Assembly (NCBI GenBank): GCA_032718475.1
Contig: JAUCBJ010003070.1
Location: forward strand, 126,279 to 190,278
Length of the DNA: 64,000 bases
DNA from: Nemertoderma westbladi
Lineage: Eukaryota > Animalia > Xenacoelomorpha
Direction of reading: 5' to 3'
The translations under genes were made by a program, and so were the position numbers. How positions within the stretch are numbered: the stretch's first letter is position 1; every line of letters starts with the position of its first letter. Below the pieces are notes generated by a model. That model saw nothing but the letters and a program-made list of their open reading frames with translations, ran no database searches and had not been told where the DNA came from. This document shows, one piece after another, positions 1 through 64,000 of this stretch.

Positions 1-164
1 AAGGGTGAGATTTGATTCCACCGTTACTCCAATATTTCTGGCGGAATCACTACAATACAGTGCACTGCCTCACTTCCAACTTGTATCGGATTAAGATTTA
101 AATGTGTGCCGAAACGCGTCGCAGATAAATACACCGCCTTCAATTCATATCCCTACAGATGATC

Positions 165-360
165 TTGGGTTCAATCACTGCAGGCGAACTAGGGTAGTTT
201 TCGTTTTGGCACAAATGCTATAAAGGGACTAGCCATGGTGCATCTCCACTTTGTACCTTAAATGTTAGTTAAATGAGTACCATTTATCTCTGGACAGTAT
301 AGTTCTGGGGGGTCTATACTGAAAGTGAGTCATGAGGCGTGCCTCCAACACCTGCGAACT
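165..360 (+). mobile_element. Degenerate tRNA-derived SINE fragment
   Basis: B-box-like GGGTTCAATC followed by a body (agggtagttttcgttttggcac...aaatgagtac...gttctgggggg) that recurs at 25675-25880. Confidence 0.55.
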
Positions 361-1114
361 CAATTTTCTATATTTGCTTAATTGCCTTTCCTTGATTTTT
401 CGTTTCCGCGCTCATTGCCTCTAACATAAGGTTAATACAACTAAATCTGTGTAACTACAGTATGTGTCTAAATCTGTGTAAATTTATTTTTTTAATATGT
501 AGCTACGATTTTACTTTAGTCAATTTAATGAAATTACTGTAATAATATGGCTAACAACGAAAAGATCGTAATTGATCCAGCCTTCTATATGTAATGATGC
601 AATAATGATGTAATGATGTAATATGAGTTATCTTCCTTTACTAATACTGGAGTAGAATTCAAAGTACCATACTGTAATTTTTATTTTTTTTTAACATCCC
701 CCCCCCCCCCCCTTCGCGGGGCAGCTGGTGGAACCTTTATTGTTTAAACAAAAGGAATATGAATTTCTAATTACAGTACAAATCACTATAAAATATAAAT
801 ATTATTCTGTCTATCTTATTAAGATGGTAATTTTCCTTAACGGCGATATATTTCCTTTATCCAGTTTCTGAGAAATGATTTGAGAATAGCTAGGCCTGTG
901 AAAGAAACCGTAGCAAGTTTGGTATTATATGATGTGCCATAGGATAATAATACATTAAATGGTATGAATGTACTATAACATATTTTCTAGAATTCCGCAT
1001 CAGAGTAATTTATAAGAAAATAGTATAATAGGGTTGGAGCGCGGAAAAATTGTACTAGAAATAATTTAATATGGAGTAGCAAGGTGCCCTGAATCGAGTG
1101 GCTGGGTTTGTTTT

Positions 1115-1460
1115 TTGCTGTGTCAAGTACAATGCGCACATCTCCAACCGCAATCAGACACTATATAACATTTATAACATTGGAGGTGTCTCTTGTTTCC
1201 CCCAATTTTGACACTAGAATTTGATTTGCATTTACATGGTTTTCGCCGTGAGGACCAGCCAGTGCACAATGTTGTGCTTTTGCAGCCCCATGAAGAAAAC
1301 AAGCATGGTGGACAGCCCATGACTTTCATGAGACGCCTCCCTAAGGCGCCTGACCTTGAAGATGCGCATAATCCCGCGAAAATTATGGAGGATAGGGAGT
1401 TGTGGCGGTGCAACTTTGTTGATAACCCCATATATGTAGCATTCTTAATGCAAGCTGCAT
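1115..1460 (+). mobile_element. 3' fragment of RTE-clade LINE
   Basis: Matches the 3' end of the RTE copy at 27760-28090 (FRREDQPVHN...HGGQPMTF.RR). Confidence 0.8.
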
Positions 1461-1989
1461 TGGGCTTGCAAATTGGGGATTGTATGCTGGTGACTTAATG
1501 TTTTTGTTAAGCTGGCATAGAAATGCAGCAGGCCGATTATAGTATAGTGTTTTTTGTAAAAACACTAGGAAACGCTCGAAATGGCGGGTTTAAGTAAGCG
1601 CGGGAAGCCAATTTTGAAAGTCGGCTTTGATTGGCTGCTACAGATTTGACGTCACTACAAAGTGCTCTGATATGTTTTCAGATTTCCATCATGTGTATTA
1701 TTATTTACGGAGTTATACGACGAACGTGGCCACGATATTCGTAACCCAAATTAAAATTATTCGTTTAAAATAATTTAAAATAAACAAGTATTCCTAATAA
1801 GTGAGTATAAAGTGTAATACTGTAGTACAAAACTATAGGGCATAGTAAAATTCTGATTATTATAATCAGAAATTGGGGATTATTATCAGAAATTACACAC
1901 TATCCATGGAATACTAAATATACATTTATATATTTAGTATATTTAGTATTCCATGCACTATCTAATGACGAAAGGAAAGCGTCCTAGAA

Positions 1990-2285
1990 GATCTACAGTA
2001 GGTCTGTCGGCCCTCCAAATACTCCCACTTAACGTACCCAAATTTAACTTAAAAACATACGGTCAACGAGCATTCGCCTACGCAGCACCAGTAACTTTTA
2101 ATAGTTTGCCTATAAAAAATTCGGACCTGTACAGAACTAAACGATTCCAAAACGAAGGCAAAAACTTTCCGCCGTAGTTTCCACCGTAACTCAATTCCGA
2201 CTACGCGCCGTTTGAACTTTATTAATAATTTTATTATTATTCGCAAGGCGCTTTTAATATTTGCTTTATTATTATTATTATAATT
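1990..2285 (+). mobile_element. 3' end of L2/CR1-group LINE
   Basis: LNVPK..LKTYGQRAFAYAAP.TFNSLP resembles the ORF2 C-terminus of L2-type LINEs; followed by an (ATT)n tail. Confidence 0.65.
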
Positions 2286-2350
2286 ATATTTAATTCAGAT
2301 AAGGAATTATATAGGCCCACTGTTGTTTATAGTAGTTTATGAATGTAAAT

Positions 2351-4900
2351 TCACTGAACTCCAATCTTCATCTCTACTTTATCCATTGGTGCGTATCTGT
2401 AGCTGTGCGCAGGGTAAGAGAATGTGCTCCAAAACGGTCCCTGTCCGTCCTCCCATCTCCCATAGACGCCATTCAGATTGGCGAAGGTACAGTCCCGATA
2501 CCACCAGCCACCTTTAAGGAGGGCAGCCCAGTTAACGGAGGACCAATCGTCATTATCCTTATCGTGAGTCGAGAAAGGGGATTCATTGAGGTAGTCAATG
2601 CCGTAAAGTATCGAGTCACCAGCGGTGCCGCTGTAACCAGATATATGTAGCCTGTAATTCTCTGTAGAGTCACCAATGCTGAAGTTGTTATACTCGGCGT
2701 ATTTATGTTGGCCTTGGAACCACAGATCGACCCTCAATAAAACTCCATCTTTCGTAAAATTGTATATATTGTCCAGTCCGAGCCATAAATTATTTTCAAC
2801 ATCTCCAAATCCAGAAACGTATTTCGTCCATCCTAAATAGAAATCCTCTGATCCATCTACCCGCCTCTGTATGACTAGCCAGGGTCCTCCAGGTACAGTA
2901 TTGTCGCATCGAAGTGAACCATTCAATTCATTTGGATGGCTGACGATGGAAATTGTATCCACTGGGGTATTTGTGCAATTGGATGCAGGAATCGTTGTAG
3001 GAACGGAATTAGGAACATAGATAGGAACGGAAGTAGGAACGGAGGTAGGAACGGAGGTAGGAATGGTTGTAGGAACATAGGTAGGAATGGTTCTAGGAAT
3101 AGAGGTAGGAATGGTTGTAGGAACGGAGGTAGGAACAGAGGTAGGAATGGTTGTAGGAACAGAGGTAGTGATGGTTGTAGGAACGGAGGTGGGAACGGAA
3201 GTAGGAACGGTTGTAGGAACAGAGGTAGGAATGGTTGTAGGAACAGAGGTAGCGATGGTTGTAGGAACGGAGGTGGGAACGGAAGTAGGAACGGTTGTAG
3301 GAACATAGGTAGGAATGGTTGTAGGAACAGAGGTAGGAATGGTTGTAGGAACAGAGGTTGTGATGGTTGTAGGAACGGAGGTAGGAACAGAAGTAGGTAC
3401 GGTTGTAGGAACATAGGTAGGAATGGTTGTAGGAATAGAGGTAGGAATGGTTGTAGGAACGGAGGTAGGAACAGAGGTAGGAATGGTTGTAGGAACAGAG
3501 GTAGTGATGGTTGTAGGAACGGAGGTGGGAACGGAAGTAGGAACGGTTGTAGGAACAGAGGTAGGAATGGTTGTAGGAACAGAGGTAGCGATGGTTGTAG
3601 GAACGGAGGTGGGAACGGAAGTAGGAACGGTTGTAGGAACATAGGTAGGAATGGTTGTAGGAACAGAGGTAGGAATGGTTGTAGGAACAGAGGTTGTGAT
3701 GGTTGTAGGAACGGAGGTGGGAACGGAAGTAGGAACGGTTGTAGGAACATAGGTAGGAATGGTTGTAGGAACGGAGGTGGGAACGGAAGTAGGTACGATT
3801 GTAGGAACAGAGGTAGGAATGGTTGTAGGAACAGAGGTTGTGATGGTTGTAGGAACGGAGGTGGGAACGGAAGTAGGTACGGTTGTAGGAACATAGGTAG
3901 GAATGGTTGTAGGAATAGAGGTAGGAATGGTTGTAGGAACGGAGGTAGGAACAGAGGTAGGAATGGTTGTAGGAACGGAGGTTGGAATGGTTGTAAGAAC
4001 GTAATTAGGAACAGAGGAAGGAACGGAAGTAGGAACGGAAGTAGGAATGGTTGTAGAAAGGGAGGTTGGAATGGTTGTAAGAACGTAATTAGGAACAGAG
4101 GTAGGAACGGAAGTAGGAACGGAAGTAGGAATGGTTGTAGGAACGGAGGTTGGAATGGTTGTAGGAACGGAGGTTGGAATGGTTGTAGGAACGGAATTAG
4201 GAACAGAGGTAGGAACGGAAGTAGGAACGGAGGTAGGAATGGTTGTAGGAACGGAGGTTGGAATGGTTGTAGGAACGGATGTAGGAATGCTTGTAGGAAC
4301 GGAATTAGGAACGGTTGAAGGAACGGAATTAGGAACAGAGGTAGGAATAGTTGTAGGAACGGAAGTAGGAATAGTTGTAGGAACGGAAGTAGGAATAGTT
4401 GCAGGAACGGAGGTTGGAATGGTTGTAGGAACGGAATTAGGAACAGAGGTAGGAACGGAAATAGGAACAGAGGTAGGAATAGTTTTAGGAACGGAAGTAG
4501 GAATAGTTGTAGGAACGGAAGTATGAACGGTTGTAGGAACATATGTATAATTCTTCTCTAATAACATATTCACTAACTCGTAATTATTTTCCATTATATC
4601 AGCCATAACTTCTTCTAATTCCCCAACACTTTCCAGAATATAATTATTTTGAAATTTAATCAGATTGACTTCTTCCTTTTTGTTTGAAATTATTACCAAC
4701 AATATTCCTATCACCGCCCCCAGTAACAAGGCAACCACCATTCCACCCACAAGACCAGCCAACCATCTCCTTACTGAGACAATTCGGTGCTTAACTCCGT
4801 TAGTGCTATCTCGAAGACTGGCATCAGAGACACCGGCCAGGGCCACTGGAAATTCCCCTATTTGAAGTTGTGTATCACTATGGACACAATGTTGTTCCAT
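2351..4900 (-). CDS. Type II transmembrane protein with mucin-like PTS stalk and C-terminal fibrinogen-related domain (FIBCD1/ficolin-like architecture)
   Basis: 849-aa uninterrupted ORF: hydrophobic segment WLAGLVGGMVVALLLGAVIGILLVII, ~520 aa of PT(T/S)(I/V) repeats, then FReD motifs WLVIQRRVDGS, W..Y..GFG, WLGLDNI, FSTHDKDND, GGWWY..C..ANLNG, EMKI. Confidence 0.85.
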   Translation of the reverse strand: MEQHCVHSDTQLQIGEFPVALAGVSDASLRDSTNGVKHRIVSVRRWLAGLVGGMVVALLLGAVIGILLVIISNKKEEVNLIKFQNNYILESVGELEEVMADIMENNYELVNMLLEKNYTYVPTTVHTSVPTTIPTSVPKTIPTSVPISVPTSVPNSVPTTIPTSVPATIPTSVPTTIPTSVPTTIPTSVPNSVPSTVPNSVPTSIPTSVPTTIPTSVPTTIPTSVPTSVPTSVPNSVPTTIPTSVPTTIPTSVPTTIPTSVPTSVPTSVPNYVLTTIPTSLSTTIPTSVPTSVPSSVPNYVLTTIPTSVPTTIPTSVPTSVPTTIPTSIPTTIPTYVPTTVPTSVPTSVPTTITTSVPTTIPTSVPTIVPTSVPTSVPTTIPTYVPTTVPTSVPTSVPTTITTSVPTTIPTSVPTTIPTYVPTTVPTSVPTSVPTTIATSVPTTIPTSVPTTVPTSVPTSVPTTITTSVPTTIPTSVPTSVPTTIPTSIPTTIPTYVPTTVPTSVPTSVPTTITTSVPTTIPTSVPTTIPTYVPTTVPTSVPTSVPTTIATSVPTTIPTSVPTTVPTSVPTSVPTTITTSVPTTIPTSVPTSVPTTIPTSIPRTIPTYVPTTIPTSVPTSVPTSVPIYVPNSVPTTIPASNCTNTPVDTISIVSHPNELNGSLRCDNTVPGGPWLVIQRRVDGSEDFYLGWTKYVSGFGDVENNLWLGLDNIYNFTKDGVLLRVDLWFQGQHKYAEYNNFSIGDSTENYRLHISGYSGTAGDSILYGIDYLNESPFSTHDKDNDDWSSVNWAALLKGGWWYRDCTFANLNGVYGRWEDGQGPFWSTFSYPAHSYRYAPMDKVEMKIGVQ
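2990..4545. repeat. Coding 12-bp minisatellite (mucin stalk) with higher-order duplications
   Basis: Units such as gtaggaacggag and gtaggaatggtt; a block is duplicated with a 336-bp offset (3087 vs 3423). Confidence 0.95.
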
Positions 4901-6059
4901 GTTTATTGTATTAAGTTACTACAAAATTAATTATAATTTTTTGGGAGTAAAGTATATAGTAATAAATGCACCAATAAATTCCTTTTGACGTTTCTTTATA
5001 ATATATAAATATAATAAGAATAATCATAAATAATAAATTAATCAGAATAATAATAAAAATAAATCAATAAATAAACCACCTTACTGTAAAGGAATAATTG
5101 TTGGAATGTTACTTTGTGTCACTATGACAAGATGGTAGTTGAGCTATTACGTGAATTATCTTATCTGTACAACGTTTTAAGGGTAATTTTGTGTCAGTGG
5201 GTTCCAAATCGCTCAGTAGTCAATACAATATGCCTTTGACACATGTAGTTTCCCTGGAATTTCCCTCCTCACATACTCAAGTAAAATCCCCACCTTAATA
5301 AAGTTAGTATGAAAAACATAGAGGCTTACCATGTCGTGTGAGGTACTGTAGTAGGACAGTAGAGAGCCAAATTCCTTGCCCCAAATGTATTTCTAAATAA
5401 GGAATTATAAAAGCGCGCCAGGTTTGCTAGTCTACAGTAGTATCTATTAATACTATGGATTATAGATACTATCACAAGATACCTCACAAATTTAGTTTGG
5501 ATTGTCAAGCTGCAGTTGATGATGATGTGTATCATAAACATCAATTAATTTTCAATCTCTCAGAAGCAGAGGCGTACCGAGGTTTATGGCGCCTTGTGAC
5601 AAGCTGATTCTACCCCCCCCCCCCCCCCCCCCCCACAAATACATAAAATTCCGATTTTATTACCGATTTTAAAATATTATTACATTTTTAAAATGTTGTT
5701 TATACTAAAGTTGGATTACAATTAATACTTTCCTAGATTTTTTATCTGCAAATATATTTATTACATCGACCCAATCAATCAAATCAAACTTCGCGTTCTC
5801 GACTGTATTCTTAATACAGCCAAACTACTTAAACGATCTTGTAAATATAGTAAATAATAGCATTGTTGTTGCAATAAGCCCTAGGTGATTTAATAATGAA
5901 ATGGTTTGTAAGTGGTTTATTCCGTTAATAATAAAATAATTAATATTTTTCTTTTTTTTTATATATATTTAGCTACACTTGACTGGTTATTATTTATTCA
6001 GTTTATTATATATTTAGGTTATTATTCTTATTTATTGTTATTATTTGTTATTATTGTTA

Positions 6060-8932
6060 TCGAGGTGGACAGCGATGATCCTTGGAGTTCGGTTCCTTCG
6101 AAGCGTCGACGCAAGCCTGCTTATGTCGTGGCTACGGGTGCTCCCGGAACACGAGCTGAGGCTACAGGGAAGCTGAAAGCGGCTCCTCCTGAGATATTCG
6201 TATTTCGGTTACATAACTCTACTCGCAAAGAGGATATCATCGAGTGCCTTGGTGGTAGCAATATTACGGTGAAACAGGAGGATATCGAAGGGAAACTACA
6301 CGCTAAAGCCCGTACCCGTACCGCTAGCTTTAAGGTTGTCGTAAGCCATTCGGTCGGTTGCCATGGCAATCTAGAGAAGGCTCTGGATCCCTGGCTCTGG
6401 ATATTTATAACATTACTTGTAAATTTTGATCTTACAGAATTTATCCCGACTACGAAGCCTATAAGGCATAATTTCTCTACGGCAAATCAGTCGTCTAAAC
6501 AGGAATTTCATAATAAATTAAATAGTATTTTATCTTCTGTTAATTTAACAGAGTCCTGTGGTAATTGTAATGATATATTTTGCCAAAATGCTCTACACCG
6601 TGTCTCGTTAGAAAATTACTCTGTTCAGTTGTTAGATGCACTTGAAGAGGCTGCTGGTTGTCTTCCTCAGTCAGGAGGAAGTTCCGACAGACAAACAGAT
6701 CATAATCATCCTATTCCTGGTTGGAATGAGTCAGTTCGACCTTTTAAAAATGAGGCTGTATTTTGGCATCAACTTTGGTGTTCGGCTGGGAGGCCCAACG
6801 CCAGTCAGAGTCATCTGTTTCACCTTAGGCGTGTTTCCTGCTTGCAATATAAATATGCGGTACGCAGATTAAATAAAGTAACTGACGAAGTTAGACGGGA
6901 TAAATTATTACAAGCTTCTTTGAATGGTTCATGTGATCTCTTTTCGGAAATCAAGAAGTTAAGAGGGGGCATTAATGTTTGTAGTTCCAGCATCGACGGT
7001 CTGACAGATAATGCCGATATTGCAAATAGGTTTTCTGAGGTCTACGCAGCCCTATTCAATCAAGGTTTATAATTCAAATCTTGAAGAGGTTCCTATATGA
7101 GGTAATCCGCAATAAATTGCTTTCAGGTCCTGATGTTAATCCTCTGCAACCGACTATTACTCCTGAGATTATCCATGATGCGCTGATGTCTGATGTTTCA
7201 TATTCATTTGATAGTGGGGCCCTTATAAATGCTGGCAGACAATTTGAGGAGCACATTTCTATTTTGTTTAACTCATTCCTGGTGCACGGATTTGTTTCAA
7301 AAGTACTAACAGTTATGTCACTGGTTCCTATAATAAAGAATAAGTTAGGAAATATTTCTGAGATTGCAAATTACAGGGCTATCGCTATTGCTTCGCTACT
7401 GTTAAAAGTATTCGAATGGGTGTTGTTATTGACACAGGCAGACAACTTACAGTTAGATGAACTGCAATTCGGGTTTTGTCAAGGTTCCAGCACAACCATG
7501 TGTACTTGGACACCGTTAGAGGTTATTAACTACTATTCTAGAAATGCGACACCTGTATATTCCTGTTTCCTGGATCTGACGAAAGCGTTTGATTCGGTAG
7601 AATGGTCAAAGCTATTTCTCGAATTACTTAAGAAAGGTGTCTCTCCACTATTTATTCGTTGTTTGATATGGATTTACGAAAGTCAGTCTTGTTTAGTACG
7701 ATGGAACAACATGTCCTCCACTGCCTTTTCAATTTCTAATGGTGTAAGGCAAGGGTCGGTGGCTTCGCCCACTTGTTTCTGTATAATTATAAACCTACTG
7801 ATTTTGAAATTGAGGGATGTAAAAGTTGGGTTCTATATAGATAATTATTATTTTGGTATGGTTGCTTATGCCGATGACCTTCTTTTACTATGCCAGTCAA
7901 TTGCCGGTTTACAATTTATGGTGTCATTTATGCGAAAATTTTTGTAAAAGTTATAATTTACGTATCAGTACTGATATCAATCGAAGTAAATGCAAAACTA
8001 AGTGTATTCCTTTCTCTTTTAGTTGGAGCCCACCCAATAAGTGTATTCCTTTCTCTTTTAGTTGGAGCCCACCCAATTGTAATATTTTGGTTAATGGTAT
8101 TAAGTTGTCTTGGATACCTGAGGCCGTACATCTAGGAAATACTTTACACCATAAGGGTCATATGCACTCTGATGTTAACCGTAAAAGGGCTTCCTTTATT
8201 GGTAAACTAGATAATTTACGCATAGAATTTTATTTTGGTTTTCTGTACAATGTAACCAACTTGCAACGTGTTTTTTGTACGAGTTTTTATGGGAGCCCAT
8301 TATGGGATCTTTTTTCGGCTCATTGTAATCGTGTTTTCACTGCCTGGAATACTAATGTCCGCCTAGTTTGGTCATTACCTTACAACTCTCATAAATTTGT
8401 AGTGCAGGGAATTGTTTGTTTTACTCACCCACGTATCATGTTATATAACAGGTTTTTAAAGTTTGTCCGTAATATTTTGGTTTCAGATAAACCCAGATAA
8501 ACCCAGATAAACCCAGCATCCGATTTCTTGCATATCTATTTTATAATGATTGTGAATCGATTACTGGTAGTAATTTAAGAAATATTGCAAACGAATGTTC
8601 GTGTTCGTTAAATGTTATGCTTTTTAGCAATATTTTCCGTAATATTACTTATGTACAATCAGAACAGTCTCATAAATGGCGTATCAATATGTGTAGCGAA
8701 ATCTGTAATATTTTAAAAGATAATGGAAATGTTTTAGTACCTGGTTTCTCAAATGATGAATTACGCGTTATTCTGGATTACATAACTACGTACTAGCAAT
8801 AATTAGGAATTTACTTTAACAATTTTTCTTTCGGTGTACTCAACTCTACTTAATATTTGTTCATTGTGCTACTTACTATTCTGTACTCATTATCTTTTAC
8901 TAATGATGTATGACAATAATAATAATAATAAT
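6060..8932 (+). mobile_element. Degenerate non-LTR retrotransposon (ORF1 remnant plus frameshifted RT; endonuclease not seen)
   Basis: ORF1-like EIFVFRLH...SFKVVV; RT motifs QFGF, FLDLTKAFDSV, GVRQGSVASP and YADDL spread over ORFs 5912-7072, 7081-7947 and 7853-8500; (AAT)n tail at ~8915-8932. Confidence 0.85.
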
Positions 8933-8976
8933 TTAATTGTTTTCTAATGTATTTATTAGGGGCCTATATAGGTGTC

Positions 8977-9372
8977 GTCGCGTTACGGCTAATTTTTTGA
9001 GAGATTAGCCGTAACGCGACTTTCAAAGTCGCGGTACGGCTACTCTAAAAGTCGCGTTACGGCTAATTTTTTGAGAGATTAGCCGTAACGCGACTTTCAA
9101 AGTCGCGGTACGGCTACTCTAAAAGTCGCGTTACGGCAAATTTTTTGAGAGATTAGCCGTAACGCGACTTTCAAAGTCGCGGTACGGCTACTCTAAAAGT
9201 CGCGTTACGGCTAATTTTTTGAGAGATTAGCCGTAACGCGACTTTCAAAGTCGCGGTACGGCTACTCTAAAAGTCGCGTTACGGCTAATTTTTTGCCGTA
9301 ACGCGACTTTGAAAATCGCGGTACGGCTACTCTAAAAGTCGCGTTCACGGCTAATTGTCGCGTTACGCCTAA
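8977..9372. repeat. 74-bp tandem repeat, each unit containing a 20-bp perfect hairpin
   Basis: Unit starts at 8977, 9051, 9125, 9199 and 9273; stem aaagtcgcgttacggctaat / attagccgtaacgcgacttt. Confidence 0.95.
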
Positions 9373-9597
9373 TCTATTGTCTTGCTTTTACATAGGGAAT
9401 CATTATCAATATTATTCAATGGTGTTTACGTAGATGAGGTCCGAAAAATGTAATGTAGTAATGTTTTACAGCATTAGAGTATCCGGGGGGGGGGGGGGGG
9501 GTGGGGGATTTTACCATCTTTCATACTGTATGTTCTTCGACAACCTCACATTCAATATAAAATTGTGTAATTGTCAATAATAGCAGACAAATAAGCA

Positions 9598-10074
9598 ATG
9601 AATGGTTTTGTGGAACATATTCCACTACTTCATATAGATGTTGTTAACCAACAACGCCTGGCTCGCTACCGAGACCATATGGCGTTCTGTTTGGGGATTG
9701 ACAAGCAGGCAATGGCCGTCCTTCCAGCCGCCGATCACCACGTTGAAAGTCCAGCTGCATTGGGAGGGGGTGGTGATCCCGACTGGCATGTTGGTGTAGT
9801 GAACAACCCCTTCGCGGCCGAACCATTTCTTCCCACCCCACCACCGAACCACCACTTCGCGGCCGAACCATTCCAACCCACCCCACCAGCAAACCACCCC
9901 TTCGCGGCCGAACCATTCCAACCCACGCCACCACCAAACCACCCCTTCGCGGCCGAACCATTCCAACCCACGCCACCACCAAACCACCCCTTCGCGGCCG
10001 AACCATTCCAACCCACGCCACCACCGAACCAAATGCCATACGCGGGCGATGACAGGCTAATTCAAGAGCTTTAG
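9598..10074 (+). CDS. Hypothetical 158-aa protein with five 15-aa NHPFAAEPFQPTPPP repeats
   Basis: ATG-started, GC-richer ORF centred between the inverted arms; 45-bp repeat period; no recognisable homology. Confidence 0.4.
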   Translation: MNGFVEHIPLLHIDVVNQQRLARYRDHMAFCLGIDKQAMAVLPAADHHVESPAALGGGGDPDWHVGVVNNPFAAEPFLPTPPPNHHFAAEPFQPTPPANHPFAAEPFQPTPPPNHPFAAEPFQPTPPPNHPFAAEPFQPTPPPNQMPYAGDDRLIQEL

Positions 10075-10659
10075 TTTTAGATATTTTTGATTTGATTATT
10101 ATAATGATAAAAGCAAAGTGCAATATTTCGGCAAAATACTGATATACTTTCGACCAATACCTATGGTTATGTGTACTGTGGTACTTAATACAACAATAAT
10201 AATACAATAATTATCAAATTTAGTTTTTTAAGTTAAATCACCCCCCCCCCCCCCCCCCCCCCCTGGATACTCCCATGCTGTAAAACATTATTACATTAAA
10301 TTTTTCGAACCTTTCTCACCTGTACGTAACCACCATAGAATAATTTTGATAATGATTCCTTATGTAAAACCAAGACAATAGATTAGCCGTAACGCGACAA
10401 TTAGCCTTAACGCGACTTTTTGAATAGCCGTATCGCGACTTTTAAAGTCGCGACTTTCAGTAACGCGACATTAGCCGTACCGCCACTGCGCCCCTACAAA
10501 TCTACCATTATTGACTATATTAATATGAGTTCTGGCTGTCTTTCTGCTGTCTGTTCTTTTGGATGTACATACAATACATCAATATTTTATCATGGCTTAG
10601 TTTCATTCAACAACATACTCACACTATGTGGATAATGGTTTCTTTACCAACGTATGACA

Positions 10660-11420
10660 TTCTGGTCTTCTAGTCTGTAGGTCTGTACAACTTTATCTGT
10701 CTGTCCGACTGTCTGTCTGCTTGTCTGTCAATTAGAATTACAGTAATGCTTGTAAAATTCTATATAATTTTGGAAACAAACACAATATAATTTCAATAAT
10801 TAGATATTATTGATTTATTCATATGAATTTTATGTTTGTTGATGAGTGTAGCATTTACCTTATATAATGAACAGACAGACAGACATACTGACAAAAAGAC
10901 AGACTCACAATAAATTACAGACAACACAGACTTCATAAAATGTCTGTAGAAACAATTGTGTGTTCTTATACTGCAATTTAGTAGATAAATGTACTTGACT
11001 AAAATGGACAGACCGACAATGTAACCGACAAACAGACAGACAGACAGACACACAGACAGACAGATAGAAATTAATTTTCTGTCCACCACTTCTATTCTCA
11101 CCATCCGGATACAACATCACAAGCTTGTGTACAGGTTGATCCTGCCGATGGAAACTGTGCCCAGCAAGCATTAGGCGGCGCCTCTGCAGGGTGATGCTGG
11201 GTTTTGGCAGTGGTATGTTACCATAGTTGAATAGCACATCATTGCTTATTTGTGCCTCATATGTAACGTTGTGAAATTTATACAATTTATCCTTCAATAG
11301 TTTTGATTTACTTGTAAGAATTTTATATTTCTTTGATAGTTGTATCATACAACATAAAATAGGCAGAGAAACTGACAAACAGTCAGTCAAACTGACATAC
11401 AGACAGGGTACATTTATTAT
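10660..11420. repeat. (GACA/TGTC)n-rich region containing a minus-strand RTE 3' fragment (~11075-11275)
   Basis: Degenerate CAGA repeats; the fragment translates as LAGHSFHRQDQPVHKLV, like the RTE at 27005-28078. Confidence 0.6.
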
Positions 11421-13292
11421 GATACTCAACTTGGATTGTCTTGTTTTACTGATATGAATTTTATATTTCATTGATAATTATTGTTAATATAATTTTAATA
11501 ATAAATTTGCAAGTATTTAATTTACAAGGAAATTATCACAAAAATTCAGCAGCTCAAGTCTTCCCATTTTTTCACAGCACAAGCGCAAACACCAGGGGGG
11601 GATCGATTCGAACCACACCCCCCCCCCCCCCCCGCCCCCCGGCCCAAAAAATGGTTAAAGAAAGAATCCTGTTGGAAACAATTATGTTGCTATGGTAAGC
11701 CCCTGGCACAGTTCATAAAGAAACAGGGTTTTCGAAAGATGCATTAATAATTAAATTTAAGAGTAAAAATGTTAAGCGTTTTAAAGCATTTAAAAATTTG
11801 TAGTTTGTTAAGTAACCATATCAATATCAAACCATATCATATGTCCACCATATCAATGCGTCTTTCCAAATATAATTTCATTTCACTATTTCACAAATTT
11901 ACACTTTTCTAAATCTTACAAAATTGAAATAGGTCAGAATCGAACCAGAGGCATTACCCGACGCGTTATCCACTACGCTAATTTGGTACTATAGGAAAGT
12001 GATTATAATTAACATGTCATGCTTCCCTGTTACAAGGTTGTTCTAGCAAGTTTAAATATTCATAATTAATACGAATAATTCACAGCCATCTATCTAAAGG
12101 TTTAGCACTAGGGATTTTCATGGTCGCAGAATCAATTTCGAGTGTTAGTTTTAACACATCATGACTTCAAAATTGGCTGTCGATTATATTTTGACGGACA
12201 GACTGACAGGCTTACCGTCAGGAACGACTACGCCATATTTGGATTCAGCATGATGATGGAAGATGCCTATTTATGACCAATTTATAGAAGCGACCTATTG
12301 TGTCATCAACACCATCAGACACCGTCTGGATCCATTGACAAGCTCATGGCTTCTCTGTCTGACTGTAGGCACTACCTTTATGAGCCTTTACTAAACTTAA
12401 TGACTACCAGTTCTCTATGGCATAGATGGAAAGCGATGAAAAATAATAGAACAATAATAGAACAATAACAGTCCGACACTCGACACTCGACAAGATTTAC
12501 GATCTTTAGCGGTAAGAAGGATCTCTAAGGAACGACCTATCCCACTGATGGTGCAGCTGTGCTGTGTGCGGTGGATAAACTTAACAAGGCAGAGTTTATT
12601 CACTCTGCTTATTCAAACAAGGGATCAATCAAAATACGACAACGAAGGACTCAGATCCGATTAATATTAACTCTAAATAATCCGAATGAAAAGACATCAT
12701 TTACTCAAAATTAATGTTTTTTTTCCATGTAACACGTAATTTTATTCATCAATTGGTACTTTTTTGTTGCGTAATTCTTGAATAAAAGATAGAACGAAAT
12801 TGTGCTACGAAATGAATTGAACTGCAGTATTTTACTATACAGTATTACATCTTTATATATGTAATTATTATTTTTTTGGAAGTTTCTCCCATATTTGTAG
12901 TTCTGTATTTTCCCTCAGTTGTACACTTTTAATCCATTCATATATTTTAAGATATCACTGTGATAAAATTAATATAAATCTTTAATGATATTTAATTAAT
13001 TTCACACAACACAAACTACCCACAACAAAAAGTGTTAACGTTGATCCTATATCTTTTTTTAGACGTATTAGTTCCAATGCAGTGCAGCGTAAGCCTCTGG
13101 GTTTTCCTGGTACTCTAGGTAATCCTTCAGTCGACAATATTTTTCCTCGTGACTGCAGTATGCGGCCAGACACCATCGCAGCATTGTAAGCTCCCGTTCG
13201 GATGAGTATCGTTTCGACATGTGATCCATATCGCCTAGAGATTATGATATCGGTTAATATTTAATATGTACATAATAGTATCAAGACAGCAG

Positions 13293-14521
13293 GTGACCTG
13301 CTACATAGAAAGGGGGCTTCGGGTCTGGATACTCGATTTTAGGATTTTGGCACTTTCTAATGGAAAATTGTTCGCTGAGTCCGATTCTGAAAACCGTTGA
13401 GTCATATCTTTTTTAGTTTTGGAGTTATCCTACTTTTGTGAACCTATGTCAGACAATGTTGATGCTAATTTTTCACAATTTATTTAAAAAAATTACAAGG
13501 CCTACTGTATACGTTTGGAAAATTTTAGAACTAAAAAATAATAAAGATACCTTGTACTATTGCACATGAACATTATGGTTTATTTTAATATTTTTTGATT
13601 ATTTAATCTATTAATTAGTCATTTTAAGTAATTTAATTAATTAATTAAAAGATTAATTAAATAATTAATTTGTTTTTTTTTTTAATTTTTTTTCAGAATT
13701 TTAATAGGTTTGTTTAGTAAACATACCAGTAGACATAGTAAAAATACCGAAACTGAATTAGGAATTCAACATCAGTTTATTATTTGCTATTATCCTAAGA
13801 TCATTAAACATAATCGTGATATTTTTTACTATGACCAACAGCCTTGCAGACTGAACATTTTCGGCTCTCTTTTAGTTTCTTATTTGGTGGTCTCACTTCT
13901 ACAGATGGCCCAGCAACATCTGGATGATTGTTAGAAACACATAACTGTTTGCTTCCTGCTTTTGTTGGTCGTGGTATATCACAGAAGACAGCTCTAGAGA
14001 GTTCAGAAAGACAATAAGGTCTAACCTGTTCATATAGGTACCACTGACGTTCTGGTGATAGGCCTTGTGGCACCTTAGCCACAGGCAAACCTTTCGGTAG
14101 TTCGACTAAGAGATCTGATCCCTTTTCAGTTGTTTTAGGGATAGAACATTGAATAACTTCACTAGAAATCAATTTCTTCAGTATTAATCGCATACAACAC
14201 GTCTAAATCATCTAATTCTGACTGGTACAGATCCATCATTCAATTACGTGATAACTAAATAACAATGCACACTGCACACTGTCAGACCGAATAAAATGTG
14301 TACAATAAACTGTAAACAGCTCTAAAAACGTTTTAAATTTCCCGCCAAATATATCTGTAAGGTAGACTGTAAACCACCTTTTAACATACAGTAGCAATTG
14401 TATATGAAATGAAACAGCGATTAATCCTAAATAAATTCAAAAAAATGTACACTAATTTTAATTGCGTTTTTCTCGGAATTGTATTTCAGACTGTAAGCCA
14501 TCTTTCTATGTAGCAGGTCAC
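13293..14521 (-). mobile_element. Internally deleted TIR DNA transposon with transposase C-terminal remnant (13804-14193)
   Basis: 20-bp TIR gtgacctgctacatagaaag / ctttctatgtagcaggtcac; ORF contains PQGLSPERQWYLYEQVRPYC and CSVC..VGH, resembling the C-termini of DDE/D transposases (possibly Sola-like; uncertain). Confidence 0.65.
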
Positions 14522-15065
14522 TAAAAAAAGTTGATCAGGTAATAACTAGGCTACCTGGAATACAGGCGATGCAGCCCAGATTTCACCTAAATTTGCATAT
14601 TTAATTTTTTTTTTAATTTTAATTTATTGAAATTTAGCCTCTTTAGGTATATCACATACGTTTTTCGCATTAACCTTAAGTACCGTTTTCGTCTGATTTT
14701 ATTATTAATAACAATAATCAGTTTCTCGCATTGTATTTTATAGCCGATAGTGATGATGGTTAGGGTAGAAATAGAATGGGAGGTTTTGTAAAGAATCGAA
14801 AATTCACACATAACGCGCATACACGGCTGTAGGCCTACATTATTTATAATTTTCTCTATAAAGTCAATAAAAAATTTAATTGTTGTTTAAAAAAACATGT
14901 GCAACCCATTGAAAAATCGTAACGAAACGGTAGGGCCTACTTTAGAAAAGTTGTTTTTAGAAAAATATTTTCTAGTCGACTATAGACAACAGGTAAAAAA
15001 AATATATCGTTAAAGTAAATTATATAGATAGCAATTTGAATACTCTTGTTAGTCGTTTAGAGCAG

Positions 15066-16273
15066 TGTTCGCGCTTTTAAGACCTTTGGCAGTTTAACCC
15101 GCCAAATCTATATGTCTTCTAGGTTATAAATCTACTCCAGCCTATGACAAGTATTGAACACCTATAATAATTCTAACATTAGCCAAAGCCAGTCTGTGCG
15201 CGACCATTCACCCGCTGGATATACCCGGGAGACTGGATTTGGATGCTTTAATTTGATTGCGGTGCAGGCCTACCGTACTATTCGATTGATCGTTAATATA
15301 TAATCTCTGACAAATATTATTCACCTTTTGGGAAATATTAGCAGTTCCTTTAGGACGTGGCGCTCTATCTATTTAAACAGAGCTATGACTTACACTATAC
15401 ACAACGGTATGTCTTATAGATCACCAAAGTGCATTCTTTAGGAAATGCTTTGTTACTCGGTCAAGCACACACAGACTATTGCACACAACTGCACACTGAA
15501 TTGCCGATATTCACTGATTTTAATCATATATAAAGAGAATAACAACCGACATTTGTAGGGCCTATTAAGTAGCATTGAACTCACTACAAACCACGATAAT
15601 GTATGTCGCAAATTGTTATATGTAACCGGTCTCTCTAACCTTAGTGTATCAAGAAGATTGGGGTTTCGGATCGTTATCAATATTCTTCCCAATAATAATA
15701 TGTAAACGAACGATACAATTAACAACACAGTAAATAGCAGTAAATAATGCAAGTGTACTTAACCAAGTTGACCAAGGTGCAAAATCGAGGTGCTGTAGTC
15801 AGTACCGAGATAACAGTTTGATGATCTTATAATTAAAGACGCTCTAATGTCAGAAACATTCCCCGGCCGGTGTTCAAGGCGTGGGGGAAACGTCAGCACT
15901 GAATCATGGGATTCTGCTGTACAGTTTTTACACAAAGGGAAAATCTCTGATTGGTCGAACTGACGTGGACACAGCTGATAGATGTCGTCATTTGAGCTGA
16001 GCAGAACAAAGAACCAAGGCTCCGTGCAGAGGCTCCACGTGTACAGCTCAGCTATTAGCTGTCGTCTTAGTAACTACACTGTTCCAAGAGTATTTCGGCT
16101 TTTGCGTCATGGAATTGCGGATTATGTCCGCTAAAGTACACATACAGAAGAAATTACTTTTATGTCCTCTAAAACACCAGTACAGTAAGGACACGGCCCT
16201 TTTATGCCTGGTAAACCAACTACAGAGTACTTCACGGGGAAAATAACTGGCTAATTACGCAAAAGCCTTTACA
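15066..16273 (-). repeat. 3' LTR of non-autonomous BEL element (1208 bp)
   Basis: TGTTCGCG...TTTACA on the + strand; adjacent short purine tract (GGGAGCGG on the - strand). Confidence 0.9.
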
Positions 16274-16291
16274 CCGCTCCCAGAAAATGGG

Positions 16292-17640
16292 ATTTAAGTC
16301 TATAAAATATAACAAATCACAGTTTCTAAAATATAAAAATACTCTAAACAGTTAGTCTTTCTTACGCGGACGGCGTTTACGCAGCTTTTTGAGGCTAGCA
16401 AGAGTCCTTTTCTCTTTGGAGCGAGCCACTTTACTAGGAGGGCTATAACTCCTGAGTGAAGGGTGCAATACAATTGCATCAGAAGGTTTAGGGTTACGGT
16501 CAGTGTCTCGTCCATTTCGATCTGCTTCTCCTCGAGCTGATTTTCCTCCGCTTGTCGTTGGACACGCTCGTCCAAAACTCTCGTAGAGAATAGGGTTGTC
16601 TAAGCTCGATATCTTCTTAGAGATTCAAGATTTCCCAATCGAACTGAGATAAAGCCAATTCGTTTACCGCTTGGACTTGCTGTTATAACTTACGTTTATC
16701 TGAACAAACGCAGGTTTCCTTTCTGATCTTTGTAGAATAGCGTTTAACTCGTTTCGTACGACGCTCTCCTTCACCTTGATGAAGGGTTGTATTGCGTTAA
16801 ACTGGGACGACCATACGGTTGAATGGTGATATTAGGTGTCCGCGTCCCAATACGGCTAGGTAAGATGGGCGGCTAGCTAGAGCTCGCTGCCGGAGTGTTA
16901 CCGATTAATTGTTAGGGTAGCACTAGATCTTTGAACAGTGAATACAGCTCGTGAGGATCCGGGATACCATCAGAATCGAAAGTCTGAGGTCTAATCAAGG
17001 AACGAGGTGGTCTGACCGAGTATTCCGGAACTATGATCGTAGGTTTACTCAAGGATCGTCTGAGTAGAACGAGCGTAGGTGATATGTCGAACAAGTTTCG
17101 GTTTCCGTGGATGTTTATGTCTTTCCGTTTATTAGTTGGGTCTAGGGCATTTATCGTAATAATACCAAAGACGCACGTCTGGTAGGGGAAACGCGAATGA
17201 TATTTATTTGTTGTTACAATGCTTCTATCAAGAATTCCAAATATACATTAGAGTTACCGCGTCCATTTGTCTCTCTAACGTCTTTTCTTTCAAATCGATT
17301 TCGAATAGAATTTTCGCATTCGAATTTCAGTTGATCGTTCCGACTGTGCTGGGTAGGATATATGTTCGACATAGTCCGTATCGTGTGAATCGATAGAATG
17401 GCCAATGGTTCAGAAGTCCATATACGTACTATTACGATGCGTGTAGCGAGCGGTGAATTTTCCCTAGTCCAATTCACGCGTAAGTTGCTTCTAGGAAATC
17501 GTCGGTTCGATATAACGACCATCGTCCTCCGTAGTAGTTGGACTAGCGTCGCCGCGTATCAAGCTATCAACAAACACTTGTAAAGGTAGAGTATATCGCT
17601 CCCCGATACCAAGACCATCTTCTATCAACTCTGTTATATC
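16292..17640 (-). pseudogene. Deleted, frameshifted remnant of the accessory ORF3
   Basis: Pieces match both ends of ORF 41432-45685 (ELYSLFKDLVLP; QAEENQLEEK; same 3' end); the exonuclease/zinc-knuckle core is missing. Confidence 0.85.
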
Positions 17641-19285
17641 TGCTATATATGAGTTTATTAATATTATAATGAGCTTATAATTAGGCTAGCGAGCGTCGCT
17701 GCCTACCCCAATCAGCCCCCGGACAGTGTAAGAGCCTCAGCGCAAATGTATCGTCGCCGCTGTGTTTTCCGCCAACGTGTAGCTACACAACGACAACGAC
17801 ACTAGCACGAGTCACTCCACTGTCCGTCCCAAAGGCTTAGATACACTTCAGGTTCTTACTGGAGAGTTAGGGTTACTTTCACAATTGCGACTCGCTACTG
17901 TAAACACACCTTAGTAGTAACATTCGCCTATAAACTCACAAATTCCACACATACAACTGTCACAAATTACACACACTCGGGCCATTTGTCCGTTAGTCAG
18001 TGCCTTCCAGAATGCCACGTTATTATTATGTATCCTTGGATACTAGCAGTGCGCTATTTATTTCTTACTATGCAATGGGCAAGCTTTCTATTGTTCTTTT
18101 TAACTTGTTTCTAATTCTAGCGTGGGTGTTACTATGGTGACATTATGGAAAGCTAGCGGTAGAATTAGGGTAATTCCAATGCATACAGATCTGGGATGCT
18201 ATTTAATAGTCATTCTTTAATGGTCCAATATCTCGTTTATATATGATTTTATAAATTTTATCGGCTATTGACTCATACATGGGAGATTCTCACACTCTAA
18301 CACACTTAATAGGATGAATCTCCGCTCCCGTGATCTATTAATTAATGGGATTTTGGGAATGTTATAAATTGCACAGAATGACAATTTATTAAATTCATTA
18401 AAATATGAATTTAAATTTATTCGCTGAAATTTTATTATTTGATAGTACAATTGACACAATTTGATTCCAGAGCAGGTCTGGGGACATAGGATCCTTAATT
18501 CTATGAAAATTGTCCTTTAAGAGTATCGGTAAGTGCTACGATATCTTAATCGACTAGAATTGTTAAAGGATCTGAATTTTACAGATTTTGATTTATAGAT
18601 TTGTAAATATTAAATAATTAATATTTGAGATGGGCACCAATTTATTCCAGAACTTGTCTGGGGACGTTAACCACTGATTCTAGAATTTGTCTTTCAAGTA
18701 TATCGGTGGGTGCCGCGATATCTTAATCGACTAGAATTACAGATGGTCAAAAGGTTTAACAGATTTATTTGCGTTTCACGCTACTGTTAGAGGGACATCA
18801 CGCTACTATATGTATTATTATATATGGTATGAGAGCAATATCGCACGAAGCAATGTCAGTGTGAAGAGGCAAGTCGTTTCCAAGGTCTACCCAGAGCTTG
18901 GTTTAGCCGAGGCACGAGGATCTGAACTTTGCATTCCTAATACTCTACTTACCAATAATACTTAAATATAGTAGGAGCTTTATTGTACTTTAATAAGTAC
19001 GGACATTTCATCTTACTGTAGTCACGTATTTATAATATGATACGGACAGTAAGGAAAGAGAAAAATAATTATTTCTCGCCGTCGCACTAAATATATATTA
19101 TAAGTAATTACGTACGTAATAAACACTAATATATTGCACTAATCTACTAAATAATCACTAAAATAACATTCTACTAAATAAAATTAAAGAAAACGATTAT
19201 AATAAAATTACATAATAATACATACATAAATATAAAATAAAAACAAATATAAAATGATATAGTCACACGCCCACTCCATATGTTA

Positions 19286-22200
19286 TTATGTTATGGAGTC
19301 CCTAGATATTTGTCGGATTAGGGAAGTGGTCATAGGAAGAGTATCTTGCCTTCCATAGTTTCCGGACAGTTTTCGGTCTCTTTCCAGTAAACATAAACGA
19401 CCAGCTGGGCGATGGAGTTGTTGTGTTACTTTCTCCGCTCCCTTGGCCTGTCTAATCTCTGCCGTGGTAAGATGAGGAGGCCATTCTTCTTCTTCTTTAC
19501 TTAAGAAGTCGGATCCACCTAACCAGCCTGGAGTATCTATCAGTTCTTGAGGAGTTGCTCCTCTGGAAGCAATGTCGGCTGGATTAATCGTCCCGAGGCA
19601 ATGTCTCCATTGATCTACATTGGAGTTAATATTGTCATTATCTGAGGAGTATGGTGTTCCCTCAGTTGGGTCGTCCACCTCACTGCTCTCCACTTCCCAT
19701 TCCTTTACTTGGTATACCTGTTGTTGAGGTAATCTCTCTTTGAGAGTTCTACGGGAAGGGCCAGTGAAGTACCAACCTACTCTAGTTCTTACCGCATAGG
19801 TTTGTAGTGGCTGTGGTTGAGCAGGCCGTTTCTCCAATGTCTCTAGCGCCTCATGCGCGTTTTGGCCGATGTGTATTTGCACTCCAGGATAATCTGTGTG
19901 GAATCGAGGTATCTTAAACTGCTGGATGCTCTCATCCTCGTCCCAGTTATAAGGTTCTACTTGGGTAGTAGCGAAGTTCTTTATAGCCACCATTTTTACT
20001 GACCTTATACTTTGTTCTCCTAATTTATCCTGGGGGGTGGACAACGCACCTACATAGTAATCTGCCGTTATGGTAGATTTCCAAACCTGCATAATTCCTG
20101 ACATATCCAACTTAGTTCGGAATTTGGGTTGTCCAGCAAAGATGTCTTCGGCTAGTTCTTGATCGATGAATGTTCCTGTGCTGCAGGAGTCAAGGAGGGC
20201 GTTCACTATGTAACTTTTGTTGGGACCGTGAACTCTTACCTGCACTACAGGAAATTCTCTGATTCCTACGTTGGAAGTTGGAGGTTTCCAAGATGGTTGT
20301 CTGTCAAAGGTAGTTGGGGGGAACTCATTGTCGGTGTCCTTTTCATACGTAAGTGCTCGATACACTGCGGTATTTATTAGGTAACAGGATTCGATGGCGT
20401 CGGAGAATTCGTCCGTATAGAATCCTTCCATCTCAGACTCTTGATCAGTGTCATTTACATCACTGAATTGGACATGTAGTTCGGGCTCACTTACCTGACT
20501 TGGGTTGTTTCGTTCGAATTCACTGCGTAACAAGATGTGATGTTTCGCACCGCACTTTGCACACTTTACTTCGGAGTAACAGGTTCGCCGTTGGTGTCCT
20601 GGTCTGAGGCAATTATAGCATAACCGCTTATCCCACATGACTTCACGTCTGTCTACCAGGGATTTCTTTAGGAATTCAGCACACACACTCAAACGGTGGG
20701 GCCCGTCGCACAGCGCACATTTTGGTTTGATGTTACTCACTTTACCTTGGGCAACGTTATGCACTCTCGTTCTTTCTTCGGGCTTTCTTCCGTGAATTCT
20801 CTTAGGAGACGTAGGAGGAGTTGTTGTTACCTGTTCTCTCCGGTCACTGGTTCGAGACTTATATTTACTTACGTCTTTATAGGTCTTGTTGTCATAGTAG
20901 GATTTTGCTGTGTCTTTCCCGCTGTCCTCTTCCTGAGAGACTTGGCTTTTGCCGTCGTCAGTATAACACACTGGTGTTACCCTTCTCCTAGAAACGGGTT
21001 TCTCACTTACCTTATTTTCCGATGTTTTCTCTCTGGACTGCTTTATAAGTTGTAATTTTACTTCACTATCTAAGAAGGACATGAGATCAGCCATGGTAGG
21101 GTCTCGTTGTTGTTGTTCCATCATATATAACACTTTCTTGTCCCAGCGTGTACCTACTCCACCCTTTGGTAAAGTAGATGCTAAGGCTCCTACAACCATA
21201 GAGTTCTGGTATTCATGAGACTTACCTAACCAATCTAGCTGTCTACAGATCTCCTGAATTTCATCGGAAAATTCTATAATCCCGCTGCTAAGAAACTTTC
21301 GGGGCGCCATTAATTTCGCATATAAATACCTAGCTATGTTAGTCCTATTACCATACCTGATGTTTAATGTATCCCAAACTTGTCTTAATCCATCTGGATA
21401 TCCAATAAACTTTAACGCCATTAACTTGGGAGGTCCTTCCAAGCACTTGATGAGGAATCTAAGTTTCTCTCCGTTAGATAGTACAGAGTTCTGTATGCTA
21501 TCTTTGTAATATTCATTGAAAGATAACCATTTCATCTCATCTCCATTGAATTTGACGATTTCTCCCACTTTGACCGCTTGGTGGGCTTCTGTTCTAGCCA
21601 TCTGACGCGTAAAACTTTCTTGAGCCATCGTATTATTGAATATAGAATTATCGGTATATAAATTTCTCGGATTATGATCAGGTCTATATGGAATATTATT
21701 ATCAACAGGTTTATAATTACCCTGAATAGGGTTTACTATAGGAGTTTCTACTTCACTAGCAGTATAGATGCGTGTAGGCTCCACACCTTGCGCATGAAAT
21801 ACTTCAGACCTAACGGGTTGACACATTGTTACAGGGGGTGGTGTTATACCCCTTTGTATGTTCACTAATTTATCGCGTTCTAACGCGATACTTTGCTGCA
21901 CCTTTTGCAACTCTAACCTACTTTCCCTTACTGTTCCCTTGAGCTGCTGAACAGTCTCTTCCATTTCCCGGACCTGCTGAGAGGAGCACAAACAGTGTTC
22001 CCTCAGCTGCTCGAGCAGGAGACCCATCTCCCATCGTCCCTCAGCTACCCACTCAACCGCCGAAGCGGGAGTCGCCAACGTAGTAGCGGGCGAGTGAGAG
22101 ACGACGGACGATAAATTCTTGATATCTCGCTCGGCGTCCAGGACGGGTTTGGACTCGGGAACAGTCCTACTGGGCACAGGTAGTTTAGTACTGTTCAAAG

Positions 22201-22483
22201 GGAATTTATAGGCAGGTTCTGGGAGTACAGGTGTCTCTATCTTTCTTTCCGCTTCTACTGTTGCCATTGCCTCTGCCGCCTTTCTTTCCGCTTCTGCTGT
22301 TGCCATTGTCTCTGCCACCTTTCTTTCCGCTTCTGCTGTTGCCATTGCCTCTGCCGCCTTTCTTTCCGCTTCTGCTGTTGCCATTGCCTCTGCCATCTTC
22401 CTTTCAAGACCCTGTCCAAGTCTAAGACTCATTCTAACACCTTCCAAAAGACTATCTGACAGTGCCCGTTTTGTGTCAGACAT
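19286..22483 (-). CDS. gag: Gag-protease polyprotein with RT/RNase H/integrase deleted in frame (1065 aa)
   Basis: BEL Gag motif KFNGDEMKW...LSNGEKLRFL, three zinc knuckles, protease motif altered to LLDSCS, then short in-frame pieces of the NPADIASRG region and the Pol C-terminus. Confidence 0.88.
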   Translation of the reverse strand: MSDTKRALSDSLLEGVRMSLRLGQGLERKMAEAMATAEAERKAAEAMATAEAERKVAETMATAEAERKAAEAMATVEAERKIETPVLPEPAYKFPLNSTKLPVPSRTVPESKPVLDAERDIKNLSSVVSHSPATTLATPASAVEWVAEGRWEMGLLLEQLREHCLCSSQQVREMEETVQQLKGTVRESRLELQKVQQSIALERDKLVNIQRGITPPPVTMCQPVRSEVFHAQGVEPTRIYTASEVETPIVNPIQGNYKPVDNNIPYRPDHNPRNLYTDNSIFNNTMAQESFTRQMARTEAHQAVKVGEIVKFNGDEMKWLSFNEYYKDSIQNSVLSNGEKLRFLIKCLEGPPKLMALKFIGYPDGLRQVWDTLNIRYGNRTNIARYLYAKLMAPRKFLSSGIIEFSDEIQEICRQLDWLGKSHEYQNSMVVGALASTLPKGGVGTRWDKKVLYMMEQQQRDPTMADLMSFLDSEVKLQLIKQSREKTSENKVSEKPVSRRRVTPVCYTDDGKSQVSQEEDSGKDTAKSYYDNKTYKDVSKYKSRTSDRREQVTTTPPTSPKRIHGRKPEERTRVHNVAQGKVSNIKPKCALCDGPHRLSVCAEFLKKSLVDRREVMWDKRLCYNCLRPGHQRRTCYSEVKCAKCGAKHHILLRSEFERNNPSQVSEPELHVQFSDVNDTDQESEMEGFYTDEFSDAIESCYLINTAVYRALTYEKDTDNEFPPTTFDRQPSWKPPTSNVGIREFPVVQVRVHGPNKSYIVNALLDSCSTGTFIDQELAEDIFAGQPKFRTKLDMSGIMQVWKSTITADYYVGALSTPQDKLGEQSIRSVKMVAIKNFATTQVEPYNWDEDESIQQFKIPRFHTDYPGVQIHIGQNAHEALETLEKRPAQPQPLQTYAVRTRVGWYFTGPSRRTLKERLPQQQVYQVKEWEVESSEVDDPTEGTPYSSDNDNINSNVDQWRHCLGTINPADIASRGATPQELIDTPGWLGGSDFLSKEEEEWPPHLTTAEIRQAKGAEKVTQQLHRPAGRLCLLERDRKLSGNYGRQDTLPMTTSLIRQISRDSIT

Positions 22484-24752
22484 GTTTGTTTACACAGTTG
22501 AATGCCTACGGCTATAAATACAGCTAAAGTAAGTCTAGTAATTCAGTATCACTGTTAGCCTAATAATTAATTACCGATACTGCTGCTCAGTGTAGCGTGA
22601 TATATATATAATATATTAGAATACCGGTATGCTTATAGTATATATATAAGTATTATTACAGACTAGATTTGTCACAGAGTACCGGTATATAATTTTAGCA
22701 CAACTATATATAAATATATAATAGGCGTATCGTGAATACCGTTATACAGCTGACACTTATAGTATATATAAGTATAATTATTACAGACTAGAATTAATTA
22801 CAGAATACCGGTATGATTTCAGCCTAAATTTATAGAATAAATATAATAGGGGCCTAAGCCTATTGTAAATACCGGTATGTCAATTATTTTAAAAATAATT
22901 GAATTTCTGAATGTTAGGGGTTACTTGGTTACTTTACTTACTCTATTACCGTTATTTGAGCAGCAGTCCAACTGATATTAAGACCTAAGTGTTGTATAAC
23001 AGGCCTACTCTTTTATTAATAGATTTAGTGGATTTATATGTACCCGTATGAGGGGTTTTGTTACAATATTGAAATAGATGTTATTATTTCTGGGAAGGAG
23101 TCACTGCACCGAAGCTGTACGCTCTCAGTGAAGTGCTACTTATTGGACACTAAAACAAATAATCCTACTTCCTAAGTTACTTATCTACGAATTACTTACG
23201 ATACGGGTGAGATTAAATCTCTAATTAAACACAACAAAAAATATTACGTACGAAATTTTAGGGTAATTTTACAGGGAACTACAAACCAGTCTAACAAAGG
23301 GTTAGATTTTCTGGTTATTACAACGGACAGGATACTACGGTATTTGAAAATAATAAGTAGTAGTAAATACACTGTGTTGTCCAGATAGGAAAATACCACC
23401 GTCTGACGACCTATAACCGTATCGCTATAGGTACTACGTTATGTATCACGGAGTGTCCCTACCTAGAAGTTAATTACCGCGGTCTACCAGAACCAACGTG
23501 CCTATTAACCACTTTACAACACAAATATACTGCCTACACACTAATTACCCTCGGAAAGCACTGTACACTAAACCCTAAATTAGGTACAAGTACTTATATA
23601 ACAAATAATCGGTAGTTAAAAATACTTGAACAGCTAAAAGAACCACGGTATCTGCTGGAGTGACCGGGGCACAAAATCACCAGTCTTTTCCTACGCCAAG
23701 CAGCCCGTGTAGTACCGGGGTTAATTTAACTATAACGGTATGTATAACAAGCACAATTACTGTAGGAATAAACTTGGGGACATGAATGTTGCGAATAATC
23801 GCATAAACTCTGAATAATAAATATTACGCTACCTGTACAGAATACTCAAACAAATATAAACCAAAACGCTGGCAGACTACCACCAAGCCTAAATAAACTA
23901 CTGTATGTGCAGATTCCAAAATGGTTAGTTAGTATGCGTTCTAACACGGTAGGACGACTTATTCTTTAAGAGGGGATTGACCTTACAGCTATGGCTGCCC
24001 CAACTTACTAACTGGCACTCTATCGGACAAACTCTACACACGCAGCAATCTCTTCAGACCTAATAATAGCTAGACAACAATCCAGCCTACAAAATATCTG
24101 AGTAATAACTATTACGGTACCTGAACAGACCACACAAACAAACACAGGCCAAAACGCTGGCAGAATACTGTCAAGCCTAAATAAACTACAGTATGTGCAG
24201 ATTCCAAAATGGTTAGTTAGTATGCGTTCTAACACGGTAGTACGACTTATTCTTTAATAGGGGATTGACCTTACAGCTATGGCTGCCCCAACTTACTAAC
24301 TGGCACTCTATCGGACAAACTCTACACACGCCGTAATCTCTCCAAACCCAACAACAATCCGACAACAGTCCGGCCTACAGTTATCTGAACAATCTGAGCA
24401 GACTTACACGTCTTCAGCTCAATATTAACTTACTAGGAAATAAAACTGACAGAAATATACCTAAGTAAAATCCCAATAAAAACCAGGCGTCCCCGATTTA
24501 ATATCGAGACCTACCGGTATACAATAATCAAAATCGAATAATACTAATGTACTTATACTGGAAGTACCGGTTAGGACAGTTGGGCCTACGGACTTACAGA
24601 AGTGCCGGTTCTGGCAGTTGGACCTACGGACCTAGAGCAGTACCGGTTCTGGCAGTTGGGCCTACTGACCTACAGAAGTACCGGTTCAGGTTTACCGGCC
24701 GACCGGTACTTTCAACTTTATTGCTTACTGCAATAAAGTCAATAACTGTTAT

Positions 24753-25609
24753 TATACGCGCTTTTGAAGACCTTTAGCAGTTTAACCTGCCAAAATTTAT
24801 ATGTCTTTTGGTTTATAAATAGACTTTAGAAGATGACAAATATTTAATACCAATAAACACAACATTAGCAGAAGCCAGCCTAGTGCGCGTCCATTCACCC
24901 GCTGGATATACCCGGGAGACTGGATTCTGAGGGCTTAGATTATTATTGCAGTGTAAGCTTACTGTATTGTATTATTCGATTGATAGTTAATAATTAATTT
25001 CTGACTAATATTATTCACTTTCGGGAAATATTAACAGTTCCTTCAGGACGTGGCGCTCTATCTAGGTAAACAGAGATATGACTTATACTAATCACAACGG
25101 TAAGTCGGTAAGGCTTATGATTCAGGTGCTGTAGTCAGTACCGAGATAACAGTTTGATGATCTTATAATTAAAGACGCTCTAATGTCAGAAACATTCCCC
25201 GGCCGGTGTTCAAGGCGTGGGGGAAACGTCAGCACTGAATCATGGGATTCTGCTGTACAGTTTTTACACAAAGGGAAAATCTCTGATTGGTCGAACTGAC
25301 GTGGACACAGCTGATAGATGTCGTCATTTGAGCTGAGCAGAACAAAGAACCAAGGCTCCGTGCAGAGGCTCCACGTGTACAGCTCAGCTATTAGCTGTCG
25401 TCTTAGTAACTACACTGTTCCAAGAGTATTTCGGCTTTTGCGTCATGGAATTGCGGATTATGTCCGCTAAAGTACACATACAGAAGAAATTACTTTTATG
25501 CCCTCTAAAACACCAGTACAGTAAGGACACGGCCCTTTTATGCCTGGTAAACCAACTACAGAGTACTTCACGGGGAAAATAACCGGCTAATTACGCAAAA
25601 GCCTTTACA
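24753..25609 (-). repeat. 5' LTR of non-autonomous BEL element (857 bp, mosaic)
   Basis: 25124-25609 is almost identical to 15788-16273; 24753-25110 is clearly diverged from 15066-15420. Confidence 0.85.
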
Positions 25610-25674
25610 AGCAGAAAGTTTGTTTCGAAATAAATAAATGAAATAAAAAAAACAGTAGCAATCCCCTAGTCCTC

Positions 25675-25880
25675 ACATGGGCCAGGGCAGTTTTCGTTTC
25701 GGCACGAATGCTTTAAAGGGACCAGCCAGGGCGCATCTCTGCCTTGCATCCTTAAGTGGTAGCCTTAAGTGGTAGCTAAATGAGTACTGGGGTTTCCTCT
25801 GGGGAGTAAAGTTCTGGGGGGACCGCACTGGAAATAAGTCGTCAGACTTTGTGCGTAATCCCTGGCCTAGCGGCCGAAGA
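25675..25880 (+). mobile_element. SINE body (same family as 165-360)
   Basis: Shared ccagggcagttttcgtt...aaatgagtac...gttctgggggg; its start matches the tRNA-like head at 60140-60225. Confidence 0.6.
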
Positions 25881-26369
25881 AAATTTACTTTATATTTTTA
25901 CTAATACTGTAGCAAGTTAAGGTTGATAACTCATCATTGCAATGTTCTTATACCTAGAAGGTACATTCATATACTGACGGATCAATAAATATAAAGACCG
26001 CGAATGCGCATACCACGATAATGCAATAAACAGATTATGTTGATTATAAACTATGGAATTCTTTGGCGCATTTATAAGTTGTATTTGGCGGATTATAAAG
26101 TCCAATCTAGATGACCTTTGGAGTATCTAATTACCTCATTCATTGCACTATATCGTGTAAGTTTCTTACTAATTGATGAACATGGAATTTACAATAATTC
26201 AATATAGGATTCATAGGTGAAGCAAGAACATTCAAAATTTAAATTTAAATAAAGACTAAATGAAGGCACTGGACCTTGGCGCTCCTCACTACCACGAACT
26301 GCCACTGAGAATTATGGAAATCGGTACAAGAAGCTTCCGATATCGTCGAATTTAATAGTATCAAGTTGG

Positions 26370-26735
26370 CTAAATTGGTCCAGTTCGTTCGGTAGAGCAG
26401 AGCGAACTTCCGAATTTGCTCGAGTTGTTAAGCGTTTCTTTGGGTGAGGTGTTGGCACTATTGGTGTGGGGTGTGGCAACCGATAGGCCTACCGATGGCG
26501 GATCTATTGGGATTTCAAATCCTCCTTTAGTCTTTTTGTATTTCGCATCTGCTGCCCAGTAGTGGTTGGCACACACCCCCATATAATTGGTAACTTCCGT
26601 GATAATATTGGGTAGCACGGCCAACCACTTTGATCGTTCCTCCAGCTCACGCGGAAATCCATAAACTGTGATATTAGCATTTTCAATTGTTACAGTAACA
26701 CCTTTCCTCTTCCTCTCATATCCAGTAGATAAATA
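26370..26735 (-). pseudogene. THAP-domain remnant (P-element/THAP9-like transposase N-terminus)
   Basis: Extending the frame upstream reads TGY...TVYGFPRELEERSKWLAVLPN...VCANH.W...PPS, matching the THAP pattern FP..W..C..H..P. Confidence 0.55.
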
Positions 26736-26905
26736 AAATCGTGAGATATTCTCAAAACAGATTCACTTAAACAATTTATATTAATTATTGAATTTGTGAA
26801 TTCTTTAGGCTCCTCACATGGAACACTTCCACGTTTGAACAAGTTGGTCAATTACCGTAGTGATGAGAAATGGAACCAAACTTGGTACTCATGTAGTTCC
26901 TACTT

Positions 26906-28119
26906 AGAAGGATAATTGAAGAGTTATCAAAAAAGAAAGACAGGCATCTGGCTGTTATCTTTGTTGACTTCTTCAAGGCCTTTGATTCAGTCTCTCGCTC
27001 ACGTATGTTCAGCATACTTTCATTATATGGGATTCCTGATGAAATTATTGCAGCAACCAGATCAGTATACGATGGTTCGACAACATTTGTGTCTACTGTT
27101 GACGGTGACACAGAACCATTTGAAGTGTTATGGGGCGTCCTCCAAGGAGACACACTTGCACCATTCTTGTTCATTATTGTGGTTGACTATGTTCTACGTA
27201 TGTCCTTAGATCATCATAATGATGATGGGGTGATGATAACTCCACCTACTGGCTCCAGAAGTCGAGGAAATCCTGCCAAGTACCTAACTGATCTAGACTT
27301 TGCTGATGACTTAGGAGTACTCTCAGAATCATTAGAGGGAGCCCAACGGCTCCTCAGCTCATTAGAACATGCTGCTTCTAGTGTTGGTCTTTTTATTAAC
27401 TCCAGAAAGACCAAAATTCTGACCGTTAACTTTGAAAGTCCTCAGCAAGTCTCTGATCGGATGAGCATAAGCTCAAAGGATGGTATGCTTGAGCATGTGG
27501 ACGACTTCTGTTACCTGGGATCATGGATCCGGAAGTCAGGTGAGGACCTTCGAATACGTAAGGGAAAGGCATGGGCAGCCTCGAATAGGCTTTCCAGGAT
27601 TTGGAAGTCACCGAGAATTAATCGGAAACTTAAGGTCCGATTATTTAGAGCAGCAGTAGTTCCAGTACTCCTCTACGGGAGTCCATGCTGGGCTCTAACT
27701 GCTGAGGACACCAAATCTCTGGATAGCACATTCACAAGAATGCTACGCCGGGTTCATTGTGTCAAGTACAATGCACACATCTCCAACCAGACACTATATA
27801 ACATTGGAGGTGTCTCATTGGTTCCCCCAAGCTTGACACTAGAACAAAATCGCCTCCGCTTTGCAGGACATTGCTTTCGCCGTGAGGACCAGCCAGTGCA
27901 TAATCTTGTACTTTGGCAGCCTCATGGAGTGAATAAGCATGGTGGACAGCCCATGACTTTCTTGAGACGCATCTTAAAGGACACTGGCCTTAAAGACGCG
28001 GATGATCTAGCAAATGTCATGGGTGATAGGGAGTTGTGGTGGTGCAATTTTGTTGACAAGCCGGCACAGCATTCTTAAAAATGCAGCTGCAATGCAGCAT
28101 GCCGATCCTAGTAGTAGTA
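26906..28119 (+). mobile_element. 5'-truncated RTE-clade LINE (RT ORF 27005-28078)
   Basis: DFFKAFDS, GVLQGDTLAPFLF, DLDFADD, F.YLGS; (TAG)n tail; 44-bp direct repeat on both flanks. Confidence 0.92.
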
Positions 28120-30559
28120 GATGAGAAATGGAACCAAACTTGGTACTCATGTAGTTCCTACTTCTATAATTCCTATTTCGGCCACATGTGGGCGTAGGAC
28201 TAGGTCCACTAATTACACCTCAATGCAAAGGCTCATCTGCACATAAATGTACGCGATGCGATGTCCTAATTGCGTGAATGCATGTGTTGTGAACTGGGTT
28301 TAGAAATATTATGCACTTTCCCAGTGTGTTATACATGCACTGAGCTAGGAGTTAACGAATGTTGTACTTACGTGGAACGTAACTGTCCCTATCAGCTCCA
28401 ATAAGGTCCACATATCCAAGAACTAAGGCAACACAAATAGCTGAATCTCGGGTGATCTCTGCATCAACTCTTCTCTCACTAGAATAAATAAAATCATATA
28501 ATTTCTAATAGAATCCGTTCAAACTGCCAATCAAAAGAAACCCTTAGAAATTTATATATTATATATGTAAAATTAACTCTCAAGCTATAAAAAGCAGGTA
28601 TTTTACATTATTACATAGATGGCCAAATAATTGATCTTGTCGGACTAATCTGATCTAGTATTATCTTCACTAGTCAGATAGAAGTTGTGTTACAGATCAT
28701 ATAGCAGGAGTTATTGTCGTCAAGTATGGAGGAAGTGTTAACAATATGATGAGGATAGAACTGATAGACCAATCTAATGAGGTTGAATAAGTGTTGCTAA
28801 TCCCATTGGGATCATCATACCGAGGATGATGGTTTTTTGGGTTGTCGATCTTACAGGGCAGGGCAGGCCAGTGTGATAAGAGTCTATCTTACATGGTGAT
28901 AATAGTCAATCTTACATGGTGATAATAGGCGATCTTACATGGTGATAATAGGCGATCTAACAGCAGCGAGACAATGCAATGATGGAAATAATTTTGTAGA
29001 TCATTATATTGTATATTACATCAAATACCAATTATGAGTACATATCCCAAGTTATGTTAGTTCACATGTGATCATCGACCACTGATTAAACCAAGCTTGT
29101 AGCTATGGCAAGCTTTGCGGTTTTTATCCATGATAATAGCCGAAACATAGTTACAATGACTTTATTGGTGTATTGGTGAGATACATAGGAAGACTAGTTG
29201 ATATCAGAAACAATATAGATTGCAAGTGACACAACCATTCTTATTCATGACACTTCCTCTGGGGTCCATACATATCGCTCGACCGGTTTATCGGACAGCA
29301 GGTTCCCTGGCCGAACTCAGAGTGCAAGTGAGAGACGGGAGGTAGATATTCAACTAGAGATACACCCAGGAAACAGATTGGTGCGATCTCGTCTTCTCAC
29401 CACTGACGAAATCTACTACCAATCTTGCATTTGAGTTACAGATACTATCAATAAATTTTTCCGCAGATTTTCGGACAACAACATGGTAATGGTGATGATG
29501 AAGAAAAACGTGTTCTGGAATTTAGCTCCCTGATTGGCTAGGGCTACAATAACATACATATAGTCTTACTATACTACAATAATATACTATTAGTTGGCAC
29601 ACTGGGAATAAATAGCTATTCAGATGGCGGGATGATACATTACAAACTAACAGTTAAAATTTGATTACTTGTCTGGGATAGAGTGAGAGAGTAATAAACT
29701 TGGCAAGTAATATACTTCTCTTCAGTTTGGCCCTAACCATTCAATCAATAGTAGTAGCTTACTAGACCCTCATGAGCACCAGCAGCTGGTGTTTCTATCG
29801 TTGAGTTGATGGCAATTTTCGTGTTATGGGGCTATTTTTCGAAATAAAAAAAGACACTGTAATAATTTTTCCGAAACTTTTGTCCACATCCTGGGGTTGA
29901 GCTGCGTCGATTGATATAACTTTCATTGACGGACGAGCTATAGCTTTGGAAGATTTCACCCGGTATAAATACAGTACATAGTACATACATACATGGATAG
30001 ATATATAGTGAATACTTTTACAGTAAGAAGTCAATAGCCTAATAGTCTTCTAATAATATAGTAAACTTATTGAAAGGTCAATAATTATGTGCCGGCTTCT
30101 GTTAGAGAACTCTTAGAGAACTGGAAACTCTTAGAGAACATAATAAAGGTCATTTATGTGATATACATTATTGATGTATATACATTATTTTAAGTGTAAT
30201 TTGAACAAGAAGTGGACAGTTGAACAGTCGTTTGAAGCTAGAGAGCTTCTTTCGCGGTACGCAAGCACCGCCAGCTAGTTGAATGTCAGTAAAAAGTTAA
30301 TTAGTTAACTTACCGATATAACGCACATTCAGCCACCAATGCTGATATTAGAAAAAGTGATATAAATGTTAAGCGAAATACATTTGTTTCAAAGATAAGA
30401 ATTTTATAGATTCGCCCCATTATATGGTTGATACCAGTCTGAATTACTGTAGTAATTAATACATTAATTAGCCTAATGGTGATACTCTTGTTAAAAAGTA
30501 GTAATAAATATTTATATAGTATGAACTGCAACTACTAGGTAGAGCGAGCTCGGACAGTG

Positions 30560-30945
30560 TAAATGCGGTCCATCCAGGAATCCAGCCTTCTTAGCAGACC
30601 TCTCAACGTTGTTCATTTGAAGCTGTGCATCACTGCTAGCGTATTAGAGATCTGTTTGAATAACAGATCTTCTCCCCCTTTGTAAAATTATGAATAATAA
30701 TGGTGCCAATGTGTCACCTTGCAGTACGCCAGCCAGGATTGCGAAGAAGTGTTTAACCATCTGAAGATAGTCATGAGCTTCCATGTCACAATATAACCAT
30801 CCAATGCCAGCGACAATAACTTCTGGTATTCCATAATCTCTTAGTATTTCTAGCATTTTTCCTCTATGGATGGAGTCGAATGCTTTCGAGAAGTCCACAA
30901 ATGTTAGAATCAGAACTACACGAAGGCTATTTAACTTCACTCCTT
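30560..30945 (-). mobile_element. Degenerate RTE RT fragment
   Basis: TFVDFSKAFDSIHRGKM..IL..YGIP and GVLQGDTLAPLLFII; a related fragment lies at ~60880-61010. Confidence 0.8.
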
Positions 30946-31729
30946 CCGTTCTGGGCTTGGAATTCCTATTCCCATAGATAGAGTCAGATTGTACAAAAAT
31001 TCGAGCAAAGAGCAAATGCCAAACATAATTATACAGTTGGCCTACCAGCCTACAGTATTTCCATAGTAGAAAAAAACGTGAGTGAAGCGAGCGGAATTTT
31101 GTAAACTGATGGAAAACGGATTCAGACCCACCATACACAGCTGGCATGCTGGATGCTGGCTGGTGTTTTGCACTTTTGAGCCTGTGTTCAGGTTTTAAAA
31201 AATTCGCCCCACATCCATGCTCGACTGGGGTTTCAAAAATTCGCATCCTGCATTCGTGGGTTTTCAAAAATTCGCGTTTTACACAGCTGCTGATGCGCGC
31301 CAGCATTATCAAATTCGCCCCATACATTGTACGGTGCGTTCAGCTCAAATTCCAACTACCAACATTGTACTAGGCCTTGATAATGAGACTCACTGATTGC
31401 TAAACAATGTACTGTATTGGGCGGGTATATACTGTAGTATTAACTGCTATGCTTACTGTATTTACAATACCGGTTTTTCGTTACTTCCTTATTGTTTGTT
31501 ATGTAGGTTTTGTTGACTAAACTGGTATTATTGATATGTTGGGTTTCAATAATATCATGCCAAGCAACAATAGAAAAGCAGTGTTCTACCGAAATAGGTA
31601 CAAGGAAAATGATGAGTTTCGGGTAGCAAAAAAGTTGGCAAAAGGAAGTTTGGGAACAACAAACTCAATAAGAATCCAAAGACTCAAAAAAATAGGTGGA
31701 TGTTGGCCCGATTTAGAAAAGGTCGTTAA

Positions 31730-33296
31730 CCCTATTAGTACCGGGCTATAAAATGTTGTACAAATACCGGGGAGGGGGGGTCATATTGACCCCCCCCCCT
31801 CTAAAATCTACAAATATTTACGAAAACGTCTGATTTTTTGTTTGTACGTAGGTATCACTTGTCTGGATCCGACCGAAAAAAAAATTTTTCGAAAAAATGT
31901 ACTGGGGTGGTTATATTGCAGCACCAAAAATACAAGTAGTGCACAATTTTCCCAAAATTTGAAAGTTACATTTTTCGGCTAATTGCTTTTCAATACAGGT
32001 TTTCTGGGGTGCAAAATACATTGGAAAATATTAAAAAATGATATGATTACTATAAATGGCTGTTTAGTCCTCTCTGCATAGGAAAAAAATGAAAAAAAAC
32101 AAGTAACCAGCACTTTTCAGTTAGAACACAAAATTTTTAATTCACTTATACGATGCTATAAATTCACATTTTCAGGTTTTCGAGGGCGCTGATTCTAATG
32201 GAATACATTTCTAATATGCCAGATCATTGCTACTTGTATTTTTCGGCGTAATTTGGCAAATTTTGGTGCTAGCACCAAATTTCGTACCCATCACCAAAAA
32301 GTACAAGTTTGCGATGTCCAGTGCTGTTTTTATTGATTCCATCGGATTCAGGACCCTCATAAACCCGTATAACGCAAGAAACAAGGTGATACTATCTACT
32401 TATCAATTTGCATATTTTCCAAAATTTGGTGCTGGCACAACAATTTTCACCCACCGGCGAAAAATACAAGTTTGAGAACTCTTATGAAATTTTTACTGAT
32501 TCCATTGAATTCAGAACCATCACAAACCCGTATAACGCAAGAAACAAGGTGACACAATCAATTGATATATTTGATGGTTTTCAAAATTTGGTGCTAGCAC
32601 CACATTTTGCACCCACATCCGAAAAATACAAGTTTGAGATGTCTAGTTCGATAATTATATTTTCCATTGAATTCAGAACAGCCATAAACCTCTAAAACGC
32701 AAGAAATAAATTGTCACAAGCAATTTTATCTATTGAATGGATTTTCAAAATTTCGTGCTAGCACCAAAATTTGCACACAGCACCGAAAAATACAAGTTTG
32801 ATACGTTTGGTGCAACTCGTATATATTTCATCGAATCCAGAAACCCAAAAAACCTCTATTTCGTAAAAAACAAGTTTCAAACGATCAATTTACAAAATTG
32901 ACTTATTTCAAAATTTGGTGCTGGCACCAAAATTTGGCACCCACCGAAAAAAACAAGTTTGAAATTTCTAAATCAATTTATATGAATTCCATCAAATTTC
33001 TAACACCAAAAAACCGGTGCAAATAAAAAATAGAGATGTTACAATTCATATTTAATGAAATGTAATTTTCAAAAAACGTCTCAAAAAAAGTGCCAAAAGT
33101 AGGGTTAAAAAATGGTGCTATAACTCGAAAAGTACCCAATATTTTTGAAAACGGTTTTCACTACTAGGAAGACAATAGATTTTTAGGAAAAGTCATAAAA
33201 TGTCAGATTCCCAACTGCGCTTGTTTCAGAATTATAATAAAAAAACCACGGGGGGGGTCATATTGACCCCCCCCCCCCCCCCCGGCTTTAATAGGG
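31730..33296. mobile_element. Non-autonomous piggyBac-like TIR element
   Basis: TTAA TSD (31726-31729, 33297-33300); CCCTATTA...TAATAGGG ends; subterminal ggggtcatattgacccc palindromes; no transposase. Confidence 0.85.
32255..33030. repeat. ~163-bp internal tandem repeat, about 5 copies
   Basis: ggtgct(a/g)gcac...aaaaatacaagttt recurs at ~32265, 32428, 32590, 32754 and 32917. Confidence 0.85.
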
Positions 33297-33883
33297 TTAA
33301 TCAGTCTTCCTAATAATATACCCCTTCAAAGAAAAAGTGCTTTATAGCATTACTGGCTGAGCGAGCAGGGATAGGTTTGGTGAAACATATTGTTAAACAA
33401 CAACTTCACTATGTAGGACATTATGGCGATCATTATTATAACAGATGTTATCTGTTAACAGATGTTATCTTAACCTGTATAAGTCCAACCAGTTAAGAAG
33501 GGGCACTGAATTCCGGGGGTTGCAGACTCCATGGTATCTAGGATTGCGGCAGTATTGCGATAAAGATGGCAATGAGGATGTTCTGAAGAAACCGATGGTT
33601 CCACAGGTGAAGGTAATGTATGACTTATTTTAATTGACTGCAGGATGTTTTTGTACCATATGTAGTTGTGGTATCATACTAACTAGTTTGATATTATGTG
33701 CTAAATGAACTACTAACTGTATGTATCTGGTGGTGGTTATACTATAGGTTAACAGCTGTTAGATCCTATTCAAGAAGCGATTGATATACAGTATTCGGGT
33801 GATGGGGTTTGGCTTGTATTATTATTTTTATCATTTAGAAGTTTATTGGATAACTAAAACATTTTCCAGTTCGTAATAATACA

Positions 33884-33898
33884 TGGCGCTGTGTGCGA
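33884..33898 (+). other. Primer-binding site of Gypsy element (tRNA-Ser-like)
   Basis: ...ATACA|TGGCGCTGTG follows a probable LTR end at 33883; complementary to a tRNA 3' end CACAGCG-CCA. The LTR 5' boundary was not resolved. Confidence 0.6.
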
Positions 33899-33972
33899 AA
33901 AAATTTATACAGTAATATTTCGTTTATTCTATCTGTTTTATTTCGGCAATCTATGTTACTGGTTAACACGTT

Positions 33973-34697
33973 ATGCCTACTAAAGCAGACCTAGAAGAAG
34001 AGGTCCGGTTGTTAAAACAACAACTAGAGGAAGCGCAAGCGACTACTACCATGGAAGCCAGCGGTGTGAGCTCGGACTTTCTCAAGGGTATGGCCTTGCT
34101 TCTTAAACAATCAAACGATCGTGCAGCAGCTAATCAACAAGTGCTTCATGATATGATCTTCAGCAGTCGCCAACCTCCAGTAGGGGGCCCACTCCCTACT
34201 GCAGCTAGAGGGACCCGTCCACTTCGTATGGAAATGCCAAAGTTAGGTTCACCAGAGTCAATGGCACTCACTATGTTAGAAGAATGGAAATGTCGCTGGG
34301 AGGACTACAAGGTGGGACTCCACCTGACTGAGGAAACATTGCCAGAGCAGCGTGCAGCCCTTCGTAATTGCCTTCACGAGGAGTGGTTAAGGCTTTGGGC
34401 AGAGGGTATACTTGTTAAAGTAGATACTGAAGATGTGGATGGCATTACTGATGCTTTAACTCGTCGCATTCGGAAAAATAGACATCCATTACTAGACCAT
34501 GGAGCATTTCACGCACAGACTCAGGGTCGTGGTGAGAAGTTCAATGACTTCTTTGTAGTCCTCCACGTTTTAGACCAAGCCTGTGCGTGGGAAAATTGTA
34601 TCAATGCTTCGGCAAATCAAGAAGAGCGTTTGGTAGGCAAAATCGTTTCTGGGTTTGCGAATCCTTGCATTCGCCAGGAGATTCTTAAAACTCCCTT
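33973..34697 (+). pseudogene. gag: Ty3/Gypsy gag, 5' part, interrupted by a TIR element
   Basis: EEWKCRWEDY, QGRGEKFNDF..L..L..AC, IVSG...IRQEIL; the frame continues after the TSD at 60610 (EDLKLDGVLQTCHTMESS). Confidence 0.75.
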
Positions 34698-36029
34698 AGT
34701 AGTAGAGGTTTGGCCGGCTTTCTGACAGTTGGACCACACTGACACCCATTGGGTGTCATATGACACCCTATTATCAACCTATGGGAGTCAATGGGTGTCA
34801 TTGCGCTAAGACTGTCTGGGTGACACCTCCTAATTACGCTAATTAGACCCTAATTTATAGGTGACATGAATTAATTAGTACAATTAAACCCTAATAGGTG
34901 TCTTATGACTCCTAATTAGGGTTTATTTGATTATCCTAATTAATCAGACCGATTAGCGCCCCGACATGCAATGGTCATCAGTGTTGTCCAACTGTCACAA
35001 AGCAGTCCAAAGGGTGTCATAAGTGACACCGCGGCTCTATTATTTATTAATACTTATTTATTTGTATTTAATTTTAATTTATTTATTTTAATTTGTTTTA
35101 GATTTACCAATAATTGGTTTTATATATTTCTTTCTAAATGACCTCATTGACTTTCATCTCGTTATACTTACCCCTAGGGTATACAGTTTCCTTACTGATA
35201 ACTAATTACTCTTATCTATATCCAGACAGCTTTATCGTTAACCTTTGACCCCTAATTAGCTTTATCCAAGTAACAGGTTTTTAATAATAGTTGGATCCAA
35301 GCGCCCAGCCCCCTCTCGTGACACCTCTGATTACTAATTACTCTTAGATATATCCAGTCATCTACAGTTCCATAGTCTGCCGCTAGAGGGTGTATTGTTT
35401 TATTACAACAAGCTATATCCTGTTAATCTTTATTACTATTAATATCTTTGTAATGAGGTTTTCGAGGGCGCTGTTTCCGATGGTCCTATTCTCAAAACGA
35501 TCTAACCTACTGTATAATTAATTACTTAAGACTGCGAGGTATGCGTAATTAACAAATCTCGTTTACAAGTTTTCCTTAAAAACTATGAAGCTATATCGCT
35601 TAAGAGTTCTGAGGGGCGAGCCATGAGGCAAGATGTTTGAGACTTATTTAGATATGTTATTACTTAATTTTGACCCCTCCAATCATTATCTATTACAATA
35701 TATGCTATATCTTTAGCGGAGTAACAGAGTAATCTGAAGTTCCCCAGTCTGCCGCTAGAGGGCGAAATGTCTCAAAGTGAAAACCATACAGTAGCTATGA
35801 ATTGGTTACTAGGCAATAATACTGCATTTTGTATAGTTAGGCCTATTGCTGACCGAACGAAAACTGCCGTGGTCCATGCGGGGGATCGAACCCATGACCT
35901 ATGGTAGATGTGAATTCAATGCAACCACTACACCAAGGTGGAACAGTAACATTCGAATTTGTTCGTTGACGTTCGAATTTGTAAGACTCTGATTTAAGAC
36001 CTGAGACACTCCTAAAGTCTCGAGTTTTA

Positions 36030-36540
36030 GGTCTGAGGCACAGACTATGCCTCACTGAGGCTCAGACTATGCCTCACTGAGGCATTGAGGCACAGACTAT
36101 GCCTCACTGAGGCACATACTATGCCTCACTGAGGCACAGACTATGCCTCACTGAGGCACATACTATGCCTCACTGAGGCACAGACTATGCCTCACTGAGG
36201 CATTTAGGCACAGACTATGCCTCACTGAGGCATTGAGGCACAGACTATGCCTCACTGAGCACAGACTATGCCTCACTGAGGCACCGACCATGCCTCACTG
36301 AGGCACAGACTATGCCTCACTGGGGCACTTAGGCACAGACTATGCCTCACTGAGGCACAGACTATGCCTCACTGAGGCACTTAGGCACAGACTATGCCTC
36401 ACTGAGGCATAGACTATGCCTCACTGAGGCACTGAGGCACAGACATTGCCTCACTGAGGCACAGGCTATGCCTGACTGAGGCACAGACTATGCCTCACTG
36501 AGGCACTGAGGCACAGACTATGCCTCTCTGAGGCAAAGAC
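36030..36540. repeat. 22/30-bp palindromic tandem array in left TIR
   Basis: Unit cagactatgcctcactgaggca, containing TGCCTCA-C-TGAGGCA. Confidence 0.95.
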
Positions 36541-37504
36541 TAAATAGCCGAATTATATTGCATTACATGAACAATAAATTACTATATTCTAAATCTATTA
36601 AAAATATTAAAAGTCTATTACTATATACTAAAGCTCTATATATTTTGCACTGAAGTGGAATAATTTAGATGCTGGTGGAATCTGGTTTGCAAGGGATATT
36701 TGAATGGTGAGTATAACTATCCTTGGGAGTTAGTGTGACCTTATCTCTCTGTGGATCGGCATTACCACTGTACTTGCATCTGCTCTCTCATGGGCTGCCT
36801 AACTTTCCTCACTCGAGTCCTGATTGGCTGCGTAACTCACCCTCGCGCCGGTCGTAATAGTCAGGTCAGGTATTCTAGGTCTTTATTCTTATTCTTGATC
36901 AAGAAAACTTGCCACCTCCATGCAGCATAAAGGAGGTGCCACCTGTAGCTGCATAGACCCTCTTACTAGGGCAAATCTGGTCCTGTAACTAGGACCCCGT
37001 TCGTTCTGGGATAAGGACGCCCTTGGTCCTGGATTAAGGACCCATATACTTGGCTGCAGGGGTATATGGCCTGACCAGGCAGATGGTGATCTACCAATGG
37101 CTGGTCAGAGCCAATGGCTGGAGAGTGTTCTCATGTCCACTCTGAGAGCACTTCACTGCGACCTGCACCTGGCAGCAAGGGTACAGGGCATGACCCAGCA
37201 GATGAGCTGCAACACCCAATGGTGGGTCATGTGCGCCAGAGTAGATATGGGTGATGGGCCTCATATCTGACTCCATTGCGACACCCACCCTGTGGAATGG
37301 CAAACCAGGGTGTGGTATTTGCCCCGAGAGCTGATTGGATAATCCATTCTAGCCTCCCTCTATAATAACCCCCGTTCACCGCATTCCCATTCATTCTCTA
37401 ATTTTTATTTTTAAATGTTTTATTTATTTTCATAAAAGTCTTATTTATTAAAAATTTTGTAAATCATTTAGCGATTTATTTGTATGTTTGAGTTCCTTTC
37501 ATAA

Positions 37505-37639
37505 TAGTATTAGGGCTATTTATCCATAACAATTATATTAGTATTAGGGCTATTTATCCATAACAATTATATTAGTATTAGGGCTATTTATCCATAACAA
37601 TTATATTAGTATTAGGAGTATTTATCCATAATAATTATA
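37505..37639. repeat. 34-bp AT-rich tandem repeat (target of Penelope insertion)
   Basis: tagtattagggctatttatccataacaattatat x ~4; the pattern resumes after 39745. Confidence 0.85.
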
Positions 37640-39744
37640 AATGATATTGAAAAATATCTATATAGCGAGAAATATATATTAGCGATAGAACCTTCTCTGC
37701 AGTTGAACTTAAAGTTTTAAGCTTGGGGCTCAATTTTGAACCCACACCTAAGTCATTAGATGAAACAGCTTTTATTGTATCAATAGAGTTAGGTGCCAAG
37801 AAGTTAGGTGGAACCAAGGGAGCTTCGTTTAGACACGAAGCATTAGCATTAGTAGAAGGTAATAGAGGTAAACCAGTTGTATCAAATTTAACCCAATCTG
37901 AATGGGAGGCCATGGAGGACCTAAGAACAGACAGCACAATTATAATCCGCCCAGCAGACAAAGGAAATAAAACTGTAGTTATGAACAAAGCAGATTACAA
38001 CGACAAAATGTTTTCAATATTAAATGACACAGCCCAGTTTGAATTACTATCTTCAAACCCTAACTCAAAATATCACAGAGCAGTAAATTCTACTCTTAAG
38101 TGTTTGGTTGACTCTGGTGCTATTACCCATAAATTACGTACGCGACTAAACAGTCACCACTCGCAATTACCATACACCTATGGAAACCCAAAGATCCATA
38201 AAGAAGGGATCCCCCTACGGAACATTGTAGCTTATTCTAACGCCCCTACTGGTAATGTAGCGTCATTTGTAGCGGGTATTTTATCCCACTACCTATCATT
38301 TGGGGACTCTTACATTAAAAATTCCTCGGATTTCACGGATAAACTTCAGACAACTACAGTAGAACCCGATGACATACAAGTCAGTTTTGACATAGTAAAT
38401 ATGTTTGGGAACATCCCAAAATGGGAAGCATTAGATGTAGTAATGGAAGTTATACGTGCTGACTGTGACTTTCAGGAAAGAACTAGTATCTCAAGTGACG
38501 CCTTTAAGTCACTATTGACCTTAGTCCTAGATCAGACGGCATTCCAATATAATGACTCATTTTATCGCCAAAGTAAAGGGTTACCTATGGGCAACCCAGT
38601 ATCCCCAGTGTTAAGTTGCATGTTTATGTACAAATTAGAACACACTGCAAGACAAAAAGAATTATTGCCCTTAAATTGGTATAGATATGTAGATGACACT
38701 CGGTGCGTAGTAAATAGAAATAAGGTAGACACATTACTAAACAATCTAAATAATCTCCACACGAATATCACTTTTACGGTAGAAACCCAGAACTCGCAAG
38801 GATCATTGCCGTTTTTGGACGTACTAGTAACACTGAATAATAAAAAATTTCTAACTTCTGTATATCATAAACCGACTCACTCAAACAGATATCTAAACTT
38901 TGCATCAAACCACCACCCTCGTATAAAACAAGGTGTTTGTTCGGGTTTATTCTACCGAACAAATAGAATATGTTCCTCCACCCAAGCCCGAAATGACACA
39001 CAGACGGAGTTAATGAAAACATTGCGCCTCAATGGGTACCCACCCAGAGTTATCTACAACACAAAACGACGGGTCAATACGCGATTTGATAATCCGAGAA
39101 CCCCACCGCCTAAGGACAGCTTTGACATAAAAATAGGTCTCCCTTATATCTCTGGTTTAACAAGTAGTCTAGAAAAAGTCTGCGCTCTTTATGGTATAGA
39201 TACGTATTTCCTCACGGGACGAAAAATAGGATCTTATCTCTTAACAGGACACAAACCAAAAGCACTACCTAGGGGAGTTGTTTATTGCATACCTTGTGAA
39301 TGTGACCGTGCATACATAGGCCAAACAGAATATACCCTAGACGATAGACTGGTTCAGCATGATGCAGACATCAGACACCAACGGGCCAAAGCAACAGACC
39401 TTGCAGAACACCACGTTGTAACAGGACATGTACCCAGATTTGACCTAGCATCTGTAGTCGGTAAGGGCAGTATGGACAAAAATTAAAATTCATGTTTGAA
39501 AATCTTGTACAGTTGTAGGCTATAATTTCTTTATCCTTATATTATATACAACGTGTGCAATTCCTTACCGGTATTACAGTAGTACTTCAGTACTTACCAT
39601 ACCAATTCAGATTTTCTATTGATAATGACGGGAATTACCCGCCGAAATATATATACCTTAATCTGTTAATATAATTAATTTATAATTTTATAAAAACTCC
39701 GATTTTTCAATATCATTTATATTTCGACAGTCACAACGGTTATA
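37640..39744 (+). mobile_element. 5'-truncated Penelope-like element
   Basis: Flanked by duplicated CATAATAATTATA (37627-37639, 39745-39757); short inverted pLTR piece (37637-37655 vs 39702-39720). Confidence 0.85.
37723..39486 (+). CDS. Penelope RT plus GIY-YIG endonuclease (truncated)
   Basis: ADKG, PKIHKEGIPLR, SFDIVNMF, GLPMGNPVSP, YRYVDD, LPFLD, GVVYCIPCECDRAYIGQT. Confidence 0.92.
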   Translation: MGLNFEPTPKSLDETAFIVSIELGAKKLGGTKGASFRHEALALVEGNRGKPVVSNLTQSEWEAMEDLRTDSTIIIRPADKGNKTVVMNKADYNDKMFSILNDTAQFELLSSNPNSKYHRAVNSTLKCLVDSGAITHKLRTRLNSHHSQLPYTYGNPKIHKEGIPLRNIVAYSNAPTGNVASFVAGILSHYLSFGDSYIKNSSDFTDKLQTTTVEPDDIQVSFDIVNMFGNIPKWEALDVVMEVIRADCDFQERTSISSDAFKSLLTLVLDQTAFQYNDSFYRQSKGLPMGNPVSPVLSCMFMYKLEHTARQKELLPLNWYRYVDDTRCVVNRNKVDTLLNNLNNLHTNITFTVETQNSQGSLPFLDVLVTLNNKKFLTSVYHKPTHSNRYLNFASNHHPRIKQGVCSGLFYRTNRICSSTQARNDTQTELMKTLRLNGYPPRVIYNTKRRVNTRFDNPRTPPPKDSFDIKIGLPYISGLTSSLEKVCALYGIDTYFLTGRKIGSYLLTGHKPKALPRGVVYCIPCECDRAYIGQTEYTLDDRLVQHDADIRHQRAKATDLAEHHVVTGHVPRFDLASVVGKGSMDKN

Positions 39745-40008
39745 CATAATAATTATATTAGTATTATAAATGTATTTACCCACAATATTTATTACTATTA
39801 GGTCTATTTATTCGAGAAAATATATGTTTTTTATAATATACTTTGGAAAATTAGTTGATTAAGTAATAATTTTTAAAACTTTAAATAAGGGTTGAGTTAT
39901 TTTGTAAAGTTAAGAAGAGTGAACCAATAGAGGCAACCTGAAGTCTAATCTATTGGCCTTTACTCATAAGACAGCGCATTAACTCCCAAGGTTGCATACT
40001 ATCACTAT

Positions 40009-41353
40009 TGTTCGCGCTTTTGAAGACCTTTAGCAGTTTAACCTGCCAAAATTTATATGTCTTTTAGTTAATTAACACACCTTTAGCATACGACAATATT
40101 TTATGCTAATAAACAAAACATTAGCCGAAGCCAGCCCATGCGCGATCATTCACCCGATGGATACACCCGGGAGGCTGAATTCGGATGCTTAAATTTTATT
40201 ATTGCAGTGTAAGGTTGCAGTGTAAACCTACTGTATTATTCGATTGATCGTTAATAATTAATTTCTGACAGATATTATTAGCTTTCGGGAAATATTAACA
40301 GTTCCTTTAGGACGTGGCGCTCTATCTATTTAAACAGAGCTAGGACTTATACTAAACGCAACGATAATGCTTATGATTAAAGTATAAGGCGCATTCTTTA
40401 GGAAATGCTTTGTTACCAATCACAATCATGCACACGATTCTGCCGACCGTCAGTAAATTTGATCACACATAAAGAGAACAGCAATTGACTCATGTAGTGT
40501 CTGCTAAATAACATTAGATTCAATACACACCACATTGATATAAATCGCAATTATTATGTATAGCCTGTCTCTCTAACCTGTAGTGTATCAAGAAAATTGG
40601 GAATTTTGGGTGATTTATCCGTATTCTCCAAAGGGCAATATTTCATCAACAAATCGATACAATTAATAACTGACGGTAAATAACAGTACAAACAATATAA
40701 TTAATAAGTAAAGTTCGGGAGAATCATATGACTACCAGTGAGTTAGTTAGTTAGTGAGGTAACAGTTATACTTTCAATAATTTAAGCAGTTTTACTAGAG
40801 TTCTTCCCAAAAGCCGGTGTTATGGCGAAAAATGGGAACACAACAACAGAATCATATGAAGAATCATATGACTACCAGTGAGTTAGTTAGTTAGTGAGGT
40901 AACAGTTATACTTTCAATAATTTAAGCAGTTTTACTAGAGTTCTTCCCAAAAGCCGGTGTTATGGCGAAAAATGGGAACACAACAACAGAATCATATGAA
41001 GAATCATATGACTACCACTCTATACGAGGATACCAACTACCCTTATTCCCCGAAGCTCCCGTCCAACACAGAGGATGAGCATACAGATAGGAAATTCAGT
41101 TCAGTAGCTCTGGGATAGGTCGAAATCAACGCCAACTCAAATTCTATTGGCCGATACGGAACACAGGGCTGAGGCAACCTCCCTAAGCTGGTTGGCCGAT
41201 CAAACAGAACCCAGATCCCTTCGCACAGCAAATCAGCCAATCAGCCGGTAGCTTGCACTATTCTAGCTAGATATCCCTTTTTAGAGTATTCAGCGACTGG
41301 GGGGAACTGGTTAGCAAAGCAAACGAATCAGTTATCCCACAAAAGCTTTTACA
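40009..41353 (-). repeat. 3' LTR (contains a 140-bp tandem duplication at ~40721-41017)
   Basis: Direct repeat of 57609-58953; preceded on the sense strand by the short purine tract GGGAGCGG (41354-41361). Confidence 0.97.
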
Positions 41354-41431
41354 CCGCTCCCAGAAAATGGGATTTAAGTCTATAAAATATACAAAATCAC
41401 AGTTTCTAAAATATAAAAATACTCTAAACAG

Positions 41432-44400
41432 TTAGTCTTTTTTGCGCGGACGGCGTTTACGCAGTTTTTTAAAGCTAGCAAGAGTCTTTTTCTCTTTGGG
41501 GCGAGCCACTTTACGAGGAGGGCTATAACTCCTGGGTGAAGGGTGCAATATGATTGCATCAGAAGGTATGGGATTACGATCGGTATATCCGCCGGTCGAA
41601 GTGCCGGGTTGGTCGACTTCCACTTCGGTGGGGAGGGGTTTAACGACCTTTAGAGCGCGTTTTAAGACGGCTGCTCTTACGGGTCCTTTAAGAGTCGTCT
41701 GAACGAGAGCCGTGGGTGGGCCATAGGCAGTCAGAAACTTCCTTGGTTTAATGGTTCTTTCCAACTCGCGTTCGCGGGCTCGGTACTCGTAAGGCCGTCG
41801 ATATACTTCCTGTAATTCGGGGTGTGAGTTGACAAATAAGTCTCCATAGGCAGGGTCTTGACGGATAAAGTTTATTAAGTTGTAAGAATAGATGTCACTC
41901 GGATTAATGCTCCTGAGAAATTTGCGTACATATTTGGTTGAAATACATTCTCCAATGCGCTTCAGTAGTTCATAACTTGATAGGCGTGATTTCTGCTCGA
42001 CGGAGGCAAACAAATAAGGATGGAACGCATAAACTCCTTCGTAAGCGCGTCCAGGGTAATAGCGATGGCGTGAATCACAATGTAAATCAGCGTTCGCTTC
42101 CCAAGCTCTGATATAACGTAGTACAATCATTTCATCTACGCTCTCTAAATCATGATTAAAGGGACAATCAAAGCTGGCGTGTCCTTTTAATTGACAATGA
42201 TGGCATTGAGTCATAAATTGGGGGCAGACAGCAAAAATGTGCAAATTATTAAGCCGACAATATGCACAATAGATTTCCATCGACGGTTGCTCGTGGAAAT
42301 AGGAACAGAGATCGTTGGTGTCCATAGACGTAATATGGTCTCTCGATGCGCACAGCCGACAACGTTGTCGAGAAACATAATTGGCATGGCGATAATCATA
42401 CGCAGTAAGACACTGTGGACCTTGATACCATTCCAATATGTAGTCGCTATCGCTACTCCGAGACGTGGGGGGCTGAATCTCTTCAGATTCTAAACATATG
42501 GGTTCGTCTTCCCCTTGTATAGTTGAGGTAGGCATGGCCGTCTCCTCAAGTGGACCTACCGTCTGAATTTCCACGACAGAATAACCTGTGGGGATTCGAG
42601 GTCTTTGGATAACAGAGGAGTGCAGGTTTATTATACAAATGTCTTTGAAAATAGCAAATCCAGCGCTATCTAACTTCTCCGCAGCCGAGTCTCTTAAGCT
42701 GAGCTTGGTCAAAGCGCGGTCTTTGAATTGGCTATCCACGTTGCGAAACGGGGTTAAAAATCGTCGGAAACATTCAAAGCGGATGAATTTATTATGTTCA
42801 TCTAGCTTAGCGAGTTTGGTCCCAAGTATTAATGGATGGGCGCGTATAGTACGACTGCACACATCGGCTAGCCAACCGGAAAGTGCGGTGTTTTCGAAGA
42901 TCGTGTAGATAGCTAAGGAGGGGCGGAGTGGAACACTCATGAAGCTATACACGGCGCCAGGTGCGGTCAACGGTCCGTCAAAGTATAATCGAGAATAATG
43001 GTCTCCGTATACTTGTTGATAGTTGATGGGATTTCCGACCTTGAAATTCCATCCGTATTCCTGAAAAGCAAGATGTCCGATGGAAGTTCGTTGCACCTTT
43101 GTAATGTTGCTAGACGCATTAGCATACATGGTGCGAAAGAAACCTCGGCCTTCGGCCCAAGGAGCTATCAGCTGAGTATCCACGAAAGGATAGGGGATAT
43201 TTTCCATATTCCGAAAGTCGTTTTGGAGATCTCCGTAAACAGCTGAGCCGATTTTAATGATTCTTTCGTTGAATAACATCTCGAGAACGGGCTGGGGTAA
43301 CATCGATCCATCGATACCCATGGCCGGTTTGCGTTCGGTGTCAATGACGTAACGCTGCGCGAGTTCGAATTGTCCATGTCGGAGATTCTTTTGCGTTTCG
43401 GTGAGAGTTTCAAAGGAATAATCGATCACGTCGGAACACGCTCGCGTAAACACGTGAGTGGAACCAGCTAATCCGCGTATGTGTATCATGCGCGTAGTTC
43501 CTAATTCTCCGATTGGAACGCTACCTTCGTTATCGTAAGTAACAACGCCATACATCTCAATGATATTAAGAGTTTCATTCCACTCTTTGGTGGCGTTCTC
43601 GAGGGTCATCCCTACTGGATGCCACAAGGTGGCGCATTGATTAGCGTCAGGGAGATCACTATACTTCATGTATCGAGTGGTATACGTCTCCACATTTCCA
43701 TATCTTTGTATTTTCTCCTCCTCGAATAATACGTCTAGATTCCAATGGACTAATCGAGTTTTAATAAATCCATCGAGATTATAAGGAGGTTCTGTATCCT
43801 TCTCTATTCGAGAAACGTTATATGGTTTTCGAAATGAGTTTACCTTTACTAACTGATCCAGATGTTTTTGCAATTGTTCGAGTTCGACAATGTCCAGAGG
43901 ATTTATTAGTGGTAGAAACTTTAAATTATGCGTCGGATCTTCTGGTTTTACCATATAATATTGAGTCAGATTAACGTAATAAGGGTGGTCTTTAATTCCA
44001 TAAAAAGAGTTCTGTAAAGGTCTAGCGCGTATGTTGACATCGTGTACCATACGACGGACAAGATCCGCTCGATTGTCCGGAGGTTCAACGAGTATACCGT
44101 CAACTCGAGCGGCCTCGATTGGCGGACGCTGTAACATAGGAGCGTCAGCGATAAGATTTTGCGATCTTATGCTGATATCAACCGGTTGGGGTTGTATCTT
44201 TGCAAAAAGTTTGTCTCCGAAATGCGGAACCATCGAGGGATGACGGACGGTTTTAGAGTAGAGATCGGTTATGAGTATCTGAGCTTCGGGTTGGGCTAAA
44301 GCGGCTTCTTCTCTCTCATCCATTTCCGTATGTTTCTCCTCTAGTTGATTTTCCTCCGCTTGTTTCTGTAAGCGTTCTTCTAGAAACTCCTGTAGAGAAT

Positions 44401-45685
44401 ACGTACGTCCAAGCTCGATGTCCTCTTCGAGGTTTTGGATTTCTCTATCAAACTGCGGCAAGGCTAACTCTTTCACCGATTGGACCTGCTGCTGTAATTT
44501 ACGTTTCTCTAGAAAATCCTGTGTTCCCTTTCCGATTTTCTGTCGGATGGCGTCTAAAGCGTTTCTGATGACACTCTCCTCGACTTCCGTGGCAGGTTGT
44601 ATCGGAGTTAATCCTGGCCGATTGTAAGGATTAAATGGCGATGTTAGATGCCCGCGTCCCAATCCGGTTAAATAGGATGGTCGAATATCTAACGAACCTA
44701 CCGCTGGAACACCACCGATTAACTGCTCGGGTAACACCAAATCTTTGAACAGTGAGTATAACTCGGGAGGATCAGTGATACTGTTAGGATCAAGAGTTTG
44801 AGGTCTCACTGGGGAATGAGGAGGCCTGACCGAGTATTCCGGAACTCTGATCATGGGTTTATTTAGCGATCGTTTTAGACGGGCGATCGTAGGTGATACG
44901 TCGAACAGGTTTCGCTCGAAACTCCCGTAAGTATAACGCGTAAAACTGTGTTTAGCACAACGTCTCCGCGGATGTTTATGTCTTTCCGTTTGCTGGTTAG
45001 GTCTAGGGCATGAGTCACAATAATACCAAAGACGTACGTCCTGCAGAGGAAACGCGGGTGATCGTTCTCCAGTTTTGCAATACTCTTCCATTTGTTCAAA
45101 GCTGTCCGGGACAACAGGCAGTGGACGATCTGCGGTAAGATACATCATGGTGAAATAGAGTCGTTTGAGTTCTACCATGGGATCGTGATGTATACCTTGA
45201 GGATATCGAGTCTCTAGGTTCTGTTGACTGGCAATATTGAGATAGGTTTCTCTCAAAAATTCCAAGTAGTCGTTGAAGTTGATGCGCTTATCGGGTTCTT
45301 CAACGTTTTCTCTGTCGAGTAGGTTGCGAATAGAGTTCTCGTGTTCTATTCTCGGTTTATCATTACGATTCCGCTGGGCATGATATTTAAATAAAACCAT
45401 TTCCCTTTCGGTGTCTACATCTTCCGTATCATGTAAATCGGTAGGATGGCCGGTAGTTAAGAAGTCCATATACGTACCATTACGATTCGTATAGCGAGCG
45501 GTGAATTTTCTATAGTCCAATTCACGCGTAAGTTGTTCCTGGGACATCGGCGGTTCGATATAACGACCATCGTCCTCCGTAATAGTCGGATCGGCTTCAC
45601 CGCGTATCAAGCTATCCACAAACGCTTGTAAAGGTAGAGTATATCGCTCTCTAATACCAAGGTCATCTTCTATCAATTCCGTCAT
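41432..45685 (-). CDS. Accessory ORF3: 1417-aa protein with DEDDy (RNase D/WRN/EXD-like) 3'-5' exonuclease domain and CCHC zinc knuckles
   Basis: ExoI VVTYDNEG (aa ~714), LPQPVLEMLFNERIIKIGSAVYGDL (ExoII), FVDTQLIA, SIGHLA...GWNFK, PLRPSLAIYTIFE (ExoIII-like); CAYC-x5-H-x4-C and CHHC-x4-H-x4-C; basic C-terminus; no obvious signal peptide or TM. Confidence 0.75.
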   Translation of the reverse strand: MTELIEDDLGIRERYTLPLQAFVDSLIRGEADPTITEDDGRYIEPPMSQEQLTRELDYRKFTARYTNRNGTYMDFLTTGHPTDLHDTEDVDTEREMVLFKYHAQRNRNDKPRIEHENSIRNLLDRENVEEPDKRINFNDYLEFLRETYLNIASQQNLETRYPQGIHHDPMVELKRLYFTMMYLTADRPLPVVPDSFEQMEEYCKTGERSPAFPLQDVRLWYYCDSCPRPNQQTERHKHPRRRCAKHSFTRYTYGSFERNLFDVSPTIARLKRSLNKPMIRVPEYSVRPPHSPVRPQTLDPNSITDPPELYSLFKDLVLPEQLIGGVPAVGSLDIRPSYLTGLGRGHLTSPFNPYNRPGLTPIQPATEVEESVIRNALDAIRQKIGKGTQDFLEKRKLQQQVQSVKELALPQFDREIQNLEEDIELGRTYSLQEFLEERLQKQAEENQLEEKHTEMDEREEAALAQPEAQILITDLYSKTVRHPSMVPHFGDKLFAKIQPQPVDISIRSQNLIADAPMLQRPPIEAARVDGILVEPPDNRADLVRRMVHDVNIRARPLQNSFYGIKDHPYYVNLTQYYMVKPEDPTHNLKFLPLINPLDIVELEQLQKHLDQLVKVNSFRKPYNVSRIEKDTEPPYNLDGFIKTRLVHWNLDVLFEEEKIQRYGNVETYTTRYMKYSDLPDANQCATLWHPVGMTLENATKEWNETLNIIEMYGVVTYDNEGSVPIGELGTTRMIHIRGLAGSTHVFTRACSDVIDYSFETLTETQKNLRHGQFELAQRYVIDTERKPAMGIDGSMLPQPVLEMLFNERIIKIGSAVYGDLQNDFRNMENIPYPFVDTQLIAPWAEGRGFFRTMYANASSNITKVQRTSIGHLAFQEYGWNFKVGNPINYQQVYGDHYSRLYFDGPLTAPGAVYSFMSVPLRPSLAIYTIFENTALSGWLADVCSRTIRAHPLILGTKLAKLDEHNKFIRFECFRRFLTPFRNVDSQFKDRALTKLSLRDSAAEKLDSAGFAIFKDICIINLHSSVIQRPRIPTGYSVVEIQTVGPLEETAMPTSTIQGEDEPICLESEEIQPPTSRSSDSDYILEWYQGPQCLTAYDYRHANYVSRQRCRLCASRDHITSMDTNDLCSYFHEQPSMEIYCAYCRLNNLHIFAVCPQFMTQCHHCQLKGHASFDCPFNHDLESVDEMIVLRYIRAWEANADLHCDSRHRYYPGRAYEGVYAFHPYLFASVEQKSRLSSYELLKRIGECISTKYVRKFLRSINPSDIYSYNLINFIRQDPAYGDLFVNSHPELQEVYRRPYEYRARERELERTIKPRKFLTAYGPPTALVQTTLKGPVRAAVLKRALKVVKPLPTEVEVDQPGTSTGGYTDRNPIPSDAIILHPSPRSYSPPRKVARPKEKKTLASFKKLRKRRPRKKD

Positions 45686-47307
45686 ATCTGCTATCTGAGT
45701 TTATTAATATCAGTATGAGTTAATATTTAGGCAAGCGGGCGTCGCTGCCTACTAGTCTTTGCCCCCGGACAGTGGGTTTCTCAGCGCCGATGTACCGTCG
45801 TCGCGGTGTTTACGCCAACATGTAGCAACAGCACGACAACGATAACCGGCACAAGTCCCACCACTGTCCGTCCCAAAGGCTTGAATCCACTTGAGGTTAT
45901 CTCGGTAGAGTTAGGGCTACTTTACAATTGCGATTAGCTACTGTAAACACACTTTAGTAGTAACATTCACCTATAAACGCCCAAATTCCATACAATTGGA
46001 CAATTACTTACTGCATACATGCAGGCCATTTGTCCGTTAATCAGTGTCTTCCAGAATGTCACGTTATTACTATGTATCCTTGGATACTAATAGTGCGCTA
46101 TGTATACTCTTATGCTACGCAATGGGGCAAGCTTTTTATTGTTCCTTTAACTTGCTTCTAATTCTAGCGTGGGTGTTGCCATGGTGACATTATGGAAAAC
46201 TAGCGGTAGAATTAGAGTAATTCTCATGCATACAGATCTGGGATGCTATTTAATAGTAATTCTTTAATTGTCAATATCCTCTTTATGCATGATTTTATAA
46301 ATTTTATCGGCTATTGACTATATGTTGGAGATTCTCGCACTCTAGTACACTCAATATGAATCTCCGCTCCCATGATCTATTAATTACTGGAATTTTGGGA
46401 ATGTTATAAATTGCACAAAATGACAATTTATGAAATTCATTTGAATATGAATTTAAATTTATTCCCGTGAATTTTATTATTTGATGTTAAATTGACACAA
46501 ATTTCATTCCAGAGCATATCTGGGGACTTAGGATCCTTAATTCTATAAAATAGTCCTTCTAAGAATATCGGTAAATACTGCGATATCTTAATTGACTAGA
46601 AATTTTAAAGGATCGGGATTTTACAGATTTTAATAAATATTAAATTAATATTTAGGATGAGCACCGATTTATTCCAGAACTTGTCTGGGGACGTTAACCA
46701 CTGATTCTAGAATTTGTCTTTCAAGTATATCGGTGGGTGCTACGATATCTTAATCGACTAGAATTACAGATGGTCAAAAAGTTTAACAGATTTATTTGCG
46801 ATTTACGCTACTGTTAGAGGGACATCACGCTACTATATGTATTATTTGTTATAAGGTAGAAGAGCAATATCGCACGAAGCAATGTCAGTGTGAAGAGGCA
46901 AGTCGTTTCCAAGGTCTACCCAGAGCTTGGTTTAGCCGAGACACGAGGATCTGAACTTTGCATTCCTAATACTCTGCCTACCAATAATACTTAAATATAG
47001 TAGTGGCTTTATTGTACTTTAATAAGTACTGACATGTCATCTTACTATAGTCTCGCATTTATAATATAATACGGACAGTAAGGAAAGAGAAAATAATTAT
47101 TTCTTGCCGTCGCACTAAATATATTATAGGTAATTAAATACGTAATAAACACTAATATATTGCACTAATTTACTAAATATTCTAAAATAACATTTTACTA
47201 AATAAAATTAAATAAAAACGATTATAATAACGTACATAATAACATTTACATATAAAATGTAATAAAAATAGATAAAATAATATAGACATACACCCACTCC
47301 AGACGTA

Positions 47308-47982
47308 CTACGTTGAAGAGCCCCTAGATGTTTGAGGTATTAGGGAGGTGGTCGTGGGAAGGGTTTCTTGCCTTCCATAGTTTCCGGAGAGTTCCCGGTC
47401 TCTTTCCAGCAAACATAAACGACCAACCGGGCGATTGAGTTGTTGCGTCTCAAAGATTATGCCGGGTTTCTTGAAGTTACGTCGCATGACGACGAGTTCT
47501 ACCGAGCGCACTAGACCATCCTCCGAGATGTGCGTCTCGATGATACGACCTATCTGCCACCGTCTACGTGGAAGGTCCGGATCTACAATAAGGACCATGT
47601 CTCCGGCGCTGACATTTTCCTGCTGCGCAAACCACTTAGTTCGAAGTTGTAGCGTGGGCAGATAATGTTTCTCAAAATGGTCAGCGAAACGACGGGATAG
47701 CAACTGCATAAGCTGCCAAGTTCGACGACAGTATTCATCTCCATCGGCAATCTCGGATTGTGGGAGCATGGCTACAGGTTTCTTAAGTAGGAAGTGCGCG
47801 GGTGTTAGCGCTTCCAGGGAGTCGAGACTCGATGAGACTGGCATAAGCGGTCTCTCGTTAAGATAGGCAGCGATTTCTTCCATTAACGTCCGCAGAAGTT
47901 CGTCGGTGAGATATGCACGGCACGGCACTATAAAGCGGTCTTGACACTTCGAATTAATCTCTCCCAACTTCCTCCCCACCAA
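47308..47982 (-). CDS. pol: Integrase C-terminal part, separated from pol by a frameshift near 47930
   Basis: LTDELLRTLMEEIAAYLNERPL, LTPAHFL, YLPTLQ.R.KW, W..GRI...DGLVRSV: a typical BEL integrase tail. Confidence 0.9.
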   Translation of the reverse strand: MVGRKLGEINSKCQDRFIVPCRAYLTDELLRTLMEEIAAYLNERPLMPVSSSLDSLEALTPAHFLLKKPVAMLPQSEIADGDEYCRRTWQLMQLLSRRFADHFEKHYLPTLQLRTKWFAQQENVSAGDMVLIVDPDLPRRRWQIGRIIETHISEDGLVRSVELVVMRRNFKKPGIIFETQQLNRPVGRLCLLERDRELSGNYGRQETLPTTTSLIPQTSRGSST

Positions 47983-50900
47983 GGGGCGTCGGCGGCGTTA
48001 AAGGTCCAGCTAGACGCCGTTATCCGTAGCTGGTCGTCCACCTGTCTTTGATTCCAGTCCTTTACGTAAGCCTGAATTTCGTTGTTGGCACCAATGAAGT
48101 TCGTTCCCTTATCGGATCTCATCGTGTTGCTAGTTCCGAAACGAGCGATCTGTCGTCGTAAACATAAGACGAAGCTGTTAGTAGATAGATCGTTCACCAT
48201 ATCGAGATGGATAGCTCTACAAGTCATGCAGACAAAGATTACACACCATCTCTTGACTATAGTTCTAGCACGATACACTTCAATAGGGCCAAATAAATCC
48301 ACACCAGTATTAGTAAAGGGTGGTTCATAAAAGCTTACTCGTTCCCTAGGTAATTCTGCCTCTCGCTGTGTTAAAGGCCTACTGAATGCTTTCCTACAAG
48401 GTATGCAGTTCCTAAGAACTTGATTCAGAGCTCTACGTGGTCTATGAAAATAATAGCGAGTTCGAATTTCGCTAAGAACTCGTTCTCTACCAGCATGATA
48501 CAGTTTACTGTGAACATCTACAATCATCTTGATTTGTACTTCAAGATTACTAATGAGTATAGGGAATTTAGTATCAAAGGATAATGGTGCGTTGGTAAGT
48601 CTTCCTCCAACACGTATTAACCCATCTATCATTGTGCTAGAGAAGCGATCCCTTAAGCGCATCTGCGGATTTCTCAATAACAGAAAATACCTATCGGAAT
48701 CCTCATAGCATTGCAGGAGTCTCAGTAGCTGCTTATTAGTTTCTTCATGCTCCTGGTAACTGATCTTCTCCTTTAGAAACCGGTCTGATATCTTGTACTT
48801 AGGTAGATCTTTAATAACATGAACTTGCGCAGATGTCACTGGAGCAGGATCACTAGTGGTCTGCGTCCTGGAGTAGTGATGGTGAAAACATCTCTTTAAG
48901 TATGTGACGGCTTTACAGAGACGATTCCAGGAACTGTAATGATGCAGTGCTCTCTGCAGCAGGGGTGAGATTCCTTGCGAGACGTCTGGTATCCCAGATT
49001 TCCAATCTCTGTCTCTAATTTCCACAACAGACTTGTTTGTGGCGAGGGATTGTGGATCCAAAGTATCGTTTTCGGCAGTATGTAATACAGATAGATCGAT
49101 TGTTGGTTTAAATAACTTCGATTTACTTGTCCGAGTTTTGGGTTTGACTTTCTCCGCTCCCTTGGCTTGTCTAATCTCAGCCGTAGTAAGGTGAGGAGGC
49201 CATTCATCCTCTTCCTTGCTCAGGAAGTCGGGTCCACCCAACCAGTCAGGAGTATCTATCAGTTCCTGTGGAGTTGCTCCTCTGGAGGCGATGTCAGCTG
49301 GGTTAATCGTACCAGGGCAATGTCTCCATTGATCTATCGTTGTGCGACTAAGAATAATGGCCACTCTGTTAGTAACAAAGACGCTGAACTGACAGACTTC
49401 ATTCGTTATATATTCCAACACAAGTAAAGCGTCGGTCCAATAAACAGTTTTCTCCAGTGGATAATCGATCTGTTCTGTTACATTCCGTCCGATAGCTGTA
49501 GCGTATAAAGCTGCTTTTAACTCTGCCCGAGGAACCTTCAGCTTGTTGTTAATCAATGCCTTAGAGGTAACCAAGGCAACTTTGATTCCATCCGGAGTTT
49601 CGACTCGCAGGTATGCTACTATACCTATTCCCATATCGCTGGCATCTCCGAATACATGGAGTTGATAGGAATATGTAGGGAGAACATGACCAAAATATGA
49701 ACGGGAAATTATAAAGTTCTCGATGGCAGGTAGCGAGTCCTCCCATTTCATCCATTTCTTTAATAGTTCTCCCTTGAGTGGATCGTCCCACGAGTGGTTT
49801 TCAAGCCACATTTGTTGTACTAAACTCCGAGCAATCAATATAACTGGGCTAATAAATCCCAAGGGATCGAAATAAGTGCTCAGAATACTTAAACAAATCC
49901 GTTTGGTCCGAACTGGATTATCTCGCTGTTTTAGCTGAAAAAACAGGATATCTCTTTCTGTGTCCCACTTCAAGCCAAGCGTCTTGGTTTCCGGAAGATC
50001 GTCATGTATTAAGTCGAGGTCTTTTGATCCCCGGTCTTCTACAGATATTGCTTCCAGAAACTCACGGGAGTTGCTGGTGAACTTCGTCAATCGAAATCCA
50101 CCTCTTTTCAAACACTCAACCGTTCCTTTCGCGACATCAATGGCTTCTTTTACTGATGGAAGGGACTTTAAATTGTCGTCCATGTATATGTCTCGTTTGA
50201 TGTTATCTATCACCTCTTTGGAGAAGGCGTCCCGGTTGTCATCCGCAGTGGTACGAACCACTGAGCAGGCGTTTGAAGGGCTTGATATAATCCCAAAAGC
50301 CTGGATGGTCATCCAGTACTCTACCGGTTTCTGGTTGAGATCTCCTTCAGGCCACCACAGGAATCTTAGGCTGTCTCTATCACGATCCAACGCCTTGACT
50401 TCTAAGAACATTCCTTCTATATCGGAGGCGAACGCGATGGAATATTGTCTTAATCTTAAAAGTATTCCCAATAAAGATTGGAGCAAGTTGGGTCCTGGTA
50501 ACAACTCGGAATTGAGGGATTGGCCCATATATAGGGCGGAGCCATCAAATACGACCCGTACTTCATGGGGTTTACCGGGTTTGGGAACGTAATGATGTGT
50601 TAGATAATAAGTTCTTTCAGTTATTGGAGTTCCTTCCGGTACTCGCTCCGCATATCCCTTTGTGATAAATTTCTTCAACTGAGTTTGGTACATTTCCTTA
50701 GCTGAAGCATTTGCCGTAAGACGTCGATGTAATTGATTGATTCTTTTCTCAGCCAAAGGTCTGTTATTTATAAATCTAGGTTCCCGTTTTCGAAATGGTA
50801 GTCCGATTTCATATCTACCTTGATCTTTTAAAAAACGTGTGGTTGTTTCCTGGATTTGCTTGGCTCTTTCTTCTTCTATCGACAGGGCTTTGTCGTATGA

Positions 50901-53900
50901 ATTGGGTTCTACTAATTCTTGGGTAAAGAATCGTATGGCGAGTTCGTCCCGAGTTCTAGCGTTGTAGCGCTCTACCTCGTCATTAAGTTCGTCATTATAA
51001 ATCATGGATTCCGTTGGGCGAATCAGTTGACATAGGTTCGCTTGGTTTTTCCAAGTATGATTCTCTGTAAGTAGGTCAATTGTGTTCTCTTCTTCGAAGA
51101 GTTGGTAGATGTTGTCATTATCTGAGGAGTATGGTGTTCCCTCAGTTAGTTCGTCCACTTCACTGCTTTCCACTTCCCAATCGTTTACTTGATATATTTG
51201 TTCGTGTGGCATTCTCTCTTCGAGAGTTCTACGGGAAGGGCCAGTAAAGTACCAACCTACTCTAGTTCTTACCGCATAGGTTTGCAGTGGCTGTGGTTGA
51301 GCAGGCCGTTTCTCTAATGTTTCGAGCGCCTCGTGCGCGTTTTGGCCGATGAGTATTTGCACTCCAGGATAATCTGTCTGGAATCGAGGTATCTTAAGAT
51401 GTTGGATGCTCTCATCTTCGTCCCAATTATAAAGGTCTGCTTGAGTAGTAGCAAAGTTCTTTATAGCCACCATTTTTACTGACCTTATACCTTGTGTTCC
51501 TAACTTATCCTGGGGGGTGGACAACACACCTACATAGTAATCTGCCGTTAGGGTAGATTTCCAAACCTGCATAATTCCTGACATATTCAATTTAGTCCGG
51601 AACTTGGGTTGTCCAGCAAAGATATCTTCGGCTAGTTCTTGATCGATGAATGTTCCTGTGCTGCCGGAGTCAAGGAGGGCGTTCACTATGTAGCTTTTGT
51701 TAAGACCGTGAACTCTTACTTGAACTACAGGAAATTCTCTGATTCCTACGTTGGAAGCTGGAGCTTTCCAAGATGGTTGTTTGGTGAAAGTAGTTGGGGG
51801 AAACTCATCGTTGATGTCCTTTTCGTAAGTAAGTGCTCGATACACTGCGGTATTTATTAGATAACAGGATTCATTGGCATCGGAGAATTCGTCAGTATAG
51901 AATCCTTCCATCTCAGACTCTTGATCAGTGTCGTTTACGTCACTGAATTGGACATGTAGTTCGGGCTCACTTACCTGACTCTGTCTGTCTCGTTCGAACT
52001 CACTGTGTAACAAGATGTTATGTTTCGCGCCACACTTTGCACACTTTATGTCGGAGTAACAGGTTCGCCGTTGATGTCCTGGTCTGAGGCAATTATAGCA
52101 TAACCGCTTGTCCCATACGACTGTACATCTGTCTACAAGGGATTTCTTTAGAAATTCAGCACACGCACTCAAACAGTGGGTCCCGTCGCACAGCGCACAG
52201 TTAGGTTTTATGTTACTCACTTTACCTTGGGTAACTTGATGCACTCTCGTTTTTTCTTCGGGTTTTCTTCGGTGCATTCTGTTAGGAGACTGAGGAGGGG
52301 TCTTGGCAACCTGTTCTTTCCTATCGTTGTTTCGAGCCTTGTATTTACTTACGTCCTTTGAGGTTTTGTCAACATAGTAAGATCGGTCTGTGTCTTTCCC
52401 ACTGTCCTCTTCTTGGGAAGCTTGGCTTTCGCCGTCGTCAGTGTAACACACCGGTGTTACTCTTCTCCTAGAAGTGGGTTTCTCACTTACCTTATTTTCC
52501 GATGTTTTCTCTCTGGACTGCTTGATGAGTTGTAGTTTTACTTCACCATCTAAGAAAGACATGAGATCAGCCATGGTAGGACTTCGTCGTTGTTGTTCAT
52601 TCATGTACATCACTTTCTTGTCCCAGCGTGTACATACTCCACCCTTTGGTAAAGTAGAGACTACGGCTCCAATAACCATGGAACTCTGATATTCATGCGA
52701 CTTACCTAACCAGTCCAGTTGTCTACAGATCTCTTGAATCTCATCGGAAAACTCTATAATCCCGCTACTAAGGAAGTGTCGGGGGGCTACTAATTTTGCA
52801 TACAAATACTTAGCTATGTTATCCTTGTTACCATACCTGATGTTTAATGTATCCCAAACTTGTCTTAATCCTTCTGGATGTCCAATAAACTTTAACGCCA
52901 TTAACTTGGGAGGTCCTTCCAAGCACTTGATGAGGAATCTAAGTTTCTCTCCGTTAGATAGTACAGAGTTCTGTATGCTATCTTTGTAATATTCGTTGAA
53001 AGGTAACCATTTCATCTCATCTCCATTGAATTTGACGATCTCTCCCACTTTGACCGCTTGGCGGGCTTCTGTTCTAGCCATCTGACGCGTAAAGCTTTCT
53101 TGGGCCATCGTGTTATTTAATATCGAATTATCGGTATATAAATTTCTCGGATTATTATCAGGTCTATAGGGAATATTATTAGCAACAGGCGTATAATCAC
53201 CCTTAATAGGGTTTGCTATAGGAGTTTCTACTTCACTAGCAGTATAGATGCGTGTAGGCTCCACACCTTGCGCATGTAGTACTTCAGACCTAACAGGTTG
53301 ACACAATGTTACAGGGGGTATTGGTATGCCCTTTTGGATATTGACTAATTTGTCGCGTTCTAGTGCGATACTTTGCTGCACTTCTTGCAACTCTGCTCTA
53401 CCTTCCCTCACTGTTCCCTTAAGTTGGTGGACAGTCTCCTGCATCTGTCCTAGCAGGAGATTCATCCCCCGCCGTCCCTCTTCTACCCACTCAACCGCCG
53501 AAGCGGGAGTCGCCAACATAGTAGCGGGCTGACGCGGGACGACGGGAGACAAATCTTTGATTTCTCTCTCTGCTATCCGGACAGGGATATTCTCTTGGAC
53601 TGTTCCACCGGGTACAGGCAGTGTAGTACTATGTAAAGGGAATTTAGAGTTAAGCTCTGGAAGTATAGGGGTCTCTAACACAGAAGTGACTTTGGGAACG
53701 ACAGGCCTAATTATTTCAGGCTCATCAACTATTGTAGGGAGTCTTTTGACCTTAATAATTTGGGCTGTAGGTTCTATACTACTCAAGTCTGTGCTAGCTA
53801 GCTGTCTTCTAACAGCTGGGGGCAAATCAGGCAATTTGCGACGGTAAGATGTTTTTCTACGCCTACTTAGATGAGATCTATTTCCTCCGCCTTCAGGATC

Positions 53901-55043
53901 GGTGGTCTCGCCTTCCTCCGAGGATGTGTATCCCTGGCGCTTGGGAGTAGATTTTCTCATCATCTGCATTTGATTAGCAGTAAACTGTTTATTTAGACTG
54001 TCTTGCGTCTCTTGCAGATTTTCCAACTCCAGTTGGATAGTCTCCTCAGAAGCTCTCCGTTCTGCTTCTGCCACTGCTGCTTTTCTTTCTGCTTCTGCTT
54101 CTGCCGCCTTTCTTTCGGCTTCTGCTTCTGCCGCTTTTCTTTCGGCTTCTGCTTCGGCCGCCGCTGCTGCTGCCACCTTTCTTTTCTCTATCCGTTCTTT
54201 CTTTACTTGTTCTTCTCGGACTCTAGTGAGGCGGAGTTTTTCATCAAATTCAGCTTGGTTTGCAGCTAACATTTCGGCATCGATTGAGTCCAACACAAGC
54301 TTGGTTCCTTCACTATTAGGGGAAAGTCCAGACAGCCGTCTCCTCAACTCTTCGTCTCCTAGGAATCGCTGATAGTCGGACAGATAAATGTCGATAGCGT
54401 CTCTAGTTCGCGGTTTCTCGGCGGTCTCTTCGCTTTCCACTTGAGAAAGGGTGACATCAGTTTGTTCTTCATAGGTTGATCTTTCAGCCAGCTGGGATTT
54501 CCACTGGGCCGTTTCCTGTACTTTGAGACCTACCCGATGTAACCAAGTTTTGACAGCAACCTGCAGCGACGTATCCTGTCTTCTTTTGGAAGTTTCTTCA
54601 AAGGCTGAGAGGATTAGTCGAATGCGTAGGGTTCTTTCGCGTACTTGGTATAGCAGCTCTTCCTGCTCTTGAGGTCCTTGGGGTTGTCGAAACAGTTGTT
54701 CTTCCAATCGCTCCAAGGAGCCGAAGAATCCCTGCACATATCCTGCTGCCGACCTCTTCCAAACAGCTGGATCCATTGTATCTTTAGCCACTCCCATCCT
54801 GTGTATATCTTCCCAAGTAGCCTCGGACAGATCCAACGGGAGTCCGAGTCCGGGAAAGTTCCATTTTGACTCGACAATAGACATCAATTCTTCCCTGGCG
54901 TATCCCGCATAATTATCTTGGGTCGCTCGCTTATTTCTCGCCCAGTCGGCTTGATGTTCCTCCACCGCAATGAATATAGTAGTTAGCACTGCAGCAGGAA
55001 GGGTGAGAAGGGGGTCCGAGTAGACTGTAGCAGCCATCTGCAC
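47928..55043 (-). CDS. gag-pol: BEL/Pao Gag-Pol polyprotein
   Basis: Gag with three zinc knuckles, PR LLDSGS, RT VRVVFDGS/DIEGMF/YMDD, RNase H VFGDAS...NPADIASRG, IN HHCC plus GVDLFGP/SDKGTNF/WERL. Confidence 0.97.
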   Translation of the reverse strand: MQMAATVYSDPLLTLPAAVLTTIFIAVEEHQADWARNKRATQDNYAGYAREELMSIVESKWNFPGLGLPLDLSEATWEDIHRMGVAKDTMDPAVWKRSAAGYVQGFFGSLERLEEQLFRQPQGPQEQEELLYQVRERTLRIRLILSAFEETSKRRQDTSLQVAVKTWLHRVGLKVQETAQWKSQLAERSTYEEQTDVTLSQVESEETAEKPRTRDAIDIYLSDYQRFLGDEELRRRLSGLSPNSEGTKLVLDSIDAEMLAANQAEFDEKLRLTRVREEQVKKERIEKRKVAAAAAAEAEAERKAAEAEAERKAAEAEAERKAAVAEAERRASEETIQLELENLQETQDSLNKQFTANQMQMMRKSTPKRQGYTSSEEGETTDPEGGGNRSHLSRRRKTSYRRKLPDLPPAVRRQLASTDLSSIEPTAQIIKVKRLPTIVDEPEIIRPVVPKVTSVLETPILPELNSKFPLHSTTLPVPGGTVQENIPVRIAEREIKDLSPVVPRQPATMLATPASAVEWVEEGRRGMNLLLGQMQETVHQLKGTVREGRAELQEVQQSIALERDKLVNIQKGIPIPPVTLCQPVRSEVLHAQGVEPTRIYTASEVETPIANPIKGDYTPVANNIPYRPDNNPRNLYTDNSILNNTMAQESFTRQMARTEARQAVKVGEIVKFNGDEMKWLPFNEYYKDSIQNSVLSNGEKLRFLIKCLEGPPKLMALKFIGHPEGLRQVWDTLNIRYGNKDNIAKYLYAKLVAPRHFLSSGIIEFSDEIQEICRQLDWLGKSHEYQSSMVIGAVVSTLPKGGVCTRWDKKVMYMNEQQRRSPTMADLMSFLDGEVKLQLIKQSREKTSENKVSEKPTSRRRVTPVCYTDDGESQASQEEDSGKDTDRSYYVDKTSKDVSKYKARNNDRKEQVAKTPPQSPNRMHRRKPEEKTRVHQVTQGKVSNIKPNCALCDGTHCLSACAEFLKKSLVDRCTVVWDKRLCYNCLRPGHQRRTCYSDIKCAKCGAKHNILLHSEFERDRQSQVSEPELHVQFSDVNDTDQESEMEGFYTDEFSDANESCYLINTAVYRALTYEKDINDEFPPTTFTKQPSWKAPASNVGIREFPVVQVRVHGLNKSYIVNALLDSGSTGTFIDQELAEDIFAGQPKFRTKLNMSGIMQVWKSTLTADYYVGVLSTPQDKLGTQGIRSVKMVAIKNFATTQADLYNWDEDESIQHLKIPRFQTDYPGVQILIGQNAHEALETLEKRPAQPQPLQTYAVRTRVGWYFTGPSRRTLEERMPHEQIYQVNDWEVESSEVDELTEGTPYSSDNDNIYQLFEEENTIDLLTENHTWKNQANLCQLIRPTESMIYNDELNDEVERYNARTRDELAIRFFTQELVEPNSYDKALSIEEERAKQIQETTTRFLKDQGRYEIGLPFRKREPRFINNRPLAEKRINQLHRRLTANASAKEMYQTQLKKFITKGYAERVPEGTPITERTYYLTHHYVPKPGKPHEVRVVFDGSALYMGQSLNSELLPGPNLLQSLLGILLRLRQYSIAFASDIEGMFLEVKALDRDRDSLRFLWWPEGDLNQKPVEYWMTIQAFGIISSPSNACSVVRTTADDNRDAFSKEVIDNIKRDIYMDDNLKSLPSVKEAIDVAKGTVECLKRGGFRLTKFTSNSREFLEAISVEDRGSKDLDLIHDDLPETKTLGLKWDTERDILFFQLKQRDNPVRTKRICLSILSTYFDPLGFISPVILIARSLVQQMWLENHSWDDPLKGELLKKWMKWEDSLPAIENFIISRSYFGHVLPTYSYQLHVFGDASDMGIGIVAYLRVETPDGIKVALVTSKALINNKLKVPRAELKAALYATAIGRNVTEQIDYPLEKTVYWTDALLVLEYITNEVCQFSVFVTNRVAIILSRTTIDQWRHCPGTINPADIASRGATPQELIDTPDWLGGPDFLSKEEDEWPPHLTTAEIRQAKGAEKVKPKTRTSKSKLFKPTIDLSVLHTAENDTLDPQSLATNKSVVEIRDRDWKSGIPDVSQGISPLLQRALHHYSSWNRLCKAVTYLKRCFHHHYSRTQTTSDPAPVTSAQVHVIKDLPKYKISDRFLKEKISYQEHEETNKQLLRLLQCYEDSDRYFLLLRNPQMRLRDRFSSTMIDGLIRVGGRLTNAPLSFDTKFPILISNLEVQIKMIVDVHSKLYHAGRERVLSEIRTRYYFHRPRRALNQVLRNCIPCRKAFSRPLTQREAELPRERVSFYEPPFTNTGVDLFGPIEVYRARTIVKRWCVIFVCMTCRAIHLDMVNDLSTNSFVLCLRRQIARFGTSNTMRSDKGTNFIGANNEIQAYVKDWNQRQVDDQLRITASSWTFNAADAPWWGGSWERLIRSVKTAL

Positions 55044-55094
55044 TCCGCGTTCGGGGGTCAGCTCTACAGTATCCGAACTACTGGAGCTATCGGG

Positions 55095-55349
55095 TCACTG
55101 GGAAGTAGGTTCTTGACCAAGATGTTGCTGCGATAGGACAACTGCCTCTTGGTTCCGTTTGACCTGTGCTCGAGTGCCTATGATGGACCTATGGTGGACT
55201 AGCCTAGGGTCTGATACTACTGGAGGGATGACCTTTCTTGCAGTAGGAGGTGAGCTGAACTCCTTTCTTAATCGCTCCACACTCCTATCTGTGTCACAGA
55301 TGGTTGTATCGATCAGACTGTCTGACAGGTTTTGCTGAGTGTCAGACAT
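55095..55349 (-). CDS. gag: Probable true N-terminus of Gag, separated by one in-frame TGA
   Basis: Same frame as 55043; MSDTQQNLSDSL matches the start MSDTKRALSDSL of the sister element. Confidence 0.8.
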   Translation of the reverse strand: MSDTQQNLSDSLIDTTICDTDRSVERLRKEFSSPPTARKVIPPVVSDPRLVHHRSIIGTRAQVKRNQEAVVLSQQHLGQEPTSQ

Positions 55350-56719
55350 GTTTATCTATACAGTTGAATGTCTACTACTATAGTTTCAGTTAAAGCAAGT
55401 CTAGTAATTCAGTATGACCGCAAGCCTAGCGATTTATTACCGATACCGTTACTCGGTGTAATGTGATATATATACAATATATTAGAATACCGGTATGCTT
55501 ATAGTATATATATAAGTATTATTACAGACTAGCTTTGTCACACAGTACCGGTATATAATTTTAGCACAAATATATATAAATATATAATAGGCCTATCGTG
55601 AATACCGGTATACAGCTTACACTTATAGTATATATAAGTATAATTATGAACTAGAATTAATTACAGAATACCGGTATGATTTCAGCTCAAATTTATAGAA
55701 ATAAATATAATAAGCCTATGGTAAATACCGGTATGTCAATTATTTTTAGAATAATTGAATTTCTGAATATTTTAGGGTTACTTGGTTACTTTAACTTACT
55801 TTATTACCGTTATTTAAGCAGTAGTCCAACTGATATTGAGACCTAGTTGTTGTATGGCAGGCCTACTATTTATAAATCGTTTGAGTTGATTTATAATATA
55901 TATATACCCGTTTAAAATGGGTTTTGTCTATATTTGAAATAAATGTTATTATTCCTGGGGTTCACTACACAGAAGCTGTGCGCTCTCAGTGAAGTGCTAT
56001 TTATGGGACACTAAAACAGATAATTCTAATTTACCTAAGTTACTTAATACTACAAATTACTTACGATACGGGTGAGATTAATTTCTCTAATTAAAATACA
56101 ACAAAAATATTACGTACGAAATTTTTTAGGGTAATTTTACAGGAAGTCTACAAACCAGCCTAACAAAGGGTTAGATTTCTGGTTATTACAACGGACAGGG
56201 TACTACGGTATTTGAAATAATAAGTAGCAGTAAATATATTGCACTGTCCAGATAGGAAAATACCACCGCCTGACGACCTATAACCGTATCGCTATAGGTA
56301 CTACGTTATGTATCACGGAGTGTTCCTACCCAGAAGTTAATAGAGCTAACGAATGTGCCTATCAACCACTTTACAACACAAATATACTGCCTACACACTA
56401 ATTACTTCGGAAAGCACTGTACACTAAACCCTAAATTAGGTACAAGTACCGGTACAACAAATAATCAGTAGTTAAATATACTTGAACAGTTAAAAGAACC
56501 ACGGCATCTGCTGGAGTGACCAGAGCACAAAGTCACCAGTCTTGTCCTACGCCAAGCAGCCCGTGTAGTACCGGGGTTAATTTAACTATAACGGTATGTA
56601 TAACAAGCACAATTACTGTAGGAATAAACTTGGGGACATGAATGTTGCGAATAATCGCATAAACTCTGAATAATAAATATTACGCTACCCGTACAGAATA
56701 CTCAAACAAAATACAAACC

Positions 56720-57560
56720 AAACGCTGGCAGACTACCACCAAGCCTAAATAAACTACCGTACGTGTAGATTCTGAAATGGTTAGTTAGTATGCGTTCTAA
56801 CACGGTAGTACGACTTATTCTTTAAGAGGGGATTGACCTTACAGCATATGGCTGCCCCAACTTACTAACGGCACTTTATCAGACAAACTCCACACACACA
56901 GCAATCTCTTCAGACCTAATAATAGCTAGACAACAATCCAGCCTACAAAATATCTGAGTAATAACTATTACGGTACCTGAACAGACCACACAAACAAACA
57001 CAGGCTAAAACGCTGGCAGACTACGATCAAGCCTAAATAAACTACAGTATATGCAGATTCTGAAATAGTTAGTTAGTATGCGTTCTAACACGGTAGTACG
57101 ACTTATTCTTTAAGAGGGGATTGACCTTACAGCATATGGCTGCCCCAACTTACTAACGGCACTTTATCAGACAAACTCTACACACGCCGTAATCTCTCCA
57201 AACCCAACAACAGTCAGACAGCAGCTCAGCCTACAATTATCTGAACAATCTGAGCAGACTTACACGTCTTCAGCTCAATATTAACTTACTAGGAAATAAA
57301 ACCGACAGAAATAAGTAAAATCTCAATAAAAACCAGGGCTGCAGTCCCTGATTAAATACTAAGACCTACCGGTATACAATAATCAAATTCGAATAATACT
57401 AATGTACTTATACAGCAGTACCGGTTAGGACAGTTGGGCCTACAGACCTACAGAAGTACCGGTTCCGGCAGTTGGACCTACGGACCTACAGCAGTACCGG
57501 TTCTGGCAGTTGGGCCTACTGACCTACAGAAGTACCGTTTCAGGTTTACCGGTCACTACG
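56720..57560. repeat. Leader repeats: ~288-bp duplication and four ~38-bp units near the PBS position
   Basis: aaacgctggcagactac at ~56720 and ~57008; (c/a)agtaccggtt...gacctaca repeats at 57415-57560; same layout at 23864-24710. Confidence 0.85.
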
Positions 57561-57608
57561 GTATTTTGCAACCTTATTGCTTACTGCAATAAGATCTATA
57601 ACTGTTAC

Positions 57609-58953
57609 TGTTCGCGCTTTTGAAGACCTTTAGCAGTTTAACCTGCCAAAATTTATATGTCTTTTAGTTAATTAACACACCTTTAGCATACGACAATATT
57701 TTATGCTAATAAACAAAACATTAGCCGAAGCCAGCCCATGCGCGATCATTCACCCGATGGATACACCCGGGAGGCTGAATTCGGATGCTTAAATTTTATT
57801 ATTGCAGTGTAAGGTTGCAGTGTAAACCTACTGTATTATTCGATTGATCGTTAATAATTAATTTCTGACAGATATTATTAGCTTTCGGGAAATATTAACA
57901 GTTCCTTTAGGACGTGGCGCTCTATCTATTTAAACAGAGCTAGGACTTATACTAAACGCAACGATAATGCTTATGATTAAAGTATAAGGCGCATTCTTTA
58001 GGAAATGCTTTGTTACCAATCACAATCATGCACACGATTCTGCCGACCGTCAGTAAATTTGATCACACATAAAGAGAACAGCAATTGACTCATGTAGTGT
58101 CTGCTAAATAACATTAGATTCAATACACACCACATTGATATAAATCGCAATTGTTATGTATAGCCTGTCTCTCTAACCTGTAGTGTATCAAGAAAATTGG
58201 GAATTTTGGGTGATTTATCCGTATTCTCCAAAGGGCAATATTTCATCAACAAATCGATACAATTAGTAACTGACGGTAAATAACAGTACAAACAATATAA
58301 TTAATAAGTAAAGTTCGGGAGAATCATATGACTACCAGTGAGTTAGTTAGTTAGTGAGGTAACAGTTATACTTTCAATAATTTAAGCAGTTTTACTAGAG
58401 TTCTTCCCAAAAGCCGGTGTTATGGCGAAAAATGGGAACACAACAACAGAATCATATGAAGAATCATATGACTACCAGTGAGTTAGTTAGTTAGTGAGGT
58501 AACAGTTATACTTTCAATAATTTAAGCAGTTTTACTAGAGTTCTTCCCAAAAGCCGGTGTTATGGCGAAAAATGGGAACACAACAACAGAATCATATGAA
58601 GAATCATATGACTACCACTCTATACGAGGATACCAACTACCCTTATTCCCCGAAGCTCCTGTCCAACACAGAGGATGAGCATACAGATAGGAAATTCAGT
58701 TCAGTAGCTCTGGGATAGGTCGAAATCAACGCCAACTCAAATTCTATTGGCCGATACGGAACACAGGGCTGAGGCAACCTCCCTAAGCTGGTTGGCCGAT
58801 CGAACAGAACCCAGATCCCTTCGCACAGCAAATCAGCCAATCAGCCGGTAGCTTGCACTATTCTAGCTAGATATCCCTTTTTAGAGTATTCAGCGACTGG
58901 GGGGAACTGGTTAGCAAAGCAAACGAATCAGTTATCCCACAAAAGCTTTTACA
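57609..58953 (-). repeat. 5' LTR
   Basis: Direct repeat of 40009-41353. Confidence 0.97.
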
Positions 58954-59369
58954 ACTATAACTGGGAGAGTCAAAGCTAGTGTACACTAGAGTCAGTCAAG
59001 AGCTAGGAAAAATAATAATGCTCATCTAGGGTTCGAACTCACGACCTTCTAATTAGAAAACTAAGCAAATGATCCAGCTTGAATGCTTTAGACCCTTACT
59101 CTTAGGCATCGAGCAGCCAATGAGAGAGCAGATGCAAGTACAGTGGTAAAGCCCATCCATGGAGAGATATGTTCACACTAACTCCCAAGGATAGTTATAC
59201 TCACCATTCAAATATCCCTTTCAAACCAAATTCCCCCAGCATCTAAAGTATTCCACTTCAGTGCAAAATATATAGAGATTTAGTTGGATTTTAACTTGTG
59301 CTTGCAAACTCTTTTGTGCTCGTATATTATAATTTATTGTTCATGTAACGCAATATAACTCGGCTATTT

Positions 59370-60035
59370 AGTCTGTGCCTCAGTGAGGCATAGTCTATGC
59401 CTCATTGCCTCAGTGAGGCATAGTCTGTGCCTCAGTGCCTCAGTGAGACATAGTGTGTGCCTCAGTGAGGCATAGTCTGTGCCTCAGTGAGGCATAGTCT
59501 GTGCCTCAGTGAGGCATAGTCTGTGCCTCAGTGCCTCAGTAAAACATAGTCTGTGCCTCAGTGAGGCATAGTCTGTACCTCAGTGAGGCATAGTCTGTGC
59601 CTCAGTGCCTCAGTGAGGCATAGTCTGTGCCCCAGTGCCTCAGTGAGGCATAGTCTGTGCCTCAGTGCCTCAGTGAGGCATAGTCTGTGCCTCAGTGAGG
59701 CATAGTCTGTGCCTCAGTGCCTCAGTGAGGCATAGCCTGTGCCTCAGTGAGGCAAGTCAGTGCCTCAGTGAGGCATAGTCTGTGCCTCAGTGAGGCATAG
59801 TCTGTGCCTCAATGCCTCAGTGAGGCATAGTCTGTGCCTCAATGCCTCAGTGAGGCATAGTCTGAGCCTCAGTGAGGCATAGTCTGTGCCTCAGTGAGGC
59901 ATAGTCTGTGCCTCAGATAGGCATAGTCTGTGCCTCAGTGCCTCAGTGAGGCATAGTCTGTGCCTCAGTGCCTCAGTGAGGCATAGTCTGTGCCTCAGTG
60001 AGGCATAGTCTGCGCCTCAGTGAGGCATATAGTCT
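59370..60035. repeat. Palindromic tandem array in right TIR
   Basis: Reverse complement of the 36030-36540 array, with more units. Confidence 0.95.
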
Positions 60036-60139
60036 GTGTCTCAGACCTAAAACTCGAGACTTTAGGAGTGTCTCAGGTCTTAAATCAGAGTCTTACAAAT
60101 TCGAACGTCAACGAACAAATTCGAACGTTACTGTTCCAC

Positions 60140-60225
60140 CTTGGTGTAGTGGTTGTATTGAATTCACATCTCCCATATGTCATGGGTTCGATCCCCCGCA
60201 TGGACCAGGGCAGTTTTCGTTCGGT
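60140..60225 (+). mobile_element. tRNA-derived SINE head embedded in the TIR (mirror at ~35852-35937, minus)
   Basis: A-box TGGTGTAGTGG, B-box GGTTCGATCCC, then ccagggcagttttcgtt as in the SINE at 25675. Confidence 0.65.
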
Positions 60226-60609
60226 CAGCAATAGGCCTAACTATACAAAATGGAGTATTATTGCCTAGTAACCAATTTATAGCTACTATATCATAGCAAC
60301 TTTTCGACAGTTGGACAACACTATTGACCATTGCATGTCGGGGCGCTAATCGGTCTGATTAATTAGGATAATCAAATAAACCCTAATTAGGAGTCATAAG
60401 ACACCTATTAGGGTTTAATTGTACTAATTAATTGATGACACCTATCAATTAGGGTCTAATTAGCCTAATTAGGAGGTGTCACCCAGACAGTCTGGCGCCA
60501 ATGACACCCAATGACACCCATAGGGTGATAATAGGGTGTCATATGACACGCAATCGGTGTCAGTGTGGTCCAATGTCACAAAGCCGGCCAAACTTCTACT
60601 TCTTCCCTT

Positions 60610-60700
60610 AGAAGACCTAAAGTTGGATGGTGTACTTCAGACGTGCCATACAATGGAGTCCAGCATTGAAGTGGATGGAAAACGTAACTTCCAAGGAACA
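60610..60700 (+). pseudogene. gag: Gypsy gag, continuation after the TIR element
   Basis: Removing 34698-60603 and one TSD restores IRQEILKTPLEDLKLDGVLQTCHTMESS. Confidence 0.7.
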
Positions 60701-63700
60701 CTACAGTACCAGTCACCATGGTTCATCAACGAGATAATAATGAAAGCGATGGTGAGTTATGGTGCGATGATAGAGCAGTTAGAGCACTTTCACACTCAAG
60801 TTATAAGATAGGAAAAAGCGCGTGGGACACAAGCGTTAAACTTCCTTAGTTGATTATTATCAATTGTTGTTAAGTTTCCATCAACATTAAAAGTTATGAA
60901 TTCGGTCTTGGTAGCATTCATATGCAATTCCCTGAGCAGCCCTATCTACTTTATTCAGTAGAAGCTGTGCATCTGCTGCTAGCGTATTAGAGAGGTCATC
61001 TGGCTGTTTTCCATACCTCTGAAGGGATTTCATCTAATCCAATAGCTTTATGATTGGACATGCTTTTAATGCTTCTTTGGGGTTCGACAGGTGTGAAGTC
61101 CCCTGTTTCTGTAGGTAGTGTCTTGTTGAAAACAATTGGTTTTAAATTTACCATTGGTCCGACTGCTTAACGTTAACTTAACTATTTAAAAAAATTCTGA
61201 CCCGGGGCTGTGAACTCGTACATAAAGATTAAGAATATTATATTTTTATGGGTTATATGTATGGAAGGGAGGACCAAGAATCTTTTTTTATTGCTCGTAG
61301 TAATTAGCAAGTGTCATATATTTGTATACAGTAGTAAGAGCCTGAATTCAGCTGTCCAGAGCTTTTTCGTGAAGTCATTAAGATCTTAATTCAAGAACCC
61401 AAGTCATATACACCTGCAATGAGATACTTACTGTACAGAGTATATCATACTGTATTTTTTGATTATTTTTTCGTTAATATTTATTTTCTTGATAAATAAT
61501 ATCTATAAATAGAGATAAATAGATAGATATATATAGATAGATAAATATATAAATAGAAAGGGTTGGATTGTTCGAAACAGTCACCCATGGGAGTTAGTGC
61601 CTTAAAAGTAACTGGATCACTAGATGAGTTGATAGATAGCCGTCAGGTTTCCTCTGGTGTTTCGTATTTCACACCTTCACTGATAACATTAACTAATGTA
61701 TGTTATATATAACATACAGTTTATATTCCTTATAGAATTCCATATTAGGCATTCCATATAAAATGACTCTACTCATGAAAACTTAAAAGATATTTGTAGC
61801 AACATACTGACTTTGATTGAATGAATCACTATGGCAAACTTTAGATACTTATACCCCACAAACGGGGGTGTAAGTCTCTTTTGATGGCCCTAGTGGCTTA
61901 GTACTAATTTTAGAGTTTAGTATCCTGATTCTATATATTTTTTTGTTGTTTGTGTGGTGTAAGTCTCTAATGTTTGCCATAGTGATTCAACACTGCACAT
62001 GACAGCGACGATTAGGGCTACACATTACTTTTATACAGTAGTACCTAGTACCAGGAAACTCACTCAATATGAGTAGGCCTATATACCTGACCTACATATA
62101 CCTGATCAATATAAGATGTAGAACAGAAATATACTGAATGTGAATCATTTGTTCGGAAAATGACCACCTCCTTACTGCTTTACTGACAACGTAAAGGTGA
62201 GAACAGAATCAGCTGGTGAAAATTCCACCATATACTATACGTTAAAACTGCTGGGGATATAAAAATGAACCTGCATTAAATTGTAATTCGTTTTGTAGAG
62301 TATACAAGTGAATTCGACATGTGATATAGAAATGGAATTGATTGGACGGTTGACATGCACCGTGTGTTGTACTGTATTACCTTAACTTTATAACCACTAT
62401 AGAAAAACCACATGACAGTAGGCCTACAGTAGAATCGCTAGGCCGCCTACTAACTTCTTTAGGAAGCTACATCAATGATCAGAAAAACAAAGTTAACTTG
62501 TTTATAATTTATAGAAAGGTGTCTGAATGTCAATGTGGACATTGTAACGTGCTCATTGCACTGTGCAAATTATTATAAAGGATTAGTAAAATTATTTCAA
62601 TCATACATAATGATAATAATGATGACACACCCTGATCCTAAATGTGAAGAGAATATGTAGATGATCCACATGTGGTCTATAATATATACGTTCTCACTGT
62701 CTAAATTACAATATGGAGATGTACAATCAGATTATTTAAAAAAATATGTTTAATTAACATTAAAACAACATATAACCCATCATCGCAAAATGATGTATCT
62801 GTATCTTATTGTGTTTTATATATATATAAACCTGATGAATATTTATGGAAGTTTAGATTACCTTAAAAGTTTGACAAAAGAGACCAAATTCTAAATACCT
62901 TATAAAAGTGGTGGACAAATAAAACTTTAAAAATCTTAAAAAAAAATTAAATTTAATATTAGAAAAAAATTTAAATTTTACATTTAAAAAGTTTAAAATT
63001 TTACATTTATATAATTTTAAATTTCATATTTAACAAATTTTAAAATTTTGATTAACCAAAAATAAAATTATACATTTAAATAATAATACATTTATAATTT
63101 TACAATTAAAGGAAATTTGATAAAGAAAGACGATATAATACAGTAAGTTCCACTATTGTGGGGAGGGTGACTGACTGACTGTATGACAGCTGAACATATT
63201 AAGATCTCTATAGGCCTACTGCATTCCCACGGTTAGTTACAATTTAATTTCTTTCCCTTGAGAGCATCCCCCCTTTTCACCCTCTTGGTTACTGATTTTA
63301 TAATTAATTGTTGAATATTATGACGTAAACTAATCGACTAATGGAATACATAATAGAGGGTTGGCCATGGTGACGGGCGGGGTCCGCAGGAGCCTACAGT
63401 TCGTTTTGTTGCGCTCCAACTGTGTCTGGGAGGGAGTCACAGATCTTGGAGGAGGGGGGGGGGGGGGGGGGGGGGGGGCTTCAGGGTTGCAGACCACCCG
63501 GACTCATACTAACCAATTAATTAGTAATAATTGTAATATTGGGTGAGCAATTGTAATTGTATATCTATTTGAATATATAGTATTTTATATTAAAATAATA
63601 AATAAAGGCATCTAAATTATAATAACTTGTAATAAAAGAACACTTATCGGGCTTTGGGAATTTTGTAGATATTTAGTTAACTTCATTTTGTCATATCCTT

Positions 63701-64000
63701 CGTTGTAAAACACGGGACTAAAGGATGGGACTAAATACTTAGATGTTATATTATTAATCTTAATTTTATGTTTTTGTGTTGAATAATAATTGTTATTGAT
63801 GTTATTATATCTATACTGATTATTTAACATTTATCATTTTCTATTATTTAATTAGATTGTCACTACAAAATTAATTAACCACCCATAATTCTAAGGTAAT
63901 AAAATCATTCGTAATATCCCTCTACTGATTGGTGAATGTGTGTTATCAAACATTTATTCTAGCATGTGTCTACTATAGACCTTTCATCTTCGACGATTTG

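Follow-up and report, generated by a model that had tools for sequence, protein, structure and literature searches.

An unusually large and young BEL/Pao retrotransposon, 18.9 kb long with 1.35-kb LTRs, carries between pol and its 3′ LTR a third gene, ORF3, which is selected and shared across the family rather than a one-off; its product likely, if not provably, contains at aa ~706-950 a DEDDy domain of the RNase D type. The element lies in a 64,000-nt stretch of the Nemertoderma westbladi assembly (contig JAUCBJ010003070.1, positions 126,279 to 190,278; hereafter the window). Where BEL/Pao elements carry an extra gene, it is described as an envelope; the literature searched contained exonuclease third ORFs only in Gypsy-type and Penelope-like elements of rotifers, where neither selection nor activity was shown. 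With ORF3, predicted exonuclease cargo extends to another superfamily, BEL/Pao, now with clear purifying selection.

The element is placed in BEL/Pao (Belpaoviridae) by a single gag-pol whose domains, specific to BEL elements, follow the order PR-RT-RH-IN (Pfam matches PF05380, E=4e-36, PF03564, PF17921 and PF18701), and its TG...CA LTR pair with a short target-site duplication is that of a BEL/Pao element (Table 1). The gag-pol search gave 300 matches; PF05380 was present in all 120 listed, and the best identity among the matches listed was 41-43%. Scans of viral contigs for BEL pol were empty. As had been reported in the preliminary description, gag-pol contains two lesions; they are an in-frame stop near 55095 and an integrase frameshift near 47911-47930. 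A 140-bp tandem duplication lies inside the 5′ LTR. Within the element, we found no Rfam family and no tRNA gene, and relaxed ARAGORN output was noise.

Table 1. Features of the element and its sister; positions are those of the window.
Feature	Position	Strand	Remarks
5′ LTR	57609..58953	-	1345 bp, TG...CA; 4 differences from 3′ LTR
3′ LTR	40009..41353	-	1345 bp
5-bp target-site duplication	58954..58958; other copy 40004-40008	.	
Primer-binding site (PBS)	57597..57608	-	Directly after 5′ LTR; not tRNA-type (no TGG)
Candidate self-primer 12-mer in 5′ LTR	58359..58370; second copy 58499-58510	-	
Candidate self-primer 12-mer in 3′ LTR	40759-40770 and 40899-40910	-	
Leader, 2.2 kb	55350..57596	-	38-bp and 288-bp tandem repeats
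gag-pol, BEL/Pao type	47308..55349	-	Two lesions
Spacer, 1.6 kb, AT-rich	45686..47307	-	Candidate splice acceptors just 5′ of ORF3 ATG
ORF3, 1417 aa, intact	41432..45685	-	Purifying selection
Cys/His cluster, ORF3 aa 223-246	44948..45019	-	In N-terminal half
Predicted RNase D-type DEDDy 3′-5′ exonuclease domain, ORF3 aa 706-950	42836..43570	-	
Three CCHC-type zinc knuckles, ORF3 aa 1109-1174	42164..42361	-	
Basic C-terminal tail of ORF3	41435..41524	-	Putatively NLS-like
Candidate polypurine tract (PPT), short, purine-rich	41354..41361	-	Precedes 3′ LTR
Decayed sister element	15066..25609	-	84-89% identical; own 5-bp target-site duplication

ORF3 runs on the same strand as gag-pol, between the end of pol at 47308 and the 3′ LTR, and has no internal stop. 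An envelope (fusogen) was considered and rejected, as the signal peptide and transmembrane anchor are both lacking: the best 19-residue Kyte-Doolittle mean is 1.37, and it is 0.46 near the N-terminus. The nuclease motifs occur at the places and in the order first read from the sequence (aa 714-721, 796-804, 811-820, 835-839, 868-874 and 919-932), and the last acidic residue of the set is indeed a glutamate, E931. The predicted domain contains two insertions of ~45 aa, and its candidate ligands are D718, E720, D819 and E931, with Y927. The CCHC knuckles are likewise present (aa 1109-1127, 1140-1154 and 1161-1174; nt 42361-42164). The canonical CX2CX4HX4C spacing is confined to the third knuckle; the knuckles match Pfam zf-CCHC_3 at E=0.007, below the family cut-off, and their best PDB sequence match, yeast Air2, is not significant (E=0.088). 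Lysine and arginine make up 15 of the last 30 residues, in line with the basic tail previously noted. The N-terminal ~700 aa hold no recognised domain, and the N-terminal half received no Pfam, PHROG or ESM Atlas assignment; the region of its Cys/His cluster shares 66% identity with the decayed sister, which does not keep the first Cys. The intact frame, strand, motifs, knuckles and basic tail had been described from the sequence, and all were borne out.

That ORF3 stayed open, as the preliminary description pointed out, is weak evidence, since the divergence of the LTRs would lead one to expect no more than about 0.3 new stops. Selection is seen instead in the variants that distinguish copies. 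Of the 40 variants listed for the nuclease region (nt 42850-43570), 34 leave the amino acid unchanged, whereas 12.1 would be expected to do so (p about 1e-12, omega about 0.08); 95 more variants lie outside the listing. None of the listed variants falls in a candidate catalytic codon, and the listing has no indel at the 20% threshold. For the whole of ORF3, 15 of the 28 variants listed are synonymous and 13 are not; nine of these 13 lie in the C-terminal 175 aa, indicating that constraint is uneven. Compared with the sister, three segments of ORF3 give dN/dS values of 0.35, 0.16 and 0.21, similar to the 0.25 of gag-PR. The preliminary description had named a dN/dS near 1, or absence from other family members, as grounds for abandoning its reading; the ORF3 ratios are far below 1, and the gene is common to the family. 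Contigs on the ORF3 domain numbered 1968, 925, 11 and 30 in four runs from four studies under two organism labels, with identities from <90% to >99%; one of these runs is possibly the source sample itself. Differences in contig depth along ORF3 were left out of the evidence, and run X4, which may be RNA, was left out as a sign of expression. The sister keeps aa 1-463 and 1365-1417 in pieces, at dS 0.3-1.0, and has neither nuclease nor knuckles. A contig of run X5 skips 42513-45323 and represents another deletion derivative without the nuclease domain. Among 79 loci of related BEL/Pao elements, ORF3 was found in none, so the clade can run its core cycle without it, as one would expect of an accessory gene engaged in conflict with the host.

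The assignment of the domain to the DEDDy nucleases held in part: ESM Atlas, a profile test and the motif spacing support it, whereas no match reached a curated threshold and no independent fold was obtained. In ESM Atlas, 25 of 30 matches are PF01612 clusters (score 0.92), with an unnamed cluster at the top; the matches share 153-157 of 256 features with the domain, compared with typically 170 for true family members, and shuffled controls reach a score of 0.9 in 4-10% of cases. A filter-free HMM built from 71 bacterial PF01612 domains gave ORF3 aa 798-846 a score of 8.7 bits, which none of 621 controls reached (maxima of 4.4 bits for shuffles and 1.4 for the best of 120 BEL polyproteins). 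With hhalign, the domain aligned to PF01612 with a probability of 50% (E=1.7e-4), against 0.1% for a neighbouring segment. The DxE of ExoI, the D of ExoII and the central K..DL..DTQ segment are present in order, and it is to this central ExoII-DTQ segment that the statistical support is confined. With rows trimmed to the domain, D718, E720, D819 and Y927 align with invariant family columns and E931 with the fourth acid column. In ExoIII, Y927 and E931 are correctly spaced from P919, with E where 71 of 71 reference domains have D. A possible alternative register lies 14 residues upstream (P905/Y913/S917); it would put a Ser at the fourth position and lack the fourth acidic ligand. Two earlier alignments had set ExoIII away from Y927/E931, where MAFFT put it once the rows had been trimmed; one earlier alignment chose Y913/S917, as did a motif-chain test. 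The latter was discarded as unspecific, since one of 120 BEL polyproteins scored above ORF3.

Pfam gave no match for the domain up to E=10, hence none at the curated PF01612 cut-off; PDB sequence searches returned unrelated matches only, and PHROGs were likewise negative or unrelated. Word searches (near and shorter lengths) and viral or metagenome contigs yielded no ORF3 homologue, and phage tblastn only matches at E=9. A single-sequence AlphaFold prediction of the domain gave no usable fold (pLDDT 30). A model forced by alignment to trimmed bacterial PF01612 rows reached a core pLDDT of 76-91 and matched RNase D, Nibbler and EXD2 in Foldseek, with 10-14% identity in the structural alignments; this model is circular and is not independent evidence.

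Judging from its PBS, the element is likely to prime reverse transcription by an RNA of its own and not by a tRNA. From the first base after the LTR, the PBS is an exact 12/12 complement of a 12-mer in the element's own LTR and a tRNA site is absent, which is the Tf1-type arrangement. A complement of this quality arose in 1 of 3000 LTR shuffles, in 0 of 2558 other leader 12-mers and in 0 of 300 trials under a null permitting shifts and splicing. The pairing closes both the MFE and centroid folds of an 836-nt RNA whose start was chosen near the motif, and a hairpin is predicted in the leader immediately after the PBS. The 12-mer sits inside a block of ~50 nt common to the otherwise unrelated U3 of the sister. 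At that place in its LTR, the sister has a 9-nt PBS/LTR complement in which the last base of the primer has changed together with its partner; this match is weak alone (30 of 3000 shuffles strict, 18 of 300 permissive), and the 5′ LTR of the sister is chimeric. A splice-junction primer was sought in both elements and not found. Ten of the 79 related loci have visible LTR ends, the other 69 being excluded for want of a usable LTR-end pair; six of the ten, 6-8.5 kb long and without ORF3, have a 10-12-nt complement, and four have none (L217, L229, L169 and L196, in which LTR ends are uncertain or the LTR was partly used). The self-complementary PBS, here and in the six relatives, points to tRNA-free priming in BEL/Pao. 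We found no paper on such priming in the literature searched, a coverage that left out most subscription journals and Repbase Reports.

For the role of ORF3, we tentatively favour the reading that it is a conserved accessory gene for a predicted RNA-binding RNase D-type exonuclease with knuckles, which would trim or destroy host silencing RNAs. The protein would be made from a spliced or separately started RNA, enter the nucleus by its basic tail and form a DnaQ-like nuclease fold with a D-E-D-E two-metal site. By analogy with TbRND, the knuckles would grip single-stranded RNA at a distance of a few bases upstream and deliver its 3′ end to the active site. The substrates may be small-RNA guides or precursors of these, or else antisense RNA of the element. 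The enzyme would presumably act in trans, in which case copies without the domain could still be mobilised. Should its targets be small RNAs, ORF3 would represent a silencing suppressor of the nuclease type encoded by an animal retrotransposon.

The same features admit other readings. A nuclease fold that is dead or non-catalytic, serving as an adaptor that binds unspliced genomic RNA for export, shielding or localisation, appears somewhat unlikely to us. It would account for the changed fourth ligand (E, or S in the other register), the two long insertions, the basic tail, the knuckles and the large unassigned N-terminus, and a 2.2-kb leader with a probable spliced ORF3 RNA would pose an export problem; CERV of Cer1 and the exonuclease-homology domain of Egalitarian (Egl) are precedents. 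However, of the four acids three keep the spacing of the family, as does the Tyr, and no sequence link to CERV or Egl was found, Egl appearing only among many DEDDy matches of the forced model. The self-complementary PBS offers a concrete substrate for another reading, in which the exonuclease trims the unpaired 3′ tail up to the PBS duplex and leaves a 3′-OH for reverse transcriptase. The absence of a tRNA-type PBS, the 12/12 complement, the folds that it closes and the matched change in the sister speak for it, but the sister's match carries the weaknesses given above, and the ORF3-less relatives with the same PBS signature indicate that the clade self-primes without this nuclease; we regard it as unlikely. 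A further point against it is that in Tf1 the RNase H of the element itself performs the primer cut. Quite unlikely, in our estimate, is the fuller proposal of a self-priming BEL/Pao family with a primer-maturation enzyme of its own, a DEDE exonuclease that would be guided by its knuckles and would shorten an LTR-derived RNA as far as the 12-bp duplex at the PBS; if true, it would combine tRNA-free priming with a dedicated nuclease, which was not found for any retroelement in the literature searched. RNase D-type enzymes do process 3′ ends of structured RNAs (PMC5408684), in keeping with primer maturation.

Two further alternatives concern what ORF3 is rather than what it does. The motifs could be a chance resemblance in a conserved protein of another fold, as the missing curated or PDB match, the low structural-alignment identity and the want of an independent fold might suggest; yet four differently built tests agree on family and region (three via the same central segment), and motif order and spacing fit the family, which makes this very unlikely. 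A passenger status, with ORF3 captured once from the host and merely carried along by a young insertion, is extremely improbable and already largely refuted. The insertion is too young for the open frame to count and deletion derivatives exist, but diverged copies are under strong purifying selection, the sister retains ORF3 segments despite its divergence, and ORF3 resembles gag-pol in composition (GC3 0.43 vs 0.42).

The rotifer precedent named in the preliminary description is real: Juno and Vesta, LTR retrotransposons of bdelloid rotifers, carry a DEDDy ORF3 shared with Athena/Terminon, with one catalytic acid altered (DEED) and no clear link to copy number (Rodriguez et al. 2017, PMC5408684). 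Like these, the present element has an RNase D-like gene at the env position, predicted in both cases, with no TM or signal peptide and one acid altered. Unlike the Gypsy-type Juno and Vesta, which we compared by description, it is BEL/Pao, has D-E-D-E rather than DEED, and has the domain as one part of a protein whose 1417 aa also include an unassigned N-terminus of ~700 aa, three CCHC knuckles and a basic tail. Among BEL/Pao elements, roo, Tas, Cer7 and the mosquito Chuviridae-like elements have env-type third ORFs at the same gene position (PMC13524379, PMC554778, PMC3118150), whereas ORF3 lacks fusogen features. At 18.9 kb with 1.35-kb LTRs, the element exceeds the usual BEL/Pao size of 4.2-10 kb with LTRs of 0.2-1.2 kb (PMC3118150), and the element sequences of that study could contain similar ORFs. 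As in the Ty3/Gypsy elements Tf1 and Tj1 (PMC4600332), the PBS complements the element's own LTR directly after the LTR, with no tRNA; unlike in these, the candidate primer motif of this BEL/Pao element is duplicated, its copies preceding the PBS by 760 and 900 nt.

CERV, which is nuclear and exports Cer1 genomic RNA, resembles ORF3 in being a large accessory protein that an animal LTR element encodes, with a Cys cluster and an enzyme fold that is borrowed, as is predicted for ORF3; it differs in its pseudo-GTPase fold, its overlap with gag and its Gypsy host element, and no similarity was found (PMC10309623). The catalytic residues of Egl are dispensable (PMC13186709). TbRND of Trypanosoma brucei is an active guide-RNA trimmer in which C-terminal CCHC knuckles follow the exonuclease, a combination that its authors call very unusual, and in which the knuckles bind RNA upstream of the 3′ end (PMC7797062; PDB 7C42 series). 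ORF3 shares this order, with a predicted exonuclease, whereas TbRND is a cellular enzyme of ~375 aa with four knuckles and an intact DEDD. PDB sequence searches found no significant similarity between the two, and TbRND is an architectural analogue of ORF3 by its domain order, not a shown homologue. This TbRND-like design of nuclease plus knuckles is assayable as a fragment of 250-470 aa.

As judged from its coding content, the element that carries ORF3, the frame in env position, is a member of the BEL/Pao group: the frames upstream of ORF3 match the BEL/Pao domains PF05380 (E=4e-36), PF03564, PF17921 and PF18701 in Pfam. Its RT-RNase H region shares at most 41-43% identity with the closest database relatives among the matches listed, of which the named ones belong to marine invertebrates, flukes and fish. 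The element is complete, with LTRs that differ at four positions, a flanking 5-bp target duplication and a total length of 18,945 bp. BEL/Pao elements are described as 4.2-10 kb long, with LTRs of 0.2-1.2 kb and an env gene in a few (PMC3118150), so the present one is about double the top of that range. The two gag-pol lesions claimed previously were recovered as an in-frame stop near 55095 and an integrase frameshift near 47911-47930. The window also holds a decayed relative, here termed the sister. In the chimeric sister 5' LTR, 486 bp are 99.6% identical to the sister's 3' LTR, and the remainder is an R-U5 only ~82% identical to it, ending in TA, not CA.

Coordinates of the ORF3-bearing element, its sister and other features of the window
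Feature	Position	Strand	Remarks
5' LTR	57609-58953	-	1345 bp, TG...CA ends
3' LTR	40009-41353	-	1345 bp, TG...CA ends
ORF3	41432-45685	-	1417 residues, no internal stop
Zinc knuckles	ORF3 aa 1109-1174	-	Three, CCHC-type; one canonical
Tandem P-L-x6-Y units	42849-42973 (ORF3 aa 905-932)	-	At ExoIII; the two units are alike, 14 residues each
Sister element	15066-25609	-	Decayed BEL/Pao relative
Sister 5' LTR	24753-25609		Chimeric
Mucin-like frame	2351-4915	-	854 aa, intronless; hydrophobic anchor, long Thr/Pro/Ser/Val mucin-like repeat; C-terminal domain presumably fibrinogen-related
Penelope-like frame	37666-39486	+	RT and GIY-YIG match; 0.5 kb from BEL insertion site
Inverted repeat copies	34698-36542, 59495-60603		90-94% alike, flanking BEL element; contain 22/52/74-bp minisatellite
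Short frame	33973-34725	+	250 aa, no Pfam match; gag-fragment resemblance an impression only
Frames resembling non-LTR reverse transcriptases	5912-8500, 26897-28078	+	By appearance
Tandem array	8977-9356		74-bp unit; the array is at the same time a palindrome, its 138-nt arms separated by 10 nt

Comparison of copies shows that ORF3 is a real gene of this BEL/Pao family. The preliminary description of an intact, same-strand frame within an LTR element, lacking a signal peptide or transmembrane segment, is borne out: the frame is stop-free, no hydrophobic segment was found in it, and its DEDDy-type motifs, knuckles and basic tail all lie where they had been placed. That the frame stayed open over 4.2 kb is weak evidence, since only ~0.3 new stops would be expected at the element's age. 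The sister retains, in pieces, ORF3 residues 1-463 and 1365-1417, and three segments compared with it gave dN/dS values of 0.35, 0.16 and 0.21 (gag-PR, 0.25), all far below 1. The whole of ORF3 is covered by contigs from four public runs, which belong to four studies and carry two organism labels; one of the runs is possibly the source sample. The gene is thus present in other family members. Over the nuclease region, 1968, 925, 11 and 30 contigs aligned from the respective runs, with no indels listed at a 20% threshold. Among the 40 best-supported variants there (another 95 lay outside the analysis), 34 were synonymous, whereas the same base changes would be expected to give 12.1 (p ~1e-12, omega ~0.08), and the candidate catalytic codons were hit by none of the 40. 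Constraint is looser over the C-terminal 175 residues, where 9 of the 14 variants among those listed change the protein. Because the copies show purifying selection and family-wide presence of ORF3, we reject a one-off passive capture as scarcely credible. One public-run contig skips window positions 42513-45323; deletion derivatives without the nuclease region thus exist besides the sister.

The ORF3 domain very probably has an RNase D-type (DEDDy) fold. This part of the preliminary description found support in the ESM Atlas, our own HMM and hhalign, whereas Pfam, PHROGs and PDB sequence searches gave no match to the domain. In the ESM Atlas, 25 of 30 matches to aa 680-1020 were PF01612 clusters (score 0.92), chiefly giant-virus proteins; the top match was an unnamed eukaryotic cluster, and the feature overlap (153-157/256) is lower than usual for true PF01612 members. 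BLASTP against E. coli RNase D aligned aa 799-841, on the ExoII-DTQ segment, with a pairwise E of 0.002 and D819 on the catalytic Asp. An HMM of 71 bacterial PF01612 domains scored this segment at 8.7 bits with filters off, against a best of 4.4 bits among 621 controls (500 shuffles, one reversal and 120 BEL polyproteins), 163 of which scored at all. The hhalign probability was 50% for the domain and 0.1% for the adjoining 251 residues. Statistical support is confined to the central ExoII-DTQ segment, and word searches, viral and metagenome contigs and phage tblastn yielded no true ORF3 homologue. AlphaFold gave no usable fold from the single domain sequence (pLDDT 30); a model from a forced alignment had a core of 76-91 and two insertions below 50 but is circular as evidence for the fold, as are its Foldseek matches to RNase D, Nibbler, EXD2, Egl, NrnC, WRN and TbRND. 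Overall, we consider a different fold improbable. A motif-chain test of the DEDDy motifs was set aside: 1 of 120 controls beat ORF3, and ExoIII was placed in another register.

Given the fold, catalysis is predicted with a little over even odds. When rows were trimmed to the domain, D718, E720, D819 and Y927 occupied invariant columns and E931 fell on the fourth acid column, where, as noted previously, ORF3 has Glu in place of the usual Asp (71/71 PF01612 references). The tandem P-L-x6-Y units possibly reflect an old internal duplication, and whether the enzyme is alive hinges on which is catalytic: the alternative unit, 14 residues upstream of Y927/E931, would put Ser at the fourth site. We tentatively favor the Y927/E931 register, since a long helix can follow it, whereas prolines follow the other unit.

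No TGG of a tRNA-type site was found directly after the 5' LTR. The 12 bases immediately 3' of this LTR, the primer-binding site (PBS), are the exact complement of an LTR 12-mer, present twice owing to a 140-bp duplication. Such a match occurred in 1 of 3000 dinucleotide LTR shuffles, 0 of 2558 other leader 12-mers and 0 of 300 under a null with shifts and splicing permitted. In an 836-nt RNA whose start was chosen near the motif, both the MFE and the centroid structure are closed by this pairing. The sister's U3 is unrelated save a ~50-nt block around the motif (4/1000 random pairs score equally). Its PBS/LTR match of 9 nt is weak by itself (30/3000, 18/300); its last base pairs with the sister's own changed PBS base, and at this motif, cross pairings between the two elements fall short of the first PBS base. 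On sequence grounds, the complementarity is a signature of Tf1-type self-priming, in which the PBS likewise complements the element's own LTR without a tRNA site (PMC4600332). In the literature searched by listing, BEL self-priming was not the subject of any paper. None of 79 related metagenome loci, many on contigs too short to show one, had an ORF3 or DEDDy frame. The ten with usable LTR ends lacked a TGG site and, spanning only 6-8.5 kb, leave no space for a 4-kb gene. Six of them carry a 10-12-nt PBS complement, which is contiguous in L208 and L171 (10-11 nt) and in L167, L203, L231 and L187 (11-12 nt) pairs only across the junction left by removal of a GT-AG LTR intron (0-2/300 null positions each). 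Since these relatives lack ORF3, self-priming is likely characteristic of the clade and independent of the gene. This argues against ORF3 maturing the element's self-primer, which we consider unlikely; the boldest reading, that the element both primes itself and encodes the nuclease that trims its primer, seems rather unlikely as well.

Viruses employ DEDD nucleases against RNA sensing. Our tentative preference is that ORF3 is a predicted active, knuckle-guided exoribonuclease, which would trim RNA 3'-5' with the knuckles as guide and turn this activity on host RNA silencing. We favor this role because the clade can complete its core cycle without the gene, which is nevertheless under strong selection in this family, because derivatives have lost the nuclease, and because cellular relatives, including mut-7, EXD1 and Maelstrom, work in small-RNA pathways (PMC5408684). 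ORF3 might otherwise be a non-catalytic adaptor that exports or localises genomic RNA, a possible though doubtful role with precedents in CERV (PMC10309623) and Egl (PMC13186709).

The bdelloid rotifer precedent in the preliminary description holds: Juno, Vesta and Athena elements carry RNase D-like ORF3s with a DEED motif (Rodriguez et al., PMC5408684; restated in PMC6431247). Those authors suggest a role in 3'-end processing or silencing and present no activity data (PMC5408684). No exonuclease ORF3 in BEL/Pao was found in the literature searched by listing. We liken ORF3 to PF01612 and the rotifer clade in mode of action and claim no membership. Among PDB sequences, the knuckles best matched yeast Air2 (E=0.088, not significant), whose five-residue loop recurs in the middle knuckle. 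In TbRND, an RNase D domain is likewise followed by CCHC knuckles, a pairing its authors term very unusual; it trims guide-RNA tails, and its knuckles contact nucleotides 5-9 from the RNA 3' end (PMC7797062). With the same order of exonuclease domain and knuckles, TbRND offers what we regard as the best working model of how ORF3 may act.

Follow-up and report, generated by a model that had tools for sequence, protein, structure and literature searches.

Putative self-priming of reverse transcription in a giant BEL/Pao retrotransposon of Nemertoderma westbladi

Tf1 and Tf2 of Schizosaccharomyces pombe, and the Tf1/sushi group to which they belong, lack a tRNA primer-binding site (PBS), and about 11 bases that follow their 5′ LTR are complementary to a site within the LTR; according to the sections on Tf1 in PMC7175516, the RNA's initial 11 bases pair with the PBS and RNase H cuts between bases 11 and 12. 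For the plant elements Tcn1 (gypsy) and TAR (copia), self-priming has been predicted from at least 10 complementary bases that start 0–5 bases past the LTR (PMC6317226, sections on priming), a rule that we apply here to another superfamily in another host. BEL/Pao elements are described in the Belpaoviridae profile with an 18-base PBS for tRNA-Arg or tRNA-Gly, a genome of 4.2–10 kb and LTRs of 0.2–1.2 kb (PMC8742986), the tRNA-type PBS being a described trait and not the basis of the taxon. In the literature searched, where coverage of subscription journals is thin, we found no paper on self-priming in BEL/Pao: the terms “tRNA” and “priming” are absent from PMC554778 and PMC3118150, and the available portions of PMC13524379 and PMC5443660 add nothing on BEL priming. 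Self-priming of a BEL/Pao element would bring a known mechanism into a family whose reference description says that a host tRNA primes, adding a third superfamily beside gypsy and copia; it would also account for the many BEL elements of invertebrates that PBS finders overlook, and would give a sequence rule to locate BEL transcription starts. The nematode BEL element Cer7 reportedly encodes its own tRNA-like primer, which would be a different route.

The window analyzed here is a stretch of 64,000 nucleotides from N. westbladi, for which an earlier note, made from the sequence alone, had proposed tRNA-independent self-priming in a BEL element. Self-comparison of the window together with Pfam domains delimits this element as follows.

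40009–58953, minus strand: main BEL/Pao element, 18,945 bp
57609–58953, minus strand: 5′ LTR, 1345 bp, TG..CA ends
40009–41353, minus strand: 3′ LTR, 1345 bp, TG..CA ends, with the PBS-complementary site at 40770–40759 and 40910–40899
58958–58954 and 40008–40004: target-site duplication ATAGT, 5 bp
57795–57800, minus strand: candidate poly(A) signal, the sole AATAAA of the main LTR, which the sister LTRs (see below) do not preserve in this form
47928–55094, minus strand: gag-pol frame, 2388 aa from stop to stop, with protease, reverse transcriptase (RT, YMDD), RNase H and integrase core, ending inside the integrase
47308–47997, minus strand: C-terminal part of the integrase (DUF5641), in another frame than gag-pol
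41432–45700, minus strand: ORF2 (1422 aa), in which zinc-knuckle-like motifs and a probable exonuclease domain of the DEDDy type were seen

The LTR end together with the target-site duplication fixes the boundary of the element. As the two LTRs show only four differences over 1345 bases, the element is young and has transposed recently; its pol is broken inside the integrase, the DUF5641 part sitting in another frame. Pfam matches comprise Peptidase_A17, DUF1759, Integrase_H2C2 and DUF5641, and the closest database relatives of gag-pol are BEL/Pao polyproteins of marine invertebrates and fish (36–43% identity). With its Pao-type peptidase and RNase H, DUF1759 gag, the domain order PR-RT-RH-IN, TG..CA LTR ends and a 5-bp target-site duplication, the element resembles the Belpaoviridae (PMC8742986), from whose profile it differs in its length of 18.9 kb, its LTR of 1.35 kb and the lack of a tRNA PBS. 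The pol domains are those of BEL/Pao and not of the Ty3/gypsy chromovirus type that marks Tf1/sushi elements, a group of the Ty3/gypsy superfamily. In a quick tree from an unfinished search, the RT forms a long branch outside the clade of its relatives.

The sequence that follows the 5′ LTR and its counterparts within the LTR are located as follows.

57597–57608, minus strand: PBS position, 12 bases directly past the CA of the LTR, without TGG
58359–58370, minus strand: LTR site complementary to the PBS, the putative self-primer, at the border of variable U3 and shared R-U5
58499–58510, minus strand: second copy of the PBS-complementary LTR site
58320–58617, no strand assigned: perfect 140-bp tandem duplication (2.1 copies) that contains both site copies and is present in both LTRs
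57896–57903, minus strand: second, 8-base complement of PBS positions 2–9 in the shared R region, altered in the sister 3′ LTR
57570–57596, minus strand: leader hairpin of 11 bp that abuts the PBS and covaries with the sister hairpin

As the earlier note had it, no tRNA-type PBS is present: TGG is absent from the first eight bases after the 5′ LTR, so that the 18-base PBS that would bind tRNA-Arg or tRNA-Gly by its 3′ end is not found. The exact 12-nt complementarity that had been reported was recovered as well, between the sense sequence 57608–57597 and both 58370–58359 and its duplicate 58510–58499. By chance, a match of this length arose at offset 0 in 4 of 20,000 dinucleotide shuffles, and within offsets 0–5 in 4 of 5,000; across the window, 196 of 62,580 positions have the complement of their 12-mer within the 1345 bases upstream. 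With 12 bases at offset 0, the element passes the self-priming rule given above, and the distance between PBS and site leaves a loop of ∼750 bases. Inside the element we detected neither an internal 8-base copy of the PBS complement that could serve as an encoded primer elsewhere nor a tRNA gene (ARAGORN, none; Rfam, five weak matches, none near its threshold). The arrangement is like that of Tf1, from which it differs in that the site lies 750 bases from the LTR end, is duplicated and only presumably sits near the transcript start, and in that the adjoining hairpin is wholly contained in the leader.

A second, related insertion lies in the same window.

15066–25609, minus strand: sister element, flanked by the target-site duplication CTGCT, internally deleted
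24753–25609, minus strand: sister 5′ LTR, 857 bp, ending in TA, with ∼330 bases of R missing
15066–16273, minus strand: sister 3′ LTR, with the same U3 as the sister 5′ LTR and another R-U5 type; site at 15818–15810
24744–24752, minus strand: sister PBS position, 9-base match
25146–25154, minus strand: sister LTR site; identity of the two sister LTRs stops 22 bases downstream (25124 / 15788)
24712–24742, minus strand: sister leader hairpin, 13 bp

The sister element has lost the RT, most of the integrase and most of ORF2. In agreement with the earlier claim, its PBS matches its own LTRs too, over nine bases (24752–24744 with 25154–25146 and 15818–15810). Taken alone, this match is weak and marginal: it was reached in 164 of 20,000 shuffles at offset 0 and in 197 of 5,000 at offsets 0–5, an 11-base window test did not beat its controls (138 of 300 shuffles), and nine bases fall short of the at least 10 of the self-priming rule. 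A matched change of PBS and site, also claimed before, was found at position 1, which with its partner reads G-C in the main and A-T in the sister element; this amounts to one event seen in two copies. Two further claims held in part. The site had been placed at almost the same distance from the LTR end in both elements (∼744 vs ∼750 bases), which is correct for the sister 3′ LTR (744) but not for the 5′ LTR beside the PBS, where the distance is only 393 because ∼330 bases of R are missing. The hairpins do covary, yet by substitution (C-G to T-A, and T.G to C-G) and not by the change in length that had been described; one of these changes is double and the other single-sided.

Between the two sister LTRs, identity is 99.6% as far as 22 bases past the site and falls to ∼82% below that point, so that the sister element is, as judged from its sequence, chimeric. 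The insertion has an intact duplication and carries LTRs with a common U3 and different R-U5 types. This mosaic would fit strand transfer between two molecules, gene conversion or a chimeric assembly. The switch point would coincide with the place expected of a strand transfer at the beginning of R, and if it is the scar of such a transfer, the 5′ end of the RNA would lie at or above that point.

The U3 sequences of the main and sister elements had been called unrelated, and we find the same: similarity starts at the site and is continuous only from ∼60 bases below it. Family contigs were available from four runs of four studies (three runs from organism A and one from organism B; run X1 may derive from the source of the window, and run X4 is only guessed to be RNA). 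In run X1, the summed contig depth is ∼270,000–1,900,000 below 58285 and mostly less than 150,000 at 58285–58889, with a step near 58285–58340. As public contigs pile far deeper below 58285, R-U5 is common to the family while U3 varies. Homology and depth both place the site at the U3/R border, compatible with a transcription start just above or just below it. TATA-like words occur at 58370 in the main and at 25167 in the sister element, although such words are common at 38% GC. By the motif consensus that we assume here, the start in either element would come ∼30 bases further down, immediately beyond the site, and the main element carries what we take to be an initiator-like CTCACT, its A at 58339 being 31 bases from 58370. 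The TATA-like words would favor a start below the site.

The family contigs also bear on variation of the PBS. Position 1 is G or A in three of the four runs, the change having a depth of 103,380 of 269,818 in X1, 37,116 of 153,794 in X2, 18 of 46 in X4 and 0 of 330 in X5. At positions 2–9, no change is listed at a frequency of 1 in 100 in the contigs of the four runs, an invariance that may be overstated as divergent contigs were clipped; the loose end of one X2 contig differs inside this core. Positions 10–13 are hypervariable, with substitutions, indels and a drop in depth, and a base added at position 10 in some contigs would extend the pairing with the sister-type site to 10 bases. One would expect a tRNA site of 18 bases to remain constant, and a short self-primer, recopied in every cycle, to vary at its distal end. 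The contigs are too short to link PBS and LTR site on one molecule. A search with a 20-base U5 pattern retrieved two metagenome stretches, both chance matches without other similarity, and no viral contig; protein scans of viral contigs gave no relative.

More distant relatives came from an alignment-based scan of GTDB prokaryote assemblies, which yielded 22 BEL/Pao loci (L003–L024) that are evidently host DNA and point to contamination of these metagenome-assembled genomes with animal DNA. RT identity of the relatives to the main element is 37–43%. Thirteen of the 22 loci were screened for LTR pairs, the nine short ones being left out; five of them have ends fixed by an LTR pair, two have inferred ends and six have no fixed ends. 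TGG is absent after the 5′ LTR in all five relatives with pair-fixed ends, and each matches its own LTR: L007, L008 and L013 with 11 of 11 bases and L006 with 10 of 11, in each case across a GTRAGT..YAG intron, and L010 contiguously with 11 of 11 at offset 4. Only 0–2 of 300 shuffled PBS words and 0–1 of 33 slid words reach the same scores. Between L008 and L013 the exon-1 bases differ (CAC vs TAA) and the PBS follows (GTG vs TTA). Matches of 11 of 11 were also obtained for L012 (best of 6 candidate ends) and for L005 (best of 34 candidate ends; same PBS as L007), in which the LTR ends are inferred. The seven matching loci represent five families from four assemblies. No convincing PBS–LTR match was found in the six other loci, whose LTR ends are not fixed; the best match of L011 (12 bases) was not counted, as it comes from 184 candidate ends and has a weak donor.

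The LTR introns of L005, L006, L007, L008, L012 and L013 span 162–1022 bases, all six with the donor GTRAGT, and are retained in both LTRs. AATAAA stands at or soon after the splice junction in the four intron-bearing relatives that were checked. Loops in the relatives measure 52–158 bases after splicing, or 110 in the contiguous case, vs 750 in the main element. In all seven matching loci, the 11-base core is followed above by a short bulge and then by 3–6 extra Watson-Crick pairs (shuffle p 0.004–0.12 each), and this pattern suggests that their transcripts may start some bases above the core. A primer built in this way would couple the onset of reverse transcription to the splicing carried out by the host. 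The main LTR, on the other hand, has no GTRAG donor, and a consensus intron with a PBS-matching junction is missing from the main element. Thus, the trait appears widespread in BEL/Pao; its inheritance in one clade with the main element is not implied, because the latter lacks the consensus intron and is a separate long branch in the quick tree.

Self-priming, as proposed earlier, is the best-supported reading of the locus, and the PBS pattern of the family and the distant BEL relatives add to its support. We consider it likely that some RNA of the element itself serves as primer, and Tf1-like self-priming by the site at the U3/R border, as stated for the main element, fairly probable from what its sequence offers. 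Transcription would start at or slightly above the LTR site, which would then pair with the PBS over 9–12 bases, close the ∼750-base loop and stack on the leader hairpin. The RT/RNase H of the element would cut immediately 3′ of the duplex and leave a 3′ OH, as shown for Tf1, and RT would extend the 11–12-base RNA piece and thereby prime minus-strand DNA. During plus-strand synthesis the primer would be copied back into the PBS, a step that would maintain the match between the two and blur its distal end (positions 10–13). On balance, we also favor the wider reading that a broad BEL/Pao branch has dropped tRNA priming for an 11–12-base self-primer, assembled by the spliceosome across an LTR intron or contiguous, and that the giant main element belongs to this branch as a member without an intron, its primer staying at the U3/R border while U3 modules are exchanged.

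ORF2 is moderately supported as a DEDDy-type exonuclease by sequence comparison. In the Atlas, residues 640–1010 match a PF01612 cluster with a score of 0.92, and the middle region has a single detectable relative among 1.84 billion representatives (E 1.4e-6), which itself has a sub-threshold hit to PF01612. ORF2 had no Pfam hit, no PDB match and no homolog in a word-index search, and tblastn against 24 fetched loci gave no match. The single-sequence structure model is unusable (pLDDT 31), and candidate catalytic motifs were assigned by eye only. A downstream ORF3 with a DEDDy 3′–5′ exonuclease-like domain is described for the bdelloid LTR elements Juno and Vesta (PMC5408684, section on ORF3), where the activity is only predicted, as in ORF2; the likeness lies in an extra downstream, exonuclease-like ORF, whereas the LTR lineages are different, and the link is weak. 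The speculation that the encoded exonuclease trims the primer end found no support: ORF2 is absent from relatives that carry the signature, so the exonuclease is not needed for priming.

The helix of PBS and site is part of the minimum-energy fold of RNAs that start at 58370–58510 (main) or at 25154–25170 (sister). Folding was rejected as support for self-priming, however, because loop-shuffled controls form the same helix equally (40 of 40 and 59 of 60). With longer 3′ context the helix was lost in two of three main folds and in all three sister folds. Folding thus indicates that the pairing would be possible, nothing more. Above the site, U3 of each element is complementary to the leader hairpin arm of the other (25155–25170 with 57589–57596 over eight bases, 58371–58375 with 24735–24740 over five bases). 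A longer duplex was discarded, as these cross-element matches are not significant (113 and 71 of 1000 shuffles), and in neither element does the duplex extend above the site with its own leader.

Among the other explanations, one places the site in U3 just above the start, so that only the copy at the 3′ end of the RNA could pair; the genome would circularize and a 3′-shortened end would prime, perhaps trimmed by the ORF2 exonuclease. The TATA-like words, which in both elements stand ∼30 bases above plausible starts immediately downstream of the site, would agree with it, as would the identical site in the 3′ LTR and the resemblance of ORF2 to a 3′–5′ exonuclease. However, trimming would presumably cost that molecule the R on which its strand transfer depends, the relatives show the signature without ORF2, the intron kept in both LTRs of the intron-bearing relatives would fit splicing of the 5′ copy and not of a templating 3′ copy, and TATA-like words are common at 38% GC; we regard this explanation as unlikely. 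Splicing of the main element's own RNA is another, very unlikely candidate, in which seven bases at the start of the site would be spliced to an acceptor that precedes the LTR end by 34 bases (57642), and the product would pair with PBS positions 2–12. With such a junction the match covers 11 bases from offset 1, like that of L008 and L013; the loop would shrink to 34 bases, and the variable position 1 would be left free. Yet the donor would be GTTAYC instead of the GTRAGT of all six intron-bearing relatives, the main LTR has no GTRAG donor or strong acceptor, the acceptor AG is missing from the sister 3′ LTR, 6 of 100 shuffles reach the score, and position 1 matches the unspliced site in both copies.

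The primer could also be a host RNA, for example the 5′ half of tRNA-Asn cut in the anticodon loop, with the LTR match being secondary; the complement of the PBS core reads like what we take to be the Asn anticodon loop. G or A at position 1 is compatible with wobble to U, positions 2–9 look fixed in the family contigs, and priming by half-tRNAs is known in copia lineages (PMC6317226, sections on priming). This explanation, which we consider quite unlikely, leaves unexplained both why two unrelated U3 types have an exact LTR site at the U3/R border and why the self-matching letters differ in five relative families, and no tRNA or curated RNA family was found in the element. That the match is due to chance, or is a relic inverted repeat without a role in priming, is highly improbable. 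The 196 window positions with a 12-base upstream complement and the marginal nine bases of the sister element speak for it, but the offset is exactly 0 and the score was reached in only 4 of 20,000 shuffles, the main element moved recently, with four LTR differences, while having no other primer site, and all five pair-fixed relatives show the same pattern.

The 2.5-kb leader of the main element (55094–57570) contains tandem repeats of 38 bp (3.4 copies) and 288 bp (2 copies). In L007, two long ORFs of 723 and 551 aa lie on the opposite strand between the 5′ LTR and gag-pol (L007:562–15350) and are probably a nested insertion. Elsewhere in the window, a tandem array with a 12-bp period and open frames on both strands covers 2878–4600, and a palindromic array with a 74-bp period covers 8977–9356. 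Another repeat, which has tandem units inside it, is present in two copies of inverted orientation at 34698–36798 and 59113–60603, one of which adjoins the main 5′ LTR.
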